This document shows, piece by piece, positions 1-64,000 of a DNA stretch of 64,000 nucleotides (positions are counted from its first letter, which is position 1; each line of letters starts with the position of its first letter). The stretch lies in assembly GCA_964496815.1 (NCBI GenBank), contig CAZCAO010000001.1, positions 17,803-81,802 on the forward strand. The letters run 5' to 3'. This DNA comes from an uncultured Candidatus Saccharibacteria bacterium (GTDB taxonomy: Bacteria; Patescibacteriota; Saccharimonadia; CAILAD01; JADZBC01). The position numbers and the translations under genes were made by a program. The notes beneath the pieces were generated by a model. That model was not told where the DNA came from, made no database searches, and saw only the letters and a list, made by a program, of their open reading frames with translations.

Positions 1-18
1 TCGCCCTTTTTATTTTAT

Positions 19-1170
19 TTATTTACTCCGGACGATGTAGTAGCCGTTTTGTGCCGCGGGGTCGGTACTGTCCTCTAGTTTGGCGGCGACTGTAAAGCTT
101 GTGCCGTTGGACTGATAGGCGTATTTAATTTTAACATCTGCCGTGCTTGAAGGATCATAGTTGACAACCGTAATGTAGGGGGGCGTGGTGTACTGGAGTG
201 GGTAGATGACCTTAATGTCATCACCAGCCGGATAGCGGCCTTGCTGCTGCTTGTAGACCTCTAATGCTGCGGAGATGGTATTGAGGTCGTCTTTGCGCTT
301 TTGATCGCGGGAGATGGCCTCTGATGACGCCTTAGGTGGCCCTGGAACTTGTGGCTGATTGGTTTTTGTTACGGCTGGCACTACTCGATTGGCGTTTTGA
401 CGTGCTAGCATCCATGCTCCGATTCCGGCTACAAGCGCTAGGCAAAGCACCGTGCCTGCTAGCAACGCGACTTGTTTGCCCTTGGATTTTTTCGGCTCAT
501 TGGCTGGATCTACTTTGGTATCAGAGTGTGTTGCTCTATTCTGAGTGTTAGCTAATTGGCGATTCGTGAGTACTGTAGGCAGCATGTCGTTTTCTGCAAT
601 TTCTTCGGCAAGTTGATATGCCTTAGTATGCCTTGATGCTTCGATTTCTGCCGAACCCGGTGGTGTAGTCGGCAGCGTCTCGTCGGCAATTTTGTTGGCT
701 AATTTAGGTTCAACGGGGAGGGAGCCGATAGCTGCACGATCGGGTGGAGTGTCATTCAACTTTGCAGCCATGGGTTGGCTCAGCTCAGGGTCTGAGAGTG
801 AGCTCGGTAATTCAGGTTCATCTAGCATGCTTGGTAGTTCCGGTACGACCAGGCGCCTTAGTCGAGCTTTGAGTCGATGTCGAAAGCGTATGGCGTCTTT
901 TACTGTTACTTCTGGAGCCGTCTGCTCATGACTAGTTGGGCTTGTTATCTCTTGCGAGCCGGACGTTCTGATGGGGCTGGGCGGTAAGGGGTCTTCTGCT
1001 AGGCTAGGCGCCACATGATTAGCAGTCGGAGGCGTACTTGGTTGGCGACTTTCAGTCTGGCCATGCCTAATCAAGGTGCCACATTCCATACATACGTCGC
1101 CAACGGCGGTATGAACCATTGGTTGCTTGCAGTTGGGGCAGAGTGGGGCTGTATGCTGGTCGTCTATCAT
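19..1170 (-). CDS. Membrane protein with N-terminal zinc-ribbon, one TM helix and C-terminal type IV pilin/PulG-like globular domain
   Basis: N-terminal CPNC...CMEC motif; single hydrophobic span (VALLAGTVLCLALVAGIGAWML); C-terminal 'SRDQKRKDDLNTISAALEVYKQQQGRYP' resembles the conserved motif after the pilin N-terminal helix. Start moved to internal ATG (MIDDQ...) preceded by TATAAT. Confidence 0.5.
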   Translation of the reverse strand: MIDDQHTAPLCPNCKQPMVHTAVGDVCMECGTLIRHGQTESRQPSTPPTANHVAPSLAEDPLPPSPIRTSGSQEITSPTSHEQTAPEVTVKDAIRFRHRLKARLRRLVVPELPSMLDEPELPSSLSDPELSQPMAAKLNDTPPDRAAIGSLPVEPKLANKIADETLPTTPPGSAEIEASRHTKAYQLAEEIAENDMLPTVLTNRQLANTQNRATHSDTKVDPANEPKKSKGKQVALLAGTVLCLALVAGIGAWMLARQNANRVVPAVTKTNQPQVPGPPKASSEAISRDQKRKDDLNTISAALEVYKQQQGRYPAGDDIKVIYPLQYTTPPYITVVNYDPSSTADVKIKYAYQSNGTSFTVAAKLEDSTDPAAQNGYYIVRSK

Positions 1171-1338
1171 GATAATTCTTACGGTTATTATACCTTTTCT
1201 TAGGAAATTTGCCCAGAAAGTACCCCGCCAAGACAAAAATTGTTCAAAAAAACTGTTGTATTTTAGACTGTTGTAGATTTATACTAAGTAGTAAGTAATT
1301 TAAGTTTTAAACAAAAGAAAAGTAGACAAAAAAACAAT

Positions 1339-1611
1339 ATGCTAAAGCTCTTCATAACATCAAAAACAAGACGAAAAATCATTACGATTTACAGTAAATA
1401 TCCTGACTACCGCGTACACGTTCGGGGTTTGGCTAAGATCTTGCGTGAAGATCCTGGCAATATTCAGCGTGAATTGGCCCGTATGGAAAAGATTGGCTAT
1501 GTTAAATCTGCCAAAGAAGGCAACGCCAAGGTGTATTGGGTGAATCAGCAGTTCCTACTCTTTAAAGAGCTACAGAGTATGGTTCTTAAAACATCAAGGA
1601 AGAAATCTTAA
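1339..1611 (+). CDS. Small winged-helix DNA-binding protein (putative transcriptional regulator)
   Basis: 90 aa; HTH-like 'GLAKILREDPGNIQRELARMEKIGYV' pattern typical of winged-helix regulators. Confidence 0.45.
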   Translation: MLKLFITSKTRRKIITIYSKYPDYRVHVRGLAKILREDPGNIQRELARMEKIGYVKSAKEGNAKVYWVNQQFLLFKELQSMVLKTSRKKS

Positions 1612-1840
1612 AAAATGAGTATTCTCGCCAAAATCAAAAATCAATTTTCGAAACAAGACATATACCGACAAAAGGCTGAAAAGATGGCTCAAACCCAGCG
1701 CTTTTTGTACGCCCATCGACAGGTATATCGATCTGAGACTCCCTTGGGCTTTAAGGCTCGTTCTGAAGGTAGCTACCACTTAGCTCGCGCAGGCCGATAG
1801 TCTTGTTTGGCTCGGGCATATAATCCTCTATACTGAGGGT

Positions 1841-3562
1841 ATGTCAGGCAAATATCAGCAAAAATCAACAGATTCGATTACGCCATACACATGGCGTTTT
1901 CTCGCAGAGCCCGACGCATTAGCTAGGAGCCCGATTGAATTACGTGAACTTATTCTGCAGCAGCGCGGCATAGGTAAAGACCAGCAGACCAGCTTCGTCT
2001 CGCCGCAGTATGAGGAGTTACATGCCCCGGATTTACTAAGTGGTATGGACGTCGCCGTGGCAAGGATTAGTCGTGCATTAGAGGGCGAGGAGCGGATTGT
2101 CGTCTATGGCGACTATGATATTGACGGCATAACGGCCACTGCCTTATTGGTTGATGTGCTTGAGCAGTTAGGTGCTCATGTTCGGCCGTATATTCCTGAT
2201 CGGTTCGAAGAAGGCTACGGACTCAATACCGAGGCCCTTACTACACTGCGATCCGACGGCACTGATTTGCTCATTAGTGTGGATTGCGGTATTTCTTCGG
2301 CTGCGGAAGTTGCTGCAGCGCAGAAGCTTGGACTCGACATTATCGTAACTGACCATCACAGCGTGCCCGAGGTAACCCCTGAGGCGGCAGTGGCCTGCAT
2401 AAATCCACGTATAGGCGCCGATGCGTATCCATTTAAGGATCTCGCTGGTGTTGCTGTAGCGTTTAAACTGGCCGTGGCTTTGGCAGCAGCACATCCTGGC
2501 AAAATCAAACCAGGTCGTGAAAAATGGCTACTTGATCTTGTCGCCCTTGGTACCGTCTGCGATGTTGTGCCACTCGTGGGCGAGAATCGGGCGCTGGTGC
2601 AGTTTGGGCTGACCGTGTTGCGCAAAAGCCCTCGTCCCGGACTGCGGGCACTAGCCGAGGTTAGTGGGGTTGAATTAGAGAGCGTTCAAGCTTCGGACCT
2701 AGGCTTTCGCTTCGGACCTCGCCTGAACGCTGCCGGACGATTGGAACATGCTGCACAAGCGCTAGAACTGATTACTACCAAGGACACAGGTCGGGCGAAA
2801 GAATTGGCCGAGGGACTAAATATTCTAAATCGCGAGCGACAAGATGAAACGGCGCGGGTATTTGCAGAAGCCATGGAGCAGGCGGAGGGTTACTCGGATG
2901 ATGCAATCTTGGTGCTGTCCGGCCCGGGTTGGTCGCACGGTATCGTCGGGCTGGTAGCTAGTCGGGTGAGTGAAGCTAGGCACAAACCTACGATTATTTT
3001 GCAGCAGCTTGGTGCGATTACCAAAGGTTCAGCTCGAAGCATGGGGGCTTTTAATATCATCGAAGCAATTACGAGTGCCCGGCAGCACCTCGAGCGTTAT
3101 GGTGGGCATGCCTTTGCTGCTGGTATGACACTGAAAACGGATAAGATAGCCGATTTTCGCAAGGCTCTAAACTCATATGCAGCTCTGCATTCGTCCGAGC
3201 TAGGTAAACAAAAGGAGCTTGTTATAACCTGCCGGCTTGATAGTACTACCCTTACTACTAGTCTTTTGGATGAACTCGAACTACTGGAGCCATATGGGAA
3301 CGCCAACCCACAGCCAGTATTTATGTCGCAGTTGAAGCTCGTGCGCATGCGTCCGGTTGGGGCTGATCAGAAGCATTTACAGATGAACTTTGACGCAGGC
3401 CGAGGGCAAATTGGTGCAATTGCCTTTAGCGCCGCCGGACGCTGGCCATGGCTGGAAATTGACCAAGAGGTCGAGGTGGCCTACCGAGCGTCAAAAAACG
3501 TTTGGAATGGGGTAGAGAGCTTGCAGTTAGAGGTGGTAGACATTCGACCTATTGGGGCTTGA
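1841..3562 (+). CDS. recJ: Single-stranded-DNA-specific exonuclease RecJ
   Basis: DHH/DHHA1 motifs (VVYGDYDIDGITATALL, DHH...); 573 aa; -10 TATACT 6 bp upstream of ATG. Confidence 0.9.
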   Translation: MSGKYQQKSTDSITPYTWRFLAEPDALARSPIELRELILQQRGIGKDQQTSFVSPQYEELHAPDLLSGMDVAVARISRALEGEERIVVYGDYDIDGITATALLVDVLEQLGAHVRPYIPDRFEEGYGLNTEALTTLRSDGTDLLISVDCGISSAAEVAAAQKLGLDIIVTDHHSVPEVTPEAAVACINPRIGADAYPFKDLAGVAVAFKLAVALAAAHPGKIKPGREKWLLDLVALGTVCDVVPLVGENRALVQFGLTVLRKSPRPGLRALAEVSGVELESVQASDLGFRFGPRLNAAGRLEHAAQALELITTKDTGRAKELAEGLNILNRERQDETARVFAEAMEQAEGYSDDAILVLSGPGWSHGIVGLVASRVSEARHKPTIILQQLGAITKGSARSMGAFNIIEAITSARQHLERYGGHAFAAGMTLKTDKIADFRKALNSYAALHSSELGKQKELVITCRLDSTTLTTSLLDELELLEPYGNANPQPVFMSQLKLVRMRPVGADQKHLQMNFDAGRGQIGAIAFSAAGRWPWLEIDQEVEVAYRASKNVWNGVESLQLEVVDIRPIGA

Positions 3563-3634
3563 AGAAGTCGTGGTTTTAGCGTATAATCGCTTCTGAAATT
3601 GATTTATTAGCTAGTAGAAAAACAAGGAGTTAGT

Positions 3635-3844
3635 TTGATCCAAGTAACAGCCAAAGAAAAAGAGTCGGCCGAGAGCTTATTGCGCCGCTTCAACAAGAAG
3701 GTAATCCAGTCTGGAGTATTGGGCGAAGCTCGCCGTAAGCGATATTTTGAAAAGCCAGTTTCTAAGACCGAGCAACGTTCGATTGCAATCCGCAAAGCAC
3801 GCCGCAAAGAGCAGAAAGCTCGCGAAATTCTAGGGATCAAGTAA
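3635..3844 (+). CDS. rpsU: 30S ribosomal protein S21
   Basis: 'ESLLRRFNKKVIQSGVL...RKRYFEKP' S21 signature; TTG start preceded by AAGGAG. Confidence 0.85.
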   Translation: MIQVTAKEKESAESLLRRFNKKVIQSGVLGEARRKRYFEKPVSKTEQRSIAIRKARRKEQKAREILGIK

Positions 3845-4284
3845 TGCACGTTCTCGAGCAGCTGGAAAAAGATCTCGCAGCTGCCATGCGAGAGCGAGAC
3901 CAGATCCGCCTCCAGGTTTTGAGGCTGCTTAAGAATGCTCTCAAAAACTATCAGATTGAAGTCGGCCATGAACTCAGTTCTCAGGAAATGATGCAAGTTT
4001 TGCAAAAGGAAGCAAAAAAGCGCCGTGACTCTATCGAAGCATACACAAAAGCCAACCGTGATGATTTGGTGGCTGAGGAAACAGCTGAGCTCAAAGAAAT
4101 TGAGCACTACCTGCCAGCGCAAATGAGTGATGAGCAGGTGCGCGCAATTGTGCAAGAAGTCCTTGCCGCCAATCCTGACGCACAGATGGGACAGGTAATC
4201 GGTCAGGTTTTAGCTAAGACTAATGGCCAGGCAGACGGTGGCGTGGTGAGTCGCATCGTGAGTGACGAACTTAATACTAAGTAG
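3844..4284 (+). CDS. GatB/YqeY domain protein
   Basis: 146 aa with YqeY-like helical pattern; start overlaps rpsU stop (translational coupling). Confidence 0.75.
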   Translation: MHVLEQLEKDLAAAMRERDQIRLQVLRLLKNALKNYQIEVGHELSSQEMMQVLQKEAKKRRDSIEAYTKANRDDLVAEETAELKEIEHYLPAQMSDEQVRAIVQEVLAANPDAQMGQVIGQVLAKTNGQADGGVVSRIVSDELNTK

Positions 4285-4289
4285 TAGTC

Positions 4290-4766
4290 ATGGCATTGAG
4301 TCTAGAGTTTGCCACTGACGTTCCGACTGAGGTAAGCCAGGGTGATCTACGAATGGCGCTTGATTTGGTCGAAGTTGCCACCGACACTACGGTAGACGGA
4401 GTGATTAGTTTGGTTTTTACCGATGAGTCGACGGCTCGCGAGTTGAACCATCGCTATGCCGGTAATGACTATGCTACTGATGTGCTGAGTTTTAACTACT
4501 ATGAGCATGAGACGGTTGAGCCTACTACTGACGATATACTGGGCGAGGTTGTGATTTGCTTGCCCATAGCTCAAAAGCAAGCCGCTGAACACAATCAGAC
4601 TGTGCGCTCTGAGCTCTTATTGCTTACTGTGCATGGCATGATGCATGTACTGGGGTTTGACCACGCAGATACGGCTCAGAAGACTAGCTTCGCACATATG
4701 CAAAGTGCTATATTAAGTAAGCTTAAGATTGATGCAAGGGATATATTCAATGGTAACACTCGGTAG
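4290..4766 (+). CDS. ybeY: rRNA maturation endoribonuclease YbeY
   Basis: 'HGMMHVLGFDH' zinc-binding motif. Confidence 0.9.
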   Translation: MALSLEFATDVPTEVSQGDLRMALDLVEVATDTTVDGVISLVFTDESTARELNHRYAGNDYATDVLSFNYYEHETVEPTTDDILGEVVICLPIAQKQAAEHNQTVRSELLLLTVHGMMHVLGFDHADTAQKTSFAHMQSAILSKLKIDARDIFNGNTR

Positions 4767-5109
4767 TCTTCGTCACGCTTTCAAAGGTCTTCGCGCAGTC
4801 GTAAGTCGTGAGCGTAATGCGCGTATTCATCTGGGCTTCGCCCTGCTTGCCGTGTTGGCTAGTTGGTTCTTTAAGATCTCTATCTTCCAGCTCTCTCTGG
4901 TTATTCTAGCGATTATCTTGGTGTTCTTTGCCGAGATTACGAATACAGCAGTGGAGCGCACTCTAGATCTTATTACTACTGAGCGCAATCAGGTAGTTCA
5001 GCTTGTTAAAGATATGACAGCAGGTGGCGTGTTCGTTTGTGCCCTCGGTGCGCTTGCCATAGGTGTTTGCATCTTCGGCCCACGTATTTACGAAATGTTG
5101 GTGCGATGA
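4750..5109 (+). CDS. dgkA: Diacylglycerol/undecaprenol kinase family membrane protein
   Basis: 3 TM helices, 'NTAVERTLD' DgkA-like motif; start assigned to internal ATG at 4750. Confidence 0.7.
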   Translation: MVTLGSLRHAFKGLRAVVSRERNARIHLGFALLAVLASWFFKISIFQLSLVILAIILVFFAEITNTAVERTLDLITTERNQVVQLVKDMTAGGVFVCALGALAIGVCIFGPRIYEMLVR

Positions 5110-5654
5110 GCCGACGTATTATCGTTCTAGGTATGCCAGGGGCCGGCAAAGATACGCAATGTGACATGCTTGCCAAAGAGCTGGGTGGGGTTATTATCAA
5201 GACCGGCGATATCGCTCGGCAGCTCGCTAAAACGAATACAAAAATTGCACAAATACTGCGTGAAGGCGGCTTAGTTGAAGATGACATTATCAACGCCAGA
5301 CTCGTAGAAAAGCTTAAAGAATTAGGTTCTGAACCTGACATTATCTTCGATGGCTTCCCTCGCAGGGTTGAGCAGGCACGTTGGCTTGATGAAATTTTAG
5401 GGCAAAAAGCTGCGCAGGACTTGCACGTATATTATCTGCGTATTAGTGCACAGTCTGCACTTAAACGCCTAATGAAACGTGGTCGAGCAGACGACACCGA
5501 TGCTATAGTGCGTAATCGTTTGCGTGTTTTTGCCGAGCAAACTGAGCCCGTATTGGCCTATTATCAGGCAAGCCATCGCTTGGTAGAAATTGACGGCGAA
5601 CCTAGCCCGTCAGAGATTCAGACAGAACTGCAGCATAAGATAAAGGAGCAGTAA
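5106..5654 (+). CDS. adk: Adenylate kinase-family nucleoside monophosphate kinase
   Basis: P-loop 'GMPGAGKDTQ', 'GFPRRVEQARWLDEIL' LID/NMP-binding pattern; ATGA overlap with dgkA stop. Confidence 0.7.
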   Translation: MSRRIIVLGMPGAGKDTQCDMLAKELGGVIIKTGDIARQLAKTNTKIAQILREGGLVEDDIINARLVEKLKELGSEPDIIFDGFPRRVEQARWLDEILGQKAAQDLHVYYLRISAQSALKRLMKRGRADDTDAIVRNRLRVFAEQTEPVLAYYQASHRLVEIDGEPSPSEIQTELQHKIKEQ

Positions 5655-5655
5655 T

Positions 5656-6408
5656 ATGATGACTCAGGTAAAAACAGAAGCAGAGATTGCTGCTATGAGG
5701 TATGGTGGCAAGATACTTGGGCAGACACTACAGACGCTGAAGGCAAAGGCTACTCCGGGTATGATGACCCAACAGATTGACCAACTAGCTCGGGATCTTT
5801 TAGCGGAGCAGGGCGTTGAACCAGCTTTCTTGGGTTTTGACGGTTTTCCCGCCGCAATTTGCATTTCGATTAATGAAGAAATAGTACATGGCATACCTGG
5901 GAGTCGGGTTCTCCGTGAGGGTGATCTGGTGAAGTTTGACTTTGGGGTTAAGCACGAAGGCATGATTACAGACAGTGCCATTAGTTTTGTACTTGGGGCA
6001 ACTACGAACTCGAAGGCTGAAAAACTGATCCGTGCCACCGAAGAAGCACTTAGTCGCGCCATTGATAGCTTGCATGACGGCGTGCGAGTGGGCGACATTA
6101 GTGCTGTGATCGGTACTACCATCCAGAAACATGGTTTTTCCGTGCTGCAGTCATTGGGCGGCCACGGCGTGGGTCATAGGCTTCATGAAGACCCCTGGAT
6201 AGGTAATGACGGGGTGGCTGGAACCGGGCAGATGCTCAAAGCAGGCATGACGATTGCCTTGGAACCGATAGCCTCAATTGGCACAGAAGACCTTGTGATG
6301 GCCGATGATGGCTGGACTTGCATAACTGACGATGGTTCACTGGCGGCACAGAGCGAACACACAATTTTAATCACTGAGTCTGGGGCAGAAATATTAACTC
6401 TTCCTTAG
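5656..6408 (+). CDS. map: Methionine aminopeptidase type I
   Basis: MetAP fold motifs (ISINEEIVHGIP, FVLG, HGVGHRLHE); AGGAG RBS. Confidence 0.9.
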   Translation: MMTQVKTEAEIAAMRYGGKILGQTLQTLKAKATPGMMTQQIDQLARDLLAEQGVEPAFLGFDGFPAAICISINEEIVHGIPGSRVLREGDLVKFDFGVKHEGMITDSAISFVLGATTNSKAEKLIRATEEALSRAIDSLHDGVRVGDISAVIGTTIQKHGFSVLQSLGGHGVGHRLHEDPWIGNDGVAGTGQMLKAGMTIALEPIASIGTEDLVMADDGWTCITDDGSLAAQSEHTILITESGAEILTLP

Positions 6409-6477
6409 GCGGATTGCACCAATAGTTTGCGCAACCACGACGGTCGTGTATATAATGGAAGACATTAAGGCAGGGTT

Positions 6478-7710
6478 ATGGCGGCAAAAAACGAATCAAC
6501 ATTTGTAGGTTTAGACATCGGCACAAGCAAAGTAGCTTGTGTGGTTGGCTTGCATCAGGATGATATGGCTGAGCCGAGTATCATAGGCCTTGGCGTGGCG
6601 CCTACGACGGGTTTGCGCCGCGGAACGGTCTCGGACGTAGAGGAGACTGTTGCGTCGATTACGGCTGCCCTTGAAGAGGCCGAGCGGATGAGCGGCGTGA
6701 CGATTGAGCACGCTACGATCAGTGTCGATGGTGCGCATATCCAAAGTCTCAACTCACGCGGTGTCATAGCTGTCAGTCGCGCTGATCACGAGATATCACG
6801 TGAGGATCTCGCTCGCGTTGAGGAAGCGGCGGCTGCTATTCAGATGGATAGTAATCGTCAGATCCTTCAGGTAATACCTCGTAGTTATACCGTAGATGGT
6901 CAGACAAACGTCACCGACCCCGTTGGCATGAACGGTGTTCGTCTTGAAATTGATACACATATAATCACCGCTGCTTCACCAGCCATGAAGAACCTGACTA
7001 ACGCAGTTTTTCGCGCTGGGATTACGATTGACGATCAGCTTTTGGTGCCGCTGGCCGCTGCACGAGCTGTTCTAACAAAACGACAGTTCGAGCTCGGCGT
7101 CGTCCTCCTTGATATCGGTGCCGAAACGACTGGTATTGTGGTTTTCGAAGAGGGTAGCATTGCTTTTACAACTATTCTACCTGTAGGGTCAAACCATATA
7201 ACTAAGGATCTGGTATATGGCTTGCGCACAAATATTGATGTAGCCGAGAAGCTCAAGCTAGCGCGGGCTTCTGCTATGAAGGAGAAGGGCCGACCGAACG
7301 AAAAAATCGACCTAGCTGACTTTGGCGGTAGTGGTACAGTCAGCCAGAGCGAGGTTGATAAGATTGTAACCTCACGCTGCGAAGAGATCTTCACCATGGT
7401 TGCCACAGAGCTACGTAAGGCAGGTAAGGACTCAATGTTGGCCGGCGGAGCAGTTTTGACTGGCGGCGGTGCTAAATTGCCTGGAATTGATAAGCTGGCC
7501 CAAAACACCCTCAAACTTAATGCTGTAGTGGCATCGCCACGCGGCTTCGGTGGGATTAGCGACAGGGTAAAAGACCCAGCTTATGCAGCTGCGGTCGGTC
7601 TTATGCTCGAGGATATGCATCATACACCAACTGGCCATGGCGGGATAAACTCTGCTATCAGCGGAATTGTTTCACAGGTAAAGGGGATTTTTAAGAACTT
7701 CTTGCCATAG
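6478..7710 (+). CDS. ftsA: Cell division protein FtsA
   Basis: Actin-like ATPase 'VGLDIGTSKVACVVG', 410 aa, directly upstream of ftsZ. Confidence 0.9.
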   Translation: MAAKNESTFVGLDIGTSKVACVVGLHQDDMAEPSIIGLGVAPTTGLRRGTVSDVEETVASITAALEEAERMSGVTIEHATISVDGAHIQSLNSRGVIAVSRADHEISREDLARVEEAAAAIQMDSNRQILQVIPRSYTVDGQTNVTDPVGMNGVRLEIDTHIITAASPAMKNLTNAVFRAGITIDDQLLVPLAAARAVLTKRQFELGVVLLDIGAETTGIVVFEEGSIAFTTILPVGSNHITKDLVYGLRTNIDVAEKLKLARASAMKEKGRPNEKIDLADFGGSGTVSQSEVDKIVTSRCEEIFTMVATELRKAGKDSMLAGGAVLTGGGAKLPGIDKLAQNTLKLNAVVASPRGFGGISDRVKDPAYAAAVGLMLEDMHHTPTGHGGINSAISGIVSQVKGIFKNFLP

Positions 7711-7741
7711 TACCGATAAATTTACAAAAAACCATCAATAA

Positions 7742-7773
7742 ACAGCCCTGCACTAGCAGGGCTGTTGTGTATT
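7742..7773 (+). terminator. Intrinsic terminator after ftsA
   Basis: ACAGCCCTGC-acta-GCAGGGCTGT hairpin followed by TGTGTATT. Confidence 0.6.
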
Positions 7774-7845
7774 GAACACGACATAAATATTATTGAACAC
7801 AAAATTTAACAGATGTAAAAGGTCCAAATATTTCGAGCAAAATAT

Positions 7846-7874
7846 TTGCATTACTTGTGCAATTTGGTTATACT
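7846..7874 (+). promoter_or_regulatory. sigma70-like promoter for ftsZ
   Basis: TTGCAT-17 bp-TATACT. Confidence 0.5.
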
Positions 7875-7992
7875 TTTGGCTATACCGGTTGAGTAGCGGT
7901 ATGTGTGTGGTAAGGACTCCCATTAGGTTGGGAAAGCTTCGATCGCTCGACAAGAGCGTTCAACGCCATTATATAAAGGAGTCACAAACAGC

Positions 7993-9396
7993 ATGGCAGA
8001 AATTCGACCCGAAATTGAGACATTTGCACGCATCAAAGTAGTTGGTGTGGGTGGCGGTGGCAATAACGCCCTAAACCGTATGATTCAATCGAGCATACGC
8101 GGCATTGATTTTGTAGCGGTTAATACGGATGCTCAGGCATTGCATTATTCCCAGGCTGCGAAGAAAGTCCACATCGGCAAAGAAGCTACACGTGGACTAG
8201 GAGCTGGCGCAAACCCTGAAGTAGGCAAAATTGCGGCAGAAGAAAGCGAAGAAGACATATTCGAGGCTCTAAAGGGTAGCGAAATGGTATTTATAACTGG
8301 TGGTTGTGGTGGTGGTACTGCAAGTGGTGCTGCACCAGTAATCGCCCGGATTGCGCGAGAGATCGGTGCTCTAACTGTAGCGATTATGACGAAGCCATTT
8401 GCCTTCGAAGGTGATCGACGACGCAAGATTGCTGAGGCTGCGATTGAAGAACTTCGTGACAAAGTCGACACTTTAATTATCATCCCGAACGACCGCATAT
8501 TGCAGATTATTGATCGCAAGACCTCTTTGCTTGATGCTTTTGGGGCAGTAGACAACGTTCTACGTCAGGGCGTGCAAGGCATCTCAGACCTTATTACCGT
8601 TAATGGTTTGGTCAACTTGGACTTCGCTGACGTCAAATCGATTATGAGTAATGCTGGTAGCGCCCTGATGGGAATTGGCCATGGTTCTGGTGATAATCGT
8701 GCCGTCGAGGCTGTAAAGCAGGCAATGGACTCACCATTGCTCGAAGTTTCGATCCAGGGTGCTAAGGGCGTGCTGATTAACTTTACCGGCGGTAGAGATA
8801 TGGGCATGCATGAGATCGAAGAGGCTGCCAAGCTGATTCATGACTCAGTTGATCCTGAAGCAAATATTATCTGGGGTACAGTTCTTGATGAGAACACTAC
8901 TGGCGAAATCAAGGTAACGTTGGTTGCAACGGGTTTTGACGCGTCACGATCGCCAGCTACGAAGGCTAATAGCTTCTCGGGCTTTGGTGTTGCCTCAAGT
9001 AATGTCGCGAGCAGCGAAAACTATACCCAGCCAGCTCCGCATGTCGAGGAAGTTTATACCGAGCCAGAACCAGAAGCAATCCCATTTATTCGCGAGCAGC
9101 CGCGTCCTGTATTTCAGTCTGACGACCTTGAGCCACTTGTAAAGGCCGAACCTGAAGCACCAAAGACTATGATGGATGACCCGATTACTGGCTTTGACCT
9201 TGAAGAACCTGCCTTAGAAGAGTCGGTAGTAGAGCCTACAGCGCCGGCAACTCCAGCTCAGCCGATTATCGAACGAGCCGCTGGCTTTAGTGGTGATGAA
9301 GACGATCTCGATAAGCCTGCCTATCTGCGTCAAGGCGTAACGTTAGAACAAGACGTTGACGATGACATTCCTAGTTTCGTAAAGAAAAAGATGTAA
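7993..9396 (+). CDS. ftsZ: Cell division GTPase FtsZ with long acidic C-terminal tail
   Basis: '[13 protein letters not shown]' tubulin signature; T7 loop; 467 aa. Confidence 0.95.
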
Positions 9397-9418
9397 TAGG
9401 TTAGGAGGGTGCGAAAAA

Positions 9419-9889
9419 GTGAAGTGTCCACGCTGTCGATCTCAGGAGAGTCGGGTTTTAGAATCCCGCGAAGTAGAGCAGGATAATGTAATACGCCGGC
9501 GTAGAGAGTGCTTGAGCTGTCAGCATCGTTTCACTACCTATGAACGCATTGAGGCTGCTCATTTGATGATTGTTAAGAAGAATGGTGAACGTGAGCTGTT
9601 TGATCGAGCCAAGTTAGCTAATGGCATATATAGCGCCTTCCAGAAGCGTCCTGTATCAGCCGACCAAATTGAAGGCATCATCACTGCCATCGAACAAGAG
9701 TTAAAGTCAACAGGTGATCATGAGATCGCAAGTAGTAAGATTGGCGAATTAGTCATGAACAAACTGCGCGAAAGCGACGATGTCGCCTATGTTCGCTTTG
9801 CTAGTGTTTATCGTAGCTTCGCTGATATAAAGAGCTTCGAGGCTGAACTCAACCGCCTTAAGAACGAGGCAAAAAAGAAGGTCGATTAA
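9419..9889 (+). CDS. nrdR: Transcriptional repressor NrdR
   Basis: 'MKCPRCRSQESRVLESR' zinc ribbon plus ATP-cone; GTG start after AGGAGGG. Confidence 0.9.
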   Translation: MKCPRCRSQESRVLESREVEQDNVIRRRRECLSCQHRFTTYERIEAAHLMIVKKNGERELFDRAKLANGIYSAFQKRPVSADQIEGIITAIEQELKSTGDHEIASSKIGELVMNKLRESDDVAYVRFASVYRSFADIKSFEAELNRLKNEAKKKVD

Positions 9890-9910
9890 CTCTCATGCTA
9901 TACTAAAAGC

Positions 9911-10141
9911 ATGAGAACGATTGGATTATATCGGGGGCCTACCCCAGATGAGATGAAAAATTACAGTGCTGAACTGATCGAAGCAGATTCGCGTGAGGGC
10001 CAGGTGGTATCACGGCTGTATGGCGTGGTAGAATACCCAGCACTTGTCGTGACACAAGATGACGGCCGACTCGTTGCGATTTGGCAAGAAAAATTACCGA
10101 CCAGAGCGGATTATTTGCACGTCGCTAACCCTCTTAATTAA
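9911..10141 (+). CDS. Hypothetical small protein (76 aa)
   Basis: ORF with TGcTATACT -10 element 6 bp upstream of ATG (leaderless-type promoter). Confidence 0.4.
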   Translation: MRTIGLYRGPTPDEMKNYSAELIEADSREGQVVSRLYGVVEYPALVVTQDDGRLVAIWQEKLPTRADYLHVANPLN

Positions 10142-10188
10142 GCTGTTGATACTCCATATTGTATAAATATAGTACTCAAATTGAATAT

Positions 10189-11754
10189 TTATTCAACGCG
10201 CAGAATTCGGACAGTATCAGTACCGCCTGTTATGCCATGATGCTTGCCAAAAGCGCTGACGACATAGTCGCCTTTGCGAATACTACCACGCTCTTTGTAT
10301 TCCGCTAGAACGAGCTCGCTAACGGCTTGCTGACGGGGCACTAAGGTTGGCTTGCCACCCCATACGATTGCAAGTTTATTGCAGACATGGCGATCTGGAC
10401 TAGCCATGATGATCGGGGCACTTGGTCGTAGGCTTGAAATACTATAGGCGGTATGACCCGTTAGGGTTTCGGCAAGAATAAGCTTAGCTGGAATCTGTTC
10501 AGCCAAGGTAATTGCTGCGAGTGAAACGCTGGCGGCAATGCGCTGATCGGTATTCTCTTTCAGGTTTGCTTCAATCTGATGCTGTTCGAATACAATTCGC
10601 GTCGTATCGTGGATTTTCTGCAAATTTGGCTTGCTGACATAGGCGGTCTGCAGTTCGGAAGTGCTATCCTCTGACGATGAGAAGCTTAGATTGATCATGC
10701 CAGAGATTGCATACTGTTCTGCTTTAAGGATAATGCGTTTCATCATTTGCACTGTTTCAACAGGAAACTTTCCTATCGCTGTTTCACCCGACAGCATTAC
10801 GCTATCAACTCCGAGTAATACTGCGGTTGAGACGTCATTCGCCTCCGCTCTTGAGGGCTGAGTAGAAGTCATCATACTCTCCAACATTTGCGTCGCCATA
10901 ATAACTGGCTTATGAGCAGATCGTGCCAGCTCGATAATACGGCGGCCTACGATTGGAACGTTTTCGGCTCCTATTTCTATGCCTAAATCACCACGCGCGA
11001 TCATGATCGCGTCTGCAGCTTCGATGATCTCTTCGATATTATTTATGGCTGCTTTGGTTTCAATCTTGGCAATGATGTGGATCGGTTGCGGGGCGGGCCT
11101 GAGGAGTCTGCGTAATTCCTTCACGTTAGCAGCGGACTGAATAAACGACAGCGCGACATAGTCAACATCCTCCTTGAGCGCAAAGGCAATGTCTTCGCGA
11201 TCTTTTGGGGTAATGACGGAGTTCTTAAAGGTGGTATCCGGTAGGTTTATGCCGTGATGCGTCATGACGGTACCCGCGTTAAGTGCCTTGGCAGTCACGA
11301 TGCCGCCCTTGATAGATTTGATAACAAGCTTTATTTGGCCATCACGTAAGAAAAGGTGCTCACCAACGCTGACTTCGTGGCTAAAGTCATACTGTGAAGG
11401 TAGTAAGCCAATTTCTTCGTCGTAGTCATCTTCGAAACTGAAGCCAACCATATCACCGCGCTTGATTGTGATGCCACCCTCGGGTAGGTCTCCAAGGCGG
11501 ATCTTTGGTCCAGAGAGGTCTTGGATAATGGCTAGGCCACGCGCTAGCTCACGGGATGCCTGGCGGGCTATAGTAAGATTCTTTTTGTGTGTTGCATAGC
11601 TGCCATGGGAGAAGTTTAGCCGAATTCCGTTTACTCCGGACTTCAAGAGTGACGGAATGTGTCCTTCGCTCGCTGGACCAATCGTCGCAATGATCTTTGT
11701 TTTTTTATAGGTTGTGGCGTCGCGCTTCATGACTTCCATTGTAGCTGTCAACAC
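10189..11754 (-). CDS. pyk: Pyruvate kinase
   Basis: 'KIIATIGPAS', 'MIARGDLGIEI', 'MLESM' PK motifs; 521 aa. Confidence 0.9.
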   Translation of the reverse strand: MLTATMEVMKRDATTYKKTKIIATIGPASEGHIPSLLKSGVNGIRLNFSHGSYATHKKNLTIARQASRELARGLAIIQDLSGPKIRLGDLPEGGITIKRGDMVGFSFEDDYDEEIGLLPSQYDFSHEVSVGEHLFLRDGQIKLVIKSIKGGIVTAKALNAGTVMTHHGINLPDTTFKNSVITPKDREDIAFALKEDVDYVALSFIQSAANVKELRRLLRPAPQPIHIIAKIETKAAINNIEEIIEAADAIMIARGDLGIEIGAENVPIVGRRIIELARSAHKPVIMATQMLESMMTSTQPSRAEANDVSTAVLLGVDSVMLSGETAIGKFPVETVQMMKRIILKAEQYAISGMINLSFSSSEDSTSELQTAYVSKPNLQKIHDTTRIVFEQHQIEANLKENTDQRIAASVSLAAITLAEQIPAKLILAETLTGHTAYSISSLRPSAPIIMASPDRHVCNKLAIVWGGKPTLVPRQQAVSELVLAEYKERGSIRKGDYVVSAFGKHHGITGGTDTVRILRVE

Positions 11755-11789
11755 CCATGTGCGTAAAGCTTATGCTAGAAAATCTTCAT

Positions 11790-11818
11790 TTGCTAGGTAC
11801 GAACCAATATGGTATTAT
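11790..11818 (+). promoter_or_regulatory. sigma70-like promoter upstream of ileS leader
   Basis: TTGCTA-17 bp-TATTAT. Confidence 0.45.
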
Positions 11819-11824
11819 TAGCCT

Positions 11825-12043
11825 CAAGATGCACTTTGCCCCTCCAGGGCAGATGAGCGGTTATCAGCCGCGAAGCAGCAGAAAGAACAAGGCCAAGCCT
11901 TCAGTAGAATCTGCCGGACATCAGCCCGCTGCTGACAATTAAGCGCCAGAGAGATGCCTCTCTTGGAAACTGGATGGTACCGTCCGCGAGCACGCGGATT
12001 CCAGTAGCCAAGAGAGGTATTTGTATAATAAGGAGTCACAGCC
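11825..12043 (+). promoter_or_regulatory. Candidate T-box leader (Ile-specific) upstream of ileS
   Basis: ~215 nt structured leader; 'GGATGGTACCG..CCGCG' resembles the T-box consensus GGGTGGTACCGCG including a UGGU bulge; ATC-A in a stem-I-like context; competing 10-bp CCTCTCTTGG/CCAAGAGAGG helix. Confidence 0.4.
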
Positions 12044-14968
12044 ATGGTAGACGATAAACAGCCAGAAAAATCTCAGCAAGCCAAGCTCGAAGAGCAGATT
12101 TTGGCATTGTGGACAAAAGAAGATACGTTTGCGCAGTCAATGCAGCAACGTAAAGGCCAGCCGGTATATAGCTTTTACGACGGTCCGCCATTTGCAAATG
12201 GCTTGCCGCACTTTGGGCACTCATTGGTAACCAGCATTAAGGATTCGATGCTACGTTATAAGACGATGCGCGGTTATTACGTGCCGCGTCGTAATGGTTG
12301 GGATTGCCATGGTCTGCCTGTAGAATTTGCGATCGAAAAGGAATTCGGGGTAAGTGGCAAAAAACAGATTCTCGAGCTTGGTATTGAAAAGTTTAATGCC
12401 GCCTGTAGTGACTCGGTTTTTCAATACAAAGGTGAGTGGGAGGAATTATTAAAGCGCTTGGGTCGCTGGAGTGAGTATGATAATTACTATGCCACAGTAG
12501 ACAGCACTTATACCGAGAGTGTTTGGTGGGCTTTGGCACAGGTTCATAAAAAGGGCTTACTATACAAAGGCTATAAGAGCACGCCGTACTGCCCACGTTG
12601 TGAGACGCCATTATCGAATTTCGAGGTCAACGATGGCTACAAAGACAACGTACCTGACCCAAGTCTGTATGTCATGTTTCCCCTTGCGGACGAAGACGCA
12701 TATTTGCTGGGTTGGACTACCACACCATGGAGTTTGCCTGGTAACGCGGCAGTTGCCGTAAACCCAAGCGAGCGATATGTATATGTAGAGCTGACTGACG
12801 AATCGGCTGGCCAGACAGTTATTTTGGCCCAGAAGAGATTGGCGGCACTTGGCCACGATAATTATCGGGTAGTAAAAGAGCTCGATGGTCACGAGCTGGT
12901 AGGCAAGACCTACGCTCCTGTATTTGAAGTCGATGGCCTTGACGGGCTTGAAGGCGCTGAAAACCTCTACAAGGTTTGGTCGGCTGACTTTGTGAGTATA
13001 GAAGACGGCACCGGAGTACTACATGTAGCACCGGCTTTTGGCGAAGACGATTTAAACCTAGGCCAACAGCACAATATCCCTGTACTACAAACAATTGATG
13101 CCAGTGGTAAAGTTACGCCGCAGGCAGGTGTGCCGGAGGCTGCTGGTAAGTTCTTTAAAGGTGCTGACAAGCTTATTATCGAAAATCTTACCCAGAGGGG
13201 ATTGGTCTATCTGGCAGAGACTAAAGAGCATACCTATCCATTTTGCTGGCGCTGCGAAACTCCATTAATGTACTATGCCATTTCAAGTTGGTTCATTCGG
13301 GTATCGAGTATCCGTGATCAGCTCATGAAGACGGCTGAGGACATTCACTGGACGCCTGCTCATATTAAATCAGGACGATTTGGTCAGTGGATTGAGGGTG
13401 CGCGTGATTGGGCGATATCACGTAATCGCTACTGGGGCGCACCAATGCCAGTATGGGTAAATACGGAGGATGAGTCGGATTATATCGTGGTGGAAAGTTA
13501 TGACGAGCTTCGCCAGCTAGCTGGCGATGATTCGCTTGATACGCGTGATGTGCATCGCCCGATTATCGACAACGTTGTGATTGAACGAAACGGCAAGACC
13601 TACCGACGTGTCGAAGAGGTGCTTGACTGTTGGTTTGAATCTGGGGCCATGAGTTTAGCGCAGCACCATTATCCTTTCGAAAACAAAGACGCCTTCCAGC
13701 AGGCTTTTCCCGCCGACTTTATTATCGAAGGCTTGGACCAAACTCGCTTGTGGTTCTACGTTCAGCACGTCGTTAACACCATCTTGTTTGATGCTCCGGC
13801 CTACAAGAACGTTATTGTAAACGGCATGATTATGGCGGCAGACGGCGAGAAATTGAGTAAGCGGCTCAAAAACTATCCGCCGGTTGAAGAGGTTTTTAAT
13901 CAGGAGGGGGCAGATAGCTTGAGACTGTATTTGCTCTCGAGCCACCAAGCCAGCGAGACGGCGGAATACATTCGCTTTAATCGTGATGCTATGCGTGACA
14001 TCCAACGTAATGTACTAGGCACCCTGCTTAATTCGCAGAGATTTTTCACCATGTACGCTAACATTGATAGCTGGAAGCCAGCTCGGGCTGGGGAGCGACC
14101 AGCCAGTGGCAACGTCCTCGACCAGTGGATGCTTGCCCGAGTCGATGAGGCTATAACTGAAGTTACGAAAGAAGCTGATAATTATCAAATTGCCCACGCG
14201 ATAGCACCAATCTTTAGCCTGGTAGACGACATGAGTAATTGGTATATCCGACGCTCTCGTCGACGTTTCTGGAAGAGTGAGGACGACGGCGATAAGGCCA
14301 TGGCTTATGAAACATTGTGGTATACATTGATAAGGCTTTGCCAGCTCCTTGCTCCATGGGCGCCGTTCGTAGCTGATTATGTATGGAGAGAGCTGGTCGA
14401 GGGTACGACCATGCCAAGCTCCGTTCACTTAAGTGATTGGCCCGAAGCCAGTCGGCCCGATGCAAGTCAACTTGCCCAGATGGCAGTCGTTCGCGATACG
14501 ATTAAGGAGGCTCTGGCTGCTCGTGCCGATGCAGGCATTAAAGTTCGCCAACCGCTGGCCCATCTGCTCGTCAGTTCTAAACAGGAGCTTGACGCACAGT
14601 ACCTGGATATCATTCGCGATGAGGTCAACGTAAAATCAGTCAAGATTAAGCTAGTGAATACCCCGGCAGCTCCAGAACTTGATACGGTCGTTACTCCAGA
14701 GTTACGTCGTGAGGGGATCATGCGAGACGTGGTGCGTCTTGTGCAGAACGCTCGTAAGCAAGCTGGCCTAGAGGTCGATGATCGGATTGAGCTCGGGTTG
14801 CGCTGCGAGGACGAAGACATTAGCCGGGCGATTGCAGAGCATAAGGAGACAATTCAAGCCGAAACCCTTGCCTCTACGTTACAAAAGACTGTAGAAGGCA
14901 ATGTAGTGAGCGCGAAGATAGACGGTGTAGAAATTACGATTAGCCTCCGCAAAGCCGAGTCTCTATAA
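12044..14968 (+). CDS. ileS: Isoleucyl-tRNA synthetase
   Basis: 'PFANGLPHFGHSL' HIGH region, 'KLSKR' KMSKS variant, 974 aa. Confidence 0.95.
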   Translation: MVDDKQPEKSQQAKLEEQILALWTKEDTFAQSMQQRKGQPVYSFYDGPPFANGLPHFGHSLVTSIKDSMLRYKTMRGYYVPRRNGWDCHGLPVEFAIEKEFGVSGKKQILELGIEKFNAACSDSVFQYKGEWEELLKRLGRWSEYDNYYATVDSTYTESVWWALAQVHKKGLLYKGYKSTPYCPRCETPLSNFEVNDGYKDNVPDPSLYVMFPLADEDAYLLGWTTTPWSLPGNAAVAVNPSERYVYVELTDESAGQTVILAQKRLAALGHDNYRVVKELDGHELVGKTYAPVFEVDGLDGLEGAENLYKVWSADFVSIEDGTGVLHVAPAFGEDDLNLGQQHNIPVLQTIDASGKVTPQAGVPEAAGKFFKGADKLIIENLTQRGLVYLAETKEHTYPFCWRCETPLMYYAISSWFIRVSSIRDQLMKTAEDIHWTPAHIKSGRFGQWIEGARDWAISRNRYWGAPMPVWVNTEDESDYIVVESYDELRQLAGDDSLDTRDVHRPIIDNVVIERNGKTYRRVEEVLDCWFESGAMSLAQHHYPFENKDAFQQAFPADFIIEGLDQTRLWFYVQHVVNTILFDAPAYKNVIVNGMIMAADGEKLSKRLKNYPPVEEVFNQEGADSLRLYLLSSHQASETAEYIRFNRDAMRDIQRNVLGTLLNSQRFFTMYANIDSWKPARAGERPASGNVLDQWMLARVDEAITEVTKEADNYQIAHAIAPIFSLVDDMSNWYIRRSRRRFWKSEDDGDKAMAYETLWYTLIRLCQLLAPWAPFVADYVWRELVEGTTMPSSVHLSDWPEASRPDASQLAQMAVVRDTIKEALAARADAGIKVRQPLAHLLVSSKQELDAQYLDIIRDEVNVKSVKIKLVNTPAAPELDTVVTPELRREGIMRDVVRLVQNARKQAGLEVDDRIELGLRCEDEDISRAIAEHKETIQAETLASTLQKTVEGNVVSAKIDGVEITISLRKAESL

Positions 14969-14977
14969 TAGAGACAT

Positions 14978-16084
14978 ATGTTTGGATTACGCTTTCTACG
15001 CAAACTTGATCTTGTCACGGCCGTAAGTACTTTTGTACTTTTGGTCATAGGGCTGACCGTGTTGTATTCCTCCGGTATTAAGCCGGCACAGGTTGCTACT
15101 GAGATTGATCCAACTCGACAGTTTTTGTACGGGGGGATTGGGGTTGTCGTCATGTTGTTTTTCGCGCGTTTGGATTATAGGGTATTGCGCAATTACGGCG
15201 TGGTATTGTATATCCTCTCAATTCTTTCGCTTTTGTACGTCGATGTTGCTGGCGCAACACGACTTGGTGCGACGCGCTGGATTGACATTGGTTTTTTTCA
15301 ATTCCAGCCCTCAGAGTTTGCGAAGCCAATTCTGGCGATTATGTTAGCTAATCATTTTTCTAAGTATTATGATCACGTCAACGAGTGGAGGTATTGGCTT
15401 GGTTCGTTGGCATATCTCGTGATGCCACTTATGCTGGTTCTCGCACAGCCAGATTTGGGCACCGGCATGGTGTTTGGCGCCATTTGGTTCTCTATGGCTA
15501 TTGCTGCACGAGTGCGTTGGCAGTATTTGGTGGGTCTCGTGGTGAGTGCCGCTGCTATGGTACCCTTGATCCTGCCAAGGCTCCAGCCGTATCAGCGCGA
15601 GCGCATTACGACGTTTCTTAACCCCGCTGCTAATCCTGCCACAACTGGCTATAACGTAAACCAGGCAATTATTGCGGTTGGTAATGGCGGTTGGTTTGGC
15701 CAAGGCCTCGGGTCAGGCAGTCAGAGTCAAGGCAACTTTTTACCTTCGCAGCAAACTGACTTTATCTTTGCTGTTCTCGCTGAAAAGCTAGGCTTTTTTG
15801 GCGGACTATTGACCTTAACTGCGTTTTTGGCGCTTGTTTTACGCGCCTACTGGATTACAAAGTTGGCAGCTGATAAATTTGGTGGTTTATTGGGGGTTGG
15901 CTTGACGAGTATGCTTTTGTTTCATGTCTTTATTAATGTCGGCATGAATTTGGGTATCATGCCGGTTACCGGTATTCCGTTGCCATTTATTTCCGCCGGT
16001 GGTTCAAGCATGATTGTTACAATGTTTGCCGTCGGTACAATCCAAAGTATTTATATTCGTCGCAAAAAACGAGAATTGGCATGA
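14978..16084 (+). CDS. FtsW/RodA/SpoVE family peptidoglycan glycosyltransferase
   Basis: 10-TM SEDS pattern, 368 aa; TATAAT 8 bp upstream of ATG. Confidence 0.85.
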   Translation: MFGLRFLRKLDLVTAVSTFVLLVIGLTVLYSSGIKPAQVATEIDPTRQFLYGGIGVVVMLFFARLDYRVLRNYGVVLYILSILSLLYVDVAGATRLGATRWIDIGFFQFQPSEFAKPILAIMLANHFSKYYDHVNEWRYWLGSLAYLVMPLMLVLAQPDLGTGMVFGAIWFSMAIAARVRWQYLVGLVVSAAAMVPLILPRLQPYQRERITTFLNPAANPATTGYNVNQAIIAVGNGGWFGQGLGSGSQSQGNFLPSQQTDFIFAVLAEKLGFFGGLLTLTAFLALVLRAYWITKLAADKFGGLLGVGLTSMLLFHVFINVGMNLGIMPVTGIPLPFISAGGSSMIVTMFAVGTIQSIYIRRKKRELA

Positions 16085-16638
16085 GTCGTAAAAAGCGGTT
16101 AGGGATATTAATGGCAATGTTTTTGGCTTGTTTGAGTGTCTACCGTGGACTAACACTTCAGCAGCAGTCATCAGCCAAGCAATCTAGCACCGAAGTCGGA
16201 CAATACCGAGTAGAGCATGTCGTGGACGGTGATACGATCGAAGTTCGGATTGATGGTCGCATGCAAAAAATTCGCTTGATTGGTATGGATACGCCGGAGG
16301 TGGTTGACCCGCGCAAGACCGTGCAGTGCTTTGGGCGCGAGGCATCAGCACAAGCTCATAGGTTGCTCGAGGGACAAGTGGTGCGCTTGGAGTATGATGT
16401 GCAAGTTGGTGAACGAGACAAATACAATCGTTTGCTCGGCTATGTATTTCTGATTGATGGTACCAACTACGCCGAAAAGATGATCCGCGAAGGCTACGCG
16501 CATGAGTACACCTATCAGGGCCAGGCTTATAAGTATCAGGCTACCTACAAGGCTGCTGAGGCCGAAGCTGAGGCAACTGGTCGGGGCTTTTGGTCAAGCA
16601 CTACGTGCAGTGGAGATACAAAGCAGCCCGCAAGATGA
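16081..16638 (+). CDS. Secreted thermonuclease (SNase-like)
   Basis: Signal/anchor then 'VVDGDTIEVRIDGRMQKIRLIGMDTPE' SNase motif. Confidence 0.8.
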   Translation: MSRKKRLGILMAMFLACLSVYRGLTLQQQSSAKQSSTEVGQYRVEHVVDGDTIEVRIDGRMQKIRLIGMDTPEVVDPRKTVQCFGREASAQAHRLLEGQVVRLEYDVQVGERDKYNRLLGYVFLIDGTNYAEKMIREGYAHEYTYQGQAYKYQATYKAAEAEAEATGRGFWSSTTCSGDTKQPAR

Positions 16639-16698
16639 TGTGTTAAATTGCCCCATAACTCGAAATGTGGTTCAATGAAATAGTTAAGCTTGAGCATA

Positions 16699-18036
16699 AT
16701 GACTAAGCCTATTCGTGGCCGCAATGGAAATTTTGTTCGCCACACCCCCGTTAATGTATTAAAGCACCATGTCCGTTCACGACGCCTTGCCGTGCCAATT
16801 ATCTTGGCTGCTGTAGGATTTGGTGTATTCGTTGTTTTTCAAAGCATGGCTTCTACTCGTGCGTTTACAAGGATGGAGTGTCTCGGTACTGAAAGAAAGG
16901 GTTATGCTACCGCGGAAGATTGCTACCTTGGGAGTGCTGAAGGAGTTGCAAGTAAGTACTTTATTACCATTTTTGGGAGGCGGCCAAATGTGGACAGCCT
17001 GAAATTTTGGTCAAACACGCTAAGTGGGCTGTCTACACCTGCCGAGTATCGGCTTGCAGTTAAGATGCTCGATTCTACAGAGGCAAAACGAAAGTTCACA
17101 GCCCTACCTAGTGACAAGGATAAAATAGAGTACTTGTACTTCAACGCACTTGGTCGTAAGCCTGATCCCGCCGGCTTAAATTACTGGTCTGCAAGAGCAA
17201 AGCGCGAAAAGAATTGGGCAAAAATAGTCACATTATTTATATCTAGACCAGAGGTTGCTAGAAAAATTCGACCGGAGGTATTGATCTCGGTCAACGCCTT
17301 ACCTATGAATTGGTGGCCGACTCGAGTGCCAGCTTCCGTTTCTCCGAGGGGTGTTTATTCGGGCTGGAACTGGAATGCGTCCGCCAGTGGTTATAAGAGT
17401 TTTGAGCATAGCCTGGTGGTCGATAGCTACAAGCCAGGTTCGAGTTACTTCTGGTCGCACCAGTTCGGCTTTGTTGGTGGAGATGGTGGTTATATTGGCC
17501 TTCAGTCTACCGGGGCCGCAGGTAGAAGAAGCGGAGAGTATCGTAAGACGGCTATTTTTTCTATTTTTAAAGCCGCAATTGCAACCGACACGCCAGGCTG
17601 TACGATATCTTACGACACTTTCGATGGCGCCCCTGGGTCGGGTACAAGTTGTATTATCACCTATAATTGGGTTAAGGGTCGGACATATAAACTGCGAACA
17701 GAAATGGGCGCACGTGAAGCTAATGGGACCTGGTGGTCTGGTTGGGTGGTAGACACCACCTCGGGCGCAAAAACACTAATTGGTAGAATAAAAGTACCAG
17801 CTACGTGGAAGGGCCACAGAAACAATTCGGTGATGTGGACTGAGAATTTCTTTTCTACAGCTCGTACATGTAATGACATCCCTTATTCTAAGGTTCGTTT
17901 TTCTAAGCCAATAGCGGACTCTTCGATTAGGCCGATTGGTTCATCGCAGACGCTTTCGAATACGTACCAGTGCAATAATTCTCGTATTACGCCTCGGGGC
18001 GATGGGGTAACTCAAGAAGTCGGCCGCAGTCGCTAA
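16699..18036 (+). CDS. Membrane-anchored protein with DUF4214-type repeats and unknown C-terminal domain
   Basis: 'YFITIFGRRPNVDSLKFWSNTL' and 'LYFNALGRKPDPAGLNYWS' repeats; N-terminal TM anchor. Confidence 0.55.
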   Translation: MTKPIRGRNGNFVRHTPVNVLKHHVRSRRLAVPIILAAVGFGVFVVFQSMASTRAFTRMECLGTERKGYATAEDCYLGSAEGVASKYFITIFGRRPNVDSLKFWSNTLSGLSTPAEYRLAVKMLDSTEAKRKFTALPSDKDKIEYLYFNALGRKPDPAGLNYWSARAKREKNWAKIVTLFISRPEVARKIRPEVLISVNALPMNWWPTRVPASVSPRGVYSGWNWNASASGYKSFEHSLVVDSYKPGSSYFWSHQFGFVGGDGGYIGLQSTGAAGRRSGEYRKTAIFSIFKAAIATDTPGCTISYDTFDGAPGSGTSCIITYNWVKGRTYKLRTEMGAREANGTWWSGWVVDTTSGAKTLIGRIKVPATWKGHRNNSVMWTENFFSTARTCNDIPYSKVRFSKPIADSSIRPIGSSQTLSNTYQCNNSRITPRGDGVTQEVGRSR

Positions 18037-18090
18037 ACAGTTCTTGTAATCTACAGGGTGACTGATGACATTATTTGCTATAATAGAGCT

Positions 18091-19014
18091 ATGAGTATAA
18101 TACATGACGTAATTATTATTGGCGCAGGACCAGCTGGGTATACAGCCGCGATTTATACGGCGCGGGCGAGTTTAAGTACCCTGATGATAGCAGGCGATAC
18201 CCCCGGCGGTCAGTTGCTCCTTACCGGCGACGTTGAGAACTTTCCGGGCTTTAAGGATGGCATTAGTGGCCCGGCACTGATGGAAGAGATGAAGGCGCAG
18301 GCCAAGCGATTCGGCACTGAGCTGATAAGCGAGTTCGTAACTAAGGTTGAACTTCAAGGGAAAGTTAAAACGGTTTGGGTGCGTGAAGAGAAGTACCAAG
18401 CCAAGACGATTATCATCTCGACCGGCGCATCTGCTAATTGGTTGGGACTCGACAATGAACAGCGCCTTATGGGGCATGGTATTAGTGCCTGTGCCACTTG
18501 CGATGCGTTCTTTTTCCGCGACAAGGAGGTTGTAGTAGTGGGCGGTGGTGATGTGGCTATGGAGGAGGCCCATGCGCTGACAAAGTTTGCGAGCAAAGTA
18601 TACGTCGTGCATCGTCGTGACACGTTGCGGGCGAGCAAGATTATGCAGAAGCGCGCTATGGATGATCCTAAGATCGAGTTTATTTGGAACGCTGAGGTGT
18701 TTGATGTGTTGGGCAAAGATGCTGTAGAGGGTGTTCGGCTGCGTGACACGCAGAATGGCAGCGAAAGAGATTTTGCCTGTCAGGGTATGTTTGTAGCGAT
18801 TGGTCATACGCCGGCCACGAGCTTGTTCAAAGAAATGCTTGCGTTGGACGCAAAAGGCTACATTAAGGCCAAAGACTCTGTTTTGACCGACATTCCTGGT
18901 GTTTTTGCAGCTGGCGATGTGGTTGATGCCCGATACCGACAAGCGATTACCGCTGCTGGTGATGGCTGCCGAGCGGCACTCGAAGTTGAACATTACCTTG
19001 CAGATCAAGAGTAG
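18091..19014 (+). CDS. trxB: Thioredoxin reductase
   Basis: 'IIGAGPAGYTAAIY', redox CATCDAFFF, second GGGD Rossmann; start at internal ATG 6 bp after TATAAT. Confidence 0.9.
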   Translation: MSIIHDVIIIGAGPAGYTAAIYTARASLSTLMIAGDTPGGQLLLTGDVENFPGFKDGISGPALMEEMKAQAKRFGTELISEFVTKVELQGKVKTVWVREEKYQAKTIIISTGASANWLGLDNEQRLMGHGISACATCDAFFFRDKEVVVVGGGDVAMEEAHALTKFASKVYVVHRRDTLRASKIMQKRAMDDPKIEFIWNAEVFDVLGKDAVEGVRLRDTQNGSERDFACQGMFVAIGHTPATSLFKEMLALDAKGYIKAKDSVLTDIPGVFAAGDVVDARYRQAITAAGDGCRAALEVEHYLADQE

Positions 19015-19016
19015 CT

Positions 19017-19610
19017 ATGGCTTCAGACGAGGCGTACAAGGCACAAATAGAACGACTTAAGCGACGCGTGGCGGAACTTGAGCAGCAGGTTCAGACCGAT
19101 GAGCTTATGGGCGTACTCAATCGGCGAGGCTTAATGCAGGTGCTAAACACTTTTGTTCGTGAGGTAGAGTTTCAGCTTAAGAATCCCGATAGAAGACAAT
19201 TCCTGATCATAAAGTCGTTGAGTATTTTGTTTGTCGATGTGGATAACTTCAAGCAAATCAATGATCAGTACGGGCATGGGTTAGGCGACATTGTGCTTCG
19301 GGAAATAGCCACAGTTATTCGCGACTCTCTACGCGGTATTGATGTCGTAGGTCGGTACGGTGGCGAAGAAATTGTCGTTGGTCTGGTGGGCGCTCATGTG
19401 GAAGCGGCGGTTAAAATTGCCGAGGATTTGCGATCCCGTATCGCGGCTTTAGAGTTTCCAGGAGAAATTAGTGCACTTCGGGTGACGGCTTCGTTTGGGG
19501 TTGCGGCAATGGAGCCTGGTGCTACGCTCGATGAGCTACTTGCGAATGCCGACAAGGCTTTGCGACGGGCGAAAGAAAACGGCAAGGATCGGATTGAGGT
19601 CTATGGCTAA
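19017..19610 (+). CDS. GGDEF-domain diguanylate cyclase (coiled-coil N-terminus)
   Basis: 'VDVDNFKQINDQYGH', 'RYGGEEIV' GGEEI active-site motif. Confidence 0.8.
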   Translation: MASDEAYKAQIERLKRRVAELEQQVQTDELMGVLNRRGLMQVLNTFVREVEFQLKNPDRRQFLIIKSLSILFVDVDNFKQINDQYGHGLGDIVLREIATVIRDSLRGIDVVGRYGGEEIVVGLVGAHVEAAVKIAEDLRSRIAALEFPGEISALRVTASFGVAAMEPGATLDELLANADKALRRAKENGKDRIEVYG

Positions 19611-20097
19611 ACAGCTCGATGGCCCTTACCAGCTCAAATATATTCGACCTCATCATAGCGTGACGCTCGCTCGGCTGTTTCGATTTGCGCTCGATAGTGA
19701 CTTTACTTACTACAGTCCTTCATATTTAGAGCAAACTCGACGTCAAAACAGCGCCTTCCGCTTGGCGCTAGGATGTATGCGTTCAAGTCGCCTCATTCTT
19801 GGTCTATGGGATGACACCGAGCTCGTTGGCTACATTATTGGTGGTACGCGGCCAAATCAGGATTGCGGTGATATTTTCTGGCTCTACATTGATCCCGCTC
19901 ATCGCGGACGAGGGCTTGGTGCGAATTTGCTGACAGAGGCAATCCACTGGCTGCGGCTCAAAAAACTTTCGGCCGTAGAGCTTGTAACCTACGATCACGC
20001 CGAGTTTTATAAACGGTATGACTTTAAGCCCGAGCGCTTGGCTGAGGGCTTTATCGGCGGACAAGATGTGTATATTATGAAGAGGTCACTGGTATGA
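19603..20097 (+). CDS. GNAT family N-acetyltransferase
   Basis: 'YIDPAHRGRGLGANLL' acetyl-CoA binding motif; ATGGCTAA overlap with upstream stop. Confidence 0.7.
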   Translation: MAKQLDGPYQLKYIRPHHSVTLARLFRFALDSDFTYYSPSYLEQTRRQNSAFRLALGCMRSSRLILGLWDDTELVGYIIGGTRPNQDCGDIFWLYIDPAHRGRGLGANLLTEAIHWLRLKKLSAVELVTYDHAEFYKRYDFKPERLAEGFIGGQDVYIMKRSLV

Positions 20098-21497
20098 AAA
20101 AATCATCTACAAATAAGAAATCACCGGCTCGGCATAACACTCCAATCTACATGCCACCTATGCCACGTCGTCAGCGCGCCAAGTCTCGTCATCGTTTGGC
20201 TAAGGCGGCGGGGTGGTTTGGTATCACCTTCGGCTTAATGGGTGTCGTGTATTTTTCTTACGCTGTTTTAATGGGGGGCAATACACCACAGAGCCGCAAT
20301 ATTCTCACTAGGCTCGTGAGCCCTCAGAGCCCGCAGCCAAAATTTGGCAAGATTTTGTTGACCGAGCCTGCAATTAGCTATGATACTAATGCCACCAAGG
20401 CGCTCATCTTCCAGGCCAACAAAGGCTATGTTCTGCCGGTTCAGACAGGCATTAGTAAGCAGGTGATTCGCTACACGTCGTCCGATGAAGAGGGTCGTGA
20501 GGTGCCAGTTTATGCACGTGTATATACACCTACCAGCCCTACGCCAAATAAGAATTTGCCGGTGTTTGCCTTCGCACCAGGGACTACTGGGATTGATGAC
20601 CGTTGTGCTGCGAGTTTGGAAAAACCAGCCGTTGCGAATTGGGCCAATTATGACTCACTGATGGCTGCTTATGCTGCGCAGGGTTACGCCGTGGTCATTA
20701 CAGACTATCAGGGCATGCGAGATCCCGATCGTATGCATCATTACATGATTGGGGCACAGGAGGGTCGAGCTGTTCTTGATAGCGTCCGAGCGCTCAAAAA
20801 CCTCCCAACTACCAAGGACACCATAGATAGTAAGAATATCTTCGTATCAGGCTATTCTCAGGGTGGGCACGCCGCTTTATGGGCCGATATGATAGCTGAT
20901 AATTATGCTCCGGAAATTGACCTGAAGGGCTTAGTCGGCTTTGGCCCCGTAAGCGACGTGCAGACAACTTTGGCTGACATTACCCGCGGGGCTAATATCA
21001 ACTGGTTTGGGCCATTTATCCTTACCTCTTATCAGGACTTTTATCGTACCAATTACAATTTAAGTTCTTTCTTGCTGCCGAAGTGGCAACAGAGTATCAA
21101 AACAGATATTGCCACGCAGTGTATTAATACCGTGATTCCACATTGGGGTAAAAATCCTGCAGCAATTTATCAACCGGAGTTCCTAGCCGCGCTGACACGA
21201 GGTGATCTGTCGGGTAATTATAGCGATCTGGCACGTGATCTGGCCAAAAATCGTGCTGGCACGGTCGCTACACCAACCGCCAAGCTTATTAACCACGGTC
21301 AGAAGGATAATGTAGTACTGCCAAGCCAATCCGAGGCTTTGAGACAACGCCTGTGCTTGATTGGCGGAGGTAGTTTGAGTGTTAAGTTGTATCCTACCGC
21401 GACGCATTACGATACGATGGCACAGAGTTTTAATGACACGATGAACTGGATGTCGGCGGTTCGATCCAATCAACCTCTGCCTTCAAGTTGCCAATGA
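20094..21497 (+). CDS. Membrane-anchored alpha/beta hydrolase (secretory lipase-like)
   Basis: 'VSGYSQGGHAALWA' GxSxG nucleophile elbow; N-terminal TM. Confidence 0.65.
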   Translation: MKKSSTNKKSPARHNTPIYMPPMPRRQRAKSRHRLAKAAGWFGITFGLMGVVYFSYAVLMGGNTPQSRNILTRLVSPQSPQPKFGKILLTEPAISYDTNATKALIFQANKGYVLPVQTGISKQVIRYTSSDEEGREVPVYARVYTPTSPTPNKNLPVFAFAPGTTGIDDRCAASLEKPAVANWANYDSLMAAYAAQGYAVVITDYQGMRDPDRMHHYMIGAQEGRAVLDSVRALKNLPTTKDTIDSKNIFVSGYSQGGHAALWADMIADNYAPEIDLKGLVGFGPVSDVQTTLADITRGANINWFGPFILTSYQDFYRTNYNLSSFLLPKWQQSIKTDIATQCINTVIPHWGKNPAAIYQPEFLAALTRGDLSGNYSDLARDLAKNRAGTVATPTAKLINHGQKDNVVLPSQSEALRQRLCLIGGGSLSVKLYPTATHYDTMAQSFNDTMNWMSAVRSNQPLPSSCQ

Positions 21498-21901
21498 ATG
21501 TATTTGTTTCGGGCAGAATCGATGATATAGAGAGTGTTCGCGAAGTAATGCGAAAGATTGTTGCGTCGGGGCATAAAATTACTCACGACTGGACTAGGAC
21601 GGACACGTTTTTGGGCGGAGCGGTCGATAAGCTGAATAATATCGCCGAGTCAGGTTTGCGTGCCTCGAAGGACATTCAGGGCGTACTCGATGCTGACGTC
21701 TATCTATTGGTAAGTAGTAACGCTACCCTTGGTAAAGGCATGTATGTAGAACTCGGTGCGGCGCTCGCAGCGCATCAATTGTTAAATAAGATACAGGTCT
21801 ATATTATTGGGCCAATGAATCACCTCTCGGTTTTCTATTTACACCCCGCGGTTATACATAAAGATACTATAGAAGAGGTCCTCGCTCACCTAAAAAGTTA
21901 G
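21488..21901 (+). CDS. Nucleoside 2-deoxyribosyltransferase-like protein
   Basis: 'NVFVSGRIDD' and 'GKGMYVELGAALAAHQ' NDT-like motifs. Confidence 0.45.
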   Translation: MPMNVFVSGRIDDIESVREVMRKIVASGHKITHDWTRTDTFLGGAVDKLNNIAESGLRASKDIQGVLDADVYLLVSSNATLGKGMYVELGAALAAHQLLNKIQVYIIGPMNHLSVFYLHPAVIHKDTIEEVLAHLKS

Positions 21902-22417
21902 TAGCACAATGAACATTTGCAGATAGAATAGGTTGATGTTTATTATTTGAAGAATCCAAAAGTACTTATATGGCAGCATGGTCACCATGGGGTATCCTGC
22001 GAGGATGATAAGCTCTATACCAAGTAATAGAAAACGGGTAGCTGTAGGTAGTGGTAGTCCAAATATCGCACCAATGCTCAGCAATATTATAAAGCCACTC
22101 ATGGCAAATGCCAGGGCGGTATGGATAACGCCGTACTTTCCCTTGTCCGGCACAACCGCTTGTGCCCACTGAGTCAGCACACCGGCAAAGGCTAGACTTG
22201 TCAGGACTAAATTTGAGTTTTGAAGCCAAAATATGTTGTAGGCAAAAACTCCGAATGCCAGGCCGCCTATCATGTGGGCAAAAACATAGGCCATATAAGT
22301 GAGGCGGTGCTGTACGGCACGCTCGCTCAAGGTGGATCTGCCGTTGCCCCGTTCATGTAGCACTAAATAGCCGTGGACGATGTTGGTAGCCATAAATGAG
22401 ATTAAAAGCGCCTGCAT
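21890..22417 (-). CDS. Hypothetical polytopic membrane protein
   Basis: 175 aa with ~5 hydrophobic spans. Confidence 0.5.
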   Translation of the reverse strand: MQALLISFMATNIVHGYLVLHERGNGRSTLSERAVQHRLTYMAYVFAHMIGGLAFGVFAYNIFWLQNSNLVLTSLAFAGVLTQWAQAVVPDKGKYGVIHTALAFAMSGFIILLSIGAIFGLPLPTATRFLLLGIELIILAGYPMVTMLPYKYFWILQIININLFYLQMFIVLLTF

Positions 22418-22425
22418 AGTGCTAT

Positions 22426-22458
22426 TTTACCCCAAACAAAAACCGCCCTGCTATGTAT
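22426..22458 (-). terminator. Intrinsic terminator after rplU
   Basis: CCGCCC-N10-GGGCGG hairpin followed on the minus strand by TTTTTGTTT. Confidence 0.55.
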
Positions 22459-22473
22459 GGGCGGAAGTTTTAC

Positions 22474-22779
22474 CTAGGCCTTAATGTCAGTAATGGTCAC
22501 TTCGGAGTACTTTTGACGGTGACCAGTCTTGGTGCTCTGTCGTTTCTTGGCTTTGTACTTTAGTATAACGACCTTCTTGCCCTTTACGGCTTCTTCGGCG
22601 ACTGTGGCCTTGACGACGGCGTTTTCAAGTACAGGCTTGCCAACCTGGACGTTATCTCCGTCGATGATCATTAGGGGCTTAAACTCAACAGTCTTCTCGT
22701 TGCCAAGAAGTTCGGTTTGGATCGTTTGACCCTTTTGGACGATGTACTGCTTTGAGCCAGCTTCGATTACTGCAATCAT
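22474..22779 (-). CDS. rplU: 50S ribosomal protein L21
   Basis: 'MIAVIEAGSKQYIVQKGQ...KYKAKKRQ..GHRQKYSEV' L21 signature. Confidence 0.9.
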   Translation of the reverse strand: MIAVIEAGSKQYIVQKGQTIQTELLGNEKTVEFKPLMIIDGDNVQVGKPVLENAVVKATVAEEAVKGKKVVILKYKAKKRQSTKTGHRQKYSEVTITDIKA

Positions 22780-22914
22780 GTGATTCCTCGTTTTTTGTTA
22801 GTCAATAAACAATCTTAGCAGATTTGGCAGTGTTTGTAAACGCCTTGAGCACCAGTAAAATACCTAGTCGTATCTGTTGGTACATGCTAAAATAGGTAGG
22901 ACAAAGGAGGGTGA

Positions 22915-23676
22915 GTGTCTCATATAATTGCTATTGCCAACCAGAAAGGAGGGGTAGGTAAAACTACCACCAGTATCAACCTGGGCGCCTACTTGGCTAA
23001 ACAAGGCCAAAAGGTATTAATTGTCGACTTGGATCCTCAAGGCAATAGTTCGAGCGGCCTGGCGATTGCCAAAAATCAATTACCGGCTACGGCATACAAT
23101 GTACTGATCGAAGGCGTTGTAGCAAGCGATGCCATTCAGGCTACTGGCGTGCCAAAACTCGATGTGCTACCGGCCAATGCCGTCTTAGCAGCTGCCGAAT
23201 TAGAGCTATCGACCATGCAACAAAGAGAATACCAGCTGCGCAAGGCACTCGGCGGTTTAGACTATGACTACATCCTGATTGACTGCCCCCCTTCGCTCGG
23301 GCTACTGACGCTCAATGGGCTCGTTGCGGCGACTCACTTGCTTATACCTGTTCAGTCTGAGTATTATGCCCTTGAGGGCCTCGGCCAGCTCTTAACAACA
23401 GTAAAAAGGGTGCGACAAGGCCTTAACCCACAGCTCACGCTGCTTGGTGTGGTCATCACAATGCATTCATCACGAACGAGTTTAGCCGCTCAGGTACAAA
23501 AGGAATTGAAACATCATTTTCCAGATACATTGTTTGATACAATAATTCCACGTAATATTAGATTAGCAGAGGCGCCAAGCCACGGCCGACCGATAAGCCA
23601 GTATGATAGGTTTTCCAAAGGCGCCCAGAGTTATAAGAAGCTTGCGAAGGAGGTAATGCAGCGTGTCAGCAAATAG
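22915..23676 (+). CDS. parA: Chromosome partitioning ATPase ParA/Soj
   Basis: 'KGGVGKTTT' deviant Walker A; GTG start after AAAGGAGGG. Confidence 0.9.
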   Translation: MSHIIAIANQKGGVGKTTTSINLGAYLAKQGQKVLIVDLDPQGNSSSGLAIAKNQLPATAYNVLIEGVVASDAIQATGVPKLDVLPANAVLAAAELELSTMQQREYQLRKALGGLDYDYILIDCPPSLGLLTLNGLVAATHLLIPVQSEYYALEGLGQLLTTVKRVRQGLNPQLTLLGVVITMHSSRTSLAAQVQKELKHHFPDTLFDTIIPRNIRLAEAPSHGRPISQYDRFSKGAQSYKKLAKEVMQRVSK

Positions 23677-24559
23677 TCAGAATACTAATCGACTGGGTAG
23701 GGGGCTTGAGAGCCTTATACCGACAGATATTGATGAGTTTGCCGCCCCTTCGATGCCGAAGGAGCTGATAAAAGAAGGCGCTCGAGTCGAAGACTTAGGT
23801 ATCAACGATATTGTGCCGAACCCAAATCAGCCACGTTCAACTTTTTCCGATGAGCAACTGGGCGAAATGGCACAATCAATTAAGGAGCATGGCATCGTTC
23901 AGCCGCTCGTGGTGGTGCGCGACGGCAGTACCTATCAGTTGATTGCTGGCGAGCGGAGATTGCGTGCTGCTAAGCTCGTTGGCCTAAAGACCGTGCCCGC
24001 AATAGTACGTAGCTTTTCGCAGCAAGAGCAGCTCGAGGTGGCTTTGATTGAAAACATTCAGCGTAGTGAGCTCAATGCCTTGGAGCTCGCTAGTGCCTAC
24101 GCCAAGTTGGCCGATCAGTTTAGCATGACGCTCGAGCAGATATCGCAGCGTGTTGGTAAAGCGGTTTCTACAGTGGGCAACATTATGCGCTTGCTGAACC
24201 TGCCACACGAAGCCAAAAAGGCTCTCAATGAGGGCCTAATCACCGAGGGCCATGCCAGGCAGATCCTTGCCGTGACAGATCCGGAGGATCAACTGATCTT
24301 TCTCGACATGATTATCAAGGGCGGACTGAATGTGCGTCAGGCCGAGGAATTGGCCCGTAATTTCAAAAAGGAAGGTAAAGCGGCGGTTAAGAAGGTGGTT
24401 GAAAAGCAAACCTACAATGCGCAACTAACTGCCGATCTCGGCAGGTATCTTGGTACCAAAGTAGATGTCCAAAAGACCGCCAAGGGTGGCAAGCTGGTGA
24501 TTGAATTCTATTCCGACGAGGAGCTTGGTCGTCTGTATCATCAAATCCTAGGGGAGTAA
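23663..24559 (+). CDS. parB: Chromosome partitioning protein ParB/Spo0J
   Basis: 'GERRLRAAKLVGL' ParB box, HTH. Confidence 0.9.
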   Translation: MSANSQNTNRLGRGLESLIPTDIDEFAAPSMPKELIKEGARVEDLGINDIVPNPNQPRSTFSDEQLGEMAQSIKEHGIVQPLVVVRDGSTYQLIAGERRLRAAKLVGLKTVPAIVRSFSQQEQLEVALIENIQRSELNALELASAYAKLADQFSMTLEQISQRVGKAVSTVGNIMRLLNLPHEAKKALNEGLITEGHARQILAVTDPEDQLIFLDMIIKGGLNVRQAEELARNFKKEGKAAVKKVVEKQTYNAQLTADLGRYLGTKVDVQKTAKGGKLVIEFYSDEELGRLYHQILGE

Positions 24560-24561
24560 AA

Positions 24562-25017
24562 ATGGCAATTCGAGTACATGAACTCGGGCACATAGTGCTT
24601 TATGTGCGCAACGTGATTCGCTCCTCAGAATTTTACGAGAAGGTTTTAGGCTGGGAAAGACTGTCTAGCTCAGCTGATTTGCCGGTTGCTTTGTTCTCAA
24701 GTGGTCGAACTCATCATGAGTTGTTACTAATTGAGGTTGGCGAAGCTGCGGGCAGAGTTAGGGGTGGCTATCGAACAGGGTTGTACCACTTTGGGCTTAA
24801 GGTGGGTGACAGTGATGACGAACTCAGAGAGGTCGCCCGTGTATTACGTAAAAATGGAATAGAAGTTGCTGGGGCAACAGATCATAACGTGACGCACAGC
24901 TTGTACATTGAAGACCCTGATGGCAACGAAATTGAGTTATACATTGATGTGCCAGGTGTTGACTGGAGGTCTAATCCAGGCTTGATTATGGCCCCGCCTA
25001 AGCCCCTAGAGCTATGA
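24562..25017 (+). CDS. VOC family protein (glyoxalase/bleomycin-resistance/dioxygenase fold)
   Basis: 'HIVLYVRNVIRSSEFYEKVLGWE' and 'HSLYIEDPDGNEIELY' VOC pattern. Confidence 0.75.
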   Translation: MAIRVHELGHIVLYVRNVIRSSEFYEKVLGWERLSSSADLPVALFSSGRTHHELLLIEVGEAAGRVRGGYRTGLYHFGLKVGDSDDELREVARVLRKNGIEVAGATDHNVTHSLYIEDPDGNEIELYIDVPGVDWRSNPGLIMAPPKPLEL

Positions 25018-25862
25018 ATGTAGACAGCTTCATTCCCTTTGATAAATCTTGGCTAATCCGTTTAGGTGTTTTGGATATTATTAACGGTAGAGATCAGATA
25101 ATTAGGGTTCTAGAGAGAGCGCCGGCCAGGTCTTTAGGTTCCGACCTCGAGGCACTACTGCGAGCAGCGCGTTTTTGGCATATAGGTACAGAGATTGATG
25201 TCGGAGAGTCGGGTACATTGTATCGCTTTTTAATGTTCGCAAATTGGAAGTTTGGCATGGGCGTTCATTTTAAGACCAAGGGCACATTACAGGAGAGAAA
25301 ACTAACGGTCGATGACTCTGTTATAGGTATGTCCGTTAAGGATTTACTTAAACTTGATTCTCATACGTCGCAGTGGGCTAGCGCGGCTGTGCTATTTACT
25401 GACACGCCGAGACCCCCTGGAACTCTGCCATACCATCTAGAGATGACCTTCAAAGCAAAGGAGCATTGGAACGAACGAATTGATAATGGTTTGGATTGGT
25501 TACCTCGTAGGGATGCCACAATCTTGCGTCAGGCACACGCTTATAAGTTTTATTGTGATAGTGGAGTTATGGAGTTTACGCCAATCCAGGCAGAGGACTA
25601 TTGCTTTGCGCGCGCCTTTGGCCTAATGACTGCCAGTGATGGCGAAGCGCGATGGCCGAGTTTGCGGCAACACGAGAGCGATCGTATTGCCGAAATGGAG
25701 CGGCTCTTAGTAGCCGATGCAATAGATTCTCATGACCATCGAGTCGTACAGGCGCTTGCAATGTTGGGTGTGAAAAAATCACGCTTTAGCGATCCTGCCT
25801 GTGTTGCCAAGACCTGGCCACAGTTCTGGGATTATTTGGATGCCGTTGCAGTTCGAACTTAG
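25014..25862 (+). CDS. Truncated EPSP-synthase (AroA/EPT-fold)-like protein
   Basis: N-terminal 'DKSWLIRLGVLD...IDVGESGTLYRFL' resembles AroA 'SKSisnR...LDcGNSGTamRLL'; C-terminal 'HESDRIAEM...DHRVVQALAMLG...DPACVAKTWPQFWDYL' resembles AroA 'KESDRI..DHRmAM...dpkCtaKTfPdyF'; only 282 aa (AroA ~430). Confidence 0.5.
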   Translation: MNVDSFIPFDKSWLIRLGVLDIINGRDQIIRVLERAPARSLGSDLEALLRAARFWHIGTEIDVGESGTLYRFLMFANWKFGMGVHFKTKGTLQERKLTVDDSVIGMSVKDLLKLDSHTSQWASAAVLFTDTPRPPGTLPYHLEMTFKAKEHWNERIDNGLDWLPRRDATILRQAHAYKFYCDSGVMEFTPIQAEDYCFARAFGLMTASDGEARWPSLRQHESDRIAEMERLLVADAIDSHDHRVVQALAMLGVKKSRFSDPACVAKTWPQFWDYLDAVAVRT

Positions 25863-26674
25863 TACGTAGGGTGCTTGAGTGGGCCGAGTTCATTAATTGG
25901 TAGTAAGCGTGCGGTGGCAACTCCAACGATATCAAATCTGGGTAGTTGTCCCCATTCGCGTGAATCAAAGCTACCATTCGGTGAACGATTATCGCCAACT
26001 ACAAAATATTTATCATCCTCGATAACTTCGTCGATCTCGCCCTGTGTGGTTAGAGATTGGTCTATATAGGGCTCATTCAGCACGAGGCCACCGGGATTTT
26101 CCTTGTTATATATAGTGAATTTACCATCCTTCAAAACTACACGCTCGCCCGGTAGGCCGATAAGGCGTTTAATGAAGAACGTACCAGGGCTGTTTGGGTA
26201 ACGAAACACCAAGACGTCGCCGCGTTTGAGATCTAAGCGCGTATCCATGCCAAGCGTTGCTTTGATAGTTGTAAGAGTGAAACCTACCTTGTCGATAATG
26301 AGGTAATCCCCATCTTGGAAATCAGGGTTCATACTGCTCCCCGATACATAGAAGGCCTGGAAGACGAAACTGTGCAAGAATAAGACAATGAGACCTGGAA
26401 GCACAACCCAACTAAAAATCGTTTTAAGCACGCCAAGGATTGCACTGGCTGGTCTTCCCTCGTCCTCGAAATCATCCTCGGCTTCTTGGGTGACTGCCTG
26501 CTCGGCCGCGGGCTTGATAGGCGGAGCTAACTTTGTCTGGTGTGCTGGCGTTGGACTTTGGTGAGGAGGCATGCTGGTCGGCTGCACAGGTGCTGCGGCC
26601 TGAGCCGGTGTTGGAGTCGGCTTTGGTTGGGGCTGCACTGGATGAGATTCGGGGTCTTGTTGCATAGCTATCAT
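25859..26674 (-). CDS. lepB: Signal peptidase I with Pro/Ala-rich N-terminal extension
   Basis: 'GSSMNPDFQDGDYLIIDK' S26 Ser box, 'VVGDNR' box; true start may be Met4 at 26665 (TATAAT 7 bp upstream). Confidence 0.85.
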   Translation of the reverse strand: MIAMQQDPESHPVQPQPKPTPTPAQAAAPVQPTSMPPHQSPTPAHQTKLAPPIKPAAEQAVTQEAEDDFEDEGRPASAILGVLKTIFSWVVLPGLIVLFLHSFVFQAFYVSGSSMNPDFQDGDYLIIDKVGFTLTTIKATLGMDTRLDLKRGDVLVFRYPNSPGTFFIKRLIGLPGERVVLKDGKFTIYNKENPGGLVLNEPYIDQSLTTQGEIDEVIEDDKYFVVGDNRSPNGSFDSREWGQLPRFDIVGVATARLLPINELGPLKHPTY

Positions 26675-26749
26675 TATAGCTTGGCATAACCAGGATTGAA
26701 AGTGCCATAAGCTTTACGAATAGAGTGCGGAGTCAGTATAATAGGGCTA

Positions 26750-28237
26750 ATGCGCCAGAAAAAACCTACAAGGGGGGTGAGTATAGCAACGAGTCGTAAC
26801 AGTGGAGGAGGCGACCCGGCTTTTATTTATGACCCAAAGCGTCGCAAGGTTAAGAGTGAGCATGGCTTAAGGACAGCTTTGGTGATTGGGATGCTCGTGT
26901 TGCTAGCGGGGGGGAGTGCTTTTGCCGCCAAAAGCTATTTATCGCTCGGCAAAGTTATTCAACGCAACACGGGTGTGAGCGCCAGTGGGCTTAAGGGCAA
27001 ACTTCAGCTCTCGCAGCTAAAAGGCGAAGGCGAGGGCAGGGTAAACATTTTGCTTCTAGGCGTTGGAGACAGTAACCATTCGGGAGCGCAATTAAGCGAC
27101 ACGATGATGGTTCTAAGTATTGACCCTCAGACGAACGACGTGGCTATGCTTGGGATCCCACGGGATCTTTGGGTGAATATACCTGGCTTCGGCTATAGCA
27201 AGATTAACGCCGCACATGCCTACGGCGAACAGCTGAAGAAAGATGGTGGTCCAGAGATGGCCAAGAAAGTAGTGAGTACGACATTAGGAGTGCCGATTCA
27301 TTACTTTTTCAGAGCCGACTTTACGGCCTTTAAGCAGGCGGTTGATTCGGTGGGGGGCGTAGATATTGATGTCAAACAGGCCCTCTATGACCAGGAATAC
27401 CCATGTGAGAGAAACGAGAATTTATCATGCGGATTTCGTTTGAAGGCCGGACTTCAGAAAATGGATGGTACCACGGCACTGCGTTATGTACGTTGTCGTA
27501 AGGGGAATTGTGGGGACGATTTCGGACGTGCTCAGCGACAACAGCAAATCATCCTAGCACTTAAAGCTAAGGCACTCAGTATGAAGACATTGCTTGACCC
27601 TACTAAGCTATCAGGCCTGATTGATACTGTGGGTGACAATATTCGACTTGATATGCAGATTGCTGAAATCCAACGCCTGATTGATATTAGTAAGAAAGTC
27701 GATGCTTCCAAAATCGTGAATGCTGTACTTGATAATGATGCAGATAAGGGTACGAACTTGGTGCGGACGGCCAATATCGGCGGTGCAAGCGTGGTTGTGC
27801 CTACAGCAGGAATTGGAAATTACGGTCAAATTCAGCGTTACGTGAAGTCAATATTTGTCGATGGCTACATACAGCAGGAAAAAGCGCGAGTCGAGGTACA
27901 GAACGGCACTGCTCGACCTGGACTTGCTCTGAATGCCGCCAACATGTTGAAAGGTTACAATTACAATGTTATAAATACTGTGTCAGCTGATCGATCTACC
28001 TATACAAAAACTCAGATCGTGGACTATAGTGGTGGTAAGGTTCCTTACACTTTACGCTACCTAGAAAAGAGATTTGGCGTGAAGGCAACACGAGCTCAAA
28101 CTGTAGCTCAACAGTCAAATACACAGAATCAGACCGCAGCCAATGTCCGACCAGCCACAGGATCGCTGACGACAGCACAGCCTCAGATTGTGATCATCAT
28201 AGGCGCTGATTACAAGCCGACTAACCTATACGAATGA
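26750..28237 (+). CDS. LytR-CpsA-Psr (LCP) family cell-envelope phosphotransferase
   Basis: 'NILLLGVGD...DTMMVLSIDPQTNDVAMLGIPRDLWV' LCP core; N-terminal TM; TATAAT 7 bp before ATG. Confidence 0.85.
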   Translation: MRQKKPTRGVSIATSRNSGGGDPAFIYDPKRRKVKSEHGLRTALVIGMLVLLAGGSAFAAKSYLSLGKVIQRNTGVSASGLKGKLQLSQLKGEGEGRVNILLLGVGDSNHSGAQLSDTMMVLSIDPQTNDVAMLGIPRDLWVNIPGFGYSKINAAHAYGEQLKKDGGPEMAKKVVSTTLGVPIHYFFRADFTAFKQAVDSVGGVDIDVKQALYDQEYPCERNENLSCGFRLKAGLQKMDGTTALRYVRCRKGNCGDDFGRAQRQQQIILALKAKALSMKTLLDPTKLSGLIDTVGDNIRLDMQIAEIQRLIDISKKVDASKIVNAVLDNDADKGTNLVRTANIGGASVVVPTAGIGNYGQIQRYVKSIFVDGYIQQEKARVEVQNGTARPGLALNAANMLKGYNYNVINTVSADRSTYTKTQIVDYSGGKVPYTLRYLEKRFGVKATRAQTVAQQSNTQNQTAANVRPATGSLTTAQPQIVIIIGADYKPTNLYE

Positions 28238-29016
28238 CAAAAACACAGCGTACTATAATACTATTTATACCAATTCAGGCTTTGGTAGTTTTTCTATTCT
28301 TCTACCTAACTCGTTATTGGGTGGCTGGATTGGCAATTCAGGCCGGATTAACACTCATTATGACACGTCGCTTGTTGACTGCAGGCAACCGAGCAGTTAT
28401 TGCTGCTAAGTCCCTTCAGCCATTTTTATTCATAGGGACCGCATCCCTTTATAGCGTGCTACTCGTTCAGCTTTATGGTGTTAGTATACCTTTCTTCGTA
28501 CTCCAGACACTCATTATTAGCACATGTTTTGGCCTTGTTAGTTATGCGGCCTTGCGTTCACGTATTCCAGTTTGGGCCAGTAGTATAATCAGCCTTGTCC
28601 AGGTTGGATTGGTTGCGAATTTTGCTTTACTCAGCATGGCTTATTGGCGTGTGCCAAGTTTCTTGATATTGCCTTTGCTGTTTGTGGCTCTCGGCTATGT
28701 TGCGTTGTGGTGGATCATTGAAGTTGGACGGGCGGAAGATGCCCCAACGTTGTATGCTTCGACCTTTGCCCTATTAGCTGCTGAGCTGGTCTGGGCGTAT
28801 TCTCATTGGGTCTTGGTTTATCAATTGCCCCGTCTCAATATTGTAATTTCTCAAGCTGCTATAATCATCGGTGCCCTGGCCTATACTACTGGAGGTATAC
28901 ATTTGCATCGCAGCAGTAAGCGCTTGCGACCGCAGCTGATTTTTGAATACCTAGCTGTATTTGCAGTAGTATTTTTAGCAACGTTCTTAACTACTCGCTG
29001 GGTGAGTGGGCTTTAA
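28234..29016 (+). CDS. Hypothetical polytopic membrane protein
   Basis: 260 aa, ~8 TM helices; ATGA overlap with LCP gene. Confidence 0.5.
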   Translation: MTKTQRTIILFIPIQALVVFLFFYLTRYWVAGLAIQAGLTLIMTRRLLTAGNRAVIAAKSLQPFLFIGTASLYSVLLVQLYGVSIPFFVLQTLIISTCFGLVSYAALRSRIPVWASSIISLVQVGLVANFALLSMAYWRVPSFLILPLLFVALGYVALWWIIEVGRAEDAPTLYASTFALLAAELVWAYSHWVLVYQLPRLNIVISQAAIIIGALAYTTGGIHLHRSSKRLRPQLIFEYLAVFAVVFLATFLTTRWVSGL

Positions 29017-29064
29017 GGTACTCTTCAGCTTGGTGTAGATAATAGAATTGAACAAAGGAGTAGC

Positions 29065-30282
29065 ATGAACAGTAGTCAACAAGCAAAACCTAAAACCTCA
29101 CGTTCGGCTGCTGACACAAAGGCAATGGAGAAGCCAATCGAGAGACAGGTTGGTAATAGTCTCGACCAACACCTGACAACCAAAAAGCGTGTGGTTGCCT
29201 TGTTGAGCGGGGTGGGGCTATGTCTGGTGGCTGGTTTCGTAGGTGCCTGGTTATACCTGGGATTCCTGGGTGGCACAACTCGACTTGTGGAGGAACGCAA
29301 AAGCCTTTTGATTAAAGAGGATTCGGCAGTTATTAATGTGGCGCAACAGGTCTCGCCCAGCGTCGTGAGTATTACCGCTAACAGTAATTCGGTTGATTTC
29401 TTTGGGCAGAATCAAACCGAGGCATCTTCTGGAACGGGTATTATTCTCAAATCCGATGGCTTAATTTTGACAAACAAGCACGTGGTAGAGGGTGGTGATA
29501 GTTTTATGGTGATTACGAGCGACGGCAAAGAATATAAAGACGCCAAGGTAGTCGCAAAGGATCCGAGCAATGACATTGCTTTTCTCAAGATTGACGCCAA
29601 AGGCCTGACAGCAGCTAGCTTGGGTGACTCATCGAAGGTACAAGTTGGTCAGAGGGTTATCGCAATTGGTAACGCCCTGGGTCAGTTTCAGAACACCGTA
29701 ACGACTGGTGTGATATCTGGCAAAAGTCGACCAATTACTGCCACCGGCGGCAATGGCACGGAGAGCCTACAAAACTTGTTCCAGACTGACGCTGCGATTA
29801 ACCCTGGTAATTCTGGCGGCCCCCTCGTGAACATCGCCGGTGAAGTTATAGGCATTAATACAGCCGTGGCTGGCAACGGCGCCGAGAACATCGGCTTCGC
29901 CATACCGATTAATGAGGCCAAGAAAGACATTGCAACGGTAGCAGCGAATGGTAAGATCACGCGCGCTTACCTGGGTGTACGCTATGTCCCGGTAACGCAG
30001 GATGTTGCGGTGCGGAGTGATATTTCGGAAAAGGCAATTGGTGGCGCGTTGGTCGCAGGCCGTGATGGTAGTGGCGTTCTGCCGGGCAGCCCTGCTGACA
30101 AAGCCGGCATCAAGCAAGGCGATGTTATTACCCGGCTTAACGATACAGTACTCGATGAAAACAACTCACTCGCTTCGGTTATTGCGAAATTTAGCGTTGG
30201 TGACACAATCCGTATCACCGTTTTACGCGACAACAAAGAAGTAGTCCTGCGGGCTAAATTGGCCGAGGCGCCTGCACAGTAA
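29065..30282 (+). CDS. htrA: HtrA/DegP-family serine protease with PDZ domain
   Basis: 'GTGIILKSDGLILTNKHVV', 'GNSGGPLVN' catalytic Ser; AAAGGAG RBS. Confidence 0.9.
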   Translation: MNSSQQAKPKTSRSAADTKAMEKPIERQVGNSLDQHLTTKKRVVALLSGVGLCLVAGFVGAWLYLGFLGGTTRLVEERKSLLIKEDSAVINVAQQVSPSVVSITANSNSVDFFGQNQTEASSGTGIILKSDGLILTNKHVVEGGDSFMVITSDGKEYKDAKVVAKDPSNDIAFLKIDAKGLTAASLGDSSKVQVGQRVIAIGNALGQFQNTVTTGVISGKSRPITATGGNGTESLQNLFQTDAAINPGNSGGPLVNIAGEVIGINTAVAGNGAENIGFAIPINEAKKDIATVAANGKITRAYLGVRYVPVTQDVAVRSDISEKAIGGALVAGRDGSGVLPGSPADKAGIKQGDVITRLNDTVLDENNSLASVIAKFSVGDTIRITVLRDNKEVVLRAKLAEAPAQ

Positions 30283-30286
30283 ACAG

Positions 30287-31093
30287 CTAGGAGCCTAGCT
30301 TGAATCCAAGAATGAAATAACCTTCCTTAATTAGGTTCAGGCCGATGCCTGTGGCTTCGGTCGCTAAAGCTTCTTGCTGCCAAGGGTCACATTCGGTAAA
30401 CAGTAAGCCGCCTGGATTTAGATGTAAGGGTAGTTCTTTGAGGAAACGACGATAAATATCTAGGCCATCTGGGCCTCCGAACAGGGCTACACCGGGCTCC
30501 TTCTGAACCTCGGGCATCAGGTCGGCTTTGTCGGCCAGATAGGGCAAGTTACACACCACGACATCAAACTTTTCTTTTATACCATCAAACAAGTCCGCTT
30601 CCCTGAGTGTAATACTTATTTGACGGAGTGAAATATTCTTTTTGGCAACCGCCAGGGCTTCGGGACTCACTTCGGTGGCCCAGACCCTTAGATCTGGTCG
30701 GTGTTGTGCAATTGCGATTGCAATTGCTCCACTGCCCGTACCAATATCGATCAGGCAACTGTTGGCCGGGGCATGCTTGATCGCAAGCTCGACCATTTGT
30801 TCCGTTTCGACTCGCGGGGTGAGAACATGCTCGTTAATATAGAGTTCGATGCCGTAGAATTCTCGTTTGTTTGTTAGATGTACCACCGGCGTGTGTGTGG
30901 CACGGTCACGAATCAGGCGTTGAAATTCTTTGAGTTGAGAGTCGTTTAACTTGGTGGTGTCGTGCGCCAAGAGCCATACTCTGTCGCGACCTAAGACATG
31001 GCAGAGTAGGAGCTCGCTGTCGAGGTGAACCGAATTAACCTTGGCCGCCAGAAGCTCCCTCCGTGCGGCCTGCAGGGCATCTCGGATCATCAT
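30287..31093 (-). CDS. prmC: Release-factor glutamine N5-methyltransferase PrmC/HemK
   Basis: 'IDIGTGSGAIAIA' SAM motif, 'NLPY' NPPY-like; start abuts prfA stop. Confidence 0.85.
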   Translation of the reverse strand: MMIRDALQAARRELLAAKVNSVHLDSELLLCHVLGRDRVWLLAHDTTKLNDSQLKEFQRLIRDRATHTPVVHLTNKREFYGIELYINEHVLTPRVETEQMVELAIKHAPANSCLIDIGTGSGAIAIAIAQHRPDLRVWATEVSPEALAVAKKNISLRQISITLREADLFDGIKEKFDVVVCNLPYLADKADLMPEVQKEPGVALFGGPDGLDIYRRFLKELPLHLNPGGLLFTECDPWQQEALATEATGIGLNLIKEGYFILGFKLGS

Positions 31094-32161
31094 TTAGTAC
31101 TGGCCTTGTTGCTCAAGCGCTTTTGTAATGTCGGCCTCGCGCAGTTGTTCGAGCATGTCATCGATGTCGCCATCCATGAAGCCAGGCAGGTTGTGACGAG
31201 TGTAGCCAATTCTGTGGTCCGTCACTCGGTCTTGCGGAAAGTTGTAAGTGCGGATTTTTTCGCTTCTGTCACCAGTGCCGATTTGTGACAGACGGGCCTC
31301 ACCAAGCTCTTTGCGTTTTTGTTCTTCCTGAACTGCTAGTAGCCGAGAACGAAGAATACTCATGGCTTTTAGTTTGTTTTTAAGTTGAGACTTCTCATCC
31401 TGGCAGGTCACGACAGTATTGGTAGGAATGTGAGTTAGGCGTACGGCGCTGTCTGTGGTGTTTACACTTTGGCCGCCGTTACCGCTCGAACGATAGACAT
31501 CTACTCTCAGGTCACTTGGGTCAATCTCAATTTCGTTTTCCTCGGCTTCGGGCAGGACTGCGACAGTTACGGTCGAGGTGTGAATCCGTCCGGCCGATTC
31601 GGTAGCAGGAATGCGCTGTACTCTATGCACGCCCGATTCATATTTCATAACGCCATAGGCATTTGGCCCAGTTATTTCGGCGATAAATTCTTTATAACCT
31701 CCCGATGTGCCTGGGTTGTCATTCATGATGGTGAGCTTAAGCCCGTGTCGCTCGGCAAAGCGAGCATACATACGCGCAAGCTCGCCCGAAAAAAGGCTTG
31801 ATTCGTCGCCGCCAGCCCCGGCTCGAATCTCTAGAATAGCATCTTTGCTGTCGTGCGGATCTTTTGGTACGAGGGCGCTACGGACTCGTTGCTTGAGGCC
31901 CTCGAGCCTATGTTCGAGTTCGGGGATCTCTAGTTTGGCTAACTCGGACATCTCTGGATCGTTGAGGAGCTCTTTTGAATCAGCCAATTGCTGCTCGGTA
32001 TGTATGACGTCCTGGAATAATTCTAGTCGCGCCTGGAGTTCGCGCTGCTCAGCAACGAGCTTAGCTGATTTTGAAGATGCGTATACGGTAGGGTTACTGA
32101 GCTCTTTGCTTAGTTCAGCTAGTCTGTCTTCGAGTTGTTGAATGGTTTCTTGGTCGATCAT
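31094..32161 (-). CDS. prfA: Peptide chain release factor 1
   Basis: 'GGQSVNTTDSAVRLTHIPT' GGQ motif; 355 aa. Confidence 0.95.
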   Translation of the reverse strand: MIDQETIQQLEDRLAELSKELSNPTVYASSKSAKLVAEQRELQARLELFQDVIHTEQQLADSKELLNDPEMSELAKLEIPELEHRLEGLKQRVRSALVPKDPHDSKDAILEIRAGAGGDESSLFSGELARMYARFAERHGLKLTIMNDNPGTSGGYKEFIAEITGPNAYGVMKYESGVHRVQRIPATESAGRIHTSTVTVAVLPEAEENEIEIDPSDLRVDVYRSSGNGGQSVNTTDSAVRLTHIPTNTVVTCQDEKSQLKNKLKAMSILRSRLLAVQEEQKRKELGEARLSQIGTGDRSEKIRTYNFPQDRVTDHRIGYTRHNLPGFMDGDIDDMLEQLREADITKALEQQGQY

Positions 32162-32175
32162 CGTTAGGCTCCTAA

Positions 32176-32212
32176 ATACAAAACAACGCTCAGGCTATTA
32201 TAGCAAAAAGAG
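32176..32212 (-). terminator. Hairpin/terminator between rpmE and prfA
   Basis: ACAACGCTC...GAGCGTTGT 9-bp stem; TTTTGTATTT follows on minus strand. Confidence 0.4.
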
Positions 32213-32230
32213 CGTTGTCAGGTTGTTGAG

Positions 32231-32560
32231 TTACTGGTCTTGCTTAGGTGCGTCAGTCGGTACGGTCGCGTCGCTGATTTCTTCTTTGATTTCTGCTAAT
32301 TTGGCTTTGGCGTCTTTTTCTTCAGTCGCCTTGGCCTTTTTAACGGCTTTGCCAGGATTGGCCTTCTCTTGCTTAGCACGGAATCGGTCTACACGCCCTG
32401 CAGTATCGATCAGCTTTTGTTTACCGGTATAGAAAGGATGGCATTTTGAGCATAATTCAACATTCATCTCCTCTACGGTAGACATTGTATCGAAGGTAGT
32501 CTTGCAGCCAAGGCACGTAACCTTGGTTTTTTTGATGTCGGGGTGAATTCCTGCTTTCAT
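32231..32560 (-). CDS. rpmE: 50S ribosomal protein L31 with lysine-rich C-terminal extension
   Basis: 'MKAGIHPD..Cxx[13 protein letters not shown]' L31 zinc-ribbon. Confidence 0.85.
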
Positions 32561-32626
32561 AACCTGACTATAGTATCACTTATAGACCAGTTGGTCAACT
32601 CCTACTGGGCTAGCAGGCTGAGGGTT

Positions 32627-33073
32627 TTAGCCCTCGAGGTCGGCTTCTGGCTTACCCATTTTGGCAGTTAATACCACCTGGCGAGTTTCGCCCTCATTGT
32701 CTTTAATCTGGGTTTTTTGCGTTTCGTTGTAGTAGGTGACTAAATAATGACTCATGATTTCTTGCAAATCCTTGAGTTTTGCTCGGTAGTCCTCTACATC
32801 GGCGCTGACTTTTTGGTAATCAGCGTCGGCTTGCAGGATTTTTTTGGCAGTTTGCCGCTTGGTGCTGAGCTCACTAATCTCATCTTTGAGTTGTTGATAT
32901 TCTTCGTTTTGCTGTTCAACGTCTTTGAGCTGTTCTCGTACTGTCTTGAGCTTGTCTTTGGTTTCACGAATTTCCGGTAGTAAACGATGGATTGCTTCGA
33001 GAGTGTTGCGATCTTCAATTGGCTTATCTAGTTTTTCTGGTTTTGCTTCAGGCGTTACGGTTTCGTCAGCCAT
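32627..33073 (-). CDS. Hypothetical coiled-coil protein
   Basis: 148 aa, highly charged heptad-rich sequence. Confidence 0.45.
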   Translation of the reverse strand: MADETVTPEAKPEKLDKPIEDRNTLEAIHRLLPEIRETKDKLKTVREQLKDVEQQNEEYQQLKDEISELSTKRQTAKKILQADADYQKVSADVEDYRAKLKDLQEIMSHYLVTYYNETQKTQIKDNEGETRQVVLTAKMGKPEADLEG

Positions 33074-33143
33074 GTTTTGTCTCCTTTAAGTATTTTGATT
33101 ATGATATGGGATAGATTATAGAGCTTATGGTCTTATCTGCCAA

Positions 33144-34322
33144 TTATTCTGTGCCAACGATGGTGAGTTCTGTTTCGGCGCGAGTTACTGCGGTGTAGAG
33201 CCAGCGTCGCCAGTCATCATCGCTCATCTTTGGAAAGCGCTCTTCGAATAACAGAACACGTGGCGACTGCGAGCCTTGTGCCTTATGCACCGTCAATGCA
33301 TAACCAAAGTCGAATAATGCGCCGGTGTTGTCACCAGGTGCTTTTGGCGGTCGTTGAACAGTTTCTTTCGCACCAAACTGTTCACGCAGGGTGTAGCCCG
33401 AGAACGTCATATTCTCATTATCGAAGTAGATCTCGGTCCAGAACCACTGATTTGTCTCGTCGTCCGGAGCAGGCTCTATACTTACGATAGTGCCAATCAG
33501 TCCATTATAGAGATGTTCACTACGCATATTGCGCAAACAAACCACTACGTCGCCCACAGTCGGCTCTTCGGTTTCTATGTCTCGAAGCGAGCGAATATGT
33601 TTATTTAGAGATACGCGAGTGTGGTTATAGCCGCAAAGCACCATGAGGTCTCCTCGCCAATTTGCCAAGGTGTCTTCGACGATCTGACCGGTTTCTGAAT
33701 CGTATTTGTTTAGCTTTGTTACGCCTGGTCCATAGTCCTTGATCGCAATACTGCCAGTTGTTCTGGCTTGTTGAGCAACTTGAATAATTGGGCTCTCGGC
33801 TTCCTGTCGGAAAATTTGTTCGAGCCGAAGCTGCGGTTCGGCCATGAGATTGAAGTTTGAATTGATAGGGGGAAGCTGGCCGTGATCGCCAACGGCGAGA
33901 ATCGGGATGTCAAAGCTCAAAAGGTCGTTCCAGATCAGCTCATCGACCATGCTCGCCTCATCTACGATAATGATATTGTAGGCGAGTTCATCTTTTAGAC
34001 TCCAGCTCGTGTGGCCTTCGGCAGTCGTGGAGCTGTTGTAGATAAGTGAGTGAATCGTCGATACGTTATCGCCACGGCGTAGGGTCCTTTGTTCTCGGAG
34101 CTTTTGCTTGAGTACCTGCGACGCCTTACCGGTATAGGCACAAAAGGCGACCTTAACATCGCTGTCGTACTCGTGGAGTGCCTGCCGAAGGAGAGCGATA
34201 AGGGTAGTTTTGCCGGTACCAGCATAGCCACCCAGCGTTAAAAACGGTGCTTGTTTTTCGCGATACCAGGCGCCGATGGCCGCCAGTGCTTTAGCTTGGT
34301 TTTGAGAGAGTGTATATGTCAT
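33144..34322 (-). CDS. RecD/PIF1-like SF1 DNA helicase
   Basis: Walker A 'GYAGTGKTT', 'IIIVDEASMVD', C-terminal UvrD_C-like 'ALTVHKAQGSQ'. Confidence 0.8.
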   Translation of the reverse strand: MTYTLSQNQAKALAAIGAWYREKQAPFLTLGGYAGTGKTTLIALLRQALHEYDSDVKVAFCAYTGKASQVLKQKLREQRTLRRGDNVSTIHSLIYNSSTTAEGHTSWSLKDELAYNIIIVDEASMVDELIWNDLLSFDIPILAVGDHGQLPPINSNFNLMAEPQLRLEQIFRQEAESPIIQVAQQARTTGSIAIKDYGPGVTKLNKYDSETGQIVEDTLANWRGDLMVLCGYNHTRVSLNKHIRSLRDIETEEPTVGDVVVCLRNMRSEHLYNGLIGTIVSIEPAPDDETNQWFWTEIYFDNENMTFSGYTLREQFGAKETVQRPPKAPGDNTGALFDFGYALTVHKAQGSQSPRVLLFEERFPKMSDDDWRRWLYTAVTRAETELTIVGTE

Positions 34323-34378
34323 GAGGTTTCATTGTAGCAAATATCTTAAAGCCATGATGCTTATGGTAAAATAAGACT

Positions 34379-36802
34379 ATGAGTCTGGCTGAACTAACAT
34401 CCCAACCCAAAAGAGATTTTGAAGGCTCTCAGTCAGATCCCGACAGGGCTCATGCTCCAGTCGAGGGCTTTACCAAGGCTGATTCTGGCTTGTTGCTGCC
34501 AGTTGATCACAGCGGTGACGCGCGGCCAACGAAGTCGGTCGAGCGTGACGCGCTACGGGTTGGTATGGCCGAAGGCAGAGGGTCTTACAGGTATAGTGAC
34601 AAGCTATCAGAACGTGAACAGGAAGAAAAACGGCAAGATTATTTTTCTGATATTCGCAAAATGTCACCCGGTAGTTTGGTAACCGATGAAGAGGCCCAGA
34701 CTATGCATGTGGCAAAAACCCACTCGGAGCTAGAGCGTGAGGCAGCCGTACTTCCTAAGATTATCAATGAGGCAAGGGCCAGGCACGAGCCGACTTCTGA
34801 AGCGGAGCTATATTACGAAGATGTACAGCGGCGGCTTGCTGAGGCAAAGACTGCTGGCGGCAGCGAGGTGCCAAAGCCGCACTTTTACCCAGGTGTGGGC
34901 TTGTCTGGCAAGCTAGAGGCTGCAGCCCAAGCAACTGCCGGCGCGACACCATTACCAGAGGACAAACCAGGTGGCGAAACACCGCAGGAAAACCCCGAGA
35001 CTAAACCAGAAAACGAAACGGTTTGGAAGCCAACGGTGCGCATCACGTCTGATTTGGGTATGAACTCAAAGGACGAATCGGCTGCGGGTGAGCCTGCAAA
35101 GCCTCAACAAGCTATCCGACCAGAGCACCCTGGGGTTTGGAAGCCAACTGTCCGTCCGACATTGGCAGTTGGGTTTGACACAAAGCCCGACTCTCCTGAT
35201 GTCAGTAAGGATAAGCCCAAGGCTGAAAGGCCGAGCGAGGCTGATCATAGTGCGGAGGCTACGAAGGATCGGCTTCTGCCTAGTAAAGCTTGGGATGATG
35301 TGGTGGCACGCGGGAAGGAGTCTGCACGAAAGTTGGGCTTAACTTCTTCGCCAACTACTACTGGCCAGGGATCAGCTGTGGAGCGTCCGACTGAAAGCGC
35401 AAACGATGCTGTGCCTCCTGCCGAGGATACTCCACAGGCCGACAAAGTCTCTGACGCACAGCACAGGCCGGGAAGGGCTTATCACGAACCAATGGATATT
35501 CGGACTCGCCCGGCGTTTGTGTACGACTCTGACCCAGAGGTATTACGCAGTAGTACAGTAACTATTTCTAGTGTCGAAGAACGGTTTCTACATGATGCGG
35601 ATGGTATGCGTAGAGAGTTCTTTAGTCCTAACTCCTGGCACGGCCCGGATTTCAGTCCAATAACCAGTCATGTTGAACGCGTGCACGAAGCGTGTTTGGC
35701 CTTTACTCGTGAAATCATCAATAACCCCAACCAGCCGGATCTGACACGAGAACTATTGCGTGATCAAGATTACGCCCCGGTAAGTTCTGTACTCGTCGGT
35801 GATAGGGAATTCTACTTGAGCAAGGTGTTTGTTGCTGGCTCACGAAGTATGGCCCTCGGCTATACTTTGCTTGATTCTGGCCAGGTTGCGCCACGTATTT
35901 TTTATAAATCAATGTCGAGTGGTGGTTGGCGTGCTCCAGAATACGTTGCTCCAAATGGTCACCTAGGCAAAGGTGGAGACCCTAGGGTGTATACGAACGG
36001 CACACAGGTTCGGGGTGAGTTGGCGACTATGCTTGATGGCCTCGAAGATCAAGGCTTCGTCGTAGCATCTTCTAGGCTGGATGAGGATAGCAGTAAATGG
36101 TATACACCCTATTCTCCTGGGCAGAGTTTTGAATATCGTGGTCCTGTTTTGGGCCGAGAGCTGCTTACATGGGCAAAAGAAGTACAGGTTTTAGCCCCCG
36201 ATCAGAAATTTGAAGATCAAACCAGTGCCTTCTTGCCGGGCTATGGCTTTCGAACAGAAGCTGGGGCGAGGGCTCGTGACTACTTTGCGGCGCTTTCAAC
36301 AGAGCTCGATGATGCCGTTGAGTCAGCTTTTGCTCGGCCACCTCGTCGAATTGATTATGACGGCCACACCTTGCTTGGCCCGATATTCCGTGAGACCTAT
36401 CAGGTGCCATTGCCAACAGCTTGGCTTGAAAACTTACGGACAGCTACAGGCAGTGGCGACATAGGCTCACTAGATATTGAGATGTGCTTTGATAATGAAG
36501 GCCGCACTTGGGTTGGTAACATCCGTTATAGTGGCGCCCCGGTAACCAGTTACGGCACCGATGCATTTGTGATTCCAGGAGGCATGTTGCTCAACAAGCC
36601 ACTTGAATACTCATCACAGGTGATGGGCTTAGAGCCAGGCGTAGACTACGAGCCATTTGAGGGCAGCCAATACGTTGATATTTCACCACTTATCGAGAAG
36701 CTTAAAATCATTAGACTGTTTAAGCGTCTGCGAGTGATTCCAGCCACTCGCCGAGATACTCGCGAAGAAGATACGCAATACTTTCCAGTAGAATCAACCT
36801 AG
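34379..36802 (+). CDS. Large hypothetical protein: ~380-aa disordered acidic/Pro-rich N-terminus plus ~430-aa globular C-terminal domain
   Basis: 807 aa, no signal peptide, no recognisable motifs; TGgTAAAAT 6 bp upstream of ATG. Confidence 0.55.
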   Translation: MSLAELTSQPKRDFEGSQSDPDRAHAPVEGFTKADSGLLLPVDHSGDARPTKSVERDALRVGMAEGRGSYRYSDKLSEREQEEKRQDYFSDIRKMSPGSLVTDEEAQTMHVAKTHSELEREAAVLPKIINEARARHEPTSEAELYYEDVQRRLAEAKTAGGSEVPKPHFYPGVGLSGKLEAAAQATAGATPLPEDKPGGETPQENPETKPENETVWKPTVRITSDLGMNSKDESAAGEPAKPQQAIRPEHPGVWKPTVRPTLAVGFDTKPDSPDVSKDKPKAERPSEADHSAEATKDRLLPSKAWDDVVARGKESARKLGLTSSPTTTGQGSAVERPTESANDAVPPAEDTPQADKVSDAQHRPGRAYHEPMDIRTRPAFVYDSDPEVLRSSTVTISSVEERFLHDADGMRREFFSPNSWHGPDFSPITSHVERVHEACLAFTREIINNPNQPDLTRELLRDQDYAPVSSVLVGDREFYLSKVFVAGSRSMALGYTLLDSGQVAPRIFYKSMSSGGWRAPEYVAPNGHLGKGGDPRVYTNGTQVRGELATMLDGLEDQGFVVASSRLDEDSSKWYTPYSPGQSFEYRGPVLGRELLTWAKEVQVLAPDQKFEDQTSAFLPGYGFRTEAGARARDYFAALSTELDDAVESAFARPPRRIDYDGHTLLGPIFRETYQVPLPTAWLENLRTATGSGDIGSLDIEMCFDNEGRTWVGNIRYSGAPVTSYGTDAFVIPGGMLLNKPLEYSSQVMGLEPGVDYEPFEGSQYVDISPLIEKLKIIRLFKRLRVIPATRRDTREEDTQYFPVEST

Positions 36803-36817
36803 TAGCCAAGAAGGTAT

Positions 36818-37513
36818 CTAGTGAGAGGTCGTGTGACGCTTTGGTAGCGTTGCAGCTAGGTCGAGAATCTCGTCTTCATCATCCATAATGTGAAACATCT
36901 CAAGATCGCTCTCGGCAATCGTGCCATAATCTTCTAAGAAAGTTGTCCGCATCATGCGCTCAAGCGGCCGCCAAAAATGAGAGCCAACACACACGATAGG
37001 GATAGGGGGGATTTTGTGCTCTTGTTTGAGTGTGACAAGCTCAAAGAACTCATCCATGGTACCAAAGCCACCGGGGAGTACAATATATAGTCGTGCGGCA
37101 AATGCCAGCATTACCTTGCGAGCGAAGAAGTAATGAAAGTCAATTTGATCCGTTAGAAAACGGTTCGGGGCCTGGTGGTGTGCCTCGAGCTCTATGGTAA
37201 AGCCGACTGATCGACCTCCAGATTCAAATGCACCGCGGTTTGCTGCTTCCATAATGCCAGGTCCTCCACCTGTTACAACGGTGTAGCCAAGTTCTTTTAC
37301 CAGCCGGCTTGAAAGTGTTTGGGTTTTTTTATACAGATCGTGATCTGGATTAATTTGCTTTGACCCAAAGAAAGATACAACCTTATTCATGTCTTCAACC
37401 ATGCGGAAGCCATCGTTGAATTCTTGGGTAATTTCGCACATTCGGGCATCGTCGGCTGTGCCGGTGGCTTTGCAGACATCGCGAATTTCTTGTAGTGTCC
37501 ATGGTTTTTGCAT
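36818..37513 (-). CDS. LOG family protein (cytokinin riboside 5'-monophosphate phosphoribohydrolase-like)
   Basis: 'VVTGGGPGIMEAANRGA', 'PGGFGTMDEFFE' LOG motifs; start assigned to internal Met (MQKPW) to remove overlap. Confidence 0.8.
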   Translation of the reverse strand: MQKPWTLQEIRDVCKATGTADDARMCEITQEFNDGFRMVEDMNKVVSFFGSKQINPDHDLYKKTQTLSSRLVKELGYTVVTGGGPGIMEAANRGAFESGGRSVGFTIELEAHHQAPNRFLTDQIDFHYFFARKVMLAFAARLYIVLPGGFGTMDEFFELVTLKQEHKIPPIPIVCVGSHFWRPLERMMRTTFLEDYGTIAESDLEMFHIMDDEDEILDLAATLPKRHTTSH

Positions 37514-37571
37514 ATTTGTAGTATACGGCAAACTACTTATGTTAGACCAGGCCTCGTGATAGAATCTAGCT

Positions 37572-39368
37572 ATGCGCAAACGCTTTTTGGGAATGTATTG
37601 GATTGTATTGCTGGCTGCTCTCGTTGGTGCTGTTTTTTTATCCCGCCCAGCTCGCGCGAGTGTGGACGACTTTAGTTTCAAGAGCTTCGAGGCTGATTAC
37701 TATCTTTCGCGCGACGATCAGAACGTCGCACAGTTGAAAGTGGTAGAAAAGCTCGTGCCGATTTTTCCTAGCTACGACCAGAATCATGGCTTGCGACGTG
37801 CGATTCCCCAGTCGTACAAGGGTCGCAACCTGGACGTTCGTATTGTCTCGATTGTTGACGACAAAGGCATGCCAAGGCCGTATGAAACACGTAGTGAAAA
37901 CAGTAATCTGGTCGTTTCAATCCGCAGTGATGAATACCTGCATGGTGAACAGACCTATGTTATCACTTATACAATCCGTGACGTGATAACGTTTTACAAT
38001 GATTACGATGAATGGTATTGGGACGTCAACGGTGATCAGTGGCAACAGCAGTTCGGTAGTGTGTTGGCACGTATCCATATTCCAGCTAGTCTTGCCACAG
38101 AGCTCCAACAGCAGCAGAGGTGTTTTTCCGGATCCTATGGATCAACCGAGCAAACTTGTTCGATTATTCGCAAACCGTCTACTGAAGGGGTCGTAGTCGA
38201 AGTAGCTGCGACACGTACACTCCAAGCAGGCGAAAACCTTAGTTTTGTATTAGCTTTTAATAAAGCGACATTTGCAGCTTATAAATTACCTATATGGATG
38301 ATATGGGGAATTATCGGGGGCGGATTCCTGCTTTTTATTTTGCCGCCACTAGTGGCTTTCGTTGTAATGTTGCGACGTTGGCTAAAGTTTGGACGTGACC
38401 GAAAAGGGCGTGGCGTGATTATCGCACAGTATGCACCTGAGCCAGGCGTCCATCCGCTTGTGGCCGATATGTTGCAACATGAGCATTTAGAGACAAATGC
38501 AATTACAGCCTGTTTAATAGACCTTTGCATTCAGGGTTATATCAGGCTGTATGAAATAGAGAAGAAAAAACTATTTGGTAAAAAAACAGACTACGAGCTT
38601 GAACTAAGAGGGAAAGACATAATGGCTTTGACTGAATCTCAGCGCCAAGTAGTGAAGGCAGTGTTTGGTGACACTAATTCCGGTAGTCGCATTAAATTAA
38701 GCGATCTTTCGGGGGAGATATATAAGAAATTTCAGCCAATTGATACAGCAGTGGCGAAAGAAGCCACCGAGCAGGCTCTTTTTGTGGCTGATCCTTCTAA
38801 AGTGCGAGAGCAATATCGTAAAAAAGCCCTATGGCTGATTGTTCCATCTGTCATTATTTTTTTCATTCCAGGAGTCGGCTGGTTTAGTCTCGGGTTTCTG
38901 GTGGCGGGCATTGTGGTTGTTGCCTTTGCCCAGGTTATGCCAGCGAGATCCGCCAAAGGGGCAGCCAGCCTCGAGTACTTAAAAGGCATGCGCCTGTATA
39001 TGCAGATGGCGGAGGCCGACCGAATTAAGATGCTGCAAAGCCCCGAAGGTGCAGAAAAAATTAACATTGATCCAGCCAATAAAGCGCAATTAGTTAAGCT
39101 TTATGAAAAGCTTCTGCCCTATGCTATATTATTCGGCATAGAATCACAGTGGGCAAAACAGTTCTCAGAACTATATTCGCAGCCGCCAGATTGGTATGTG
39201 GGCCGTGGTTCTTTTAATGCCGTGGCATTCTCACATGCAGTAAGTGACTTTAGTAGTGTCTCATCGGAGAGTTTTAGCCCACCATCAAGTTCTGGGTCGA
39301 GTGGATTCTCAGGAGGCGGTGGATTCTCAGGAGGCGGCGGCGGTGGTGGTGGCGGCGGAGGCCTTTAG
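37572..39368 (+). CDS. DUF2207-family membrane protein with poly-Gly C-terminal tail
   Basis: Signal peptide, extracellular domain, TM helices, C-terminal 'SGFSGGGGFSGGGGGGGGGGGL' typical of DUF2207. Confidence 0.7.
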   Translation: MRKRFLGMYWIVLLAALVGAVFLSRPARASVDDFSFKSFEADYYLSRDDQNVAQLKVVEKLVPIFPSYDQNHGLRRAIPQSYKGRNLDVRIVSIVDDKGMPRPYETRSENSNLVVSIRSDEYLHGEQTYVITYTIRDVITFYNDYDEWYWDVNGDQWQQQFGSVLARIHIPASLATELQQQQRCFSGSYGSTEQTCSIIRKPSTEGVVVEVAATRTLQAGENLSFVLAFNKATFAAYKLPIWMIWGIIGGGFLLFILPPLVAFVVMLRRWLKFGRDRKGRGVIIAQYAPEPGVHPLVADMLQHEHLETNAITACLIDLCIQGYIRLYEIEKKKLFGKKTDYELELRGKDIMALTESQRQVVKAVFGDTNSGSRIKLSDLSGEIYKKFQPIDTAVAKEATEQALFVADPSKVREQYRKKALWLIVPSVIIFFIPGVGWFSLGFLVAGIVVVAFAQVMPARSAKGAASLEYLKGMRLYMQMAEADRIKMLQSPEGAEKINIDPANKAQLVKLYEKLLPYAILFGIESQWAKQFSELYSQPPDWYVGRGSFNAVAFSHAVSDFSSVSSESFSPPSSSGSSGFSGGGGFSGGGGGGGGGGGL

Positions 39369-39370
39369 CA

Positions 39371-39622
39371 CTAGCTTTGAGTATCGGTCTTTTTGGACTT
39401 TTTCTGCAGAACCTTGGCTTTGGCGGCGTCGTATTTGAGCTTGGCTTTGTGAAGCAGGCCTTTAGCCCAGGCGAATTCAGTAGCAAGAATTGCTAGGCCA
39501 ATAATGACAAACAAAAAGCCCGGCCCTGGTAATACAAAAAACATAAAGCCTACGATGACGACTGTGCCGCCAATCAGGCCGATTGCGAAACGCTTGGTGT
39601 GTCTAAATATAAAATCAACCAT
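39371..39622 (-). CDS. PGPGW-motif small transmembrane protein
   Basis: 'FVLPGPGFLFVIIGLAILATEFAWAK'. Confidence 0.55.
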   Translation of the reverse strand: MVDFIFRHTKRFAIGLIGGTVVIVGFMFFVLPGPGFLFVIIGLAILATEFAWAKGLLHKAKLKYDAAKAKVLQKKSKKTDTQS

Positions 39623-39679
39623 TACGGCTATTATAGCAGCTTACTAGTAGCCCGTGGCTTTACGGGCTATAATAAAGTT

Positions 39680-40414
39680 ATGATTGAAGTAAAGAACGTG
39701 TGCAAAACGTATGGCGAGGGCGATAGCGCCTTCACTGCTTTATATAATGTCCATGTTTCTATTCCAGAGGGCAGTACGGCGGCAATAATTGGCAAAAGTG
39801 GCTCTGGCAAGTCGACGCTAATGCATATCATGAGCGGGCTTGATCACGCCACGAGCGGCGACGTCATCGTGAGCGGCAAAAATTTGCATGATCTTAAGCC
39901 CAAACAAATGGATGCCTTCCGTGCTACTGAAATGAGCTTTATCTTCCAAGCCTTTTTTATTGAAGCCAACCAGACGTGCCTGCAGAACGTAATGCTGCCA
40001 CTTGAAATATCCAAGGCGACGCGACGCACTCGACGTAAACGCGCAGAGGAAGCCTTGGCAGCCGTGGACTTAAGTGAAAAAAGAGACACTTTGGCCGGCA
40101 ATTTATCCGGCGGCCAGAAGCAGCGCCTGGCCATAGCGCGGGCGATTGTGAACAAGCCAAAGTTAATCTTCGCCGATGAACCAACGGGCAACCTAGATAG
40201 CACGACGGGCGAGATGATTATAAAATTGCTGTTTGAGCTCAATCGACAGCTTGGCTGTACGCTCGTGATTGTCACGCACGACGAGGAGTTGGCTGATCGC
40301 TGCCAAATGAAGATCTATATGAAGGATGGCGAGATTAGTGCAGTACATGGGCCTAAGGCGCAGGCTAAGGCCAAGACGACTGTATCAAAGGCTAAACCTA
40401 AGAGGCGTGTCTAA
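39680..40414 (+). CDS. ABC transporter ATP-binding protein (MacB/LolD-type)
   Basis: Walker A 'GKSGSGKSTL', signature 'LSGGQKQR', Walker B 'IFADEPTGNLD'; TATAAT 6 bp before ATG. Confidence 0.85.
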   Translation: MIEVKNVCKTYGEGDSAFTALYNVHVSIPEGSTAAIIGKSGSGKSTLMHIMSGLDHATSGDVIVSGKNLHDLKPKQMDAFRATEMSFIFQAFFIEANQTCLQNVMLPLEISKATRRTRRKRAEEALAAVDLSEKRDTLAGNLSGGQKQRLAIARAIVNKPKLIFADEPTGNLDSTTGEMIIKLLFELNRQLGCTLVIVTHDEELADRCQMKIYMKDGEISAVHGPKAQAKAKTTVSKAKPKRRV

Positions 40415-41748
40415 TGGTTATTCGCGATATTATTCGTCGTTCCGGCCGGAGCCTAAAGAGTGCTAAAGCACGCACGCTCCTTACAGCTCTGGCCATCGCA
40501 GTTGGGGCTTTTGCACTAACGCTAACCTTGGCAGCTAGTAACGGGGCTACGCAATACATAAACAAAATTATTTCTGAAAACTTCGACCCAGCTGAATTGT
40601 TGGTGGGTAAAGATGAAGCAATCTTTGGCCGCGGTGATAATTCCAAGCCCAAGGAATACGATGCCAACTATTCAACTGCCTTAAGCCGGGCTGGCGCAAA
40701 TACTCAAATTAAGCAGCTCGACGAGAATGACATTGCGACCATTAAGGCCCTGGATGGCGTCTCGAGAGTGCGCGAAAGCATCACTGCGAATTTACAGTAT
40801 GTAACTCGTCCTGGTCAGAAAAGGTACATCGGCAACGCCCAGGCTTTTAGCCCCTACAGCAAGCCAGAAGTTTTGGCGGGCAAGGTGCCAGACCCACTGA
40901 GTAATAAGCAGATTCTACTTCCCGAGGGCTACCTGTCTGTCCTAGGCTTTAGCGGTGCGGAGGATGCCATTGGCAAGCAAGTTACCCTGGCCGTAGCTAA
41001 ACCAGCTACCTTAGGCAGCGGTCGACCAACGCCGACTGAGGGCAATACGGTGTTAACAGACTTTACCATAGCTGCCGTACTGAAGCGGCCAAGTACGGCG
41101 CAGCCTGGAACGGAGTTGTACATGTATGTCGGGCTTGATGATGCACGCGAGCTGCAAGACATTACTACCTTCGGAACCCCAAATTATCGTAAATATACGT
41201 TTGTATTTACCCAGGTGGCGAATGGGGCTAACGATCCGCAGGCGCTCAAGGTTGTCCAGGATAAACTGAAGTCCAAGGGCTATGTGGCGCAGTCGGTCAA
41301 AGATACTCAGCAAACGCTGACTGGCTTCATTACTGTATTGCAGGGCATTGTGGCGGGTTTTGGTATGATCGCGATTATTGCCTCTGTTTTTGGTGTGATT
41401 AATACGATGTACATTAGCGTGCTGCAACGCACGCGAGAGATAGGGCTGATGAAGGCATTGGGTATGCGCAAACGTGATATTGGTCGTCTGTTTCGCTTCG
41501 AGGCAGCTTGGATTGGCTTTTTAGGAGGAATGATTGGTTCGTTGCTGGCTGTCGCCCTCGGTACGGCGCTTAATCCGTTTATCACTAAAAGCCTGAATCT
41601 GGGATCGGGTAATTATCTGCTCATATTCAAGCCAGTTGAGGTAGTAGAACTGGTCGTAGCGCTTATGTTGGTCTCCATACTGGCTGGCTGGTTGCCGTCG
41701 CGCAAAGCCGCTAAGCTTGATCCAATTGAAGCATTAAGAACGGAATAG
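40414..41748 (+). CDS. ABC transporter permease, FtsX/MacB-like
   Basis: N-terminal TM, large periplasmic domain, C-terminal 3-TM FtsX module. Confidence 0.85.
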   Translation: MVIRDIIRRSGRSLKSAKARTLLTALAIAVGAFALTLTLAASNGATQYINKIISENFDPAELLVGKDEAIFGRGDNSKPKEYDANYSTALSRAGANTQIKQLDENDIATIKALDGVSRVRESITANLQYVTRPGQKRYIGNAQAFSPYSKPEVLAGKVPDPLSNKQILLPEGYLSVLGFSGAEDAIGKQVTLAVAKPATLGSGRPTPTEGNTVLTDFTIAAVLKRPSTAQPGTELYMYVGLDDARELQDITTFGTPNYRKYTFVFTQVANGANDPQALKVVQDKLKSKGYVAQSVKDTQQTLTGFITVLQGIVAGFGMIAIIASVFGVINTMYISVLQRTREIGLMKALGMRKRDIGRLFRFEAAWIGFLGGMIGSLLAVALGTALNPFITKSLNLGSGNYLLIFKPVEVVELVVALMLVSILAGWLPSRKAAKLDPIEALRTE

Positions 41749-41756
41749 GAGGGGTC

Positions 41757-42008
41757 ATGCTGATCGACGTTCGAACACCAGAGGAGTATGCCGAGGCTCA
41801 TTTGGAAGGGGCAGTCAATGTAGAGCTGAGCCCTGATATGGTAGAGCTGATTCCGGCAGAAGCAAGGCAAGAGACTATAAAGCTCTATTGCCGTAGTGGC
41901 GGCAGGGCAGGAACAGCCGCACGATTATTAGCACAGGCAGGCTACCAAGTGAAGAATATTGGCGGGATTGATGATTTAGTGGCTCAGGGATATAGTAAGG
42001 CTAAGTAA
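41757..42008 (+). CDS. Rhodanese-domain sulfurtransferase
   Basis: 'IDVRTPEEYAEAHLEGAVNV', active-site 'YCRSGGRAG'. Confidence 0.8.
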   Translation: MLIDVRTPEEYAEAHLEGAVNVELSPDMVELIPAEARQETIKLYCRSGGRAGTAARLLAQAGYQVKNIGGIDDLVAQGYSKAK

Positions 42009-42023
42009 TTAGGAGAATACCTA

Positions 42024-42202
42024 TGGATGACAAGAAAAAGAAAGACCTCGAAGAGCAAAAGCGCGGTGGCCTGTTCGTACCCGCTGGTGTCTTGCTGGGC
42101 ACCGGCCTGGGCTTTGCTTATGGTAATATCCCGGCGGGAGCACTGATTGGCTTGGGTGTAGGCTTTACTATCTTTGCCCTCATTAGCGTTTTCAAAAAAT
42201 AG
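42024..42202 (+). CDS. Small membrane protein (59 aa)
   Basis: Not in ORF track (<60 aa); AGGAG 7 nt upstream; Gly-zipper TM 'GVLLGTGLGFAYGNIPAGALIGLGVGF'; ends at terminator hairpin. Confidence 0.45.
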
Positions 42203-42216
42203 TGTCTTGGTATAAA

Positions 42217-42263
42217 CGAAGAAGACCCCCGAACGAATCGGGGGTCTTCTTCGTTCAGGGGTC
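42217..42263. terminator. Bidirectional intrinsic terminator, repeat-family copy 1
   Basis: CGAAGAAGACCCCCGA-acgaa-TCGGGGGTCTTCTTCG then TTCAGGGGTC. Confidence 0.7.
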
Positions 42264-42289
42264 AAACATAGTTGCTGTCGGAGTGTATA

Positions 42290-42727
42290 CTACAGTTCCA
42301 GTTCTAGGCCGAACGCGGCCAGCTGGGCCTGTATGAACTCCACGCTACCTGCATCAAGAGAGGTAGTGTTGAGCAGGAAGGTGGCGCGATACTTCATCAG
42401 CTCGCCAACGGTGTTGATACCGGATTGGTTGCGCAAGCAAGCGGCCGTTCGAGTCCTCAGCAGCTGCGGAAACTCGCGTCCCTCATGCTTCAAATCCAGC
42501 AGGTCTTCGATGCTCATCTCGAGAATCTCGCGCATTTTACCGACGAGCTCGGTTGTGACGCGTATTTCCTCGACCTTGATGGTGGCCATCACGTCGAGAC
42601 CGAAGTAGGTGTCTTCTAGTCTCCTGATGGTCTCGAGGGCTTCCAGTATGGCACTGGGGCTCCCTGTGAGGACGAGTTGCACGTGTGCTTTGTGCGGTAC
42701 GACTTCGGTTCCTTCGATGTCGGGCAT
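42290..42727 (-). CDS. Stand-alone RNA polymerase alpha-subunit C-terminal-domain-like protein
   Basis: C-terminal 'LRTRTAACLRNQSGINTVGELMKYRATFLLNTTSLDAGSVEFIQAQLAAFGL' aligns with alphaCTD '[51 protein letters not shown]'; own promoter TTGACT..TATATT. Confidence 0.55.
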   Translation of the reverse strand: MPDIEGTEVVPHKAHVQLVLTGSPSAILEALETIRRLEDTYFGLDVMATIKVEEIRVTTELVGKMREILEMSIEDLLDLKHEGREFPQLLRTRTAACLRNQSGINTVGELMKYRATFLLNTTSLDAGSVEFIQAQLAAFGLELEL

Positions 42728-42830
42728 TGCTAGGGCCTTTTGTTCTCTGCGGGGCTACCGCAGCACATCCACGGTGGATGATTAGCAGATAATATAACAA
42801 AATTAGTAAAAAGTCAATATTCTTATTAAG

Positions 42831-42873
42831 AAAGGACCCCCGAACGAATCGGGGGTCCTTTCGTTCGGGGGTC
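42831..42873 (-). terminator. Intrinsic terminator, repeat-family copy 2
   Basis: AAAGGACCCCCGA-acgaa-TCGGGGGTCCTTT then CGTTCGGGGGTC. Confidence 0.7.
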
Positions 42874-42894
42874 GGATTGTTGGTGGCCGCTTGC

Positions 42895-43272
42895 TCAGCG
42901 GCCGAGGATGACCGTACAGGACGGATTGTCCTGGATCAGCCAGTCGCCGTCGTACTGCACCAGCTTGCCATCGCAGACCTTGCTGGTCTTGGAGCCGTCT
43001 GTCACGGTGTAGCGCACGGCCCTCTTCCAGACCGAGAGCTCGACCACGTGGATCTTGTCGTAGTGCGACTCGACCTCCGTCGTGACACGGGCATCTTCCT
43101 TGGCCCGGCTCTCATCCACGAGGTACATGCCATTGGCGAAGACCACGAAGATGACGGCCAGTACCCCGAAGGCGATGGCTGGCTTCCAGTGTTTCTTGGA
43201 GATCAGCAGGACACCGGTGGCGACTGCGAGCACTCCCGCCATCATCAGTGCGACGATTACTTCTGCGCTCAT
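42895..43272 (-). CDS. Hypothetical two-TM membrane protein with C-terminal soluble domain
   Basis: 125 aa; AAGGAGG RBS; own promoter TTGTAT-18-TAATAT; GC-rich codon usage. Confidence 0.5.
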   Translation of the reverse strand: MSAEVIVALMMAGVLAVATGVLLISKKHWKPAIAFGVLAVIFVVFANGMYLVDESRAKEDARVTTEVESHYDKIHVVELSVWKRAVRYTVTDGSKTSKVCDGKLVQYDGDWLIQDNPSCTVILGR

Positions 43273-43367
43273 GGCGCCTCCTTGTTCGGGGCCTCAGATT
43301 TAAGGCTGAAGGGTATATTAGCATATTATGCAATAAAAGTAAATACATACAAGGTTTTTGTGTAATA

Positions 43368-43413
43368 ACGAAAAGACCCCCGAACGAATCGGGGGACTTT
43401 TCGTTCAGGGGTC
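43368..43413 (-). terminator. Intrinsic terminator, repeat-family copy 3
   Basis: GAAAAGACCCCCGA-acgaa-TCGGGGGACTTTTC then GTTCAGGGGTC. Confidence 0.7.
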
Positions 43414-43426
43414 GGGCTGTGCCGGC

Positions 43427-43846
43427 TCAGCCGGAGGTGATGACCAGCCTGATGTCGGCGAAGGCATTGGTCAGCGCCTGCTCGAACTCGAGGTTCTCGC
43501 CGATTCCGTGGCCGAAGTGCTCTCGAACGTCGACGGCTCGGATCACCTCGGTCTCCTTGAGCACGCTCAGGGCGTGGTCGATGATCTGTGCCTTGAGCTT
43601 CTCCTGCGGATCGCTCCGCTTGGCGTCGATCAGGACCACACGGTTGTGCAGCTGGCTGAGCTTCTCGTGCTTCTCGTGGAGTCGGCCCTCGACGTTGATC
43701 ACTGCATGTTCTGCAAGGATCTGGAAGCGCCCAGAGGTCACGATGGTCTGGATCTGGCCATCGTCACCCGTGAAGCGCAGGCTTCCGTCGGGCATGGTGG
43801 CCAAGAGGCCTACCTGCAGGGCAGGCGTGGTTGCAGTTGCAGCCAT
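43427..43846 (-). CDS. Hypothetical soluble protein (139 aa)
   Basis: AAGGAG RBS 5 nt before ATG; own promoter TTGACT-16-TATAAT; GC-rich. Confidence 0.5.
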   Translation of the reverse strand: MAATATTPALQVGLLATMPDGSLRFTGDDGQIQTIVTSGRFQILAEHAVINVEGRLHEKHEKLSQLHNRVVLIDAKRSDPQEKLKAQIIDHALSVLKETEVIRAVDVREHFGHGIGENLEFEQALTNAFADIRLVITSG

Positions 43847-43970
43847 GTCAGTTCTCCTTGGTCGGTGGATGACTAAATAATTATATACTAAATCGAAAAA
43901 TAGTCAATGTATTGAGTGTTTTATATCAAGCCTACTTTCCGCTATACTGTTGTAAAGAAAAGGAGCCAGT

Positions 43971-45284
43971 ATGGCACGGGTAACACCACGTATCCTCAGC
44001 GGTTTTGTTGAGCTTCTGCCCGAGGATCAGATCCAATTTAATAAGATGTTCGATACAATTCGTAGTGTGTACGAAAGCTATGGCTATGCACCGATTGAGA
44101 CACCGGCAATCGAGTTGGGAGAGGTTTTGCTCGCTAAGGCAGGCGGTGAGACCGAGAAGCAAATCTACAAAATCGCTCGGGACAAAGACGACAAAGAGAT
44201 GGCATTACACTTTGACCTAACTGTGCCCCTGGCGCGCTATGTAGCTCAGCACGAAGGTGAGTTGGTTTTGCCGTTTAGGCGCTATCAAATGCAAAAAGTC
44301 TGGCGTGGCGAACGCAGTCAGGCAGGACGATACAAGGAGTTCTACCAATGCGACATCGACGTCGTTGGCAGTAGCAATGTGCTCTATGACGCTGAAATGC
44401 CTGCTGTTATTTCGAGCGTATTCCGCCAGCTTAATATCGGTAGCTTCACGATTCGAATCAATAATCGAAAGATCTTACAGGGTTACTTGGAAAGCATTGG
44501 TGCACATCACATTTCGGCAGAAGTACTGCGTGTAATTGATAAGCTAGAAAAGATTGGCGAAGCTGCGGTGGTCTCTGAGCTCGTTAAGCTCGGCGTTGAA
44601 GAGCAAGCAACCCAAAAGCTACTGACATTCTTACGTACGGCAGGAACTGTGGACGAGGTGCTTGAGCAGCTTAGGCAAGTAGACACACAAAACACCCGCT
44701 ATCTAGCTGGGTTAGAGGAACTGAGTGGTGTGATTGACGGTATGCGTCGCCTAGGAGTGCCAGCCGAAGACTACGTGATCGATTTAAAGATTGCTAGGGG
44801 GCTAGATTATTACACCGGTACTGTTTACGAAACAAACCTGGATGACTTCCCAGGGGTAGGCAGTGTGTGTTCTGGTGGCCGTTATGACGATTTAGCGAGC
44901 TATTATACCAAGAGCAAACTGCCTGGAGTTGGAGTATCTATTGGCTTAACTCGGCTGTTTATGCAGCTTAAAGAAATTGGCCTGGTGAGTGCTGGAGCTA
45001 AGACCACCAGTCAGGCGGTGATCTTGCCTCTTAACCCCGCCGCAACTGCTCGCGCACTCGAAGTAGCTAGTGAGCTTCGCAATGCTGGTATCACAGTCGA
45101 AGCATACATGGAGCAGTCGCAGCCAAGCAAGATGATGCGCTACGTGGACCGCCTTGGCGCGCCCTATGCTATCGTGATCGGCGAGGATGAGTTGGCGAGT
45201 GGGGAAGTAGTGCTGAAGAATATGACAACGGGCGAACAGCCGGTGGTGAGCATACAGGAAGTGATCAAGCGCCTAAAGGGCTGA
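43971..45284 (+). CDS. hisS: Histidyl-tRNA synthetase
   Basis: Class II motifs, 'FDLTVPLARY', C-terminal anticodon-binding domain; AAGGAG RBS. Confidence 0.9.
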   Translation: MARVTPRILSGFVELLPEDQIQFNKMFDTIRSVYESYGYAPIETPAIELGEVLLAKAGGETEKQIYKIARDKDDKEMALHFDLTVPLARYVAQHEGELVLPFRRYQMQKVWRGERSQAGRYKEFYQCDIDVVGSSNVLYDAEMPAVISSVFRQLNIGSFTIRINNRKILQGYLESIGAHHISAEVLRVIDKLEKIGEAAVVSELVKLGVEEQATQKLLTFLRTAGTVDEVLEQLRQVDTQNTRYLAGLEELSGVIDGMRRLGVPAEDYVIDLKIARGLDYYTGTVYETNLDDFPGVGSVCSGGRYDDLASYYTKSKLPGVGVSIGLTRLFMQLKEIGLVSAGAKTTSQAVILPLNPAATARALEVASELRNAGITVEAYMEQSQPSKMMRYVDRLGAPYAIVIGEDELASGEVVLKNMTTGEQPVVSIQEVIKRLKG

Positions 45285-45398
45285 CAACTAGCCTCGAATC
45301 TGCTATAATATTGAGCGAAAGATACGCGCCACATTGTGTGTCAATGTAGGCGCATTTATTTTGCTCAAATCTAAGATAATTACCCTGAAAGGTACTAC

Positions 45399-47234
45399 AT
45401 GGAAGCTGCCCAAAAAACCGAGAATATTCGTAACATCGCAATTATTGCCCACGTAGATCATGGCAAGACAACCTTGGTCGACGGCTTGCTTAAGCAATCC
45501 AAGACGTTCCGTGAGAACCAAGCCGAAATGGCTCAAGAGCTCATCATGGATAGTGGCGACCAGGAAAAGGAACGTGGCATTACCATTACCGCTAAAGTCA
45601 CTGCTGTGCAGCACGGTGATTACCGTATTAATATTATTGACACCCCGGGGCACGCGGATTTTTCTGGCGAGGTAGAACGTACACTCAATATGGCCGACGG
45701 CTGCTTGCTCATCGTCGATGCTCAAGAAGGCCCAATGCCACAGACGAAGTTCGTGCTTACTAAGGCATTGGCCGGTGGACTCAAGCCAATTGTGGTGATT
45801 AATAAGATTGACAAGCCAGGTAGTAGAATCGCAGAAGTAGAAGAAGAGCTAGCGGATCTGTTCTTGGAGCTTGCTGTACACGAAGACCAGCTTCACTACC
45901 CCGTGTATTATGCAATTGGTCGTGAAGGTAAAGCCTGGAAGGACGCCCCAAGCGATCCGACTGACGCGGGTGATCTAGAGTGTATCTTCGATGCAATTAT
46001 AAGCGACGTGCCCGCTCCAAAAGTCGAGCTTGATGCACCATTCCAGATGCTCGTGACCGCTCTGGCTCACGATACTTATAAGGGCAAATACGCCGTTGGG
46101 CGCATTAACCGCGGCTCAGTTAAGGCTGGTGATACGGTTTCACTCTGTCAAAAAGACGGCAAAATATCTAAAGCCAGAGTCGAGGCTGTGTTTATGAGTC
46201 ATGGCGTGAGTAAATTCGAAGTGCCTGGTGGAATTGCTGGTGACATCGTCCAGCTGACCGGCATTAGCGCTGTGCAGATTGGCGAAACGATCGCTGACGC
46301 CGAAAAGCCAGAAGCCCTGCCCGTACTCGAGGTAGAAGCACCAACCCTGAAAATTTACATTGGCCCCAATACCAGTCCACTCAAGGGCCTAGAGGGTGAG
46401 TTTACTACCAGCCGACAGATTGATGAGCGCTTGCACAAAGAGTTGGAAACGAACATTGGCTTGCGCGTCGAAGACGGTGGGCTTGGATTCTTGGTTTCTG
46501 GTCGTGGCGAGCTTCATTTGAGCGTGTTAATCGAAACGCTACGTCGTGAAGGTTTTGAGCTCGAAGTCGGTCGCCCCCAAGTTGTCACGAAGGAAGAAAA
46601 TGGGCAGACCATGGAGCCGGTTGAAGAATTGATCATCGAAGTGCCGGCCGAACACGTTGGTGCGGTTCAGATGGAGCTTGGGGCGCGTCGCGCAACCCTG
46701 AAGGAACAGTTCGCCAGTCCTAAGGGTGTAACGAAGTTGGTGTATGAATTGCCGACCCGCGTGTTACTTGGTTTGCGCAACATCCTGCTGACCAACACCA
46801 AGGGAACGGTGATTATGAATAGCCTAATGATTGGCTATCAGCCGCTTGGGCCAGCTATGCAGCAGCTTCGTAGTGGTGTGTTGATTGCTTTCGAAGCTGG
46901 CACAACTACTCCGTATGCTCTGCAGACGGTTGAGCAACGAGGTACGTGCTTTGTCGGTCCAGGTGAGAAGGTTTATGCCGGCCAGATTATTGGTCTGAAC
47001 GCGCGTTCTGATGATATGGAAATCAACGTTTGCAAAGAAAAGCATCTAACCAATATGCGTTCTAGTTCGAGTGATGGTGTAGTGCAGCTAACTCCGCCCG
47101 TCATCTTTAGTCTCGAAGAGTGCATCGACTTTATCGAGAACGACGAGCTGCTAGAAGTCACGCCAAAGAGTTTGCGACTTCGTAAGCGCGAGCTTGATCA
47201 CAATATGCGCAAGCGTCAGAACAACAAACGCTAG
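45399..47234 (+). CDS. typA: Translational GTPase TypA/BipA
   Basis: 'IAIIAHVDHGKTTL', 'DTPGHADF', 'NKIDK'; 611 aa. Confidence 0.95.
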   Translation: MEAAQKTENIRNIAIIAHVDHGKTTLVDGLLKQSKTFRENQAEMAQELIMDSGDQEKERGITITAKVTAVQHGDYRINIIDTPGHADFSGEVERTLNMADGCLLIVDAQEGPMPQTKFVLTKALAGGLKPIVVINKIDKPGSRIAEVEEELADLFLELAVHEDQLHYPVYYAIGREGKAWKDAPSDPTDAGDLECIFDAIISDVPAPKVELDAPFQMLVTALAHDTYKGKYAVGRINRGSVKAGDTVSLCQKDGKISKARVEAVFMSHGVSKFEVPGGIAGDIVQLTGISAVQIGETIADAEKPEALPVLEVEAPTLKIYIGPNTSPLKGLEGEFTTSRQIDERLHKELETNIGLRVEDGGLGFLVSGRGELHLSVLIETLRREGFELEVGRPQVVTKEENGQTMEPVEELIIEVPAEHVGAVQMELGARRATLKEQFASPKGVTKLVYELPTRVLLGLRNILLTNTKGTVIMNSLMIGYQPLGPAMQQLRSGVLIAFEAGTTTPYALQTVEQRGTCFVGPGEKVYAGQIIGLNARSDDMEINVCKEKHLTNMRSSSSDGVVQLTPPVIFSLEECIDFIENDELLEVTPKSLRLRKRELDHNMRKRQNNKR

Positions 47235-47277
47235 GACTCATTTATTACTACCGGGCTCGGTCTTGTATAATACTTGT

Positions 47278-47727
47278 ATGAAGAAACCCAAACTGGCAAT
47301 CTGCGCAAGCGCAGCCGTATATGATAGAGCTATACCGTTAAGCGATCAGGTTGCTGAGCTTGGGTTTGAGGTCATCTTGCCAGCTACCGCACAAGCTATG
47401 AAGTCTCGCGGCGCGGCGAATACAGAGGCGGCGGTTGACTGGTCGCAAATAGCCGACAAGTATGAGTACAAGGCGGAACTTATTCGCGGTCATTTTGATG
47501 TAATCACTGATGCAGATGCGGTGTTGGTCATGAATCTCGAGAAAGACGGCAAGCCCGACTACATCGGCGGCAATGTTCTCATGGAAATGACGTTAGCATT
47601 TTATCTCCATAAGCCGATATACGTGTATGGATCTGTGCCCAAGGACTCCCCCCTTATTGATGAGATTCTCGGCATGCAGCCGATCTTCTTGAATAGTAGT
47701 CTCGATAGACTCCAGGACTTGTTATAA
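47278..47727 (+). CDS. Nucleoside 2-deoxyribosyltransferase-like protein
   Basis: 'KLAICASAAVYD', 'GGNVLMEMTLAFYLHKPIYVY'; TATAAT 6 bp before ATG. Confidence 0.45.
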   Translation: MKKPKLAICASAAVYDRAIPLSDQVAELGFEVILPATAQAMKSRGAANTEAAVDWSQIADKYEYKAELIRGHFDVITDADAVLVMNLEKDGKPDYIGGNVLMEMTLAFYLHKPIYVYGSVPKDSPLIDEILGMQPIFLNSSLDRLQDLL

Positions 47728-47734
47728 TACTGCC

Positions 47735-49198
47735 ATGAAAGCGCTAACCCTCATTGCTCAGGCAGAGCATCACTATGCCCCAGAACAGATCGCGCGCCTT
47801 AAGGCCGCTGTGGAGCTTGCAACGCGCGCCCATGCTGGCCAAAAGCGTAAGAGTGGGGAGCCTTATATTACCCACCCGTTGCACGTAGCGTCATTATTGA
47901 TCGATTGGAAGCTTGATATTGATTCGGTTATTGCCGGTGTGTTACACGATACGGTAGAAGACACGACCACAACTATGGAAGATGTGCGAGCGCAGTTTGG
48001 TGACGATGTGGCATTTTTGGTTGATGGTGTTACTAAGGTTGGCAAAGTACGCAGTGGCATGCGTAGCATGGATGAGTATCGACCCGAAACTAGGGAGAAT
48101 CTTAGTAAGCTGCTGATCGCAGTAGGGCAGGACCTGCGCGTCATTATCATTAAACTAGCCGATCGGCTACATAACCTACAGACATTGCGCTATTTGAGCG
48201 AGGAAAAGCAACATAAGATAGCCCGCGAATCTCTCGATGTCTTCGCACCACTAGCAGACAGAATGGGTATGGGGCGGCTGCGCGTACAGATCGAAGAATT
48301 AGCTTTTTCTTACTTGGAGCCCGAGGCTTATAAGGAGCTTCAGTCCACTATCAAAAAACGTGTGCGGCAGGCTCACAAAAATCTCGAGAACGTGCGTTTG
48401 AAAGTTGAGCAGACGTTTCGTTCGGCTGGTTTGCAGGCACGGCTCGAGGGGCGAATCAAAAGCGTGTATTCTTTGCACAAAAAGCTCAAAAAGGTCGGTG
48501 GTGACTTCGATGATATTTACGATCTCATAGCACTCAGGGTGCTCGTAGAGGATGTCGAGGATTGCTACCGAGCACTTGGTCTACTGCATAGTCTCTATCA
48601 ACCCCTGCCGACGCGGATTAAGGACTATATATCGGTGCCTAAGCCCAATGGCTACCAGTCGCTTCACACGACGGTTTTGACACCTGAGGGCCAGGTGGTG
48701 GAGTTTCAGATTCGTACCGAGGAGATGCACACACATGCTGAGCGCGGTTTAGCAGCGAGCTTTCACTATAACGAGCAGAAGCTTGCTAAGAACTACGTGC
48801 GAGGTGAAGCTTCGCGTCTGCCACGCAACATGCAATGGGTTGTGACCTTGCAGGATGCTATTGCTTCACTCGATGGCGACAGCTCGGCATACGAGCGACT
48901 TAAAGTTGATTTATTCGCAGATCGAATCTTTACTTACTCACCCAAAGGTGATATCTATGACCTGCCCGAAGGAGCAACGGCACTCGATTTTGCTTTTGCT
49001 GTACACTCCGATATTGGTTTGCAAGCGCATACTATTAGGGTGAATCATAAAATCGCCTCGTTCGACAAAGAACTCAACAATGGCGATATTGTAGAAGTGG
49101 TTACTCAGAAGCGGGCACACCCGAGTATGGAATGGGTGAACTTTTTACGAACCGATAAGGCGCGCAGCAAGGTGCGGGCCTACCTACACAGTCGGTGA
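47735..49198 (+). CDS. Short RelA/SpoT homologue (HD hydrolase + synthetase + TGS; no C-terminal ACT region)
   Basis: HD 'HPLHVA..HD', synthetase 'YQSLHTTV', TGS 'DRIFTYSPKGDIYDLPEGATALDFAFAVHSDIG'; TATAAT 6 bp before ATG. Confidence 0.85.
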   Translation: MKALTLIAQAEHHYAPEQIARLKAAVELATRAHAGQKRKSGEPYITHPLHVASLLIDWKLDIDSVIAGVLHDTVEDTTTTMEDVRAQFGDDVAFLVDGVTKVGKVRSGMRSMDEYRPETRENLSKLLIAVGQDLRVIIIKLADRLHNLQTLRYLSEEKQHKIARESLDVFAPLADRMGMGRLRVQIEELAFSYLEPEAYKELQSTIKKRVRQAHKNLENVRLKVEQTFRSAGLQARLEGRIKSVYSLHKKLKKVGGDFDDIYDLIALRVLVEDVEDCYRALGLLHSLYQPLPTRIKDYISVPKPNGYQSLHTTVLTPEGQVVEFQIRTEEMHTHAERGLAASFHYNEQKLAKNYVRGEASRLPRNMQWVVTLQDAIASLDGDSSAYERLKVDLFADRIFTYSPKGDIYDLPEGATALDFAFAVHSDIGLQAHTIRVNHKIASFDKELNNGDIVEVVTQKRAHPSMEWVNFLRTDKARSKVRAYLHSR

Positions 49199-49432
49199 TT
49201 ACTTCAATATAGGCTTAGGGCACTGCTTTTCTATAAGGTCACTGCTAGCAGCCGGATTAACTTGTTTCATGCCGTTGACACAGTCTTTATATTTGCTATA
49301 GGTAGCTTTAAAGTTATTTGGCGCCAGAAATACGAGCGTTATAAAGAGTGCTACGACAACGAGAGCAGCCTGTATAATCAAGCAGATGTAAGCAATCGTC
49401 CTGTAGTCATGTTTGGCGTTGATTTTAGACAT
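49199..49432 (-). CDS. Hypothetical small single-TM protein
   Basis: 77 aa, one hydrophobic helix; weak. Confidence 0.3.
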   Translation of the reverse strand: MSKINAKHDYRTIAYICLIIQAALVVVALFITLVFLAPNNFKATYSKYKDCVNGMKQVNPAASSDLIEKQCPKPILK

Positions 49433-49460
49433 AGTGGCTTGTCTTGATTATAATACGCTT

Positions 49461-49898
49461 ATGGTAAAAAAGAAAAACACCCGTGCTAGCCTCGTTGCTA
49501 TGGAAGGTCGAATTGTCGATAGGATGATGGGCATGGTTTCTGTTGTCGGGCCAGTTAGTGCATCCCCGCAAGTAGTGGAGATCTTTTCTAAGCAGAGTGC
49601 TCAGGGTGTGTCGCTGCTATCATGGGTCATGTATCTTATGCTGGGGGTTGTGTCGTTGTCCTATGGATTGTTTCACAAGCTCAAACCTATAATTGTTAGC
49701 CAAGTGCTGTGGACAATTATGGACATCGTAGTGATCGTGGGTATCCTGATGTACAGTCGCGGTGTCGTGCCTAACTTGTCATTTGATGCGCTCGTAGTCT
49801 TAAATAACCTCGGCAAAGTTCTAATTATTATGAGTTTCATGAGTGGTGGACTGGCAATTTTATACTTCATGAAAGCTCGTCAGCTCAAGCAGGTATAA
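49461..49898 (+). CDS. PQ-loop (SemiSWEET-like) small membrane protein
   Basis: 'SPQVVEIFSKQSAQGVSLLSW' matches PQ-loop motif; 3-4 TM; TATAAT 6 bp before internal ATG. Confidence 0.5.
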   Translation: MVKKKNTRASLVAMEGRIVDRMMGMVSVVGPVSASPQVVEIFSKQSAQGVSLLSWVMYLMLGVVSLSYGLFHKLKPIIVSQVLWTIMDIVVIVGILMYSRGVVPNLSFDALVVLNNLGKVLIIMSFMSGGLAILYFMKARQLKQV

Positions 49899-49979
49899 TT
49901 ATAGAAAAGTACTTGCATACACTACCCATAGTGGTATCATTAGTATCATAAGCACTATAAACAAAAGGAGGTACGGAGG

Positions 49980-50117
49980 GTGAGCGAAGTAGTAGATACA
50001 GTGGAGCAGCAGGAAAGCGTCAAAGTTGAGGCTGTCGAGCAAGAGCAAGATGACTTTCTGGCAGGTGTCCAGGCGGCGGATGCCGAAAGCTTTAATGTTT
50101 GCATATCTTGCGATTAA
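49980..50117 (+). CDS. Small acidic peptide (45 aa) ending in Cys-x-x-Cys
   Basis: GTG start 6 nt after AAAGGAGGTACGGAGG; sequence VSEVVDTVEQQESVKVEAVEQEQDDFLAGVQAADAESFNVCISCD; followed by terminator. Confidence 0.35.
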   Translation: MSEVVDTVEQQESVKVEAVEQEQDDFLAGVQAADAESFNVCISCD

Positions 50118-50121
50118 AAAA

Positions 50122-50160
50122 TCACAGGTAAAACAAATACCCCTACGGAAAATCCGAGGG
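50122..50160. terminator. Bidirectional terminator between peptide ORF and rpf-like gene
   Basis: ATACCCCTaCGG-aaaat-CCGaGGGGTAT followed by TTGCGTTTT. Confidence 0.55.
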
Positions 50161-50183
50161 GTATTTGCGTTTTAGCCTAGGGC

Positions 50184-50768
50184 TTAGAGCAAACCAAGCT
50201 TACGGGCACAGGCGGGCCATGGACTCCAGCCGCGGGCGGCTTGGGTTTCGCGCGCTTTAGCGTCCTGAACTTCAGGAGGTGCTAAGTGCGGATAGGCGTA
50301 ACCACCATAGTTGGCCCAGGTACCGAGGTTGTACTGGTAGGCGCCATAGTAACCGTTGCCCGAGTTGCGGGTATAGTCACCACCGGCTTCACAAAGGCGC
50401 AATTGCTCCCAGACGTCACCAGTCGCAACACCGATTTTTCGGTTCGATTGGTCGTCGATCTGTGCACTAGCCAGTGTAATCTGTACTGCCTGAGCAGCTG
50501 CAACCTTGGCTTCAGCTTCGGCTTGAGCCTTGGCGGCTTGAGCAGCCTTGATCGGAGCCATGACTTCTTGGTCGAAGTCGGGCTTCTGGGCTACAAGCTC
50601 TACAGCCTGAGGCGAATTTGTATTGATGTTTAGATTGTATGTTACTTTTGGTCTACTTACAGCTTGGGCGGCAGCCTCGGCTGTAGCGGTGGCGGGAATG
50701 TGTAGGGGGTTGGCCACCTGGGTTGCAAATAGTACTGCTACTATGAGCGATTGGATGTGTTTATACAT
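50184..50768 (-). CDS. Secreted resuscitation-promoting-factor (Rpf)-like transglycosylase
   Basis: Signal peptide; 'WEQLRLCEAGGDYTRNSGNGYYGAYQYNLGTW...RGWSPWPACARKLGL' aligns with Rpf domain '[27 protein letters not shown]...QGWGAWPLCSQKLGL'. Confidence 0.8.
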   Translation of the reverse strand: MYKHIQSLIVAVLFATQVANPLHIPATATAEAAAQAVSRPKVTYNLNINTNSPQAVELVAQKPDFDQEVMAPIKAAQAAKAQAEAEAKVAAAQAVQITLASAQIDDQSNRKIGVATGDVWEQLRLCEAGGDYTRNSGNGYYGAYQYNLGTWANYGGYAYPHLAPPEVQDAKARETQAARGWSPWPACARKLGLL

Positions 50769-50934
50769 GTGTATCTACGTATAGATACCCTCCTAAACTA
50801 CGTCCTTTTCCTAGTTAATGCTCCGCCCTAAAAATTTGGGCATTCGCGCACTTGGCTTAGAAACAAAAACGACCGTATTAAGGTAATCCTAACAGGTCGA
50901 GAGATATCTAAAATCAAGTGAACGCAGCTATATT

Positions 50935-50963
50935 AGCATGACGTAAGCACTTTGTCAAGCATT
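50935..50963 (-). promoter_or_regulatory. sigma70-like promoter for rpf-like gene
   Basis: Minus strand TTGACA-17-TAATAT. Confidence 0.45.
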
Positions 50964-51004
50964 TTGAAGCACTTTTTACCACCTAAAGAAAAGACGAATT
51001 TTTG

Positions 51005-51300
51005 TAAAAAAAGAACCACCTTGGCTATGAAGGTGGCAACGTAGCCTGGGAGGGGGTGGAATCCTCCCAGGCTACGCGAGCATTGACGAGGTGTGTCCCC
51101 CTCTTGCACACCTGACTGCTCTGGGGCGAAGTGACAGGGGCTGAGGGCCCGAAGCAGGAGGCCTGGCCTGGTGCCCATCAGCGGGTGTAAAGCGCTATCG
51201 ATGGGTGGGGCCTTTGCTCCGGGCCGACAGCTGTCGACTCTACGTTGAGTCGACTGAGGCGGTTTCCCCTGGTTTCCTCTAGCCAGATGGCTTGGTTGTC
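51005..51300 (-). ncRNA. GC-rich structured RNA with intrinsic terminator upstream of rpf-like gene; candidate ydaO-type c-di-AMP riboswitch
   Basis: Minus-strand RNA contains GGGGAAACCGCC, CCCGGAGCAAAGG, CCCCACCCAUCGAUAG blocks and several perfect hairpins; ends in CCACCTT..AAGGTGG + U7 terminator; possible promoter TTGACA-16-TAGAAT at ~51415-51448 (minus). Confidence 0.35.
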
Positions 51301-51479
51301 ACGAGCTTCTGAGCTTCGTCGGTTAGGTTTTTATCCAGCTCCTGCGTCTGGTCCGAACGAACTGTTTTGGAGAAGCTTGTGAAACGAGGCCGTTTGGCTT
51401 GAGTTGGTTTTATTCTACTCCGCTTACGTTTCGTGTCAACGCTTTTTTCGCGCCCAGGGTACTGCTATACTGGTAAGAT

Positions 51480-53264
51480 ATGAGAGACATCATTAAGATT
51501 ATTCGTTACTCCTGGAAGCTCTGGCGTTATTACCTATCAATTGCTTTTTTGGTCATCGTAGTAGCCTTGCTTGGTCTGGCTTCGCCGTTCTTGGTCAAGA
51601 TGATTGTAGACGGCTTGGTGGCAAACAGCTCCGGCGGTAATTATCAGGTAGGCTACTTTATAGTTATCGTTGCCCTTATCTTATTGAGCGACGTAGCGGG
51701 GACGATCATTTCGAACATCAATGGCCACCTGGGGGACATGATGTCTGTTAAACTCAACACATTGCTGAGCCAGCGCTATTACGATCACCTCATGTCATTG
51801 CCAATTGAATACTATGACAATGAAATCACCGGCAAAATCACGGCACGCTTAGAGCGTACGATTGGCACGATTAGCACGCTCATGCAGACCATGGCCAACA
51901 ACTTTGCCCAATTCTTCCTGACAACACTTATCACACTAGTATTTATTAGTATTTACTCCTGGCCAGTTGCGCTGCTGCTCATCGTGATTTTTCCTACCTA
52001 TATTTACATTACGCAGCTGTCGAGTCGGCGTTGGCAGCACGCACAGGAGGGCATCAATCAAGACCTAGATGTGGCGAACGGGCGTTTTGTTGAATCAGTT
52101 GGACAGATTAGGGTTGTCAAATCATTTGTAACTGAGGCTATGGAATCAGCATTCTTCCGTGGTAAGCGACGCAGCATTGAAGACCAGACCAAAGGCCAAT
52201 CTATAGTTTGGCATAAATACGACGTAGCCCGTAGGCTAGTGCTCAACGTCGTTTTTGCTTTGATCTACTGTTTTATTACTTGGCAGGCGTTCAAAGGGGA
52301 AATTACGCTTGGCGAATTCACCTTGCTATTGCAGCTTGTAACACAGGCTCAAATGCCGCTATTTGGCTCGTCATTCATTGTAGACGCTCTGCAGCGCGCT
52401 AAGGCGGGAAGTAAGGATTATTTTGGCGTTATGGCTCTTGAGCCAAGCATTAGTGATCAGGCTGATGCTAAGCCACTGAAGGTTAGCCGCGGTAAGGTAA
52501 GTTACCAGGCAATTTCGTTTGGCTATAGCCAGGGTAAGCAAGTTCTGAATGACATTAGCTTTGATATAGAGCCAGGACAAAAGATCGCGTTGGTGGGCGA
52601 GAGTGGTGAGGGTAAGAGTACGATTGCTAACATCATGCTACGCTTTTACGAGCTTGATGGTGGACGGATTCTGATCGACGACAAGGATATTAGCCAGGTT
52701 ACCCAGACGAGTCTGCGCAAGAACATTGGCGTGGTTTTCCAGGAGCCTGCCTTGTTTTCTGGCACCATCGCCGAAAACATAACATATGGTAGCGGCAAGG
52801 TGTCACGACAAAAGTTAGAGGCTGCGGCGAAGGCCGCTAACGCCCTCGGCTTTATTAAAAAACTCGAACATGGCTTTGATACTCAAATAGGCGAGCGTGG
52901 TGTGAAGCTGTCGGGTGGTCAAAAGCAGCGTATTGCCATCGCTCGGGCAATCCTCAAGGATGCCCCAATTCTTATTCTTGATGAGGCTACGAGCTCGCTG
53001 GATAGTAAGGCTGAGCGGGAAGTGCAAACAGCACTTGAGCGGCTCATGCAGGGGCGCACCACAATGATTATTGCTCACCGTTTGAGCACGATTGCTAACG
53101 TCGATGCAGTAGTCGGCATCCGTGGTGGCAAGATTGTAGAGATGGGCTCACCTGCCCAGCTGGCAAAAGGCAATGGTATTTATGCAGAGCTCCTAAGGCT
53201 ACAATCTGGCGCGGCAACCAAAGCTACCAAGGCTAAGCTTAAACAATTCGAGATCGTTAAGTAG
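51480..53264 (+). CDS. ABC exporter, fused permease/ATPase (MsbA-like)
   Basis: 6 TM + Walker A 'GESGEGKST', 'LSGGQKQR', 'ILILDEATSSLD'. Confidence 0.9.
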   Translation: MRDIIKIIRYSWKLWRYYLSIAFLVIVVALLGLASPFLVKMIVDGLVANSSGGNYQVGYFIVIVALILLSDVAGTIISNINGHLGDMMSVKLNTLLSQRYYDHLMSLPIEYYDNEITGKITARLERTIGTISTLMQTMANNFAQFFLTTLITLVFISIYSWPVALLLIVIFPTYIYITQLSSRRWQHAQEGINQDLDVANGRFVESVGQIRVVKSFVTEAMESAFFRGKRRSIEDQTKGQSIVWHKYDVARRLVLNVVFALIYCFITWQAFKGEITLGEFTLLLQLVTQAQMPLFGSSFIVDALQRAKAGSKDYFGVMALEPSISDQADAKPLKVSRGKVSYQAISFGYSQGKQVLNDISFDIEPGQKIALVGESGEGKSTIANIMLRFYELDGGRILIDDKDISQVTQTSLRKNIGVVFQEPALFSGTIAENITYGSGKVSRQKLEAAAKAANALGFIKKLEHGFDTQIGERGVKLSGGQKQRIAIARAILKDAPILILDEATSSLDSKAEREVQTALERLMQGRTTMIIAHRLSTIANVDAVVGIRGGKIVEMGSPAQLAKGNGIYAELLRLQSGAATKATKAKLKQFEIVK

Positions 53265-53326
53265 CCTTTAGATTTGCGAGATATTTTTGCCCTTTTGGGC
53301 TATCTGAGTATAGTCATTTATGAAAC

Positions 53327-53355
53327 GGGCTCCGAGAGGAGCCTTTGTTATTATT
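53327..53355 (+). terminator. Intrinsic terminator after ABC exporter
   Basis: GGGCTCC-gaga-GGAGCC followed by TTTGTTATTATT. Confidence 0.6.
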
Positions 53356-53504
53356 GAGAATTGGCTGTATTATATTCGTGTCCGCAACTGTGCCCGGAGG
53401 TACAAAATGAACATTCCTGCTTGGGGCATCGTGGCTCCACCCCAGAGCGACTTGAGAAATATCTCGGGTCGCTTCTCCATTCTATAAAAATCCCCTAAAT
53501 ACTA

Positions 53505-53533
53505 TTGACAAGCGTAAGCGACTATGCTATTAT
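53505..53533 (+). promoter_or_regulatory. Near-consensus sigma70 promoter
   Basis: TTGACA-17 bp-TATTAT. Confidence 0.6.
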
Positions 53534-53539
53534 ACATTC

Positions 53540-53953
53540 AACGTCATCGGCAGTGCGCACAGCGCGCGTCGTTGGCCACCCTCACGGAGAGGGGACGTGA
53601 CCCGGTATGCGGGCTTGGTCTTCGGACACACGTTTCAGCTGAGTCCTCGGACACGAGGTATGATCTAGGGCTGCTCGAAGCCCGCGGTCAAAAGCTCACT
53701 CCAAGTGACCCACGAGTCACTTGGTAGTCGGGAACATGTTCCTGACTAGTTTTGCGATCGGGTCGAGATGCGTGGCTTTGTCCACCACCCGAAAACAATC
53801 GAGAGGATGCAGTTCTGTGATCGCACACAGAATCCTTTCTTAGACGGGCTCTTCATCGAGTCGGCTCCCTTCGGGGTAGTTATCTCGATGAATCCCGTCA
53901 ATCCTATTTGAATTATCTACAAGAGGACTCCTTTCGGAGTCCTCTTGTTATTT
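53540..53953 (+). ncRNA. Unclassified ~415-nt GC-rich structured transcript with own promoter and terminator
   Basis: ~65% GC in a ~50% GC genome; many stems (CCAAGTGA/TCACTTGG, GGGCT/AGCCC, GGAACATGTTCC, GCGATC...GATCGC); ends with AAGAGGACTCC-tttc-GGAGTCCTCTT + GTTATTT; no credible ORF. Confidence 0.45.
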
Positions 53954-54186
53954 ACCTAGCTAATTACTACGGCAGTAGCCTAAACCATCTTGCTCATAAA
54001 AAACCTGTCCATTAGGGGTATGCCCCTAAGCGGCTTGAAATCTCCCAGCCCGTTTTGGTTATGCCTGAATCCATATTGCTGCTGGGGCGTATTCTCAGGT
54101 ATAATAATCAGCATAAGCTTTTATATTTTGTTCAATAAAGTGAGGGTGATATCACTAAGAAATTAGTACAAAAGGCGGCCACTACT

Positions 54187-57100
54187 ATGCGACGCGCAGC
54201 AGAGCGTGGTCGTACTGTATTTGTTCGTACTAAAATCCCGCATCACGCTAAACGTGCTCGCGTAGTGGTAGCTGCGCATGCCAGGCGCGCCCATAGTGCG
54301 ACGTTGGGCAGGGCCCATTCGCACTTGGTCACTAGAGTGCCGATGTATAGCAAGTGGCATGGCTGGAAGCACCATAAACATGTTCATCACGGTGTTTTGG
54401 CGGCCGTCTTGGTGGCTGGAACTCTAAATATTTTATTATTCCGCTCGGCTTTTGCCCTTTCGGATATTACTCAGTTGTGGAACTTTTCTAGCCAGTCTGA
54501 CTACACGCTGTCAGATACCAATGCACTGGAATATAGCGGCAATAGTGTGCGCCTAAAAGCCCAGAATTATACGAGTGACGCTAATACCATGGCCCTGTAC
54601 CATCTGGATGAATCAAATGGCACTTCGGCAAGTGACGATTCAAGTAATAACAATACAGGCTTGCTAGCTAATGCGCCGGCGTGGGGAGCTGGGAATCTCA
54701 ACAATGCCCTTACCCTAAACGGCACGAACCAAAGTGTTAGTGCAGCCGATTCAAGCTCGCTTTCGCTTTCGCAGAGCAATAGTTTAGAGGCTTGGTCAAA
54801 GTTAGGTTCTAGCTTTTCGGCCAATTCTCAGCAGAACGACCAAGTGATTATGGATAAGGGTAGTTATAAACTCTATTATGATCACGAGACTGGTAAGCCA
54901 ACCTATGAGCTAGAGAACTCGTCGGCTACAAGCTGGACTCCGCAGGCGGGTAACGGCCAGAATAACAGTTGGAATACCTCTGGCCCGACCGCTACAAAAG
55001 CATCAGTCGTTCACGATAACAATCTATACATTGGCACAGCAGGCGGCGCAGGTTACGCTCAAGTTTGGGGCTATACAGGTTCAGCTTGGACTAAAATTGG
55101 CGGTGATGGCATAAACTCAGGCTGGGCAGCAAACACGTATGAGGAGGTCGACTCCCTTACTTCAGATGGAACATATCTATATGCTGGCCTCGGTACAACT
55201 ACAGGTGATGGTGAGGTGTGGCGTTGGAATGGTTCTAGCTGGAGCAAAATTGGAGGTGATGGCATAAACTCAGGCTGGGCAGCAGCTACCTATGAGTCTG
55301 TGGCTAGCATGACATATATGGGGGGTAATCTCTACGCCGGGCTAGGTGCAAGTGGAGGTGACGGCGAGGTATGGAAATGGAACGGAACGAGCTGGACTAA
55401 GATTGGCGGCGACTCAATTAACTCTGGTTTTAATATCGGAACTGTCGTAAGCCTTGCGAATGATGGAACGTACGTTTATGCCGGCACAGGTACTGCTGCA
55501 GGAGATGCCGATGTCTGGAGATGGGACGGCGCAATTTGGACCCAGCTCGGCGGCGATGGACTAAACTCAAGTTGGGCGGCGGGCACCTATCAGCAGGTGT
55601 TAAGTATGTTTGTACAGGGCGGACAGTTGTATGTTGGTACGGGTGCCGGCACGAGCTTGGGTGAAGTTTGGAAGTGGAGTGGTAGTGCTTGGGCCAGGCT
55701 GGCTAGTAGCGGAACGGGATTCCCGGCAGCCACGTATGAGGGTGTATGGAGTATCACGGGCGACGGAACTAATCTTTATGTTGGCACTGGCAATAGTCAG
55801 AATGACGGTGATGTATATAAATACAACGGTTCTACATGGTCGCAAATCGGTGGTGACGCCCTAAGCTCTGGTTGGACGCAGGGATACATCGTCTATTCAC
55901 TTACTTGGTTCAACGGAAAACTTTATGCCGATGCGACTCAAGCTTCCAGTGGCGATGTCTTTTACTCTTGGAATGGTTCTGCTTGGACGCGTGAAGGTGG
56001 TATGTACTATGGTGGTAGTTGGGGAATGATTAATCTCAATAGTGTGCGGTCTATGACAACTGCCAACGGCAAGTTATATGCTGGCCTTGCAGGGAATTCC
56101 AACGCCAGCGTGTTTGAATACACAGGATCAGCTTGGCGGATTATTGGTGCGCCTGGGCTTAATTCCGCCTGGGGCGTGAGCCAAATTAGCGAGGTTAATG
56201 CCATGACATCAATGGGGGGACAGCTATATATCGGCACAAGTGGCGGGCAGAATGGTGATGCGGAATTGTGGCGTTGGAATGGCACGAGTTGGGCTCAGGT
56301 AGGCGGCGATGGCATAAATTCAAGCTGGAATGGTTCTTATACACGTATTTATGCAATGGCATCAGATGGTACCAATCTTTATGCCGGGGTCGGTTCCACC
56401 GGAGGCAATGGTGAAGTGTGGCGCTATTCGGGCTCAACCTGGACGCGGATAGGCGGCGCAGGGGCCAACGGTAGCTGGAATGGAACTTACCGAAATATAT
56501 ACTCTTTAGTCGTTTCGGAGGGAAATCTTTATGTAGGTAGCTATGGATCAACCAATAATAGTGCCGATGTGTGGAAGTGGAATGGGTCAAGCTGGACTCA
56601 AATTGGTGGCGATGGATTGAATTCCGGTTGGAATTTCAGCTCTATAGGTAATGGTGAGGTTGGTTCGCTCGCAGTTTATGGTAATAAGTTGTATGCAGGG
56701 ATAGGCTCTCTAAGCGCTGGAGATGCCTCGGTTTGGTCTTGGGATGGAGCTGCCTGGACCAAGGTGGGGGGCGATGACGTTAATGGCAGTTGGACGACCA
56801 GCACCTATGAACGTGTCGCTAGTATGGTTGTATATAACGGCCAGCTTTATGCCGGCCTGGGTTCAACAGGCAGTAATGGCGAACTCTGGCGTTATAATGG
56901 TTCAACCTGGACGCAAGTCGGCGGCGACAGTCTCAATGGCGGCTGGAGTTCGTCGATTGAAAGCGTGCGCTCTCTAGCGGTCTATAAAGGTAAGCTTTTT
57001 GCGGGTCTTGGTGACACTCAGAATTCGGATGCCCTGATTTATTCGTATGGTAATAATGGCTTCCTGCAGGGTTCTACAAGCAGTTTCGACACTGCTTGGC

Positions 57101-60100
57101 GGCATATCGCGGCGACATACGACGGTAGCACGATGAAGCTGTATATTAATGGCGCACTTGATGCTTCGGGCGCAACTTCTTTATCGATGCCCGACACAAA
57201 TACCAGCCTCTATATTGGGCGATCGTATGGCACGCAGGGTTCGAGTGGGAATCAAGCATACTATAACGGCAGTTTAGATGAGATTCGTATTAGCAATAGC
57301 GTTCGAACGAGTTTTACATCGAAACCCTATACTGCCAGTCGGGTGGGTGTTCGACTCACTAATCCAGTTTATACGAGCGGCATTGCCAGTTGGGATGGTT
57401 TGGCGAGTAGTTATAGCGCCGATGGTGGCAGTGTGCTGTTTAGACTTTCTATAGACGGCGGAACAACCTGGCGATATTGGGATGGCTTTGCTTGGCAAAC
57501 GTCAGCGGGGCTAGAACAGGCAAACGCAATTGCCGATATTAACGCCAATATACCCTCGATTGGAGTTACATCGGGAGGGATTGTGTGGCAAGCTGTGTTA
57601 CAGGGCGATGGCAATCAGCGTCCATCGATAAGCTCGACTACCCTAACTGCCACAGCGGACACAACTGCCCCTGGTCAAAACGCGGCTAATACCATTATGA
57701 AGACGTCTCCTACCGGAGCGACGGTTGCCGAAGGGGCCTGGACCAATGCGGCCACACCGTACTTTAGTTGGGATGCCGCAATCGACACCCAGTCGACAAT
57801 TAAGGCATATTGCCTCTACCTGGGCCAGTCAAACAGTGATGACCCTCTGACGTCGAAAGGTCTGCTCGGTACGAGTCCGATTGACCTGACAAATACTTGC
57901 CCATTTGCCGTTTCAGGGCAGGACCTTGATCTTGCCACGAATGGGTTGTTGGCGAGTGTGCTGACAAGTTCTTCGAACCCATATTATCTAAACATTAAGG
58001 CAATTGATAACGCTGGCAATGTTGCGGCTAATAGTGAGCAATTTTCATTCCGCTATGATGGAATCGTCCCATCAAACCCCCTCTTCGTTTCCACTCCGTC
58101 GCAATTTGTGGCCAACAAGCAGGTGACGATTACCTGGCCGACCGTCGGGGGAGATGCGGCGCTTGATCAGCATTCCGGGGTTGTAGGCTTGCAATATCGC
58201 ATTGGTACCAATGGTACTTGGTATGGCGACAGTCATACCGGTGCGCAAGACAGTACTGATCTGCTGGCAAACGACGGTAGTTATCAGACGATTGATCCAA
58301 CTGACTTTGATACCTTGCAGGATGGTAATAATACCGTTTACTTTAGGACCTGGGATGCGGCGGGCAATGTGTCGAATGCATATGTTACTGGCGTGATTAA
58401 GATAAATACATCATCACCTTCTGTTCCCCAGAATTTATCAGCTACACCGACGACAAATACGACGAATAGCTTTGCCTTTGATTGGCTCGCGCCGGCTAGT
58501 TTTGGCGGTTCAGCGGCTAACTTAACGTACTGTTATACAATAAATACTCTGCCTTCAGCTAACACGTGTAGCTTCACGGCTGCCGGCGTAACGAATTTGA
58601 TTGCCAACGCTTATGCCACGCAGCCAGGAGCCAACACGATGTATGTGGTAGCTAAGGATGAGGCGGGTAATATAAATTATGCCACTTATGCCTCGGTTAC
58701 CTTTACGGCCAACACGTCAGCGCCTGGACTGCCGCTCAATGCAGATATCGCCGACATCAGCGTCAAGGCTACATCAAATTGGAAGTTGGCAGTATCTTGG
58801 GAAGAGCCAACTGACGTCGGAGCAGGTGTTGCTCAATATCGAGTCTATCGATCTGTCGACGATATTACCTATACGCAGATAGCGAGTACCTCGGGTGCTA
58901 GCTATGTTGACACCGGCCTTTCTCCAATACGGTATTACTATAAAGTTAAAGCCTGCGACTCTGCTAATAACTGCGGCGCCACGACGCTGCAGGTTAATCA
59001 AAAGCCAACAGGTAAATTTACTACCCCTGCTAGCTTGGTTTCTGATCCGGTCGTGTCTGACGTGAGTACGCGACGAGCTACCGTGAGCTGGTCGACTGAT
59101 CGTGATAGTGATAGCCGTATTCAATTTGGCAAAAGTTCTGGTAACTACTTTGCTACAGAAGTCGCAAGCTCTGCACAGACCACGAGTCACAACATAACGA
59201 TTAACAATTTAACCTCGGGAACAACCTATTATGCTCGTGCTCGCTGGACCGACGAGGACGGCAACATCGGTACTTCTGAGGAGTTTATGTTTAGTACCAG
59301 TCCAGCACCGACAGTCAAAGAAGTAACCAATAAACAGATTGGACTTGGTAGTGCTACAGTCCAATTTACATCCAAGGAGGCCACCAAGGTCAAGGTGCTT
59401 TATGGTAAATCAGAGAGTTTTGGCGGGGCGCAGGAGATTAATACAGCCACGCAAGAATCTACTTACACGACCGTGCTATCGAACTTAGAGGATGGTACGA
59501 AGTATTACTATAAGCTCAACACCTATGATAGCGAAGATAATGAGTATGAAGGCAATGTCTACTCGCTTACAACTCCTGCCCGACCTCGTATTAGCAACCT
59601 GCGCTTCGAGCCAGTTGAAGGCGAGCCTACAAGTACGCAGCGGGTCTCGTGGACTACCAACGTACCGACAAGCTCCGAGGTAAGCTACGGCGCGCAGGGT
59701 CAGTCATCTCAAGAACAGTTAGACAGTCAATTAACCCTTGATCACAGCATTGTGATTCGCGGCCTGACTGATGATAGCATATATTCCCTGGTTGCACGTT
59801 CTCGAGATAGCCAGGGCAACGCCGCAGTAAGTGAGACGCAGACATTCCGTACCGCACTAGACACCCGTCCGCCGAAGATAAGTAGCGTTGTGGTCAAAAG
59901 TGCGGTGCGTGGTAGCGGGGCCGATGCACGGGGACAAGTTATTGTAAGCTGGCAGACTGATGAGCCGGCAACCAGCCAAGTGGCGTTTAGTCAGGGCTCT
60001 TTGGGCGGGGAGTTGGCTTCAAGGACCGCAGAAGACGCAAAGTTGGTTACCGACCACCTAGTGATCGTATCTGACCTGACCCCGTCGAAGGTCTACCAAG

Positions 60101-60237
60101 TTCAGGCTTTATCGAAGGATCGTAGTAGTAATCCGGCGAAATCACTCGATCAAACAACAATTGTTGGTAAGGCTCCAGCCAGTATTTTTGACATCGTATT
60201 TAAAACGCTACAGAGCATATTTAGCTTTGTAAAATAG
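54187..60237 (+). CDS. Giant cell-surface protein: N-terminal anchor, LamG-like domains, ~18 tandem ~55-aa beta-propeller-type repeats, C-terminal FN3-like domains
   Basis: 2016 aa; repeats 'GDGEVWRWNGSSWSKIGGDGINSGWAA..Y..V.S......LYAG'; LamG-like 'LYHLDESNGTSASDDSSNNNTGLL...'; FN3-like 'ATVSWSTDRDSDSRIQFG'; true start possibly internal (MYSKWHGW...). Confidence 0.85.
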   Translation: MRRAAERGRTVFVRTKIPHHAKRARVVVAAHARRAHSATLGRAHSHLVTRVPMYSKWHGWKHHKHVHHGVLAAVLVAGTLNILLFRSAFALSDITQLWNFSSQSDYTLSDTNALEYSGNSVRLKAQNYTSDANTMALYHLDESNGTSASDDSSNNNTGLLANAPAWGAGNLNNALTLNGTNQSVSAADSSSLSLSQSNSLEAWSKLGSSFSANSQQNDQVIMDKGSYKLYYDHETGKPTYELENSSATSWTPQAGNGQNNSWNTSGPTATKASVVHDNNLYIGTAGGAGYAQVWGYTGSAWTKIGGDGINSGWAANTYEEVDSLTSDGTYLYAGLGTTTGDGEVWRWNGSSWSKIGGDGINSGWAAATYESVASMTYMGGNLYAGLGASGGDGEVWKWNGTSWTKIGGDSINSGFNIGTVVSLANDGTYVYAGTGTAAGDADVWRWDGAIWTQLGGDGLNSSWAAGTYQQVLSMFVQGGQLYVGTGAGTSLGEVWKWSGSAWARLASSGTGFPAATYEGVWSITGDGTNLYVGTGNSQNDGDVYKYNGSTWSQIGGDALSSGWTQGYIVYSLTWFNGKLYADATQASSGDVFYSWNGSAWTREGGMYYGGSWGMINLNSVRSMTTANGKLYAGLAGNSNASVFEYTGSAWRIIGAPGLNSAWGVSQISEVNAMTSMGGQLYIGTSGGQNGDAELWRWNGTSWAQVGGDGINSSWNGSYTRIYAMASDGTNLYAGVGSTGGNGEVWRYSGSTWTRIGGAGANGSWNGTYRNIYSLVVSEGNLYVGSYGSTNNSADVWKWNGSSWTQIGGDGLNSGWNFSSIGNGEVGSLAVYGNKLYAGIGSLSAGDASVWSWDGAAWTKVGGDDVNGSWTTSTYERVASMVVYNGQLYAGLGSTGSNGELWRYNGSTWTQVGGDSLNGGWSSSIESVRSLAVYKGKLFAGLGDTQNSDALIYSYGNNGFLQGSTSSFDTAWRHIAATYDGSTMKLYINGALDASGATSLSMPDTNTSLYIGRSYGTQGSSGNQAYYNGSLDEIRISNSVRTSFTSKPYTASRVGVRLTNPVYTSGIASWDGLASSYSADGGSVLFRLSIDGGTTWRYWDGFAWQTSAGLEQANAIADINANIPSIGVTSGGIVWQAVLQGDGNQRPSISSTTLTATADTTAPGQNAANTIMKTSPTGATVAEGAWTNAATPYFSWDAAIDTQSTIKAYCLYLGQSNSDDPLTSKGLLGTSPIDLTNTCPFAVSGQDLDLATNGLLASVLTSSSNPYYLNIKAIDNAGNVAANSEQFSFRYDGIVPSNPLFVSTPSQFVANKQVTITWPTVGGDAALDQHSGVVGLQYRIGTNGTWYGDSHTGAQDSTDLLANDGSYQTIDPTDFDTLQDGNNTVYFRTWDAAGNVSNAYVTGVIKINTSSPSVPQNLSATPTTNTTNSFAFDWLAPASFGGSAANLTYCYTINTLPSANTCSFTAAGVTNLIANAYATQPGANTMYVVAKDEAGNINYATYASVTFTANTSAPGLPLNADIADISVKATSNWKLAVSWEEPTDVGAGVAQYRVYRSVDDITYTQIASTSGASYVDTGLSPIRYYYKVKACDSANNCGATTLQVNQKPTGKFTTPASLVSDPVVSDVSTRRATVSWSTDRDSDSRIQFGKSSGNYFATEVASSAQTTSHNITINNLTSGTTYYARARWTDEDGNIGTSEEFMFSTSPAPTVKEVTNKQIGLGSATVQFTSKEATKVKVLYGKSESFGGAQEINTATQESTYTTVLSNLEDGTKYYYKLNTYDSEDNEYEGNVYSLTTPARPRISNLRFEPVEGEPTSTQRVSWTTNVPTSSEVSYGAQGQSSQEQLDSQLTLDHSIVIRGLTDDSIYSLVARSRDSQGNAAVSETQTFRTALDTRPPKISSVVVKSAVRGSGADARGQVIVSWQTDEPATSQVAFSQGSLGGELASRTAEDAKLVTDHLVIVSDLTPSKVYQVQALSKDRSSNPAKSLDQTTIVGKAPASIFDIVFKTLQSIFSFVK
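55050..57040 (+). repeat. Tandem intragenic repeats (DNA and protein level)
   Basis: e.g. 'ggtgatggcataaactcaggctgggcagca' occurs near-identically at ~55095 and ~55257. Confidence 0.7.
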
Positions 60238-60247
60238 GGAAAAGATT

Positions 60248-61018
60248 ATGCAATATTTGATTGAATTTAAAAACGTAGAAAAGAGCTTTGAGGTAGAAGA
60301 GCGCCAAGTTCCAGTATTGCATGATATCAATTTGGCCATCAAGCCGAATTCGTTTGTTATTGTGTATGGCCCTTCGGGCAGCGGCAAAAGTACATTGCTT
60401 AACATCATGATGGGCCTAGAGCCTCCTACGAGAGGGTCTGTACGCATCGACGGCCAAGAGATTTATAACGAGTCCGCCCGTTCACGAGCACTCTATAGGT
60501 CAAAAAATCTAGGGGCTATTTATCAGTCAATGTACTGGATAAAAAGCCTTTCGGTAATTCAAAACGTAGCGCTACCACTTATGTTGGCGGGCCAGACTCG
60601 TGCTCAGGCGCAAGCTACTGCAATGCAAAAGCTTAAGCTCGTTGGTATGGACAAGTTTTCACGTTATGCGCCCAGCTTGCTATCGGGTGGTCAGCAGCAA
60701 AGGGTCGCTATGGCAAGGGCTTTGGTTTCTGAGCCATCAATTCTGGTAGCAGATGAGCCAACGGGCAATTTAGATAGTAAGACAGGAGATGAGGCCATGC
60801 GTCTGCTGCATAATTACCACAAATCAAGCGGCTGTACGATTATACTTGTTACGCATAACTTAGAATATCTCTCAATGAGCAAAGAGCGTTATTACATGCA
60901 GGATGGACGTCTAAAGCAAGATAGGGATATGCACACCGAGCATGTCAGCCGACTTGTAAGCCAAATGCGCAACCGTCTTGATCGAAACCAAGCAGGGCCC
61001 GAAAGGAAAATGCAGTAA
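60248..61018 (+). CDS. ABC transporter ATP-binding protein (MacB/FtsE-type)
   Basis: Walker A 'GPSGSGKSTL', 'LSGGQQQR', 'LVADEPTGNLD'. Confidence 0.85.
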   Translation: MQYLIEFKNVEKSFEVEERQVPVLHDINLAIKPNSFVIVYGPSGSGKSTLLNIMMGLEPPTRGSVRIDGQEIYNESARSRALYRSKNLGAIYQSMYWIKSLSVIQNVALPLMLAGQTRAQAQATAMQKLKLVGMDKFSRYAPSLLSGGQQQRVAMARALVSEPSILVADEPTGNLDSKTGDEAMRLLHNYHKSSGCTIILVTHNLEYLSMSKERYYMQDGRLKQDRDMHTEHVSRLVSQMRNRLDRNQAGPERKMQ

Positions 61019-62268
61019 TGCTGAGTAGAGTTAAACGTGTATTGCCAAACAGGAAGGGTGAAAAAGGTCAGCCGCGCCTAAGTTTCTTGCTGTCGATGGC
61101 ATTGAGTAACTTGCGCTTCAAAAAACTCCGTACCTCGCTGACTGTTGCAGGGGTGGTCATTGGTATTGGATCAATCGTATTCTTGGTATCACTTGGCATG
61201 GGTTTACAGAACTTAGTTACCAAACGAGTTGTCAGCTCTGATTCGGTAAGGACAATCGAGGTGACAACACCCGACCCTACGCTGGTTAAGCTCAACGATC
61301 GTGCAGTTGATCAGTTTAGGAACTTTGGTTCGTTTCTAAACGTAACGCAAATCTATTCTTACCCTGGCAATATCAGTGCCGATGCTGCTCTTACGGACAG
61401 TGTCGTGTATGGTATCGATAGTGCTTACACTAAAGTTGTATTACCCCAAAAACTAGCAGGTGATGTCGTGAAAGATCTCGGACCGAATGATGTGGTTATA
61501 GGGAGCTCTTTATTGCAGCCACTTAACATTAGCTCTGCCCAAAAGGCAATAGGTAAGGCAATTAAGATAAGCATAGTCGTGCCGGATGTTCAGGGTCAAA
61601 CTAAAGCAGGCAAGACGGTAATGCAGGAGTTCGTCATCCGTGGAGTAGTGGAGAGTGGTGCTGGGACTGACGTCTATATCAGTCAAAGGATTTTTAAGGA
61701 CCTCAGTTTAGGAGAGTACGAGCAGGTTAAGCTAGTAGTAAAAGAACAGAGCGCTACTCCCGATATTCGCAAGCGTATTGAGGCGCTCGGTTTTGCGACA
61801 GCCTCGCCTATAGACACATTGCAGCAGATCAATCAGCTTTTCACCTTCTTTAACTTCATTCTCGCCGGCTTTGGTAGTATTGGTATGCTAATCGCGGTTC
61901 TAGGCATGCTAAATACCCTAACTATTTCCCTTTTGGAGCGAACGCAAGAAATTGGCTTGATTGTGTCACTTGGTGGAACTGAGACCGACATAAAAAAGCT
62001 ATTTGTATCCGAATCTCTAATCCTGTCAGTTGCAGGCGGCGCTTTAGGGATTTTGATGGCCTATGGCGGCGGCGGAGTTATCGATCTAGCTCTCAACGGT
62101 TTAGCTAAGCGCCAAGGCTTGACTGAGGAATTCAGTTTGTTCTCGTTACCTTTAACTCTGATTGTAGCCGTTGTAGTATTCATGATAGTGGTTGGCTTGG
62201 CAGTCGTTTATATTCCGGCACGTCGTGCTGCGCGCATTAATCCGATTATTGCCCTGAGAAGAGAGTAG
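61018..62268 (+). CDS. ABC transporter permease, FtsX/MacB-like
   Basis: N-terminal TM, extracytoplasmic domain, C-terminal 3-TM FtsX module; ATGA-type overlap. Confidence 0.85.
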   Translation: MLSRVKRVLPNRKGEKGQPRLSFLLSMALSNLRFKKLRTSLTVAGVVIGIGSIVFLVSLGMGLQNLVTKRVVSSDSVRTIEVTTPDPTLVKLNDRAVDQFRNFGSFLNVTQIYSYPGNISADAALTDSVVYGIDSAYTKVVLPQKLAGDVVKDLGPNDVVIGSSLLQPLNISSAQKAIGKAIKISIVVPDVQGQTKAGKTVMQEFVIRGVVESGAGTDVYISQRIFKDLSLGEYEQVKLVVKEQSATPDIRKRIEALGFATASPIDTLQQINQLFTFFNFILAGFGSIGMLIAVLGMLNTLTISLLERTQEIGLIVSLGGTETDIKKLFVSESLILSVAGGALGILMAYGGGGVIDLALNGLAKRQGLTEEFSLFSLPLTLIVAVVVFMIVVGLAVVYIPARRAARINPIIALRRE

Positions 62269-62285
62269 ACCTTATAATATTAACC

Positions 62286-62654
62286 ATGAAAGAAAAATCT
62301 CAAACGTATGCTTTTGATTTTGACGGTGTGATAGCCGAGTACGATGGCTTTAAGGGGCATGATCATTTTGGCAATCCCATTGAGGCCACCGTTGAAGTAA
62401 TAAAAACACTTAAAAATCAAGGACACAAAATTCTCATTTATAGTACGCGCAGTGCAGAGTCCCTGAGCAAATACTGTACACAACATAGTATTCCTGTCGA
62501 TTACTACAATGAAAACCCAGAAGTCAGGACTGATAGCCCGAAGCCCGTAGCCTATTTATATATCGACGATCGATCAATAAGATTTGATGGACAATCAGCT
62601 GATCAGCTTCTGGAAGAAATTGATTCGTTCAAGGTCTATTGGAAGAAGTCCTAA
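62286..62654 (+). CDS. Small HAD-superfamily phosphatase-like protein
   Basis: 'FDFDGVI' HAD motif I, 'LIYSTRS' motif II-like; TATAAT 7 bp before ATG. Confidence 0.5.
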   Translation: MKEKSQTYAFDFDGVIAEYDGFKGHDHFGNPIEATVEVIKTLKNQGHKILIYSTRSAESLSKYCTQHSIPVDYYNENPEVRTDSPKPVAYLYIDDRSIRFDGQSADQLLEEIDSFKVYWKKS

Positions 62655-62677
62655 GAAGGCAGACGCCCCAAAAGATA

Positions 62678-62706
62678 TTGACTAATTAGTATATTTATAG
62701 TAAAAT
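62678..62706 (+). promoter_or_regulatory. sigma70-like promoter upstream of ppdK
   Basis: TTGACT-17 bp-TAAAAT. Confidence 0.5.
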
Positions 62707-62880
62707 ATACCCCTATTTATTACGACTTTTAAATCTATCTTGTCGGGTAAATCGTGCGACGAAGAATGTCGTTTTGACAGATGAATAGTTCTTTAGTGTG
62801 TTGATATGGGCAGGCGAATCAGCGATTAGTCTACAGGGTGAATGACTGCTCGCTGATTCGACTATCCCTTAGGAGGAACC

Positions 62881-64000
62881 ATGTCAGCATCACGTCAAGT
62901 GGTTTTCCTCTTCAACGAGGGGGATGAAGCCACCAGGACCCCTGCGTTTCGTGGGGGTAAGGGTGCAGGTTTGGCGGATATGGTGGCTCTCGGGCTGCCC
63001 GTTCCACCAGGCTTCACCATTGCTACCTCGGTTGCACGTGCATTCGCCGAAACCGGTCAGCTGCCCAAGCGGCTTGAAGGCCAGATTCGGCGGTCGATGC
63101 GCGTGATCGAGAAGTTGACCGGTCAGAAGTTTGGCGACACCGCGAGCCCCTTGCTGGTTTCGGTGCGCTCCGGCGCTCCCGTTTCCATGCCCGGCATGAT
63201 GGATACCGTCCTGAATGTCGGCTTGCGAAGGGAGATGCTTGGTTCACTCGAAAGTGCCAGCGGTCGAGAGTTCGCTGATGACACTTACGAGCGGTTCCTG
63301 CGTCAGTTCGGTTCTGCCGTTCTGGACCTTCCAGTCCAGGATGATCAGTTGCTCATCAAGGAGTCCGAAGGTCTTGTACCCGAAGATCCCTATGAGCAGC
63401 TGATGATGGCGATCCGAGCAGTCCTGCTTTCCTGGAATAGCGAGCGTGCTCGCACGTATCGCGACAACCAGGGGATCCCGCATTGGTGGGGAACTGCGGT
63501 AACCATTCAGGCAATGGCCTTTGGTAACCGAGATGATCAGTCGGCTACTGGTGTGGTGTTTAGCCATGACGTCAACACCGGCGCAGAGGTTCTCACCGGA
63601 GAATTCCTTGTTCGCGCCCAGGGTGAAGACATCGTGAGCGGCACCACGACGCCACAGTCGATCAATCGCATGCAGGCATGGAATCCGCAGCTCTACCAGG
63701 AGCTGCTGAACAGTGTCAGGCTGCTCTCTGATCATCTTGACAGCATGGTTGATGTCGAGTTCACCGTGGATAACGGCAAGCTCTTCATCCTCCAGGTTCG
63801 TCGTGCTACCCGTACGCCCCACGCCGCGGCTGCGTTCGCGGTTCGCCGAGTGTGGAGCCAGCGGTGGACGCACGTCGAGGCTGTCACGAGCCTCAGTGAA
63901 GCCGAACTCGAACAGCTCGAGGACGGTCAGGCCATGATGGAAGGAGATTCTACGCAACTGATTGCTGCCGGTATGCCCGCCTCGAACGGATGTGCTGTTG
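62881..64000 (+). CDS. ppdK: Pyruvate, phosphate dikinase (N-terminal part; runs off window end)
   Basis: Open frame from ATG at 62881 (AGGAGG 6 nt upstream) to window end; 'GGKGAGLADMVALGLPVPPGF', 'FGDTASPLLVSVRSGAPVSMPGMMDTVLNVGL' match PPDK N-terminal nucleotide-binding domain; absent from ORF track because no stop in window. Confidence 0.85.
   Translation, partial: MSASRQVVFLFNEGDEATRTPAFRGGKGAGLADMVALGLPVPPGFTIATSVARAFAETGQLPKRLEGQIRRSMRVIEKLTGQKFGDTASPLLVSVRSGAPVSMPGMMDTVLNVGLRREMLGSLESASGREFADDTYERFLRQFGSAVLDLPVQDDQLLIKESEGLVPEDPYEQLMMAIRAVLLSWNSERARTYRDNQGIPHWWGTAVTIQAMAFGNRDDQSATGVVFSHDVNTGAEVLTGEFLVRAQGEDIVSGTTTPQSINRMQAWNPQLYQELLNSVRLLSDHLDSMVDVEFTVDNGKLFILQVRRATRTPHAAAAFAVRRVWSQRWTHVEAVTSLSEAELEQLEDGQAMMEGDSTQLIAAGMPASNGCAV

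Follow-up and report, generated by a model that had tools for sequence, protein, structure and literature searches.

The textbook enzyme EPSP synthase (AroA; EC 2.5.1.19) is targeted by glyphosate. To our knowledge, its fold of approximately 430 aa, built from six units, has been regarded as invariant. Fosfomycin acts on another enzyme, MurA, and not on AroA. A large survey of EPSP synthases took in Pfam-detected sequences only if they exceeded 350 aa (10.1101/2020.05.27.118265), and most genomes of the Woesearchaeota (DPANN) have been reported to lack the shikimate pathway (PMC10936187). Here we describe a gene for a 282-aa protein (mini-AroA) in a 64-kb stretch of DNA from a Saccharibacteria-like lineage, analysed at its full length of 64,000 nt and referred to below as the window. 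Judged by its sequence, the protein belongs to a conserved family that has so far gone without annotation and most likely consists of miniaturised EPSP synthases of the AroA type. The locus comprises the following features.

22915..23676, + strand: parA, upstream context
23663..24559, + strand: parB, upstream context, separated from the VOC gene by a 2-nt gap
24562..25017, + strand: VOC-family gene, 151 aa, single-domain VOC/glyoxalase-fold protein (ORF list, Pfam)
25014..25017, + strand: ATGA overlap of the VOC stop and the mini-AroA start, 4 nt, read from the sequence itself
25014..25862, + strand: mini-AroA gene, 282 aa, EPSP-synthase-like enolpyruvyl transferase (ORF, hhalign, AF2 model)
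25859..26674, - strand: signal peptidase I gene, convergent, its 3' end overlapping the mini-AroA stop codon by 4 nt

The gene pair and its VOC member

Both ORFs and the ATGA overlap reported in the initial annotation were seen again elsewhere: an identical 282-aa protein with the same neighbours was present on at least four independent assemblies (ENA, Logan), so that neither a frameshift nor a misassembly can account for it. The overlap indicates tight packing and that the two genes are probably co-transcribed, but does not demonstrate a shared function. Neither the Rfam scan nor the tRNA scan gave a hit in the window. A homolog search of all 64 kb detected no aroB/C/D/E/K or DAHP-synthase homologs, in keeping with the earlier remark that no other shikimate-pathway genes are visible, and aro genes were also absent from the syntenic 20 kb of locus L007, which carries a 70%-identical relative.

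Assignment of the upstream product to the VOC/glyoxalase fold was well founded, with PF00903 scoring 61.8 bits (E 1.1e-16; gathering score 20.6) over profile positions 2-121 of 121. The proposed functional connection between this protein, Fos enzymes and the EPT-like product was not supported by comparison. Fos models in NCBIfam gave 17-28 bits against cut-offs of 171-305, none reaching its threshold (best Fos_GSH, 27.9 versus 180; FosB, 27.7 versus 171), and the protein lay far under all Fos, glyoxalase I and dioxygenase equivalog cut-offs; its best NCBIfam similarities were to extradiol-dioxygenase-type domains. At least 7,967 VOC homologs were found, mostly in organisms outside the CPR/DPANN carriers of mini-AroA. 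Those closest to it beyond the window's clade displayed 65-70% identity, and the few named ones belonged to Actinomycetota (for example Acidimicrobiales and Frankia). Among the 86 loci closest to the window protein, a VOC gene lay directly upstream of mini-AroA in two, the window and L007, whereas in L016 (70% identity) and L017 (67%) that place was taken by parB, 6-8 nt away and with no VOC gene between. The base composition of the VOC gene did not differ from its surroundings and gave no sign of recent acquisition. On the evidence of its distribution, the VOC gene is a recent, lineage-specific neighbour with no conserved link to mini-AroA, and for the window the suggested VOC/Fos-EPT connection is removed.

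Homology to AroA, active site and predicted fold

We compared the family profile by hhalign with an AroA profile of 12 sequences, for which the E. coli gene was combined with eleven diverse aroA genes carried on plasmids or chromids. This returned a match of 97.2% probability (E 3.2e-11) over 266 columns, in which mini-AroA residues 6-280 aligned with E. coli AroA 17-425; against the lone E. coli sequence, only the C-terminal 64 columns were recovered. The protein had been described initially as an EPT/AroA relative about 150 aa short that keeps both end motifs, and this was accurate, as E. coli AroA, at 427 aa, exceeds it by 145 residues. The accompanying statement that the central third is missing was not: homology is full-length, and there are instead approximately ten separate deletions scattered along the protein, corresponding to E. 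coli residues 1-11, 60-81, 131-157 (in three pieces), 185-193, 226-235, 253-263, 286-324 and 355-376. Given the topology of AroA, the deleted segments are presumably in the main surface beta-hairpins of the six repeating beta-alpha-beta-alpha-beta-beta units.

Curated models scored below threshold, with Pfam PF00275 (EPSP_synthase) reaching 21.7 bits over residues 236-275 alone (gathering score 22.8), while TIGR01356 (aroA), whose cut-off is 287 bits, gave 39.6. Whether the query was the protein by itself or the family profile, sequence searches of the PDB returned EPSP synthases exclusively, at marginal E-values. No MurA family or chain was among the matches, either in NCBIfam (E<=1) or in the PDB (E<=10). 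Profile matches were to AroA models and structures throughout, with no unrelated family among them. In the family-profile PDB search, the motifs quoted earlier from both ends of the protein were homologous to those of Coxiella AroA. DKSW-IR was collinear with PGDKSISHR and VGESGTLYRFL with CGNSGTAIRLL, and LR-HESDRI...DHRV...K-WPQFW matched LRVKETDRI...DHRI...KTSFPNF with a deletion of approximately 21 residues between. Pairing with E. coli AroA was taken from hhalign and conservation from a 151-member alignment, as listed here with window coordinates.

25035..25061, + strand: P8-R16 'PFDKSWLIR', equivalent to AroA 'PGSKSxSNR'; K11=K22, S12=S23, R16=R27; K and R in 149/151
25200..25232, + strand: V63-L73 'VGESGTLYRFL', equivalent to the AroA 'LGNAGTAMRPL' loop; G67=G96, T68=T97, R71=R100
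25296..25298, + strand: R95, equivalent to AroA R124 (PEP phosphate ligand); R in 151/151
25365..25379, + strand: T118-A122 'TSQWA', equivalent to AroA 'SSQFL' (S169, S170, Q171); Q in 151/151
25587..25607, + strand: Q192-F198 'QAEDYCF', acidic pair E194/D195 at a helix N-terminus, candidate D313 replacement
25671..25688, + strand: H220-I225 'HESDRI', equivalent to AroA 'KETDRL'; H220=K340, E221=E341, R224=R344
25734..25751, + strand: D241-Q246 'DHRVVQ', equivalent to AroA 'DHRMAM' (D384, H385, R386); D241=D384, H242=H385, R243=R386
25809..25829, + strand: K266-W272 'KTWPQFW', equivalent to AroA 'KTFPDYF'; K266=K411

Further hhalign pairs were D44=D49, E65=N94, T118=S169, S119=S170, Q120=Q171 and Y140=Y200. 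Across the 151 members, the equivalents of K22, R27, R100, R124, Q171, E341, R344, H385, R386 and K411 were invariant or nearly so. The PEP-binding set (K22, R124, Q171, E341, R344, R386 and K411) is kept; the PEP/glyphosate site, which adds G96, maps to K11, G67, R95, Q120, E221, R224, R243 and K266, and these residues were present in 149-151 of the 151 members with the exception of G67. At this position Ala was found in 35/151 members, which we take to resemble a known glyphosate-insensitivity substitution at G96. Most of the S3P set is also kept (S23, R27, S169 as T, S170, Y200, K340 as H), with role assignments that follow the literature on the 1G6S structure: S12, R16, T118, S119, Y/F140 and H220 were conserved in the alignment, whilst the equivalents of S197 and N336 varied, the latter varying inside AroA too. 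Substitutions fixed relative to AroA were K340 to H, N94 to E and S169 to T. Ligand residues were identical in the window protein and in the shikimate-operon members described below.

The catalytic residues singled out for checking in the initial annotation fared unequally. Equivalents of Lys22, Arg124 and Glu341 are in place, but Asp313 aligned ambiguously: hhalign put its helix inside a 39-residue deletion, 'QAEDYCF' paired weakly with E. coli 268-283, and sub-profile alignments around D313 yielded no significant match. Position 194 is nonetheless E or D in 151/151 members and position 195 D or E in 150/151, with a single Ser. The D195-E221 spacing of 26 residues, against 28 for D313-E341, makes E194/D195 a plausible functional substitute, one that may well stand in for D313.

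The AF2 model of mini-AroA (pLDDT 94.9) was nearly all-helical, with strand assigned to 13 of 282 residues. The two-domain 'inside-out alpha/beta barrel' of six beta-alpha-beta-alpha-beta-beta units and ~420-450 aa was not seen in it, and a Foldseek search of the model against the PDB gave no match with E below 0.6, AroA included. Tryptophan made up 3.3% of mini-AroA versus 0.5% of AroA. Loss of the hairpins would leave a helical core, perhaps shielded by nine conserved tryptophans.

Distribution and genomic context of the family

A homology search with mini-AroA returned 721 clusters at 90% identity, which were approximately 50% identical to the query and almost all 270-300 aa long, and searching 1.84 billion representatives exhaustively with a profile gave 161 clusters at 50% identity (E<=1e-30). 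Member length was nearly always 270-310 aa, such that surveying relatives for the same short form, as had been suggested at the outset, revealed a large family of uniform size. Scanning species-representative genomes identified 171 species with mini-AroA, a lower bound for the family, and essentially all were Patescibacteria/CPR or DPANN archaea. The CPR carriers included Saccharibacteria, Paceibacterota and Yanofsky-, Nomura-, Doudna- and Wildermuthbacteria, and some family copies carried Woese-, Pace- or Nanoarchaeota labels. Named copies were all annotated as "hypothetical protein", apart from one JGI copy with a spurious endonuclease label, and no account of a short EPSP synthase emerged from full-text searches of the literature. 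PADLOC gave no defence-system match for either mini-AroA or the VOC protein. An alignment of 49 sequences spanning Bacteria and Archaea contained 43 invariant columns. Such strong constraint, together with active-site residues invariant in 151 members and occupation of the aroA position in operons elsewhere, speaks against the degenerate remnant or pseudo-enzyme that was initially considered possible.

No conserved partner was evident from neighbourhood clustering of the 86 loci closest to the window protein, where no neighbour family occurred in more than eight; taken alone, that result would point to an orphan. The recurrent neighbours were housekeeping genes (IleRS, ParB, FtsW, L21, TsaD/Kae1, PheRS), and Saccharibacteria-type loci contained housekeeping neighbours alone (parAB, IleRS, FtsW, L21, TsaD). 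A Paceibacterota clade displayed fusion of mini-AroA to an SHMT-like PLP enzyme in L061, L074, L077 and L079, whilst in L072 and L088 the SHMT-like gene was separate and adjoined mini-AroA; a HAD-type phosphatase was part of the cluster in all six. E. coli aro queries against these 86 loci recovered a single aroD-like gene, in a Woesearchaeon. Aro genes were not found nearby in the window, L007, L016 or L017, nor in most of the approximately 150 loci surveyed.

Shikimate operons surfaced through viral and metagenome scans with a different lead sequence. In L116, an IMG/VR contig, a 268-aa member overlaps the operon genes on either side, in the order chorismate mutase-DAHP synthase, mini-AroA, chorismate synthase, shikimate kinase-dehydroquinate synthase. 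The same layout was repeated in L198 around protein P0167 (precomputed Pfam calls) and in L120-L126 (metagenome scan), with shikimate dehydrogenase additionally upstream in L125. In this clade the short gene takes the aroA slot of a full operon. Elsewhere, aroC directly adjoins the short gene in L143, L151, L158, L163 and L172 and lies 238 bp from it in L195, and aroB directly adjoins it in L179 and L181. Altogether, shikimate-pathway genes were beside or within 3.5 kb of the short gene in at least seven separate lineages, and aro-linked members fell at no fewer than seven separate places in a neighbour-joining tree of 151 members. The distant aro-linked members displayed 42-46% identity to the L116 protein and 44-51% to the window protein. 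Canonical AroA was absent from all of approximately 170 loci, in which the best AroA-profile score was 38 bits and always belonged to the short gene itself.

Other genes on these contigs bear on their placement. L195 is CPR-like, as its TsaD shares 40% identity with a Parcubacteria copy and 28% with archaeal Kae1, and carries a PrsW protease too; L143 is likewise CPR-like, with a Ham1 69% identical to a Yanofskybacteria copy. For L158 and L163 the signals for the domain were ambiguous: PurP genes were present in both, and the nearest aroC to theirs was on an archaeal contig (L199), although another close relative of the L163 aroC was labelled Patescibacteria.

Predicted function and comparison with known enzymes

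The family is best explained as a miniaturised, probably active EPSP synthase, on three grounds: its homology to AroA extends over the full length, its AroA-type ligand residues are invariant, and its genes repeatedly take the aroA slot of shikimate operons. The predicted reaction, S3P + PEP to EPSP + Pi, is in our judgement the probable one on sequence grounds. Helix N-termini would line the cleft in which mini-AroA binds S3P and PEP, and enolpyruvyl transfer would proceed by the usual addition-elimination with release of phosphate. In the window lineage the gene stands alone after parAB, and the VOC gene would have been inserted upstream of it recently. We regard the chances as evenly balanced that the family is an active enzyme which has shed nearly all of the beta-sheet of the EPT fold; this would make it the smallest known enolpyruvyl transferase and in effect a new all-helical variant.

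The alternative that deserves most discussion is that the copy in the window lineage is an orphan that has been repurposed, acting on some other phosphorylated hydroxy-carboxylate acceptor or, as part of a shortened salvage route, on S3P or shikimate taken from the host. The empty surroundings invite this reading, as neither the 64-kb window nor the syntenic 20 kb of L007 holds aro genes, Saccharibacteria-type loci offer housekeeping neighbours alone, in the Paceibacterota clade its partners are an SHMT-like PLP enzyme and a HAD phosphatase instead of aro genes, and the pathway is reported missing from most Woesearchaeota (PMC10936187). We nevertheless judge it unlikely, although it is a serious rival. 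The S3P and PEP ligands match without exception those of aro-linked members, which include the CPR-like loci L195 and L143 and are 46-51% similar to the window protein, the same as other Saccharibacteria copies; moreover, pathway genes may sit dispersed in the genome beyond the loci inspected. A non-catalytic ligand-binding module or pseudo-enzyme derived from AroA is very improbable. The D313 helix may be deleted, the fold appears radically remodelled in the AF2 model and Foldseek search, and fusion to another enzyme in one clade is what might be expected of a regulatory domain, yet the equivalents of E341, K22 and every PEP-binding Arg or Lys are invariant among 151 sequences and the gene holds the aroA slot in operons otherwise without an EPSP synthase.

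A functional VOC and mini-AroA pair, for instance a Fos-like guard against a fosfomycin-like inhibitor, we consider more doubtful still. It could draw on the ATGA overlap, with its implied co-transcription and possible translational coupling, and on recurrence of the pair in L007. The arrangement is nonetheless confined to 2/86 loci and missing from orthologs of 70% and 67% identity, Fos models, which require 171-300 bits, give approximately 28, the VOC family is enormous, generic and mainly found outside the CPR/DPANN carriers of mini-AroA, and the protection logic fails because fosfomycin hits MurA, not AroA. A frameshifted, truncated or misassembled full-length aroA, for which short length alone would speak, is refuted by the identical protein on at least four independent assemblies and by hundreds of homologs of equal length, and overlapping genes also pack mini-AroA tightly on both sides; we attach practically no probability to it.

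If mini-AroA is the EPSP synthase that we propose, there are consequences for pathway reconstruction. The length filter of the published survey (>350 aa) would have excluded this family, and because its members escape both Pfam/TIGRFAM thresholds and length filters, reconstructions of CPR and DPANN metabolism would score aroA as absent. The shikimate-pathway capacity of these lineages would then be systematically under-called, and the reported absence of the pathway from Woesearchaeota may be due in part to overlooked mini-AroA. With stand-alone copies such as that of the window, episymbionts might be able to complete chorismate from intermediates supplied by the host. If a conserved enzyme of 280 aa retains the active site while lacking most beta-strands, it would define the minimal catalytic core of the EPT fold, and the natural Ala variants at the G96 position may interest enzyme engineers.

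In comparison with described systems, the VOC protein shares the VOC beta-alpha-beta-beta-beta fold family and a similar size with FosA/FosB/FosX, but falls below their cut-offs and has generic Actinomycetota 'VOC family proteins' as its nearest named relatives. MurA belongs to the same superfamily and Pfam family as mini-AroA and uses the same PEP addition-elimination chemistry, whereas the motifs of mini-AroA are of the AroA type (SSQ, KETDR, DHR, KTFP). AroA (PF00275, TIGR01356; E. coli, PDB 1G6S) is the closest described enzyme. At approximately 280 aa versus 430 aa, mini-AroA scores below the curated AroA thresholds and its model is almost without beta-strand, yet the two share full-length homology with collinear motifs, identical PEP ligands, most S3P ligands and the aroA position in the operon.

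Surroundings of the mini-AroA gene and origin of its VOC neighbour

At its 3' end, the mini-AroA gene meets a convergent signal peptidase I gene, the 3' end of which shares 4 nt with the mini-AroA stop codon (window 25859-25862), and this overlap leaves no space for an intergenic terminator after mini-AroA. Across the full 64-kb window (1-64000), ARAGORN identified no tRNA or tmRNA genes and an Rfam scan returned zero families at gathering score.

The nearest relatives of the upstream VOC protein (24562-25017) beyond the window's own clade share 65-70 % identity. Few close relatives carry organism names, and all of these are VOC proteins of approximately 150 aa from Actinomycetota (Acidimicrobiales, Frankia). 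Known Saccharibacteria hosts include Actinomycetota which, together with these relatives, suggests horizontal acquisition of the VOC gene. Its GC content did not differ from that of its flanks.

Fused and extended forms of mini-AroA

In one Paceibacterota clade, mini-AroA and an archaeal-type SHMT/threonine-aldolase-like PLP enzyme were found as a single fused protein at the following loci:

L061:718-2877, mini-AroA/SHMT-like fusion
L074:5989-8121, mini-AroA/SHMT-like fusion
L077:2072-4186, mini-AroA/SHMT-like fusion
L079:2401-4527, mini-AroA/SHMT-like fusion

The top PDB match of the PLP enzyme was Methanocaldococcus jannaschii SHMT (E 2.5e-26). Two further loci, L072 and L088, carried the two as separate genes side by side, and every one of the six clusters also encoded a protein of 186-188 aa bearing the motifs of a HAD phosphatase (FDFDDV, VTHG, FIDDK). 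A putative chorismate-pABA-folate-SHMT link may exist here.

Another family member, P0124 (490 aa), carried approximately 200 extra residues at its N-terminus, among them a transmembrane helix and a signal-like segment, and therefore looks like a membrane-anchored variant.

An IleRS of 1155 aa encoded at L163:8756-12223 has its catalytic domain split midway by an inserted histidine-phosphatase (His_Phos_1) domain. On an archaeal contig (L200:2177-7272), aroC was followed by genes for a HAD hydrolase, a class V aminotransferase, a 2-hydroxyacid dehydrogenase and SerRS, an arrangement that looks like a serB/serC/serA-like serine module adjoining a shikimate gene.

Family members on virus-filed contigs

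Two family members lay on contigs from IMG/VR, which are 68 and 134 kb long:

L113:1857-2747, mini-AroA family member
L115:4974-5867, mini-AroA family member

Both were surrounded by short co-directional ORFs of unassigned function, alongside a macro-domain phosphatase, an HD phosphohydrolase and DUF5662. This layout resembles that of a mobile element or phage; no hallmark genes were seen in the 5-kb flanks of the family members. L116 and L117 were likewise classed as viral, yet the shikimate operon they carry is cellular-looking.

Conserved tryptophans and the G96 position

Family alignment A1 revealed nine conserved tryptophans in the window protein (W13, W55, W78, W121, W152, W162, W214, W268 and W272), and tryptophan content was 3.2-3.3 % in mini-AroA versus 0.5 % in canonical AroA. 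These residues may cover helix surfaces bared when beta-sheets were lost. The equivalent of AroA G96 (G67, window 25212-25214) was alanine in 35 of 151 aligned family members, including the entire L116 operon clade, in which mini-AroA occupies the aroA slot; G96A is a classical glyphosate-insensitivity substitution of class I EPSPS.

Follow-up and report, generated by a model that had tools for sequence, protein, structure and literature searches.

The locus between a rhodanese-domain gene and hisS in this Candidatus Saccharibacteria genome probably represents a chromosomal recombination hot spot, at which tandem moron-like units are exchanged by homologous recombination with a terminator-hairpin repeat as their boundary. 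A unit consists of a predicted sigma70-type promoter in AT-rich sequence, followed by a short leader that includes the ribosome-binding site, then by a small open reading frame rich in GC at third codon positions (GC3) and by one copy of the repeat. The evidence was obtained from the window, that is, the whole stretch of 64,000 nucleotides analysed, and from related genomes (designated by L numbers). The related contigs belong to Candidatus Saccharibacteria / Saccharimonadia, in agreement with the epibiont lineage suspected in the original prediction.

Organisation and composition of the cassette array

The three minus-strand genes claimed for this interval were confirmed as open reading frames at the positions given for them (Table 1), and the housekeeping genes nearby do lie close together, with an overlap at 40414/40414 followed by gaps of 8 nt and 14 nt. 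hisS adjoins the cassette array in eight independent relatives. The mini-protein gene p59 varies in its presence among relatives, with 93–95% amino acid identity where found. Assembly artefact or contamination was ruled out, the architecture recurring in independent ENA, NCBI, JGI and Logan assemblies.

Table 1. Features of the cassette array and its flanks (positions in the window).
Feature	Position	Strand	Description
Rhodanese-domain gene	41757..42008	+	Right flank, conserved; Pfam PF00581, 54.9 bits
p59	42023..42202	+	59-aa glycine-zipper membrane mini-protein; belongs to right flank
Repeat copy 3	42215..42263	−	Closes cassette g1, faces convergent p59 3′ end; RNA MFE −37.2 kcal/mol, z = −7.3
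g1	42290..42727	−	145-aa free-standing protein, aB subtype; ~85-aa N-terminal domain and RNAP α-CTD-like helix-hairpin-helix domain
g1 promoter (predicted)	42789..42817	−	TTGACT-17-TATTAT; 10/12 consensus matches
Repeat copy 2	42830..42873	−	Closes cassette g2; RNA MFE −30.5 kcal/mol, z = −6.3
g2	42895..43272	−	125-aa protein; two N-terminal transmembrane segments and ~70-aa C-terminal domain
g2 promoter (predicted)	43323..43352	−	TTGTAT-18-TAATAT; read by eye from the sequence
Repeat copy 1	43367..43413	−	Closes cassette g3; RNA MFE −29.9 kcal/mol, z = −4.8
g3	43427..43846	−	139-aa soluble protein; N-terminal β-hairpin region and helical C-terminal half
g3 promoter (predicted)	43880..43907	−	TTGACT-16-TATAAT; 11/12 consensus matches
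hisS	43971..45284	+	Left flank, conserved; Pfam tRNA-synt_His / HGTP_anticodon; divergent from first cassette

The interval had been described as a GC-rich island of about 60% GC. The enrichment is real and the figure is too high: positions 42203–43930 have 55.4% GC overall, compared to 48.9% in the rest of the window, and form its most GC-rich 1.7-kb stretch (99.6th percentile). The coding sequences of the three genes have 56.4, 60.6 and 61.9% GC, and the promoter/UTR spacers only 35–39% (34.7% upstream of g3; 38% upstream of g2). GC3 amounts to 0.705 in g1, 0.841 in g2 and 0.821 in g3, as compared to 0.499 ± 0.046 in 44 background ORFs (z = 4.5–7.5). With the cassettes pooled, GC1 is 0.62, GC2 0.387 and GC3 0.80, the GC2 of resident genes being 0.408 in a noisy reference ORF set.

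Upstream of each gene there is a −35/−10 pair, consistent with the separate sigma70-like promoter that had been proposed for every gene. The predicted promoters of g3 and g1 are the top two sigma70-like sites within 41000–45000, the g3 site being the best. The g2 promoter is identical in the relative L004, travelling together with its gene, and the g1 promoter and 5′UTR are ~90% conserved relative to L004, where the g1 coding sequence is only 51% identical as protein. As regards the ribosome-binding sites, also claimed for each gene, those of g3 (AAGGAG) and g2 (AAGGAGG) are clear and that of g1 is weak.

A common hairpin repeat closes every cassette

The original prediction treated the three hairpins downstream of the genes as separate terminators. 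The hairpins are real, and a T-rich tail follows the GC-rich hairpin behind each gene, as expected of predicted rho-independent terminators; overlooked was the defining structural feature of the locus, namely that the three represent a single conserved repeat of ~50 nt. Its 21-nt core, GACCCCCGAACGAATCGGGGG, is found at 42224, 42835 and 43375, three matches in the 64-kb window compared to 0.00 expected by chance, with none outside the island. The stem is perfect and GC-rich, comprising 17–18 bp (18 bp in copy 3) and a 5-nt loop. All 15 cassettes examined, in nine genomes, end with the repeat. In the alignment of the hairpins, 97% of cells are paired, both sides change in 4 of the 11 pairs, and the covariation of 0.277 (0.152 in shuffles) was reached by none of 500 shuffles. 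Judged from sequence, terminator activity of the repeat is most likely, and it would be bidirectional at the end of the array.

The repeat also contains elements that a plain terminator does not require: a 5′ flank, GACCCCYG, that is nearly invariant yet unpaired, and a three-fold arrangement of a 9-mer with two direct copies and one inverted. The 5′ flank could also pair differently, over 14 bp, in 95% of cells; this alternative was rejected, its covariation being no greater than that of shuffles. A whole-genome scan placed the repeat in one stretch only of every matched Saccharibacterial genome. Searching the island against Rfam gave sub-threshold chance matches only, indicating that the repeat belongs to no known RNA family, and scanning IMG/VR with the 19-mer core gave a single match, a chance terminator. 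Metagenome scans with the plain 19-mer hit at least 120 loci, the extended element occurring in none among the matches listed, and the gapped extended repeat gave 0 matches.

Exchange of cassettes between lineages

The hisS-proximal site in related Saccharibacteria MAGs holds one to four units from at least four protein families. The window has g3, g2 and aB; L004 has aA, g3, g2 and aB; L010 has g3 and p136; L006, L043 and L177 have g3 alone; L014 and L026 have a g2-like unit alone (49–54% identical to g2); and L050 has aA alone. By the original prediction's own standard, the same three genes in the rhodanese–hisS interval of distant relatives, with no compositional deviation, would have spoken against acquisition; what was found are different sets of genes, with compositional deviation in all. 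A second cassette site, yraN–nusA, exists in a more distant lineage, occupied by a g2-like unit in L047 and by g2-like then g3-like units in L174.

Comparison of the window with L004 reveals g3 and g2 to be 97–98% identical at the nucleotide level, the flanking genes only 74–84%. The corresponding dS values are 0.03 for g3 and 0.07 for g2, as opposed to 1.75 for hisS, 1.48 for bipA and 2.15 for the rhodanese gene. Low dS in the two cassette genes together with saturated flanks (dS 1.5–2.2) implies recent transfer between lineages, and the notion of a horizontally mobile, cassette-like insert of autonomous units is thus borne out. The aA genes of L004 and L050 display the same pattern (pS of 0.135, compared to 0.80 for hisS). 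Moreover, the affinities of g3 and hisS are reversed: window g3 is 95% identical in amino acids to that of L004 and 70.5% to that of L010, whereas for hisS the values are 79% and 90.6%, respectively.

These observations bear directly on the possibility that an ancestral array of four or five genes was inherited vertically and reduced by deletion between direct repeats, with no horizontal exchange. Every hisS array is indeed a subsequence of aA-g3-(g2 or p136)-aB, the order being constant across nine genomes; direct repeats of ~50 nt would favour precise deletion of units; and g1/aB, with a dS of 1.05 between the window and L004, has diverged about as much as the flanks. None of this accommodates the low dS of g3 and g2, the low pS of aA, the reversed affinities of g3 or the related units at a second locus, and as it stands the scenario is extremely improbable. 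Vertical inheritance is contradicted as a complete explanation; loss between repeats probably still contributes. The constant order at hisS also fits differential loss and does not require repeated insertion.

Where the exchanged segments end is informative as to how they are exchanged. The block of high identity between the window and L004 has one end within the g3 leader and the other within g2/g1, in neither case at a repeat, and identity between the two genomes is a mosaic that includes a 100%-identical patch inside hisS. L010 and L026 have flanks that are 95% identical and cassettes that are unrelated; here, the left break falls just short of the −35 box, and on the right homology restarts with the first base of the repeat. 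An exact restart at the repeat could suggest an integron-like or Xer/pdif-like system, in which a recombinase encoded elsewhere would recognise the repeat, either through its hairpin or through three 9-mer boxes, and discrete units would be excised and inserted. A structured repeat 3′ of every cassette in a single orientation, the tandem arrays, their presence at two chromosomal sites, and the invariant unpaired flank and 9-mer triplet beyond what termination alone explains are all in keeping with it, as is the order of units that differs by site (g2-like then g3-like at yraN–nusA in L174, g3 then g2 at hisS). At hisS, however, the order is unchanged in nine genomes, and the block that was transferred recently does not end at the repeats. 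Pfam recombinase domains, Phage_integrase included, are absent from the called genes and ORFs checked in the 64-kb window, and the called genes listed for L004, L006, L010 and L014, to about 8 kb from the array, include no recombinase; some ORFs of the window have no family assignment and could therefore encode a recombinase beyond family recognition.

Like integron arrays, the cassettes are tandem single-gene units of variable content at a fixed site, each with a conserved palindromic element in one orientation. Typical attC sites are imperfect palindromes with R″/L″–L′/R′ boxes, R′ being GTTRRRY, and extrahelical bases, and dif/pdif sites have an AT-rich 11-6-11 layout. The cassette repeat resembles neither: its hairpin is perfect, without R/L boxes or extrahelical bases, and the bases following the terminal GTT of the stem (e.g., GTTATTA, GTTTATA) do not fit GTTRRRY. 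Integron cassettes are mostly promoterless and expressed from a common Pc, in contrast to the promoter-like site carried by each cassette here, and intI, attI and Pc were not found at the array. We consequently consider a site-specific system of this kind improbable and favour homologous recombination as the mode of exchange.

Cargo proteins and the origin of their composition

The assignment of g1 as an RNAP α-CTD-like protein is upheld by its match to Pfam PF03118 (25.9 bits; cut-off 23.8), with higher scores among its relatives (aB, 39.8 bits; aA, 50.9 and 57.4 bits). The g1 family is not RpoA proper. The α-NTD is absent, and NCBIfam rpoA models match over their last ~55 positions only, with 26–49 bits far under the cut-offs of 228–523. 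Considering the 265 determinant (R265, N268, C269, G296, K298 and S299; reference chain verified as the E. coli α-CTD), window g1 keeps R265, C269 and S299 and has lost N268, G296 and K298, three DNA-contact residues (E. coli numbering), while the aA subtype keeps R265, N268, G296, K298 and S299. The single-sequence structure model of g1 was unusable (pLDDT 45). The helix-hairpin-helix fold signature is common to the RNAP α-CTD and the cassette proteins. Phages likewise have small free-standing α-CTD proteins, an example being gp9 of Roseobacter phage CRP-701 (annotated as RNAP α subunit), to which the ~85-aa N-terminal domain of the cassette proteins is unrelated.

g2 was predicted as a small two-TM protein, and its hydropathy profile has the two N-terminal hydrophobic segments, with a Lys-rich loop (KKHWK) between them; two Cys are located in the C-terminal domain. 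g3 had been called an unknown and is without family match in profile searches. An exhaustive profile search of 1.84 billion representatives recovered only three full-length clusters at 50% identity for g3, with none beyond the clade. Its AF2 model (pLDDT 70) gave no informative match in a fold search, and giant WD40 / Calx-beta proteins, which the g3 profile matched in multiple stretches, were dismissed as cases of generic β-hairpin similarity. The dN/dS of 0.4–0.75 identifies g3 as a real gene.

Relatives of g2 and g3 outside this clade of Saccharibacteria were not detected in 5.8 billion proteins, 50,697 phage records and IMG/VR, and by sequence comparison both are near-orphans. The search of phage, plasmid and defence databases, advised in the original prediction, yielded no homolog of g1, g2 or g3: tblastn against the 50,697 phage records gave nothing at E ≤ 1, PADLOC no match at E ≤ 1, PHROGs no significant match, and IMG/VR scans with the family alignments no matches. 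The cargo genes are nevertheless real and fast-evolving, their dN/dS of 0.3–0.9 compared with 0.01–0.09 in the flanking genes.

In the PDB, the aA α-CTD has as its seven best matches chains that we take to be Mycobacterium and Streptomyces RpoA, at 41–49 bits as compared to 30 for E. coli; identity to the top mycobacterial α-CTD is 57–61%, and the NFGQKS motif is present in both. Among the cargo, only the aA-subtype α-CTD thus appears to lean actinobacterial, in a comparison made without the resident Saccharibacterial RpoA, so that a native origin may apply.

Exchange among Saccharibacteria alone leaves one property of the cargo unaccounted for, namely a lasting GC3 excess of 0.66–0.97 across relatives whose genomes have ~49% GC. 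One explanation would be that all three genes were recently imported straight from an actinobacterial host of high GC, their promoters and terminators having been added or co-opted later; besides the affinity of aA, it could draw on GC3 values up to 0.97 in aA of relatives and 0.82–0.84 in g3 and g2, and on GC3 being lower the longer the inferred residence (aA > g3/g2 > aB), in line with amelioration of an import. Cultivated Saccharibacteria grow on Actinobacteria (PMC10633639). The direct actinobacterial donor suggested in the original prediction was not supported, however: exchange has proximately involved other Saccharibacteria with the same promoter–gene–repeat architecture, and it is in another Saccharibacterium, along with the same AT-rich promoter and repeat, that the copies closest to g3 and g2 occur. 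Considering also that the searches found no actinobacterial homolog of g1, g2 and g3 and that pooled cassette GC2 is not above the (noisy) resident reference, we regard direct import as fairly unlikely.

Alternatively, the excess may be made locally, through GC-biased gene conversion at the hot spot or selection on synonymous sites, requiring no GC-rich donor. The excess is limited to third codon positions, and it persists in g3 copies only 71% alike at the protein level (GC3 0.82–0.89). Recombination is demonstrable at the locus, yet recombining flanks such as the 5′ end of hisS are not GC-enriched, and GC3 of 0.92–0.97 beside spacers of 35–39% GC would be extreme for gene conversion. Recent polarised changes in the cassettes are balanced in a sequence of 60% GC (5 GC>AT, 6 AT>GC), but these counts are far too small, and the GC2 reference set is noisy. 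We give the local explanation a low probability.

Discussion

The proposed mechanism, exchange of tandem units at a chromosomal hot spot, is understood as follows. The GC-rich hairpin core of the repeat would insulate each unit as a strong intrinsic terminator. The presence of the repeat in every unit means that ~50 nt of portable homology are provided at each unit's 3′ boundary. Units would be gained, lost and replaced between Saccharibacteria lineages through homologous recombination, anchored by hisS on one side and by the repeat, the rhodanese gene or macB on the other; a dedicated recombinase would not be involved. Natural transformation appears the most plausible route. Cultivated Saccharibacteria are naturally competent, with homologous recombination (PMC10633639). 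The small cargo pool, fast-evolving throughout, would comprise free-standing α-CTD proteins, two orphans that are soluble and a two-TM protein anchored at the surface, and may act at the interface of the epibiont with its host or with phages; the α-CTD proteins might bind DNA or α-CTD partners.

There exist clear analogies to known systems. Phage morons of the HK97/HK022 type (Juhala/Hendrix, reviewed in PMC3594210) are single-gene units with own promoter and terminator and deviant GC, spread horizontally; a predicted promoter and terminator of their own, deviant composition and conserved neighbours also characterise the cassettes. Morons reside in phages or prophages, whereas the cassettes occupy a core chromosomal region, in which the neighbours are housekeeping genes and phage genes were not found in the 64-kb window; furthermore, the cassettes are tandem, have one common terminator-like repeat and occur at the same site across species. 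Minimal mobile elements of Neisseria, as summarised in PMC3787668 (Saunders & Snyder 2002; Snyder 2007), have differing content between conserved flanks, are exchanged by homologous recombination of the flanking sequence and carry no mobility genes of their own. Similar to these and to other hot spots of transformable bacteria, the cassette array varies in gene content and composition between conserved flanking genes, with mobility genes not found; it differs by its repeat-delimited, self-promoted single-gene units, the structured element at every boundary and the ultra-small epibiont host.

A more far-reaching idea, which we consider very unlikely, is that the repeat serves as recombination site of an unrecognised Patescibacteria cassette system. 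Having no recombinase of its own and acting on the hairpin, perhaps in incoming single-stranded DNA of transformation, such a system would capture genes that bring their own expression signals, line them up in arrays and shuffle them; some of the cargo, a mimic of the host RNAP α-CTD among it, would come from actinobacterial hosts and be turned against them.

Lastly, the study has importance for understanding how Saccharibacteria, with their tiny streamlined genomes, gain and trade accessory functions, of which little is known; the locus offers a compact example. It is a defined hot spot in a core region, where units are swapped between lineages that are saturated at synonymous sites of their housekeeping genes, and the repeat provides a sequence tag for finding further units. 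For the new genetic tools in Patescibacteria, the natural promoter–gene–terminator modules could become parts, and the insertion site, being tolerated, a landing pad. The fast evolution of the cargo, together with its α-CTD and surface-anchored proteins, makes these proteins candidate factors in the interaction of the epibiont with its host or with phages.

The hairpin element and its cassettes

The island carries three minus-strand open reading frames (g1, g2 and g3), as predicted, and each is followed by a hairpin, in keeping with the individual terminators proposed; what had been missed is that all three hairpins are copies of one ~50-nt element. The 64 kb contain exactly three matches to its 21-nt core, GACCCCCGAACGAATCGGGGG, all of them in the island (0.00 expected). 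The gene-strand sequence of the element, GACCCCYGAACGAA-RRGN-CCCCCGA-TTCGT-TCGGGGG-NCYTTTCGTT, forms a hairpin of 17–18 bp with a 5-nt loop and an 8-nt flank before it that duplicates the stem's GACCCCCG; folding energies are −30 to −37 kcal/mol (z = −4.8 to −7.3). In a set of 15 copies, pairing in the proximal hairpin stands at 97%, and 4 of 11 pairs are altered on both sides. Covariation amounts to 0.277 compared with 0.152 in shuffles, none of 500 reaching the observed value. Loop-anchored comparison shows the stem lengthening to 17–18 bp with compensatory changes. Alternative pairing of the 5′ flank can form but lacks covariation support. The element matches no Rfam family, and a scan of 185,579 species-representative genomes confines its extended form to Saccharibacteria/Patescibacteria MAGs. 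Since it occupies one stretch per genome in the whole-genome scan, it is not a genome-wide repeat.

Coordinates of features (window positions unless stated)
Feature	Position	Strand	Description
DUF2207-type membrane protein	37572-39368	+	long poly-Gly tail at end
ABC ATPase ORF	39599-40414		G>T at 39962 in L001
Rhodanese gene	41757-42008	+
p59	42023-42202	+	59-aa glycine-zipper membrane mini-protein
Island	42203-43930
g1	42290-42727	−	aB subtype
TCATCCACCG, g1 leader	42772-42801
g2	42895-43272	−
g3	43427-43846	−
TCATCCACCG, g3 leader	43863-43892
g2/g3 SNPs	43165, 43765, 43780		strain level
hisS	43971-45284	+
hisS patch	44300-44376		100% identical to L004
Laminin_G_3/fn3 giant protein	54187-60237	+	2016 aa; then ABC/MacB pair
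PPDK_N/PEP-utilizers gene	62679-64000	+	cut by window end
aA of L004	7415-7846 (L004)		GC3 0.97

Relatives were located by exact-protein and homolog look-ups, the lineage being metagenomic Saccharibacteria. The synteny comparison of the rhodanese–hisS junction reveals variable cassette content, drawn from g2, g3, two subtypes of a free-standing RNAP alpha-CTD protein (aA, aB) and another cargo protein, p136. All cassettes begin with their own AT-rich TTGAC-type promoter and end with the element. The yraN–nusA interval of a more distant lineage contains g2-like and g3-like units, each with a promoter and a lineage-specific element variant, in the order opposite to that at hisS. The p59 gene is 93–95% conserved in L004, L043 and L177, and absent from the corresponding interval of L006, L010, L014, L026 and L050.

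Cassettes next to hisS
Genome	Content
Window	g3, g2, aB (g1)
L004	aA, g3, g2, aB
L010	g3, p136
L006, L043, L177	g3-type only
L014, L026	g2-type only
L050	aA only

A putative sigma70-like promoter precedes each island gene, as had been proposed. TTGACT-16-TATAAT and TTGACT-17-TATTAT, the two best such sites in 41–45 kb, stand before g3 and g1, respectively, and TTGTAT-18-TAATAT before the middle gene, g2. The g1 and g3 leaders share the motif TCATCCACCG just 3′ of the −10 box, also present in the L004 copies; it is probably the transcript start.

Cassette transfer and replacement

The window is a core chromosomal region encoding, among others, RecJ, YbeY, Adk, Map, FtsA/Z, NrdR, pyruvate kinase, IleRS, FtsW, ParA/B, RF1, BipA and RelA. 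Pfam annotation of called genes (~23 to ~64 kb) and ORF scans (0–23 kb) revealed no integrase, transposase or phage gene, and the gene listings for L004, L006, L010 and L014 likewise contain no recombinase up to ~8 kb from the array. The DUF2207-type and Laminin_G_3/fn3 proteins are likely surface proteins.

The proposal of a horizontally mobile, modular block is borne out by the variable content of these units and by comparison with L004. Flanking genes show 74–84% nucleotide identity and saturated synonymous sites (dS: hisS 1.75, bipA 1.48, p59 2.19, rhodanese 2.15), amid which g3 is 97.6% identical (dS 0.03) and g2 96.8% (dS 0.07); the divergence of g1 is flank-like (dS 1.05). High identity begins in the g3 leader (~43870) and extends into g2 (~42950), then falls off across the promoter and leader of g1; neither end of the transferred stretch thus coincides with a repeat. 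Similarly, aA differs between L004 and L050 by a pS of 0.135, compared with 0.80 for hisS of the same genomes. L010 and L026 have 95% identical flanks on both sides and unrelated cassettes, their homology stopping just short of the −35 box of the cassette and restarting at the element's first base. Judged from these alignments, the pattern is one of recombination-driven replacement at a hot spot, to which deletion between direct repeats probably contributes. Vertical descent with differential loss as the sole explanation cannot account for it. Cultivated Saccharibacteria are naturally transformable via the com system and integrate DNA by homologous recombination (PMC10633639). Published surveys attribute the majority of transfers detected into Patescibacteria to donors within that group (PMC12455944).

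A fully identical patch inside hisS, otherwise ~80% identical to that of L004, suggests that recombination tracts extend into this flank. Compared over ~21 kb with the near-identical contigs L001 and L002, the window shows three of four SNPs in g2/g3 coding sequence, one of which turns a D of g3's invariant GDDG motif into H. In L001, a G>T change splits the ABC ATPase ORF into 94-aa and 140-aa calls, through a nonsense mutation at the strain level or else through misassembly.

Source of the GC excess

The ~60% GC originally ascribed to the island describes its coding parts (56.4, 60.6 and 61.9%) but not the whole interval (55.4%); promoter-bearing spacers have only 35–39%. The GC profile nevertheless identifies the island as the most GC-rich 1.7-kb stretch of the window (48.9% outside it). 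The deviation resides in third codon positions, with GC3 of 0.705, 0.841 and 0.821 versus 0.499 ± 0.046 in 44 other window ORFs. In all relatives, cassette genes are GC3-rich (0.63–0.97) versus their own genomes (0.50–0.585, the highest being L047). The rough GC3 ranking (aA > g3/g2 > p136 > aB) and the actinobacterial leaning of the alpha-CTD fit a history in which the genes came from a GC-rich source, ameliorated and spread among Saccharibacteria. However, pooled cassette GC2, 0.387 against a noisy reference set, is not above that of resident genes, and recent polarised changes are balanced (n = 11). The suggested actinobacterial donor is unproven: only the aA alpha-CTD leans actinobacterial, and g2 and g3 have no GC-rich donor homolog among those found.

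The PPDK_N/PEP-utilizers gene (729 aa in L182) is a second GC-deviant gene, with 58.6% GC in the last kilobase; its TTGACT-17-TAAAAT promoter and ~170-nt leader both lie within AT-rich sequence.

Cargo proteins

The assignment of g1 as a free-standing RNAP alpha-CTD-like protein holds (PF03118, 25.9 bits; cut-off 23.8), its relatives scoring 39.8–57.4 bits. The family joins an ~85-aa N-terminal domain to the alpha-CTD and splits into the two subtypes; because only the last ~55 rpoA-model positions match, its members are not RpoA. Relative to the verified E. coli alpha-CTD, R265 is invariant; aA retains N268, G296, K298 and S299, the first three of which are lost from the g1 of the window. In the PDB, the aA alpha-CTD scores highest with seven chains (41–49 bits; E. 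coli ~30) that are, we presume, Mycobacterium RpoA (47–49) and Streptomyces (41), in a comparison whose references did not include Saccharibacterial RpoA. Identity is 57–61% to the alpha-CTD fragment of 5vi8_T, which we take to be the top-scoring mycobacterial chain. The phage small protein CRP-701 gp9 also has an alpha-CTD, its likeness to the family being limited to that domain. The aA of L004 contains a 9-aa internal tandem duplication (IEFIGDKSR/IEFIGQRPA) absent from its L050 homolog.

The predicted two-TM character of g2 agrees with two N-terminal hydrophobic segments with a Lys-rich loop between them; a C-terminal domain of ~70 aa with two cysteines follows, and the positive-inside rule suggests that it is exposed. 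The g3 protein is a near-orphan: five homologs turned up in 5.8 billion proteins, and full-length clusters numbered three in 1.84 billion representatives. Its moderate structural model (pLDDT 70) gave no informative fold match. Phage, defence and plasmid collections, searched as the original prediction had suggested, returned no matches to g1, g2 or g3. Cassette genes evolve at dN/dS of 0.3–0.9, flanks at 0.01–0.09; pN/pS in the aA N-terminal domain is 1.4, from small numbers (23 nonsynonymous, 5 synonymous changes).

Relation to known systems

Phage morons are defined by their own promoter, own terminator and deviant GC (PMC3594210), and functionally each cassette would fit that definition, although it is not located in a phage. 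The locus behaves like the minimal mobile elements of Neisseria and other hot spots of transformable bacteria (PMC3787668), but differs in its added repeat-delimited modular layout. Resemblance to integron arrays is superficial: a search for each of their marks (intI, attC features, promoterless cassettes) found none at the locus. Three features prompt the reading that the element is the recombination site of a cassette system without its own recombinase: a 5′ flank that is invariant for no evident reason, the 9-mer triplet, and a right-hand boundary that falls exactly at the element; we regard this reading as very improbable. A recombinase-free Saccharibacteria hot spot with an array of cassettes bounded by a conserved hairpin is a genuinely interesting architecture, of which the papers searched contain no description.

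Follow-up and report, generated by a model that had tools for sequence, protein, structure and literature searches.

A repeated bidirectional terminator-like element bounds small gene modules in a Saccharibacteria islet and probably serves as a crossover patch in their reshuffling

The 64-kb stretch of Saccharibacteria DNA analysed here in full (hereafter, the window) contains an islet of ~1.6 kb, located between rhodanese/FtsX genes and hisS and ~20 kb from parAB, in which three small minus-strand genes each end in a copy of one and the same element of ~60 nt. We consider it probable that the islet is composed of terminator-bounded, moron-like modules, which are reshuffled by ordinary homologous recombination, with the repeated element acting as a crossover patch. 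As far as can be judged from the nucleotide sequence, each element copy would form the 3′ end of a self-contained unit consisting of a sigma-70-like promoter, a Shine-Dalgarno sequence, a small ORF with high GC3 and the element itself. The islet and its closest flanks are organized as follows:

41757-42008, plus strand: rhodanese gene of the left flank, convergent on element copy 1
42023-42202, plus strand: 59-aa membrane ORF of the left flank, convergent on element copy 1
42208..42271, minus strand: element copy 1, 3′ end of the 145-aa module (covariance model, 70.7 bits)
42215-42255, minus strand: hairpin of element copy 1, stem of 18 bp, loop at 42233-42237
42250-42263, minus strand: extra segment of element copy 1, with an added C/A-rich extension
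42290..42727, minus strand: module gene 1, 145 aa, with a C-terminal RNA polymerase alpha-CTD-like (HhH) domain (PF03118, E=8.5e-6); GC3 0.71
42789..42817, minus strand: predicted promoter of the 145-aa gene, TTGACT-17-TATTAT (10/12 match in the scan)
42819..42881, minus strand: element copy 2, 3′ end of the 125-aa module (covariance model, 81.8 bits)
42830-42862, minus strand: hairpin of element copy 2, stem of 14 bp
42860-42873, minus strand: extra segment of element copy 2, with perfect (14/14) alternative pairing
42895..43272, minus strand: module gene 2, 125 aa, with N-terminal transmembrane helices and no family match; GC3 0.84
43325..43352, minus strand: putative promoter of the 125-aa gene, TTGTAT-16-CATAAT after TG, read from the sequence and unflagged by the scan
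43359..43421, minus strand: element copy 3, 3′ end of the 139-aa module (covariance model, 77.6 bits)
43367-43405, minus strand: hairpin of element copy 3, stem of 17 bp with one mismatch
43400-43413, minus strand: extra segment of element copy 3
43427..43846, minus strand: module gene 3, 139 aa, orphan; GC3 0.82
43880..43907, minus strand: predicted promoter of the 139-aa gene, TTGACT-16-TATAAT (11/12 match in the scan)
43971..45284, plus strand: hisS of the right flank, divergent from the 139-aa module

An earlier note on this DNA had described a 23-nt core as identical in the three copies, which is slightly overstated: the 23-mer GACCCCCGAACGAATCGGGGGTC is present exactly at 42224-42246 and 42835-42857, but at 43375-43397 it carries one mismatch (GGGGGAC). 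No further site was found in the 64 kb and none in 100 shuffles; for the ~60-nt element as a whole, three copies are observed versus zero expected by chance. The element core consists of a GC-rich stem (GGACCCCCGA / UCGGGGGUCC) closed by a loop of 5 nt and bracketed by an A-tract and a U-tract (AACGAAAAG and CUUUUCGUU, respectively); the U-tract reads UCGGGGGUC(C)UUUUCGUU in the gene sense and, by symmetry, also in the plus sense. The stems of copies 1, 2 and 3 (18, 14 and 17 bp) are 100%, 100% and 94% complementary, respectively, and free of bulges. Ahead of the hairpin, in the gene sense, the 5′ arm occurs once more as an extra segment, CACAACCC-GACCCCCGAACGA. This third segment, written TTCGTTC[A/G]GGGGTC at the coordinates listed above, is found in all three copies and is complementary at 13–14 of 14 positions to the first arm plus loop, as the note had recognized. 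The repeats of the 9-mer arm GACCCCCGA are ordered direct, direct, inverted. This 9-mer was detected only in the three element copies within 64 kb, where no 10-mer occurs more than five times, and a DNA uptake sequence (DUS/USS) was discarded on these grounds. A reading as terminal inverted repeats, in which each gene would be flanked by a 14-mer and its inverse, was also abandoned, as the hisS-proximal unit has no partner repeat. The same three-copy array was assembled independently in four other samples with 99.6-99.97% identity, so it does not represent an assembly artefact.

The proposal that the copies are terminator hairpins agrees with their anatomy, which on both strands comprises all parts expected of an intrinsic terminator, and we predict that the element is a strong bidirectional Rho-independent terminator. 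The GC-rich stem-loops (stems of 14-18 bp, with covariation across 20 elements) are immediately followed by a U-rich tract in all three copies, and the three minus-strand stop codons precede it by 13-26 nt. Copy 3 was flagged as terminator-like on both strands by the scan, while copies 1 and 2, in which the U-tract is included in the extended stem, were read from the sequence. Copy 1 begins 12 nt past the stop codon of the convergent 59-aa ORF, for which it had been proposed to serve as well, and this outermost copy would thereby also halt the convergent ABC/FtsX-rhodanese operon. In turn, the inner copies may insulate the tandem units, their T-tracts adjoining the next promoter (that of copy 2 is placed 12 nt from the -35 box). 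The element resembles known bidirectional intrinsic terminators in its GC-rich stem-loop, complementary A- and U-tracts, position a few nucleotides after stop codons and use by convergent genes. It differs from them in the conserved extra copy of the 5′ arm, which provides a second register, and in being conserved over ~60 nt across unrelated genes and genomes, yet at one locus only.

Folding of the element copies on both strands gave z-scores from -3.8 to -7.3 and dG values from -28 to -39 kcal/mol. Across 20 distinct elements the canonical hairpin is 96% paired, with nine double-change cells, a level reached by none of 500 shuffles; because of these compensatory changes, the hairpin is evidently under selection. 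The two alternative foldings that had been suggested were also recovered, and for the minus strand of copy 2 the minimum-free-energy structure is the alternative pairing. Since the loop UUCGU repeats the U-tract motif, the extra arm can pair with the loop and the 3′ arm; this alternative register is 94.6% paired over the 20 elements and is more stable or tied in five of them (W2, L13b, L13c, which is a tie, L24 and L33), mostly those with a weakened canonical stem. Both registers finish at the same nucleotide before the U-tract, and thus either should terminate transcription. The extra 5′ segment is kept in 20/20 elements and shows no co-variation with the 3′ arm: T to C changes in the 3′ arm are compensated by the inner arm, but not by the extra segment. 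Pairing alone, therefore, cannot account for the conservation of this segment, and a sequence-specific binder or enzyme may conceivably act on it.

These features also bear on whether the element is mainly an RNA-level 3′UTR device, whose two-register hairpin and single-stranded C/A-rich tail would recruit a common RNA-binding protein or RNase for stability, processing or co-regulation. Such a role would fit with the C/U polymorphism of the extra segment, which keeps a G-U pair only in gene-sense RNA (pair 16-43: four U-G, one U-A), with the invariant orientation relative to the gene, with the retention across gene families of CACAACCC, located 8 nt upstream of the extra segment, and with the closeness in energy of the two folds in several copies. 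Yet, the alternative helix gains no covariation support beyond conservation alone, the common end point of the two registers leaves no on/off switch apparent, no candidate binder was identified, and an Rfam search with the element returned only sub-threshold chance matches to terminator-like models. We regard this as a rather unlikely main function, if the best placed of the alternatives. Sharing of the element would then reflect selection for regulation, and as this is compatible with modules reshuffled by homologous recombination, it could form an added layer to them.

The genes that carry the element are indeed unrelated, as had been stated. No mutual similarity was detected by blastp among the 145-, 125- and 139-aa proteins, and overprinting or frame-shifted paralogy was rejected, for tblastx and blastn comparisons gave compositional noise only. 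GC3 of the module genes amounts to 0.71-0.84, versus 0.38-0.57 in the other ORFs upstream of 62.7 kb. The 139-aa protein falls into only three clusters among 1.84 billion representative proteins; the AlphaFold model of its family is mediocre (pLDDT 70), and a structure search with this family gave no fold match at E<=0.001. That the genes or the element derive from phages, defence systems or plasmids was likewise rejected, as nothing significant emerged from PHROGs (best E-value, 0.011), PADLOC, phage tblastn, or plasmid and phage blastn. The 139-aa protein had no phage match, the element had no full-length match in phage or plasmid records, and two pattern scans of viral contigs retrieved no copy of it.

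Phage morons are independent promoter-gene-terminator units spread by horizontal transfer (PMC3594210). The islet units are alike in being apparently autonomous, with their own promoter and terminator, in their deviant base composition, in encoding small orphan proteins and in their lateral spread. Unlike morons, however, they are located outside any prophage: no phage genes were found, no significant PHROG match was obtained, and the flanks encode HisS, TypA, rhodanese and an ABC transporter. Moreover, they share one terminator family and form a tandem array at a fixed chromosomal site.

Comparison of ~13 syntenic loci revealed that each holds one to four modules, drawn from a pool that comprises an alpha-CTD-like family with two subfamilies, two other recurrent families and three singletons. 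The relatives possess different subsets of the four recurrent modules, plus singletons, while the order counted from hisS is invariant in all genomes (aCTD-B > 139 > 125 > aCTD-A). Throughout the clade, no ortholog of any module lacks the element, which is thus passed on together with its module. Breakpoints of homology coincide with the element edge or lie within the element. Loci L014 and L003, 89% identical overall, have in common an identical 209-bp tract, which stops right after the element and gives way to unrelated genes. In L013 and L031, the 3′ half of one element (with the rare variant TTCAGGGG) and the downstream promoter are the same, but the 5′ half of this element and the upstream gene differ, which indicates that the hairpins, which are poorly paired, are chimeric. 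The GGCCCCC arm variant occurs in three of the four L013 elements and is missing from the orthologous modules of the window. Finally, the sole difference between the window and the conspecific assembly L036 is a 270-bp patch that extends from the edge of element copy 3 and corresponds exactly to the L013 allele. Other breakpoints are located away from the element, at the 5′ end of g145 and in the 5′UTR of g139; hence, the element is not the sole crossover point.

The relation between the window and L013 shows, at the level of sequence identity, recent lateral exchange of a two-module block between diverged genomes. The 125 and 139 modules, together with the AT-rich intergenic DNA, are 97-100% identical, with mismatch-free tracts of 330 bp and 225 bp, versus 64-84% identity in the flanking FtsX, rhodanese, hisS and typA genes. 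We base firm evidence of transfer on the window/L013/L036 comparison only, as it includes AT-rich non-coding DNA. The dS of module genes is low relative to hisS, a value confounded by extreme GC3, and dS as a clock was set aside for all modules, since synonymous sites are under constraint at a GC3 of 0.8-0.97.

With one ~60-nt direct repeat closing each unit, the copies could act as partners in RecA-type recombination. Such recombination would delete units, generate chimeric elements and homogenise the copies within an array and, in combination with natural transformation, could pass units between strains and species. Natural competence, with integration of the DNA through homologous recombination, has been described in Saccharibacteria (PMC10633639). 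We infer that homologous rather than enzymatic site-specific recombination is at work here and that transformation is the route of transfer. Variable islets between core genes of transformable bacteria are similar in their fixed position, strain-specific content, mosaic identity tracts and competent host (PMC10633639). The present islet differs from them in its uniform modules with an internal repeat, which provides crossover points besides the flanking core genes. Of the shared assembly mechanism put forward in the earlier note, the part that stands is common descent and recombination, in view of the variable content, the breakpoints and the nearly identical block; dedicated cassette capture does not, given that no recombinase was found in the window or the 13 loci, that integron core sites are absent and that the modules have their own promoters and a fixed order. 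Repeat-mediated deletion and exchange by general homologous recombination fits better than insertion by a capture system. Homologous recombination does not account for unrelated ORFs sitting in one promoter/terminator framework, and tandem duplication is documented for two alpha-CTD paralogues only.

We hold it for doubtful that the islet represents an integrase-less cassette system of Saccharibacteria (CPR), in which promoter-bearing cassettes of orphan, fast-evolving small proteins, RNA polymerase alpha-CTD mimics included, would move between species and the tripartite ~60-nt 3′ element would be the true recombination or capture site, recognised, e.g., by an unlinked enzyme or, during natural transformation, in the form of a folded single strand. 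Equally doubtful is that the element is the recombination site of an unrecognised site-specific or hairpin-dependent cassette system, similar in function to integron attC or Xer/pdif, with the extra segment and arm repeats as enzyme sites and the enzyme encoded elsewhere. The latter would be consistent with the same 3′ element on unrelated ORFs, with conservation of the extra segment as sequence and not via pairing, with the spread of modules across species, and with one breakpoint lying within the hairpin near the loop (L013 vs L031) and another exactly at the element edge. Yet, no tyrosine, serine or HUH recombinase was found within 64 kb or within +/-6 kb in the 13 loci, and there was no recombinase or transposase among 30 of the larger and unassigned window ORFs (Pfam) or in the Pfam lists of these loci. 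In addition, the breakpoint positions vary, the module order is conserved rather than shuffled, and no empty or attI-like site was seen. The islet does share with integron cassettes and their attC sites (including the near-identical attC of sedentary chromosomal integrons) the tandem small orphan genes in the same orientation, the palindromic element after each of them and the variable content. Unlike integrons, it has no IntI, attI, R''/R' core sites or extrahelical bases, its stems being perfect, and its breakpoints are unfixed; the array adjoins hisS, with no intI integrase or attI next to it. On both strands, the R'' candidates (TAATAAC, TATAAAC, CCTGAAC, CCCGAAC) do not fit RYYYAAC, and the R' candidates (GTTCAGG, GTTTATA, GTTATTA) do not fit GTTRRRY. 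Furthermore, integron cassettes are mostly promoterless and their order varies via attI, whereas every islet unit has its own predicted promoter (TTGACx-16/17-TAtaAT) and the order is maintained. A Xer/dif-type site (pdif) was rejected as well: the arms are of 9 bp with a 5-nt spacer, not ~11-bp half-sites with a 6-8-bp centre (11-6/8-11), and the islet is not at the terminus.

The distribution of the element was assessed in directly inspected regions of ~64 kb of the source genome and 8-14 kb per relative. In these data, as had been proposed, the element is not a generic terminator but appears specific for one clade and one locus. Scores of 59-86 bits with a covariance model were obtained only at the 3′ ends of minus-strand module genes, always in the gene sense, and the matches were confined to the rhodanese/FtsX-hisS gap in ~13 related Saccharibacteria loci. 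Exact matches to the 20-nt core ACCCCCGAACGAATCGGGGG in three further reference genomes of Saccharibacteria/Patescibacteria are limited to this same locus. In unrelated phyla, 11 loci have this core as a plain terminator that lacks the extra segment; look-alike terminators with the same core in other phyla reach <=39 bits. The other long terminator-like hairpins of the window are all different from the element. Two scans of metagenome contigs gave no element matches, but the collection evidently lacks the source samples, so this result has no bearing on rarity.

An origin of the element as a selfish, REP/BIME-like or MITE-like miniature repeat, inserted independently after three pre-existing genes, is very improbable. 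As in REPs, a palindromic hairpin is located in intergenic DNA at gene 3′ ends next to a conserved motif, is likely to act in termination or mRNA stability and is used as a recombination substrate. REPs, however, are dispersed in tens to hundreds of copies and are accompanied by RAYT transposases, whereas the element is found in one to four copies per genome, all in the one islet, with exactly one copy per module in constant orientation, transmitted along with the module throughout the clade; the window holds no fourth copy, and neither target-site duplications or duplicated flanks nor a RAYT or other transposase were found. Convergence of three ordinary terminators, whether fortuitous or driven by general selection for a good hairpin, is effectively refuted: despite the recurrence of the core in unrelated phyla, those copies have neither the extra segment nor comparable scores, the similarity of the window copies spans ~60 nt including the loop and unpaired parts, and the window's other hairpins are dissimilar.

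Saccharibacteria (TM7) have tiny genomes with few recognised mobile elements. The ~1.6-kb islet shows a route of accessory-gene turnover in these bacteria, based on uniform promoter-ORF-terminator modules in which the repeat probably doubles as transcription stop and crossover patch, and along which at least one block of two modules was recently transferred between genomes with 64-84% identity in their core genes. The module proteins are clade-restricted orphans, including stand-alone RNA polymerase alpha-CTD-like proteins, with high dN/dS and extreme GC3, and are candidates for roles in host interaction or in conflicts. The two-register terminator itself is a compact natural design, which could find use as an insulated part for gene expression in Saccharibacteria, now that these have become tractable.

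The islet between the rhodanese/FtsX genes and hisS is flanked by a plus-strand ABC/FtsX-rhodanese-59-aa gene run on one side and by hisS-typA-relA on the other. It holds three minus-strand genes, each followed 13–26 nt after its stop codon by one copy of the hairpin element.

Module genes of the islet
42290-42727, minus strand, module gene 1 (g145), 145 aa, C-terminal RNA polymerase alpha-CTD-like domain (PF03118)
42895-43272, minus strand, module gene 2, 125 aa, N-terminal membrane helices
43427-43846, minus strand, module gene 3, 139 aa, without family assignment

No relatedness among the three proteins was detected by blastp. A separate AT-rich promoter precedes each module gene (TTGACT-17-TATTAT for the 145-aa gene, TTGACT-16-TATAAT for the 139-aa gene and a weaker, putative TTGTAT-16-CATAAT for the 125-aa gene); the Shine-Dalgarno sequence AAGGAG precedes the 125- and 139-aa genes, and only a weaker AAAGG the 145-aa gene. 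Their GC3 is 0.71–0.84, vs. 0.38–0.57 in all other ORFs upstream of 62.7 kb; a single further outlier lies at the high-GC 3' end of the window. None of the 30 window ORFs scanned with Pfam encodes recombinase, transposase or phage functions.

The coordinates and description of the three hairpins in the earlier note proved right, except that the 23-nt core, which it called identical, is exact at 42224-42246 and 42835-42857 and carries one mismatch at 43375-43397. The core does not recur elsewhere in the 64 kb (shuffled sequences gave 0 matches), the arm 9-mer is present in the three copies only, and no other long hairpin of the window is alike in sequence. Stems of 18, 14 and 17 bp (copies 1–3) enclose a 5-nt loop, and every hairpin is followed by the 14-mer TTCGTTC[A/G]GGGGTC, complementary to the first arm plus loop at 13–14 of 14 positions. 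Both of the proposed foldings are possible, the alternative one being the minimum-free-energy fold of copy 2 in gene sense; in either orientation, all copies fold much better than shuffles. The array is reproduced by four independent assemblies at 99.6–99.97% identity.

The gene-sense consensus of 20 distinct copies reads CACAACCC-GACCCCCGAACGAAAAG-GACCCCCGA-UUCGU-UCGGGGGUC-CUUUUCGUU and follows the scheme P X aag P a X' P' ctt X', where X is AACGAA and P is GACCCCCG. In register 1, a classical terminator hairpin, [X aag P] pairs with [P' ctt X'], and this register is predicted to be bidirectional because an A-tract and a U-tract flank the stem. In register 2, the extra [P X] pairs with [X' P'], i.e., the loop and 3' arm; were the motif of the U-tract not repeated in the loop, this pairing could not form. 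The two registers share their end point, the nucleotide that immediately precedes the U-tract. Pairing of the inner hairpin amounts to 96% over the 20 elements, with nine double-change cells, a result reached by none of 500 shuffles; register 2 is 94.6% paired and exhibits no covariation beyond conservation. A T-to-C change in the 3' arm is compensated by the inner arm, not by the extra segment. Register 1 is the more stable in 14/20 elements and register 2 in window copy 2 and in L13b, L24 and L33, with a tie in L13c, a group that includes copies whose canonical stem is shortened, mismatched or bulged; for L27b, the energies do not cleanly separate the registers. The extra segment and its C/A-rich extension are kept in 20/20 copies, but not through pairing. 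We favor the view that it represents a “spare 5' arm” which keeps the terminator functional after crossovers leave mismatched halves, yet it may equally well be where a protein or enzyme binds.

A search of the species-representative genome collection yielded 15 loci with the exact 20-nt core ACCCCCGAACGAATCGGGGG. Eleven of these are plain A-tract/T-tract terminators of unrelated phyla without the extra segment. Such ordinary terminators with the core stand in L001, L002, L004-L012 and L015 (Limnohabitans, Saprospiraceae, Dryocola, Rhodoluna, Arcanobacterium, Alphaproteobacteria), and the sequence seems to recur as one way of making a C5/G5 hairpin. The full element with exact core occurs four times (L003, L014 and twice in L013), in Saccharibacteria/Patescibacteria MAGs and always at the syntenic locus; further syntenic loci were found through homologs of the 139-aa protein and hisS. 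Trained on the 20 copies and run over 288 kb, a covariance model scored 59–86 bits at the 3' ends of the minus-strand genes between rhodanese/FtsX and hisS, in gene sense throughout, with no match outside module 3' ends and just the three sites in the window, while same-core terminators of other phyla reached at most 39 bits. As the earlier note supposed, the element is therefore island-specific and not a ubiquitous terminator. Rfam contains no family matching it, viral contigs gave 0 matches, and phage and plasmid records no full-length match; two metagenome scans were empty in a collection demonstrably without relevant samples. The element family is real and clade-specific.

Module genes fall into alpha-CTD-like (subfamilies aCTD-A and aCTD-B), 125 and 139 families plus three singletons (136, 121 and 176 aa).

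Module content of the syntenic loci
L013: aCTD-A, 125, 139, aCTD-B
Window: aCTD-A, 125, 139
L027: 125, aCTD-B
L031: aCTD-A, 121
L020: 136, 139
L003, L029: 125
L014, L032: aCTD-B
L016, L024, L025: 139
L033: 176

Counted from hisS, module order is invariant (aCTD-B > 139 > 125 > aCTD-A). This pattern fits differential loss from a larger ancestral array with occasional replacement, but not the free shuffling known from integrons. All families are orphans: the 139 family forms three clusters among 1.84 billion representative proteins, the 145-aa protein gave a self-match only in a word-indexed search, and module proteins have no PHROG, PADLOC or phage matches. The proteins are nonetheless real, given the alpha-CTD domain, codon-position GC periodicity and dN/dS of 0.24–0.9. 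Duplication is apparent only for the two alpha-CTD paralogs (30–33% identical). The aCTD-B-type modules of L014 (~5430-5470) and L027 (~5855-5900) share a 5'UTR hairpin, CGCCCAGAAGGGCG, between promoter and start codon, near-identical despite a hisS dS of 1.26 between the genomes. In L033, the rhodanese gene is followed by a different perfect hairpin, GGAACCCTCGAGGGAGTCGAGGGTTCC, the 176-aa singleton carries the usual element at its 3' end, and the gap (2700-3390) contains one more gene, on the plus strand, which encodes 152 aa and has normal GC3 (0.42).

The glycine-zipper-like, membrane 59-aa ORF (42023-42202, plus strand) between rhodanese and islet is present in the window, L013, L025, L031 and L032 and absent from L014, L003, L016 and L020; thus, the left edge of the islet is variable too. 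Since parA/parB (22915-24559) are ~20 kb away, the islet is probably origin-proximal, not near the terminus or a dif site. Outside its immediate clade (at least 75% identity, plus a few matches at 58–62%), the listed homologs of hisS (43971-45284) are ~54–58% identical, the few named ones being labelled Lachnospiraceae and not other Patescibacteria; hisS may be an old horizontal acquisition. A PF01326 gene (pyruvate phosphate dikinase N-terminal domain; 62881-64000, plus strand, continuing beyond the window end) has a GC of 0.586 vs. a background of ~0.49, and its leader region (62670-62880) reads as an AT-rich TTGACT promoter-like stretch followed by a ~170-nt leader. It is thus the second case of a gene of foreign composition behind a promoter of native appearance, which suggests that such arrangements are not limited to the islet.

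Pairwise comparisons revealed recombination footprints. L014 and L003, with flanks 89% identical, share a 209-bp difference-free tract ending right after the element, beyond which lie wholly different genes, aCTD-B in L014 and a 125-family gene in L003. In L013 and L031, the aCTD-A module and its promoter are shared, as is the 3' half of the element upstream of them, with the rare variant UUCAGGGG. The 5' half of this element and the next gene upstream are different, and the hairpins of these chimeric elements are poorly matched. The GGCCCCC arm variant, found in 3/4 L013 elements and absent from the orthologous window modules despite 97% identity, points to conversion among copies within an array. 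The 125 and 139 modules, AT-rich spacers included, are 97–100% identical between window and L013 (mismatch-free at 43025-43354 and 43625-43849), vs. 64% for FtsX, 73% for rhodanese and hisS, 84% for typA and 62% for g145 and its L013 counterpart g147. In this aCTD-A gene (42290-42727; L013 2584-3027), promoter, 5'UTR and the first ~20 codons are ~93–95% identical next to modules at 97%, and a sharp allele boundary lies within the gene, whose proteins are 52% identical (dN/dS 0.38). The conspecific assembly L036 differs from the window only by one SNP and in a 270-bp patch (43355-43624), which begins 4 nt outside element copy 3 and matches the L013 allele position for position. Because g145 (first codons) and g139 (5'UTR) contain breakpoints as well, crossovers favor the element but are not exclusive to it. 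Module genes have a much lower dS than hisS in every pair (e.g., 0.03–0.07 vs. 1.75; 0.08 vs. 1.26), a comparison confounded by GC3 constraint.

The array superficially resembles a sedentary integron, but shows none of the defining attC/IntI features tested. Membership tests likewise speak against the element being a REP, MITE, DUS or dif-type site. That a CPR bacterium has here a dedicated site for cassette recombination, with which crossovers at the element would agree, seems improbable to us. General homologous recombination acting on the ~60-nt direct repeats and conserved flanks fits the variable crossover positions inside the repeat or at its ends, the chimeric elements, within-array homogenization, mosaic identity tracts, conserved module order and the lack of a recombinase nearby. 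By its anatomy, the element would work as a bidirectional intrinsic terminator: its outermost copy would serve the convergent operon in all genomes, whether the 59-aa ORF, rhodanese or FtsX ends there, and inner copies sit between tandem units, 3–15 nt from the next -35 box. Homologous recombination does not account for the acquisition of one framework by unrelated ORFs; the extreme GC3, AT-rich promoters and absence of outside homologs could point to genes of foreign origin or to a recombination hotspot with GC-biased conversion.

Natural competence and the integration of DNA by homologous recombination, both described for Saccharibacteria (PMC10633639), would offer a possible transfer route for modules; termination, RecA dependence and transformation are our inferences. 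Organized like phage morons (PMC3594210), but outside any prophage, these units are terminator-bounded gene modules in a recombination islet.
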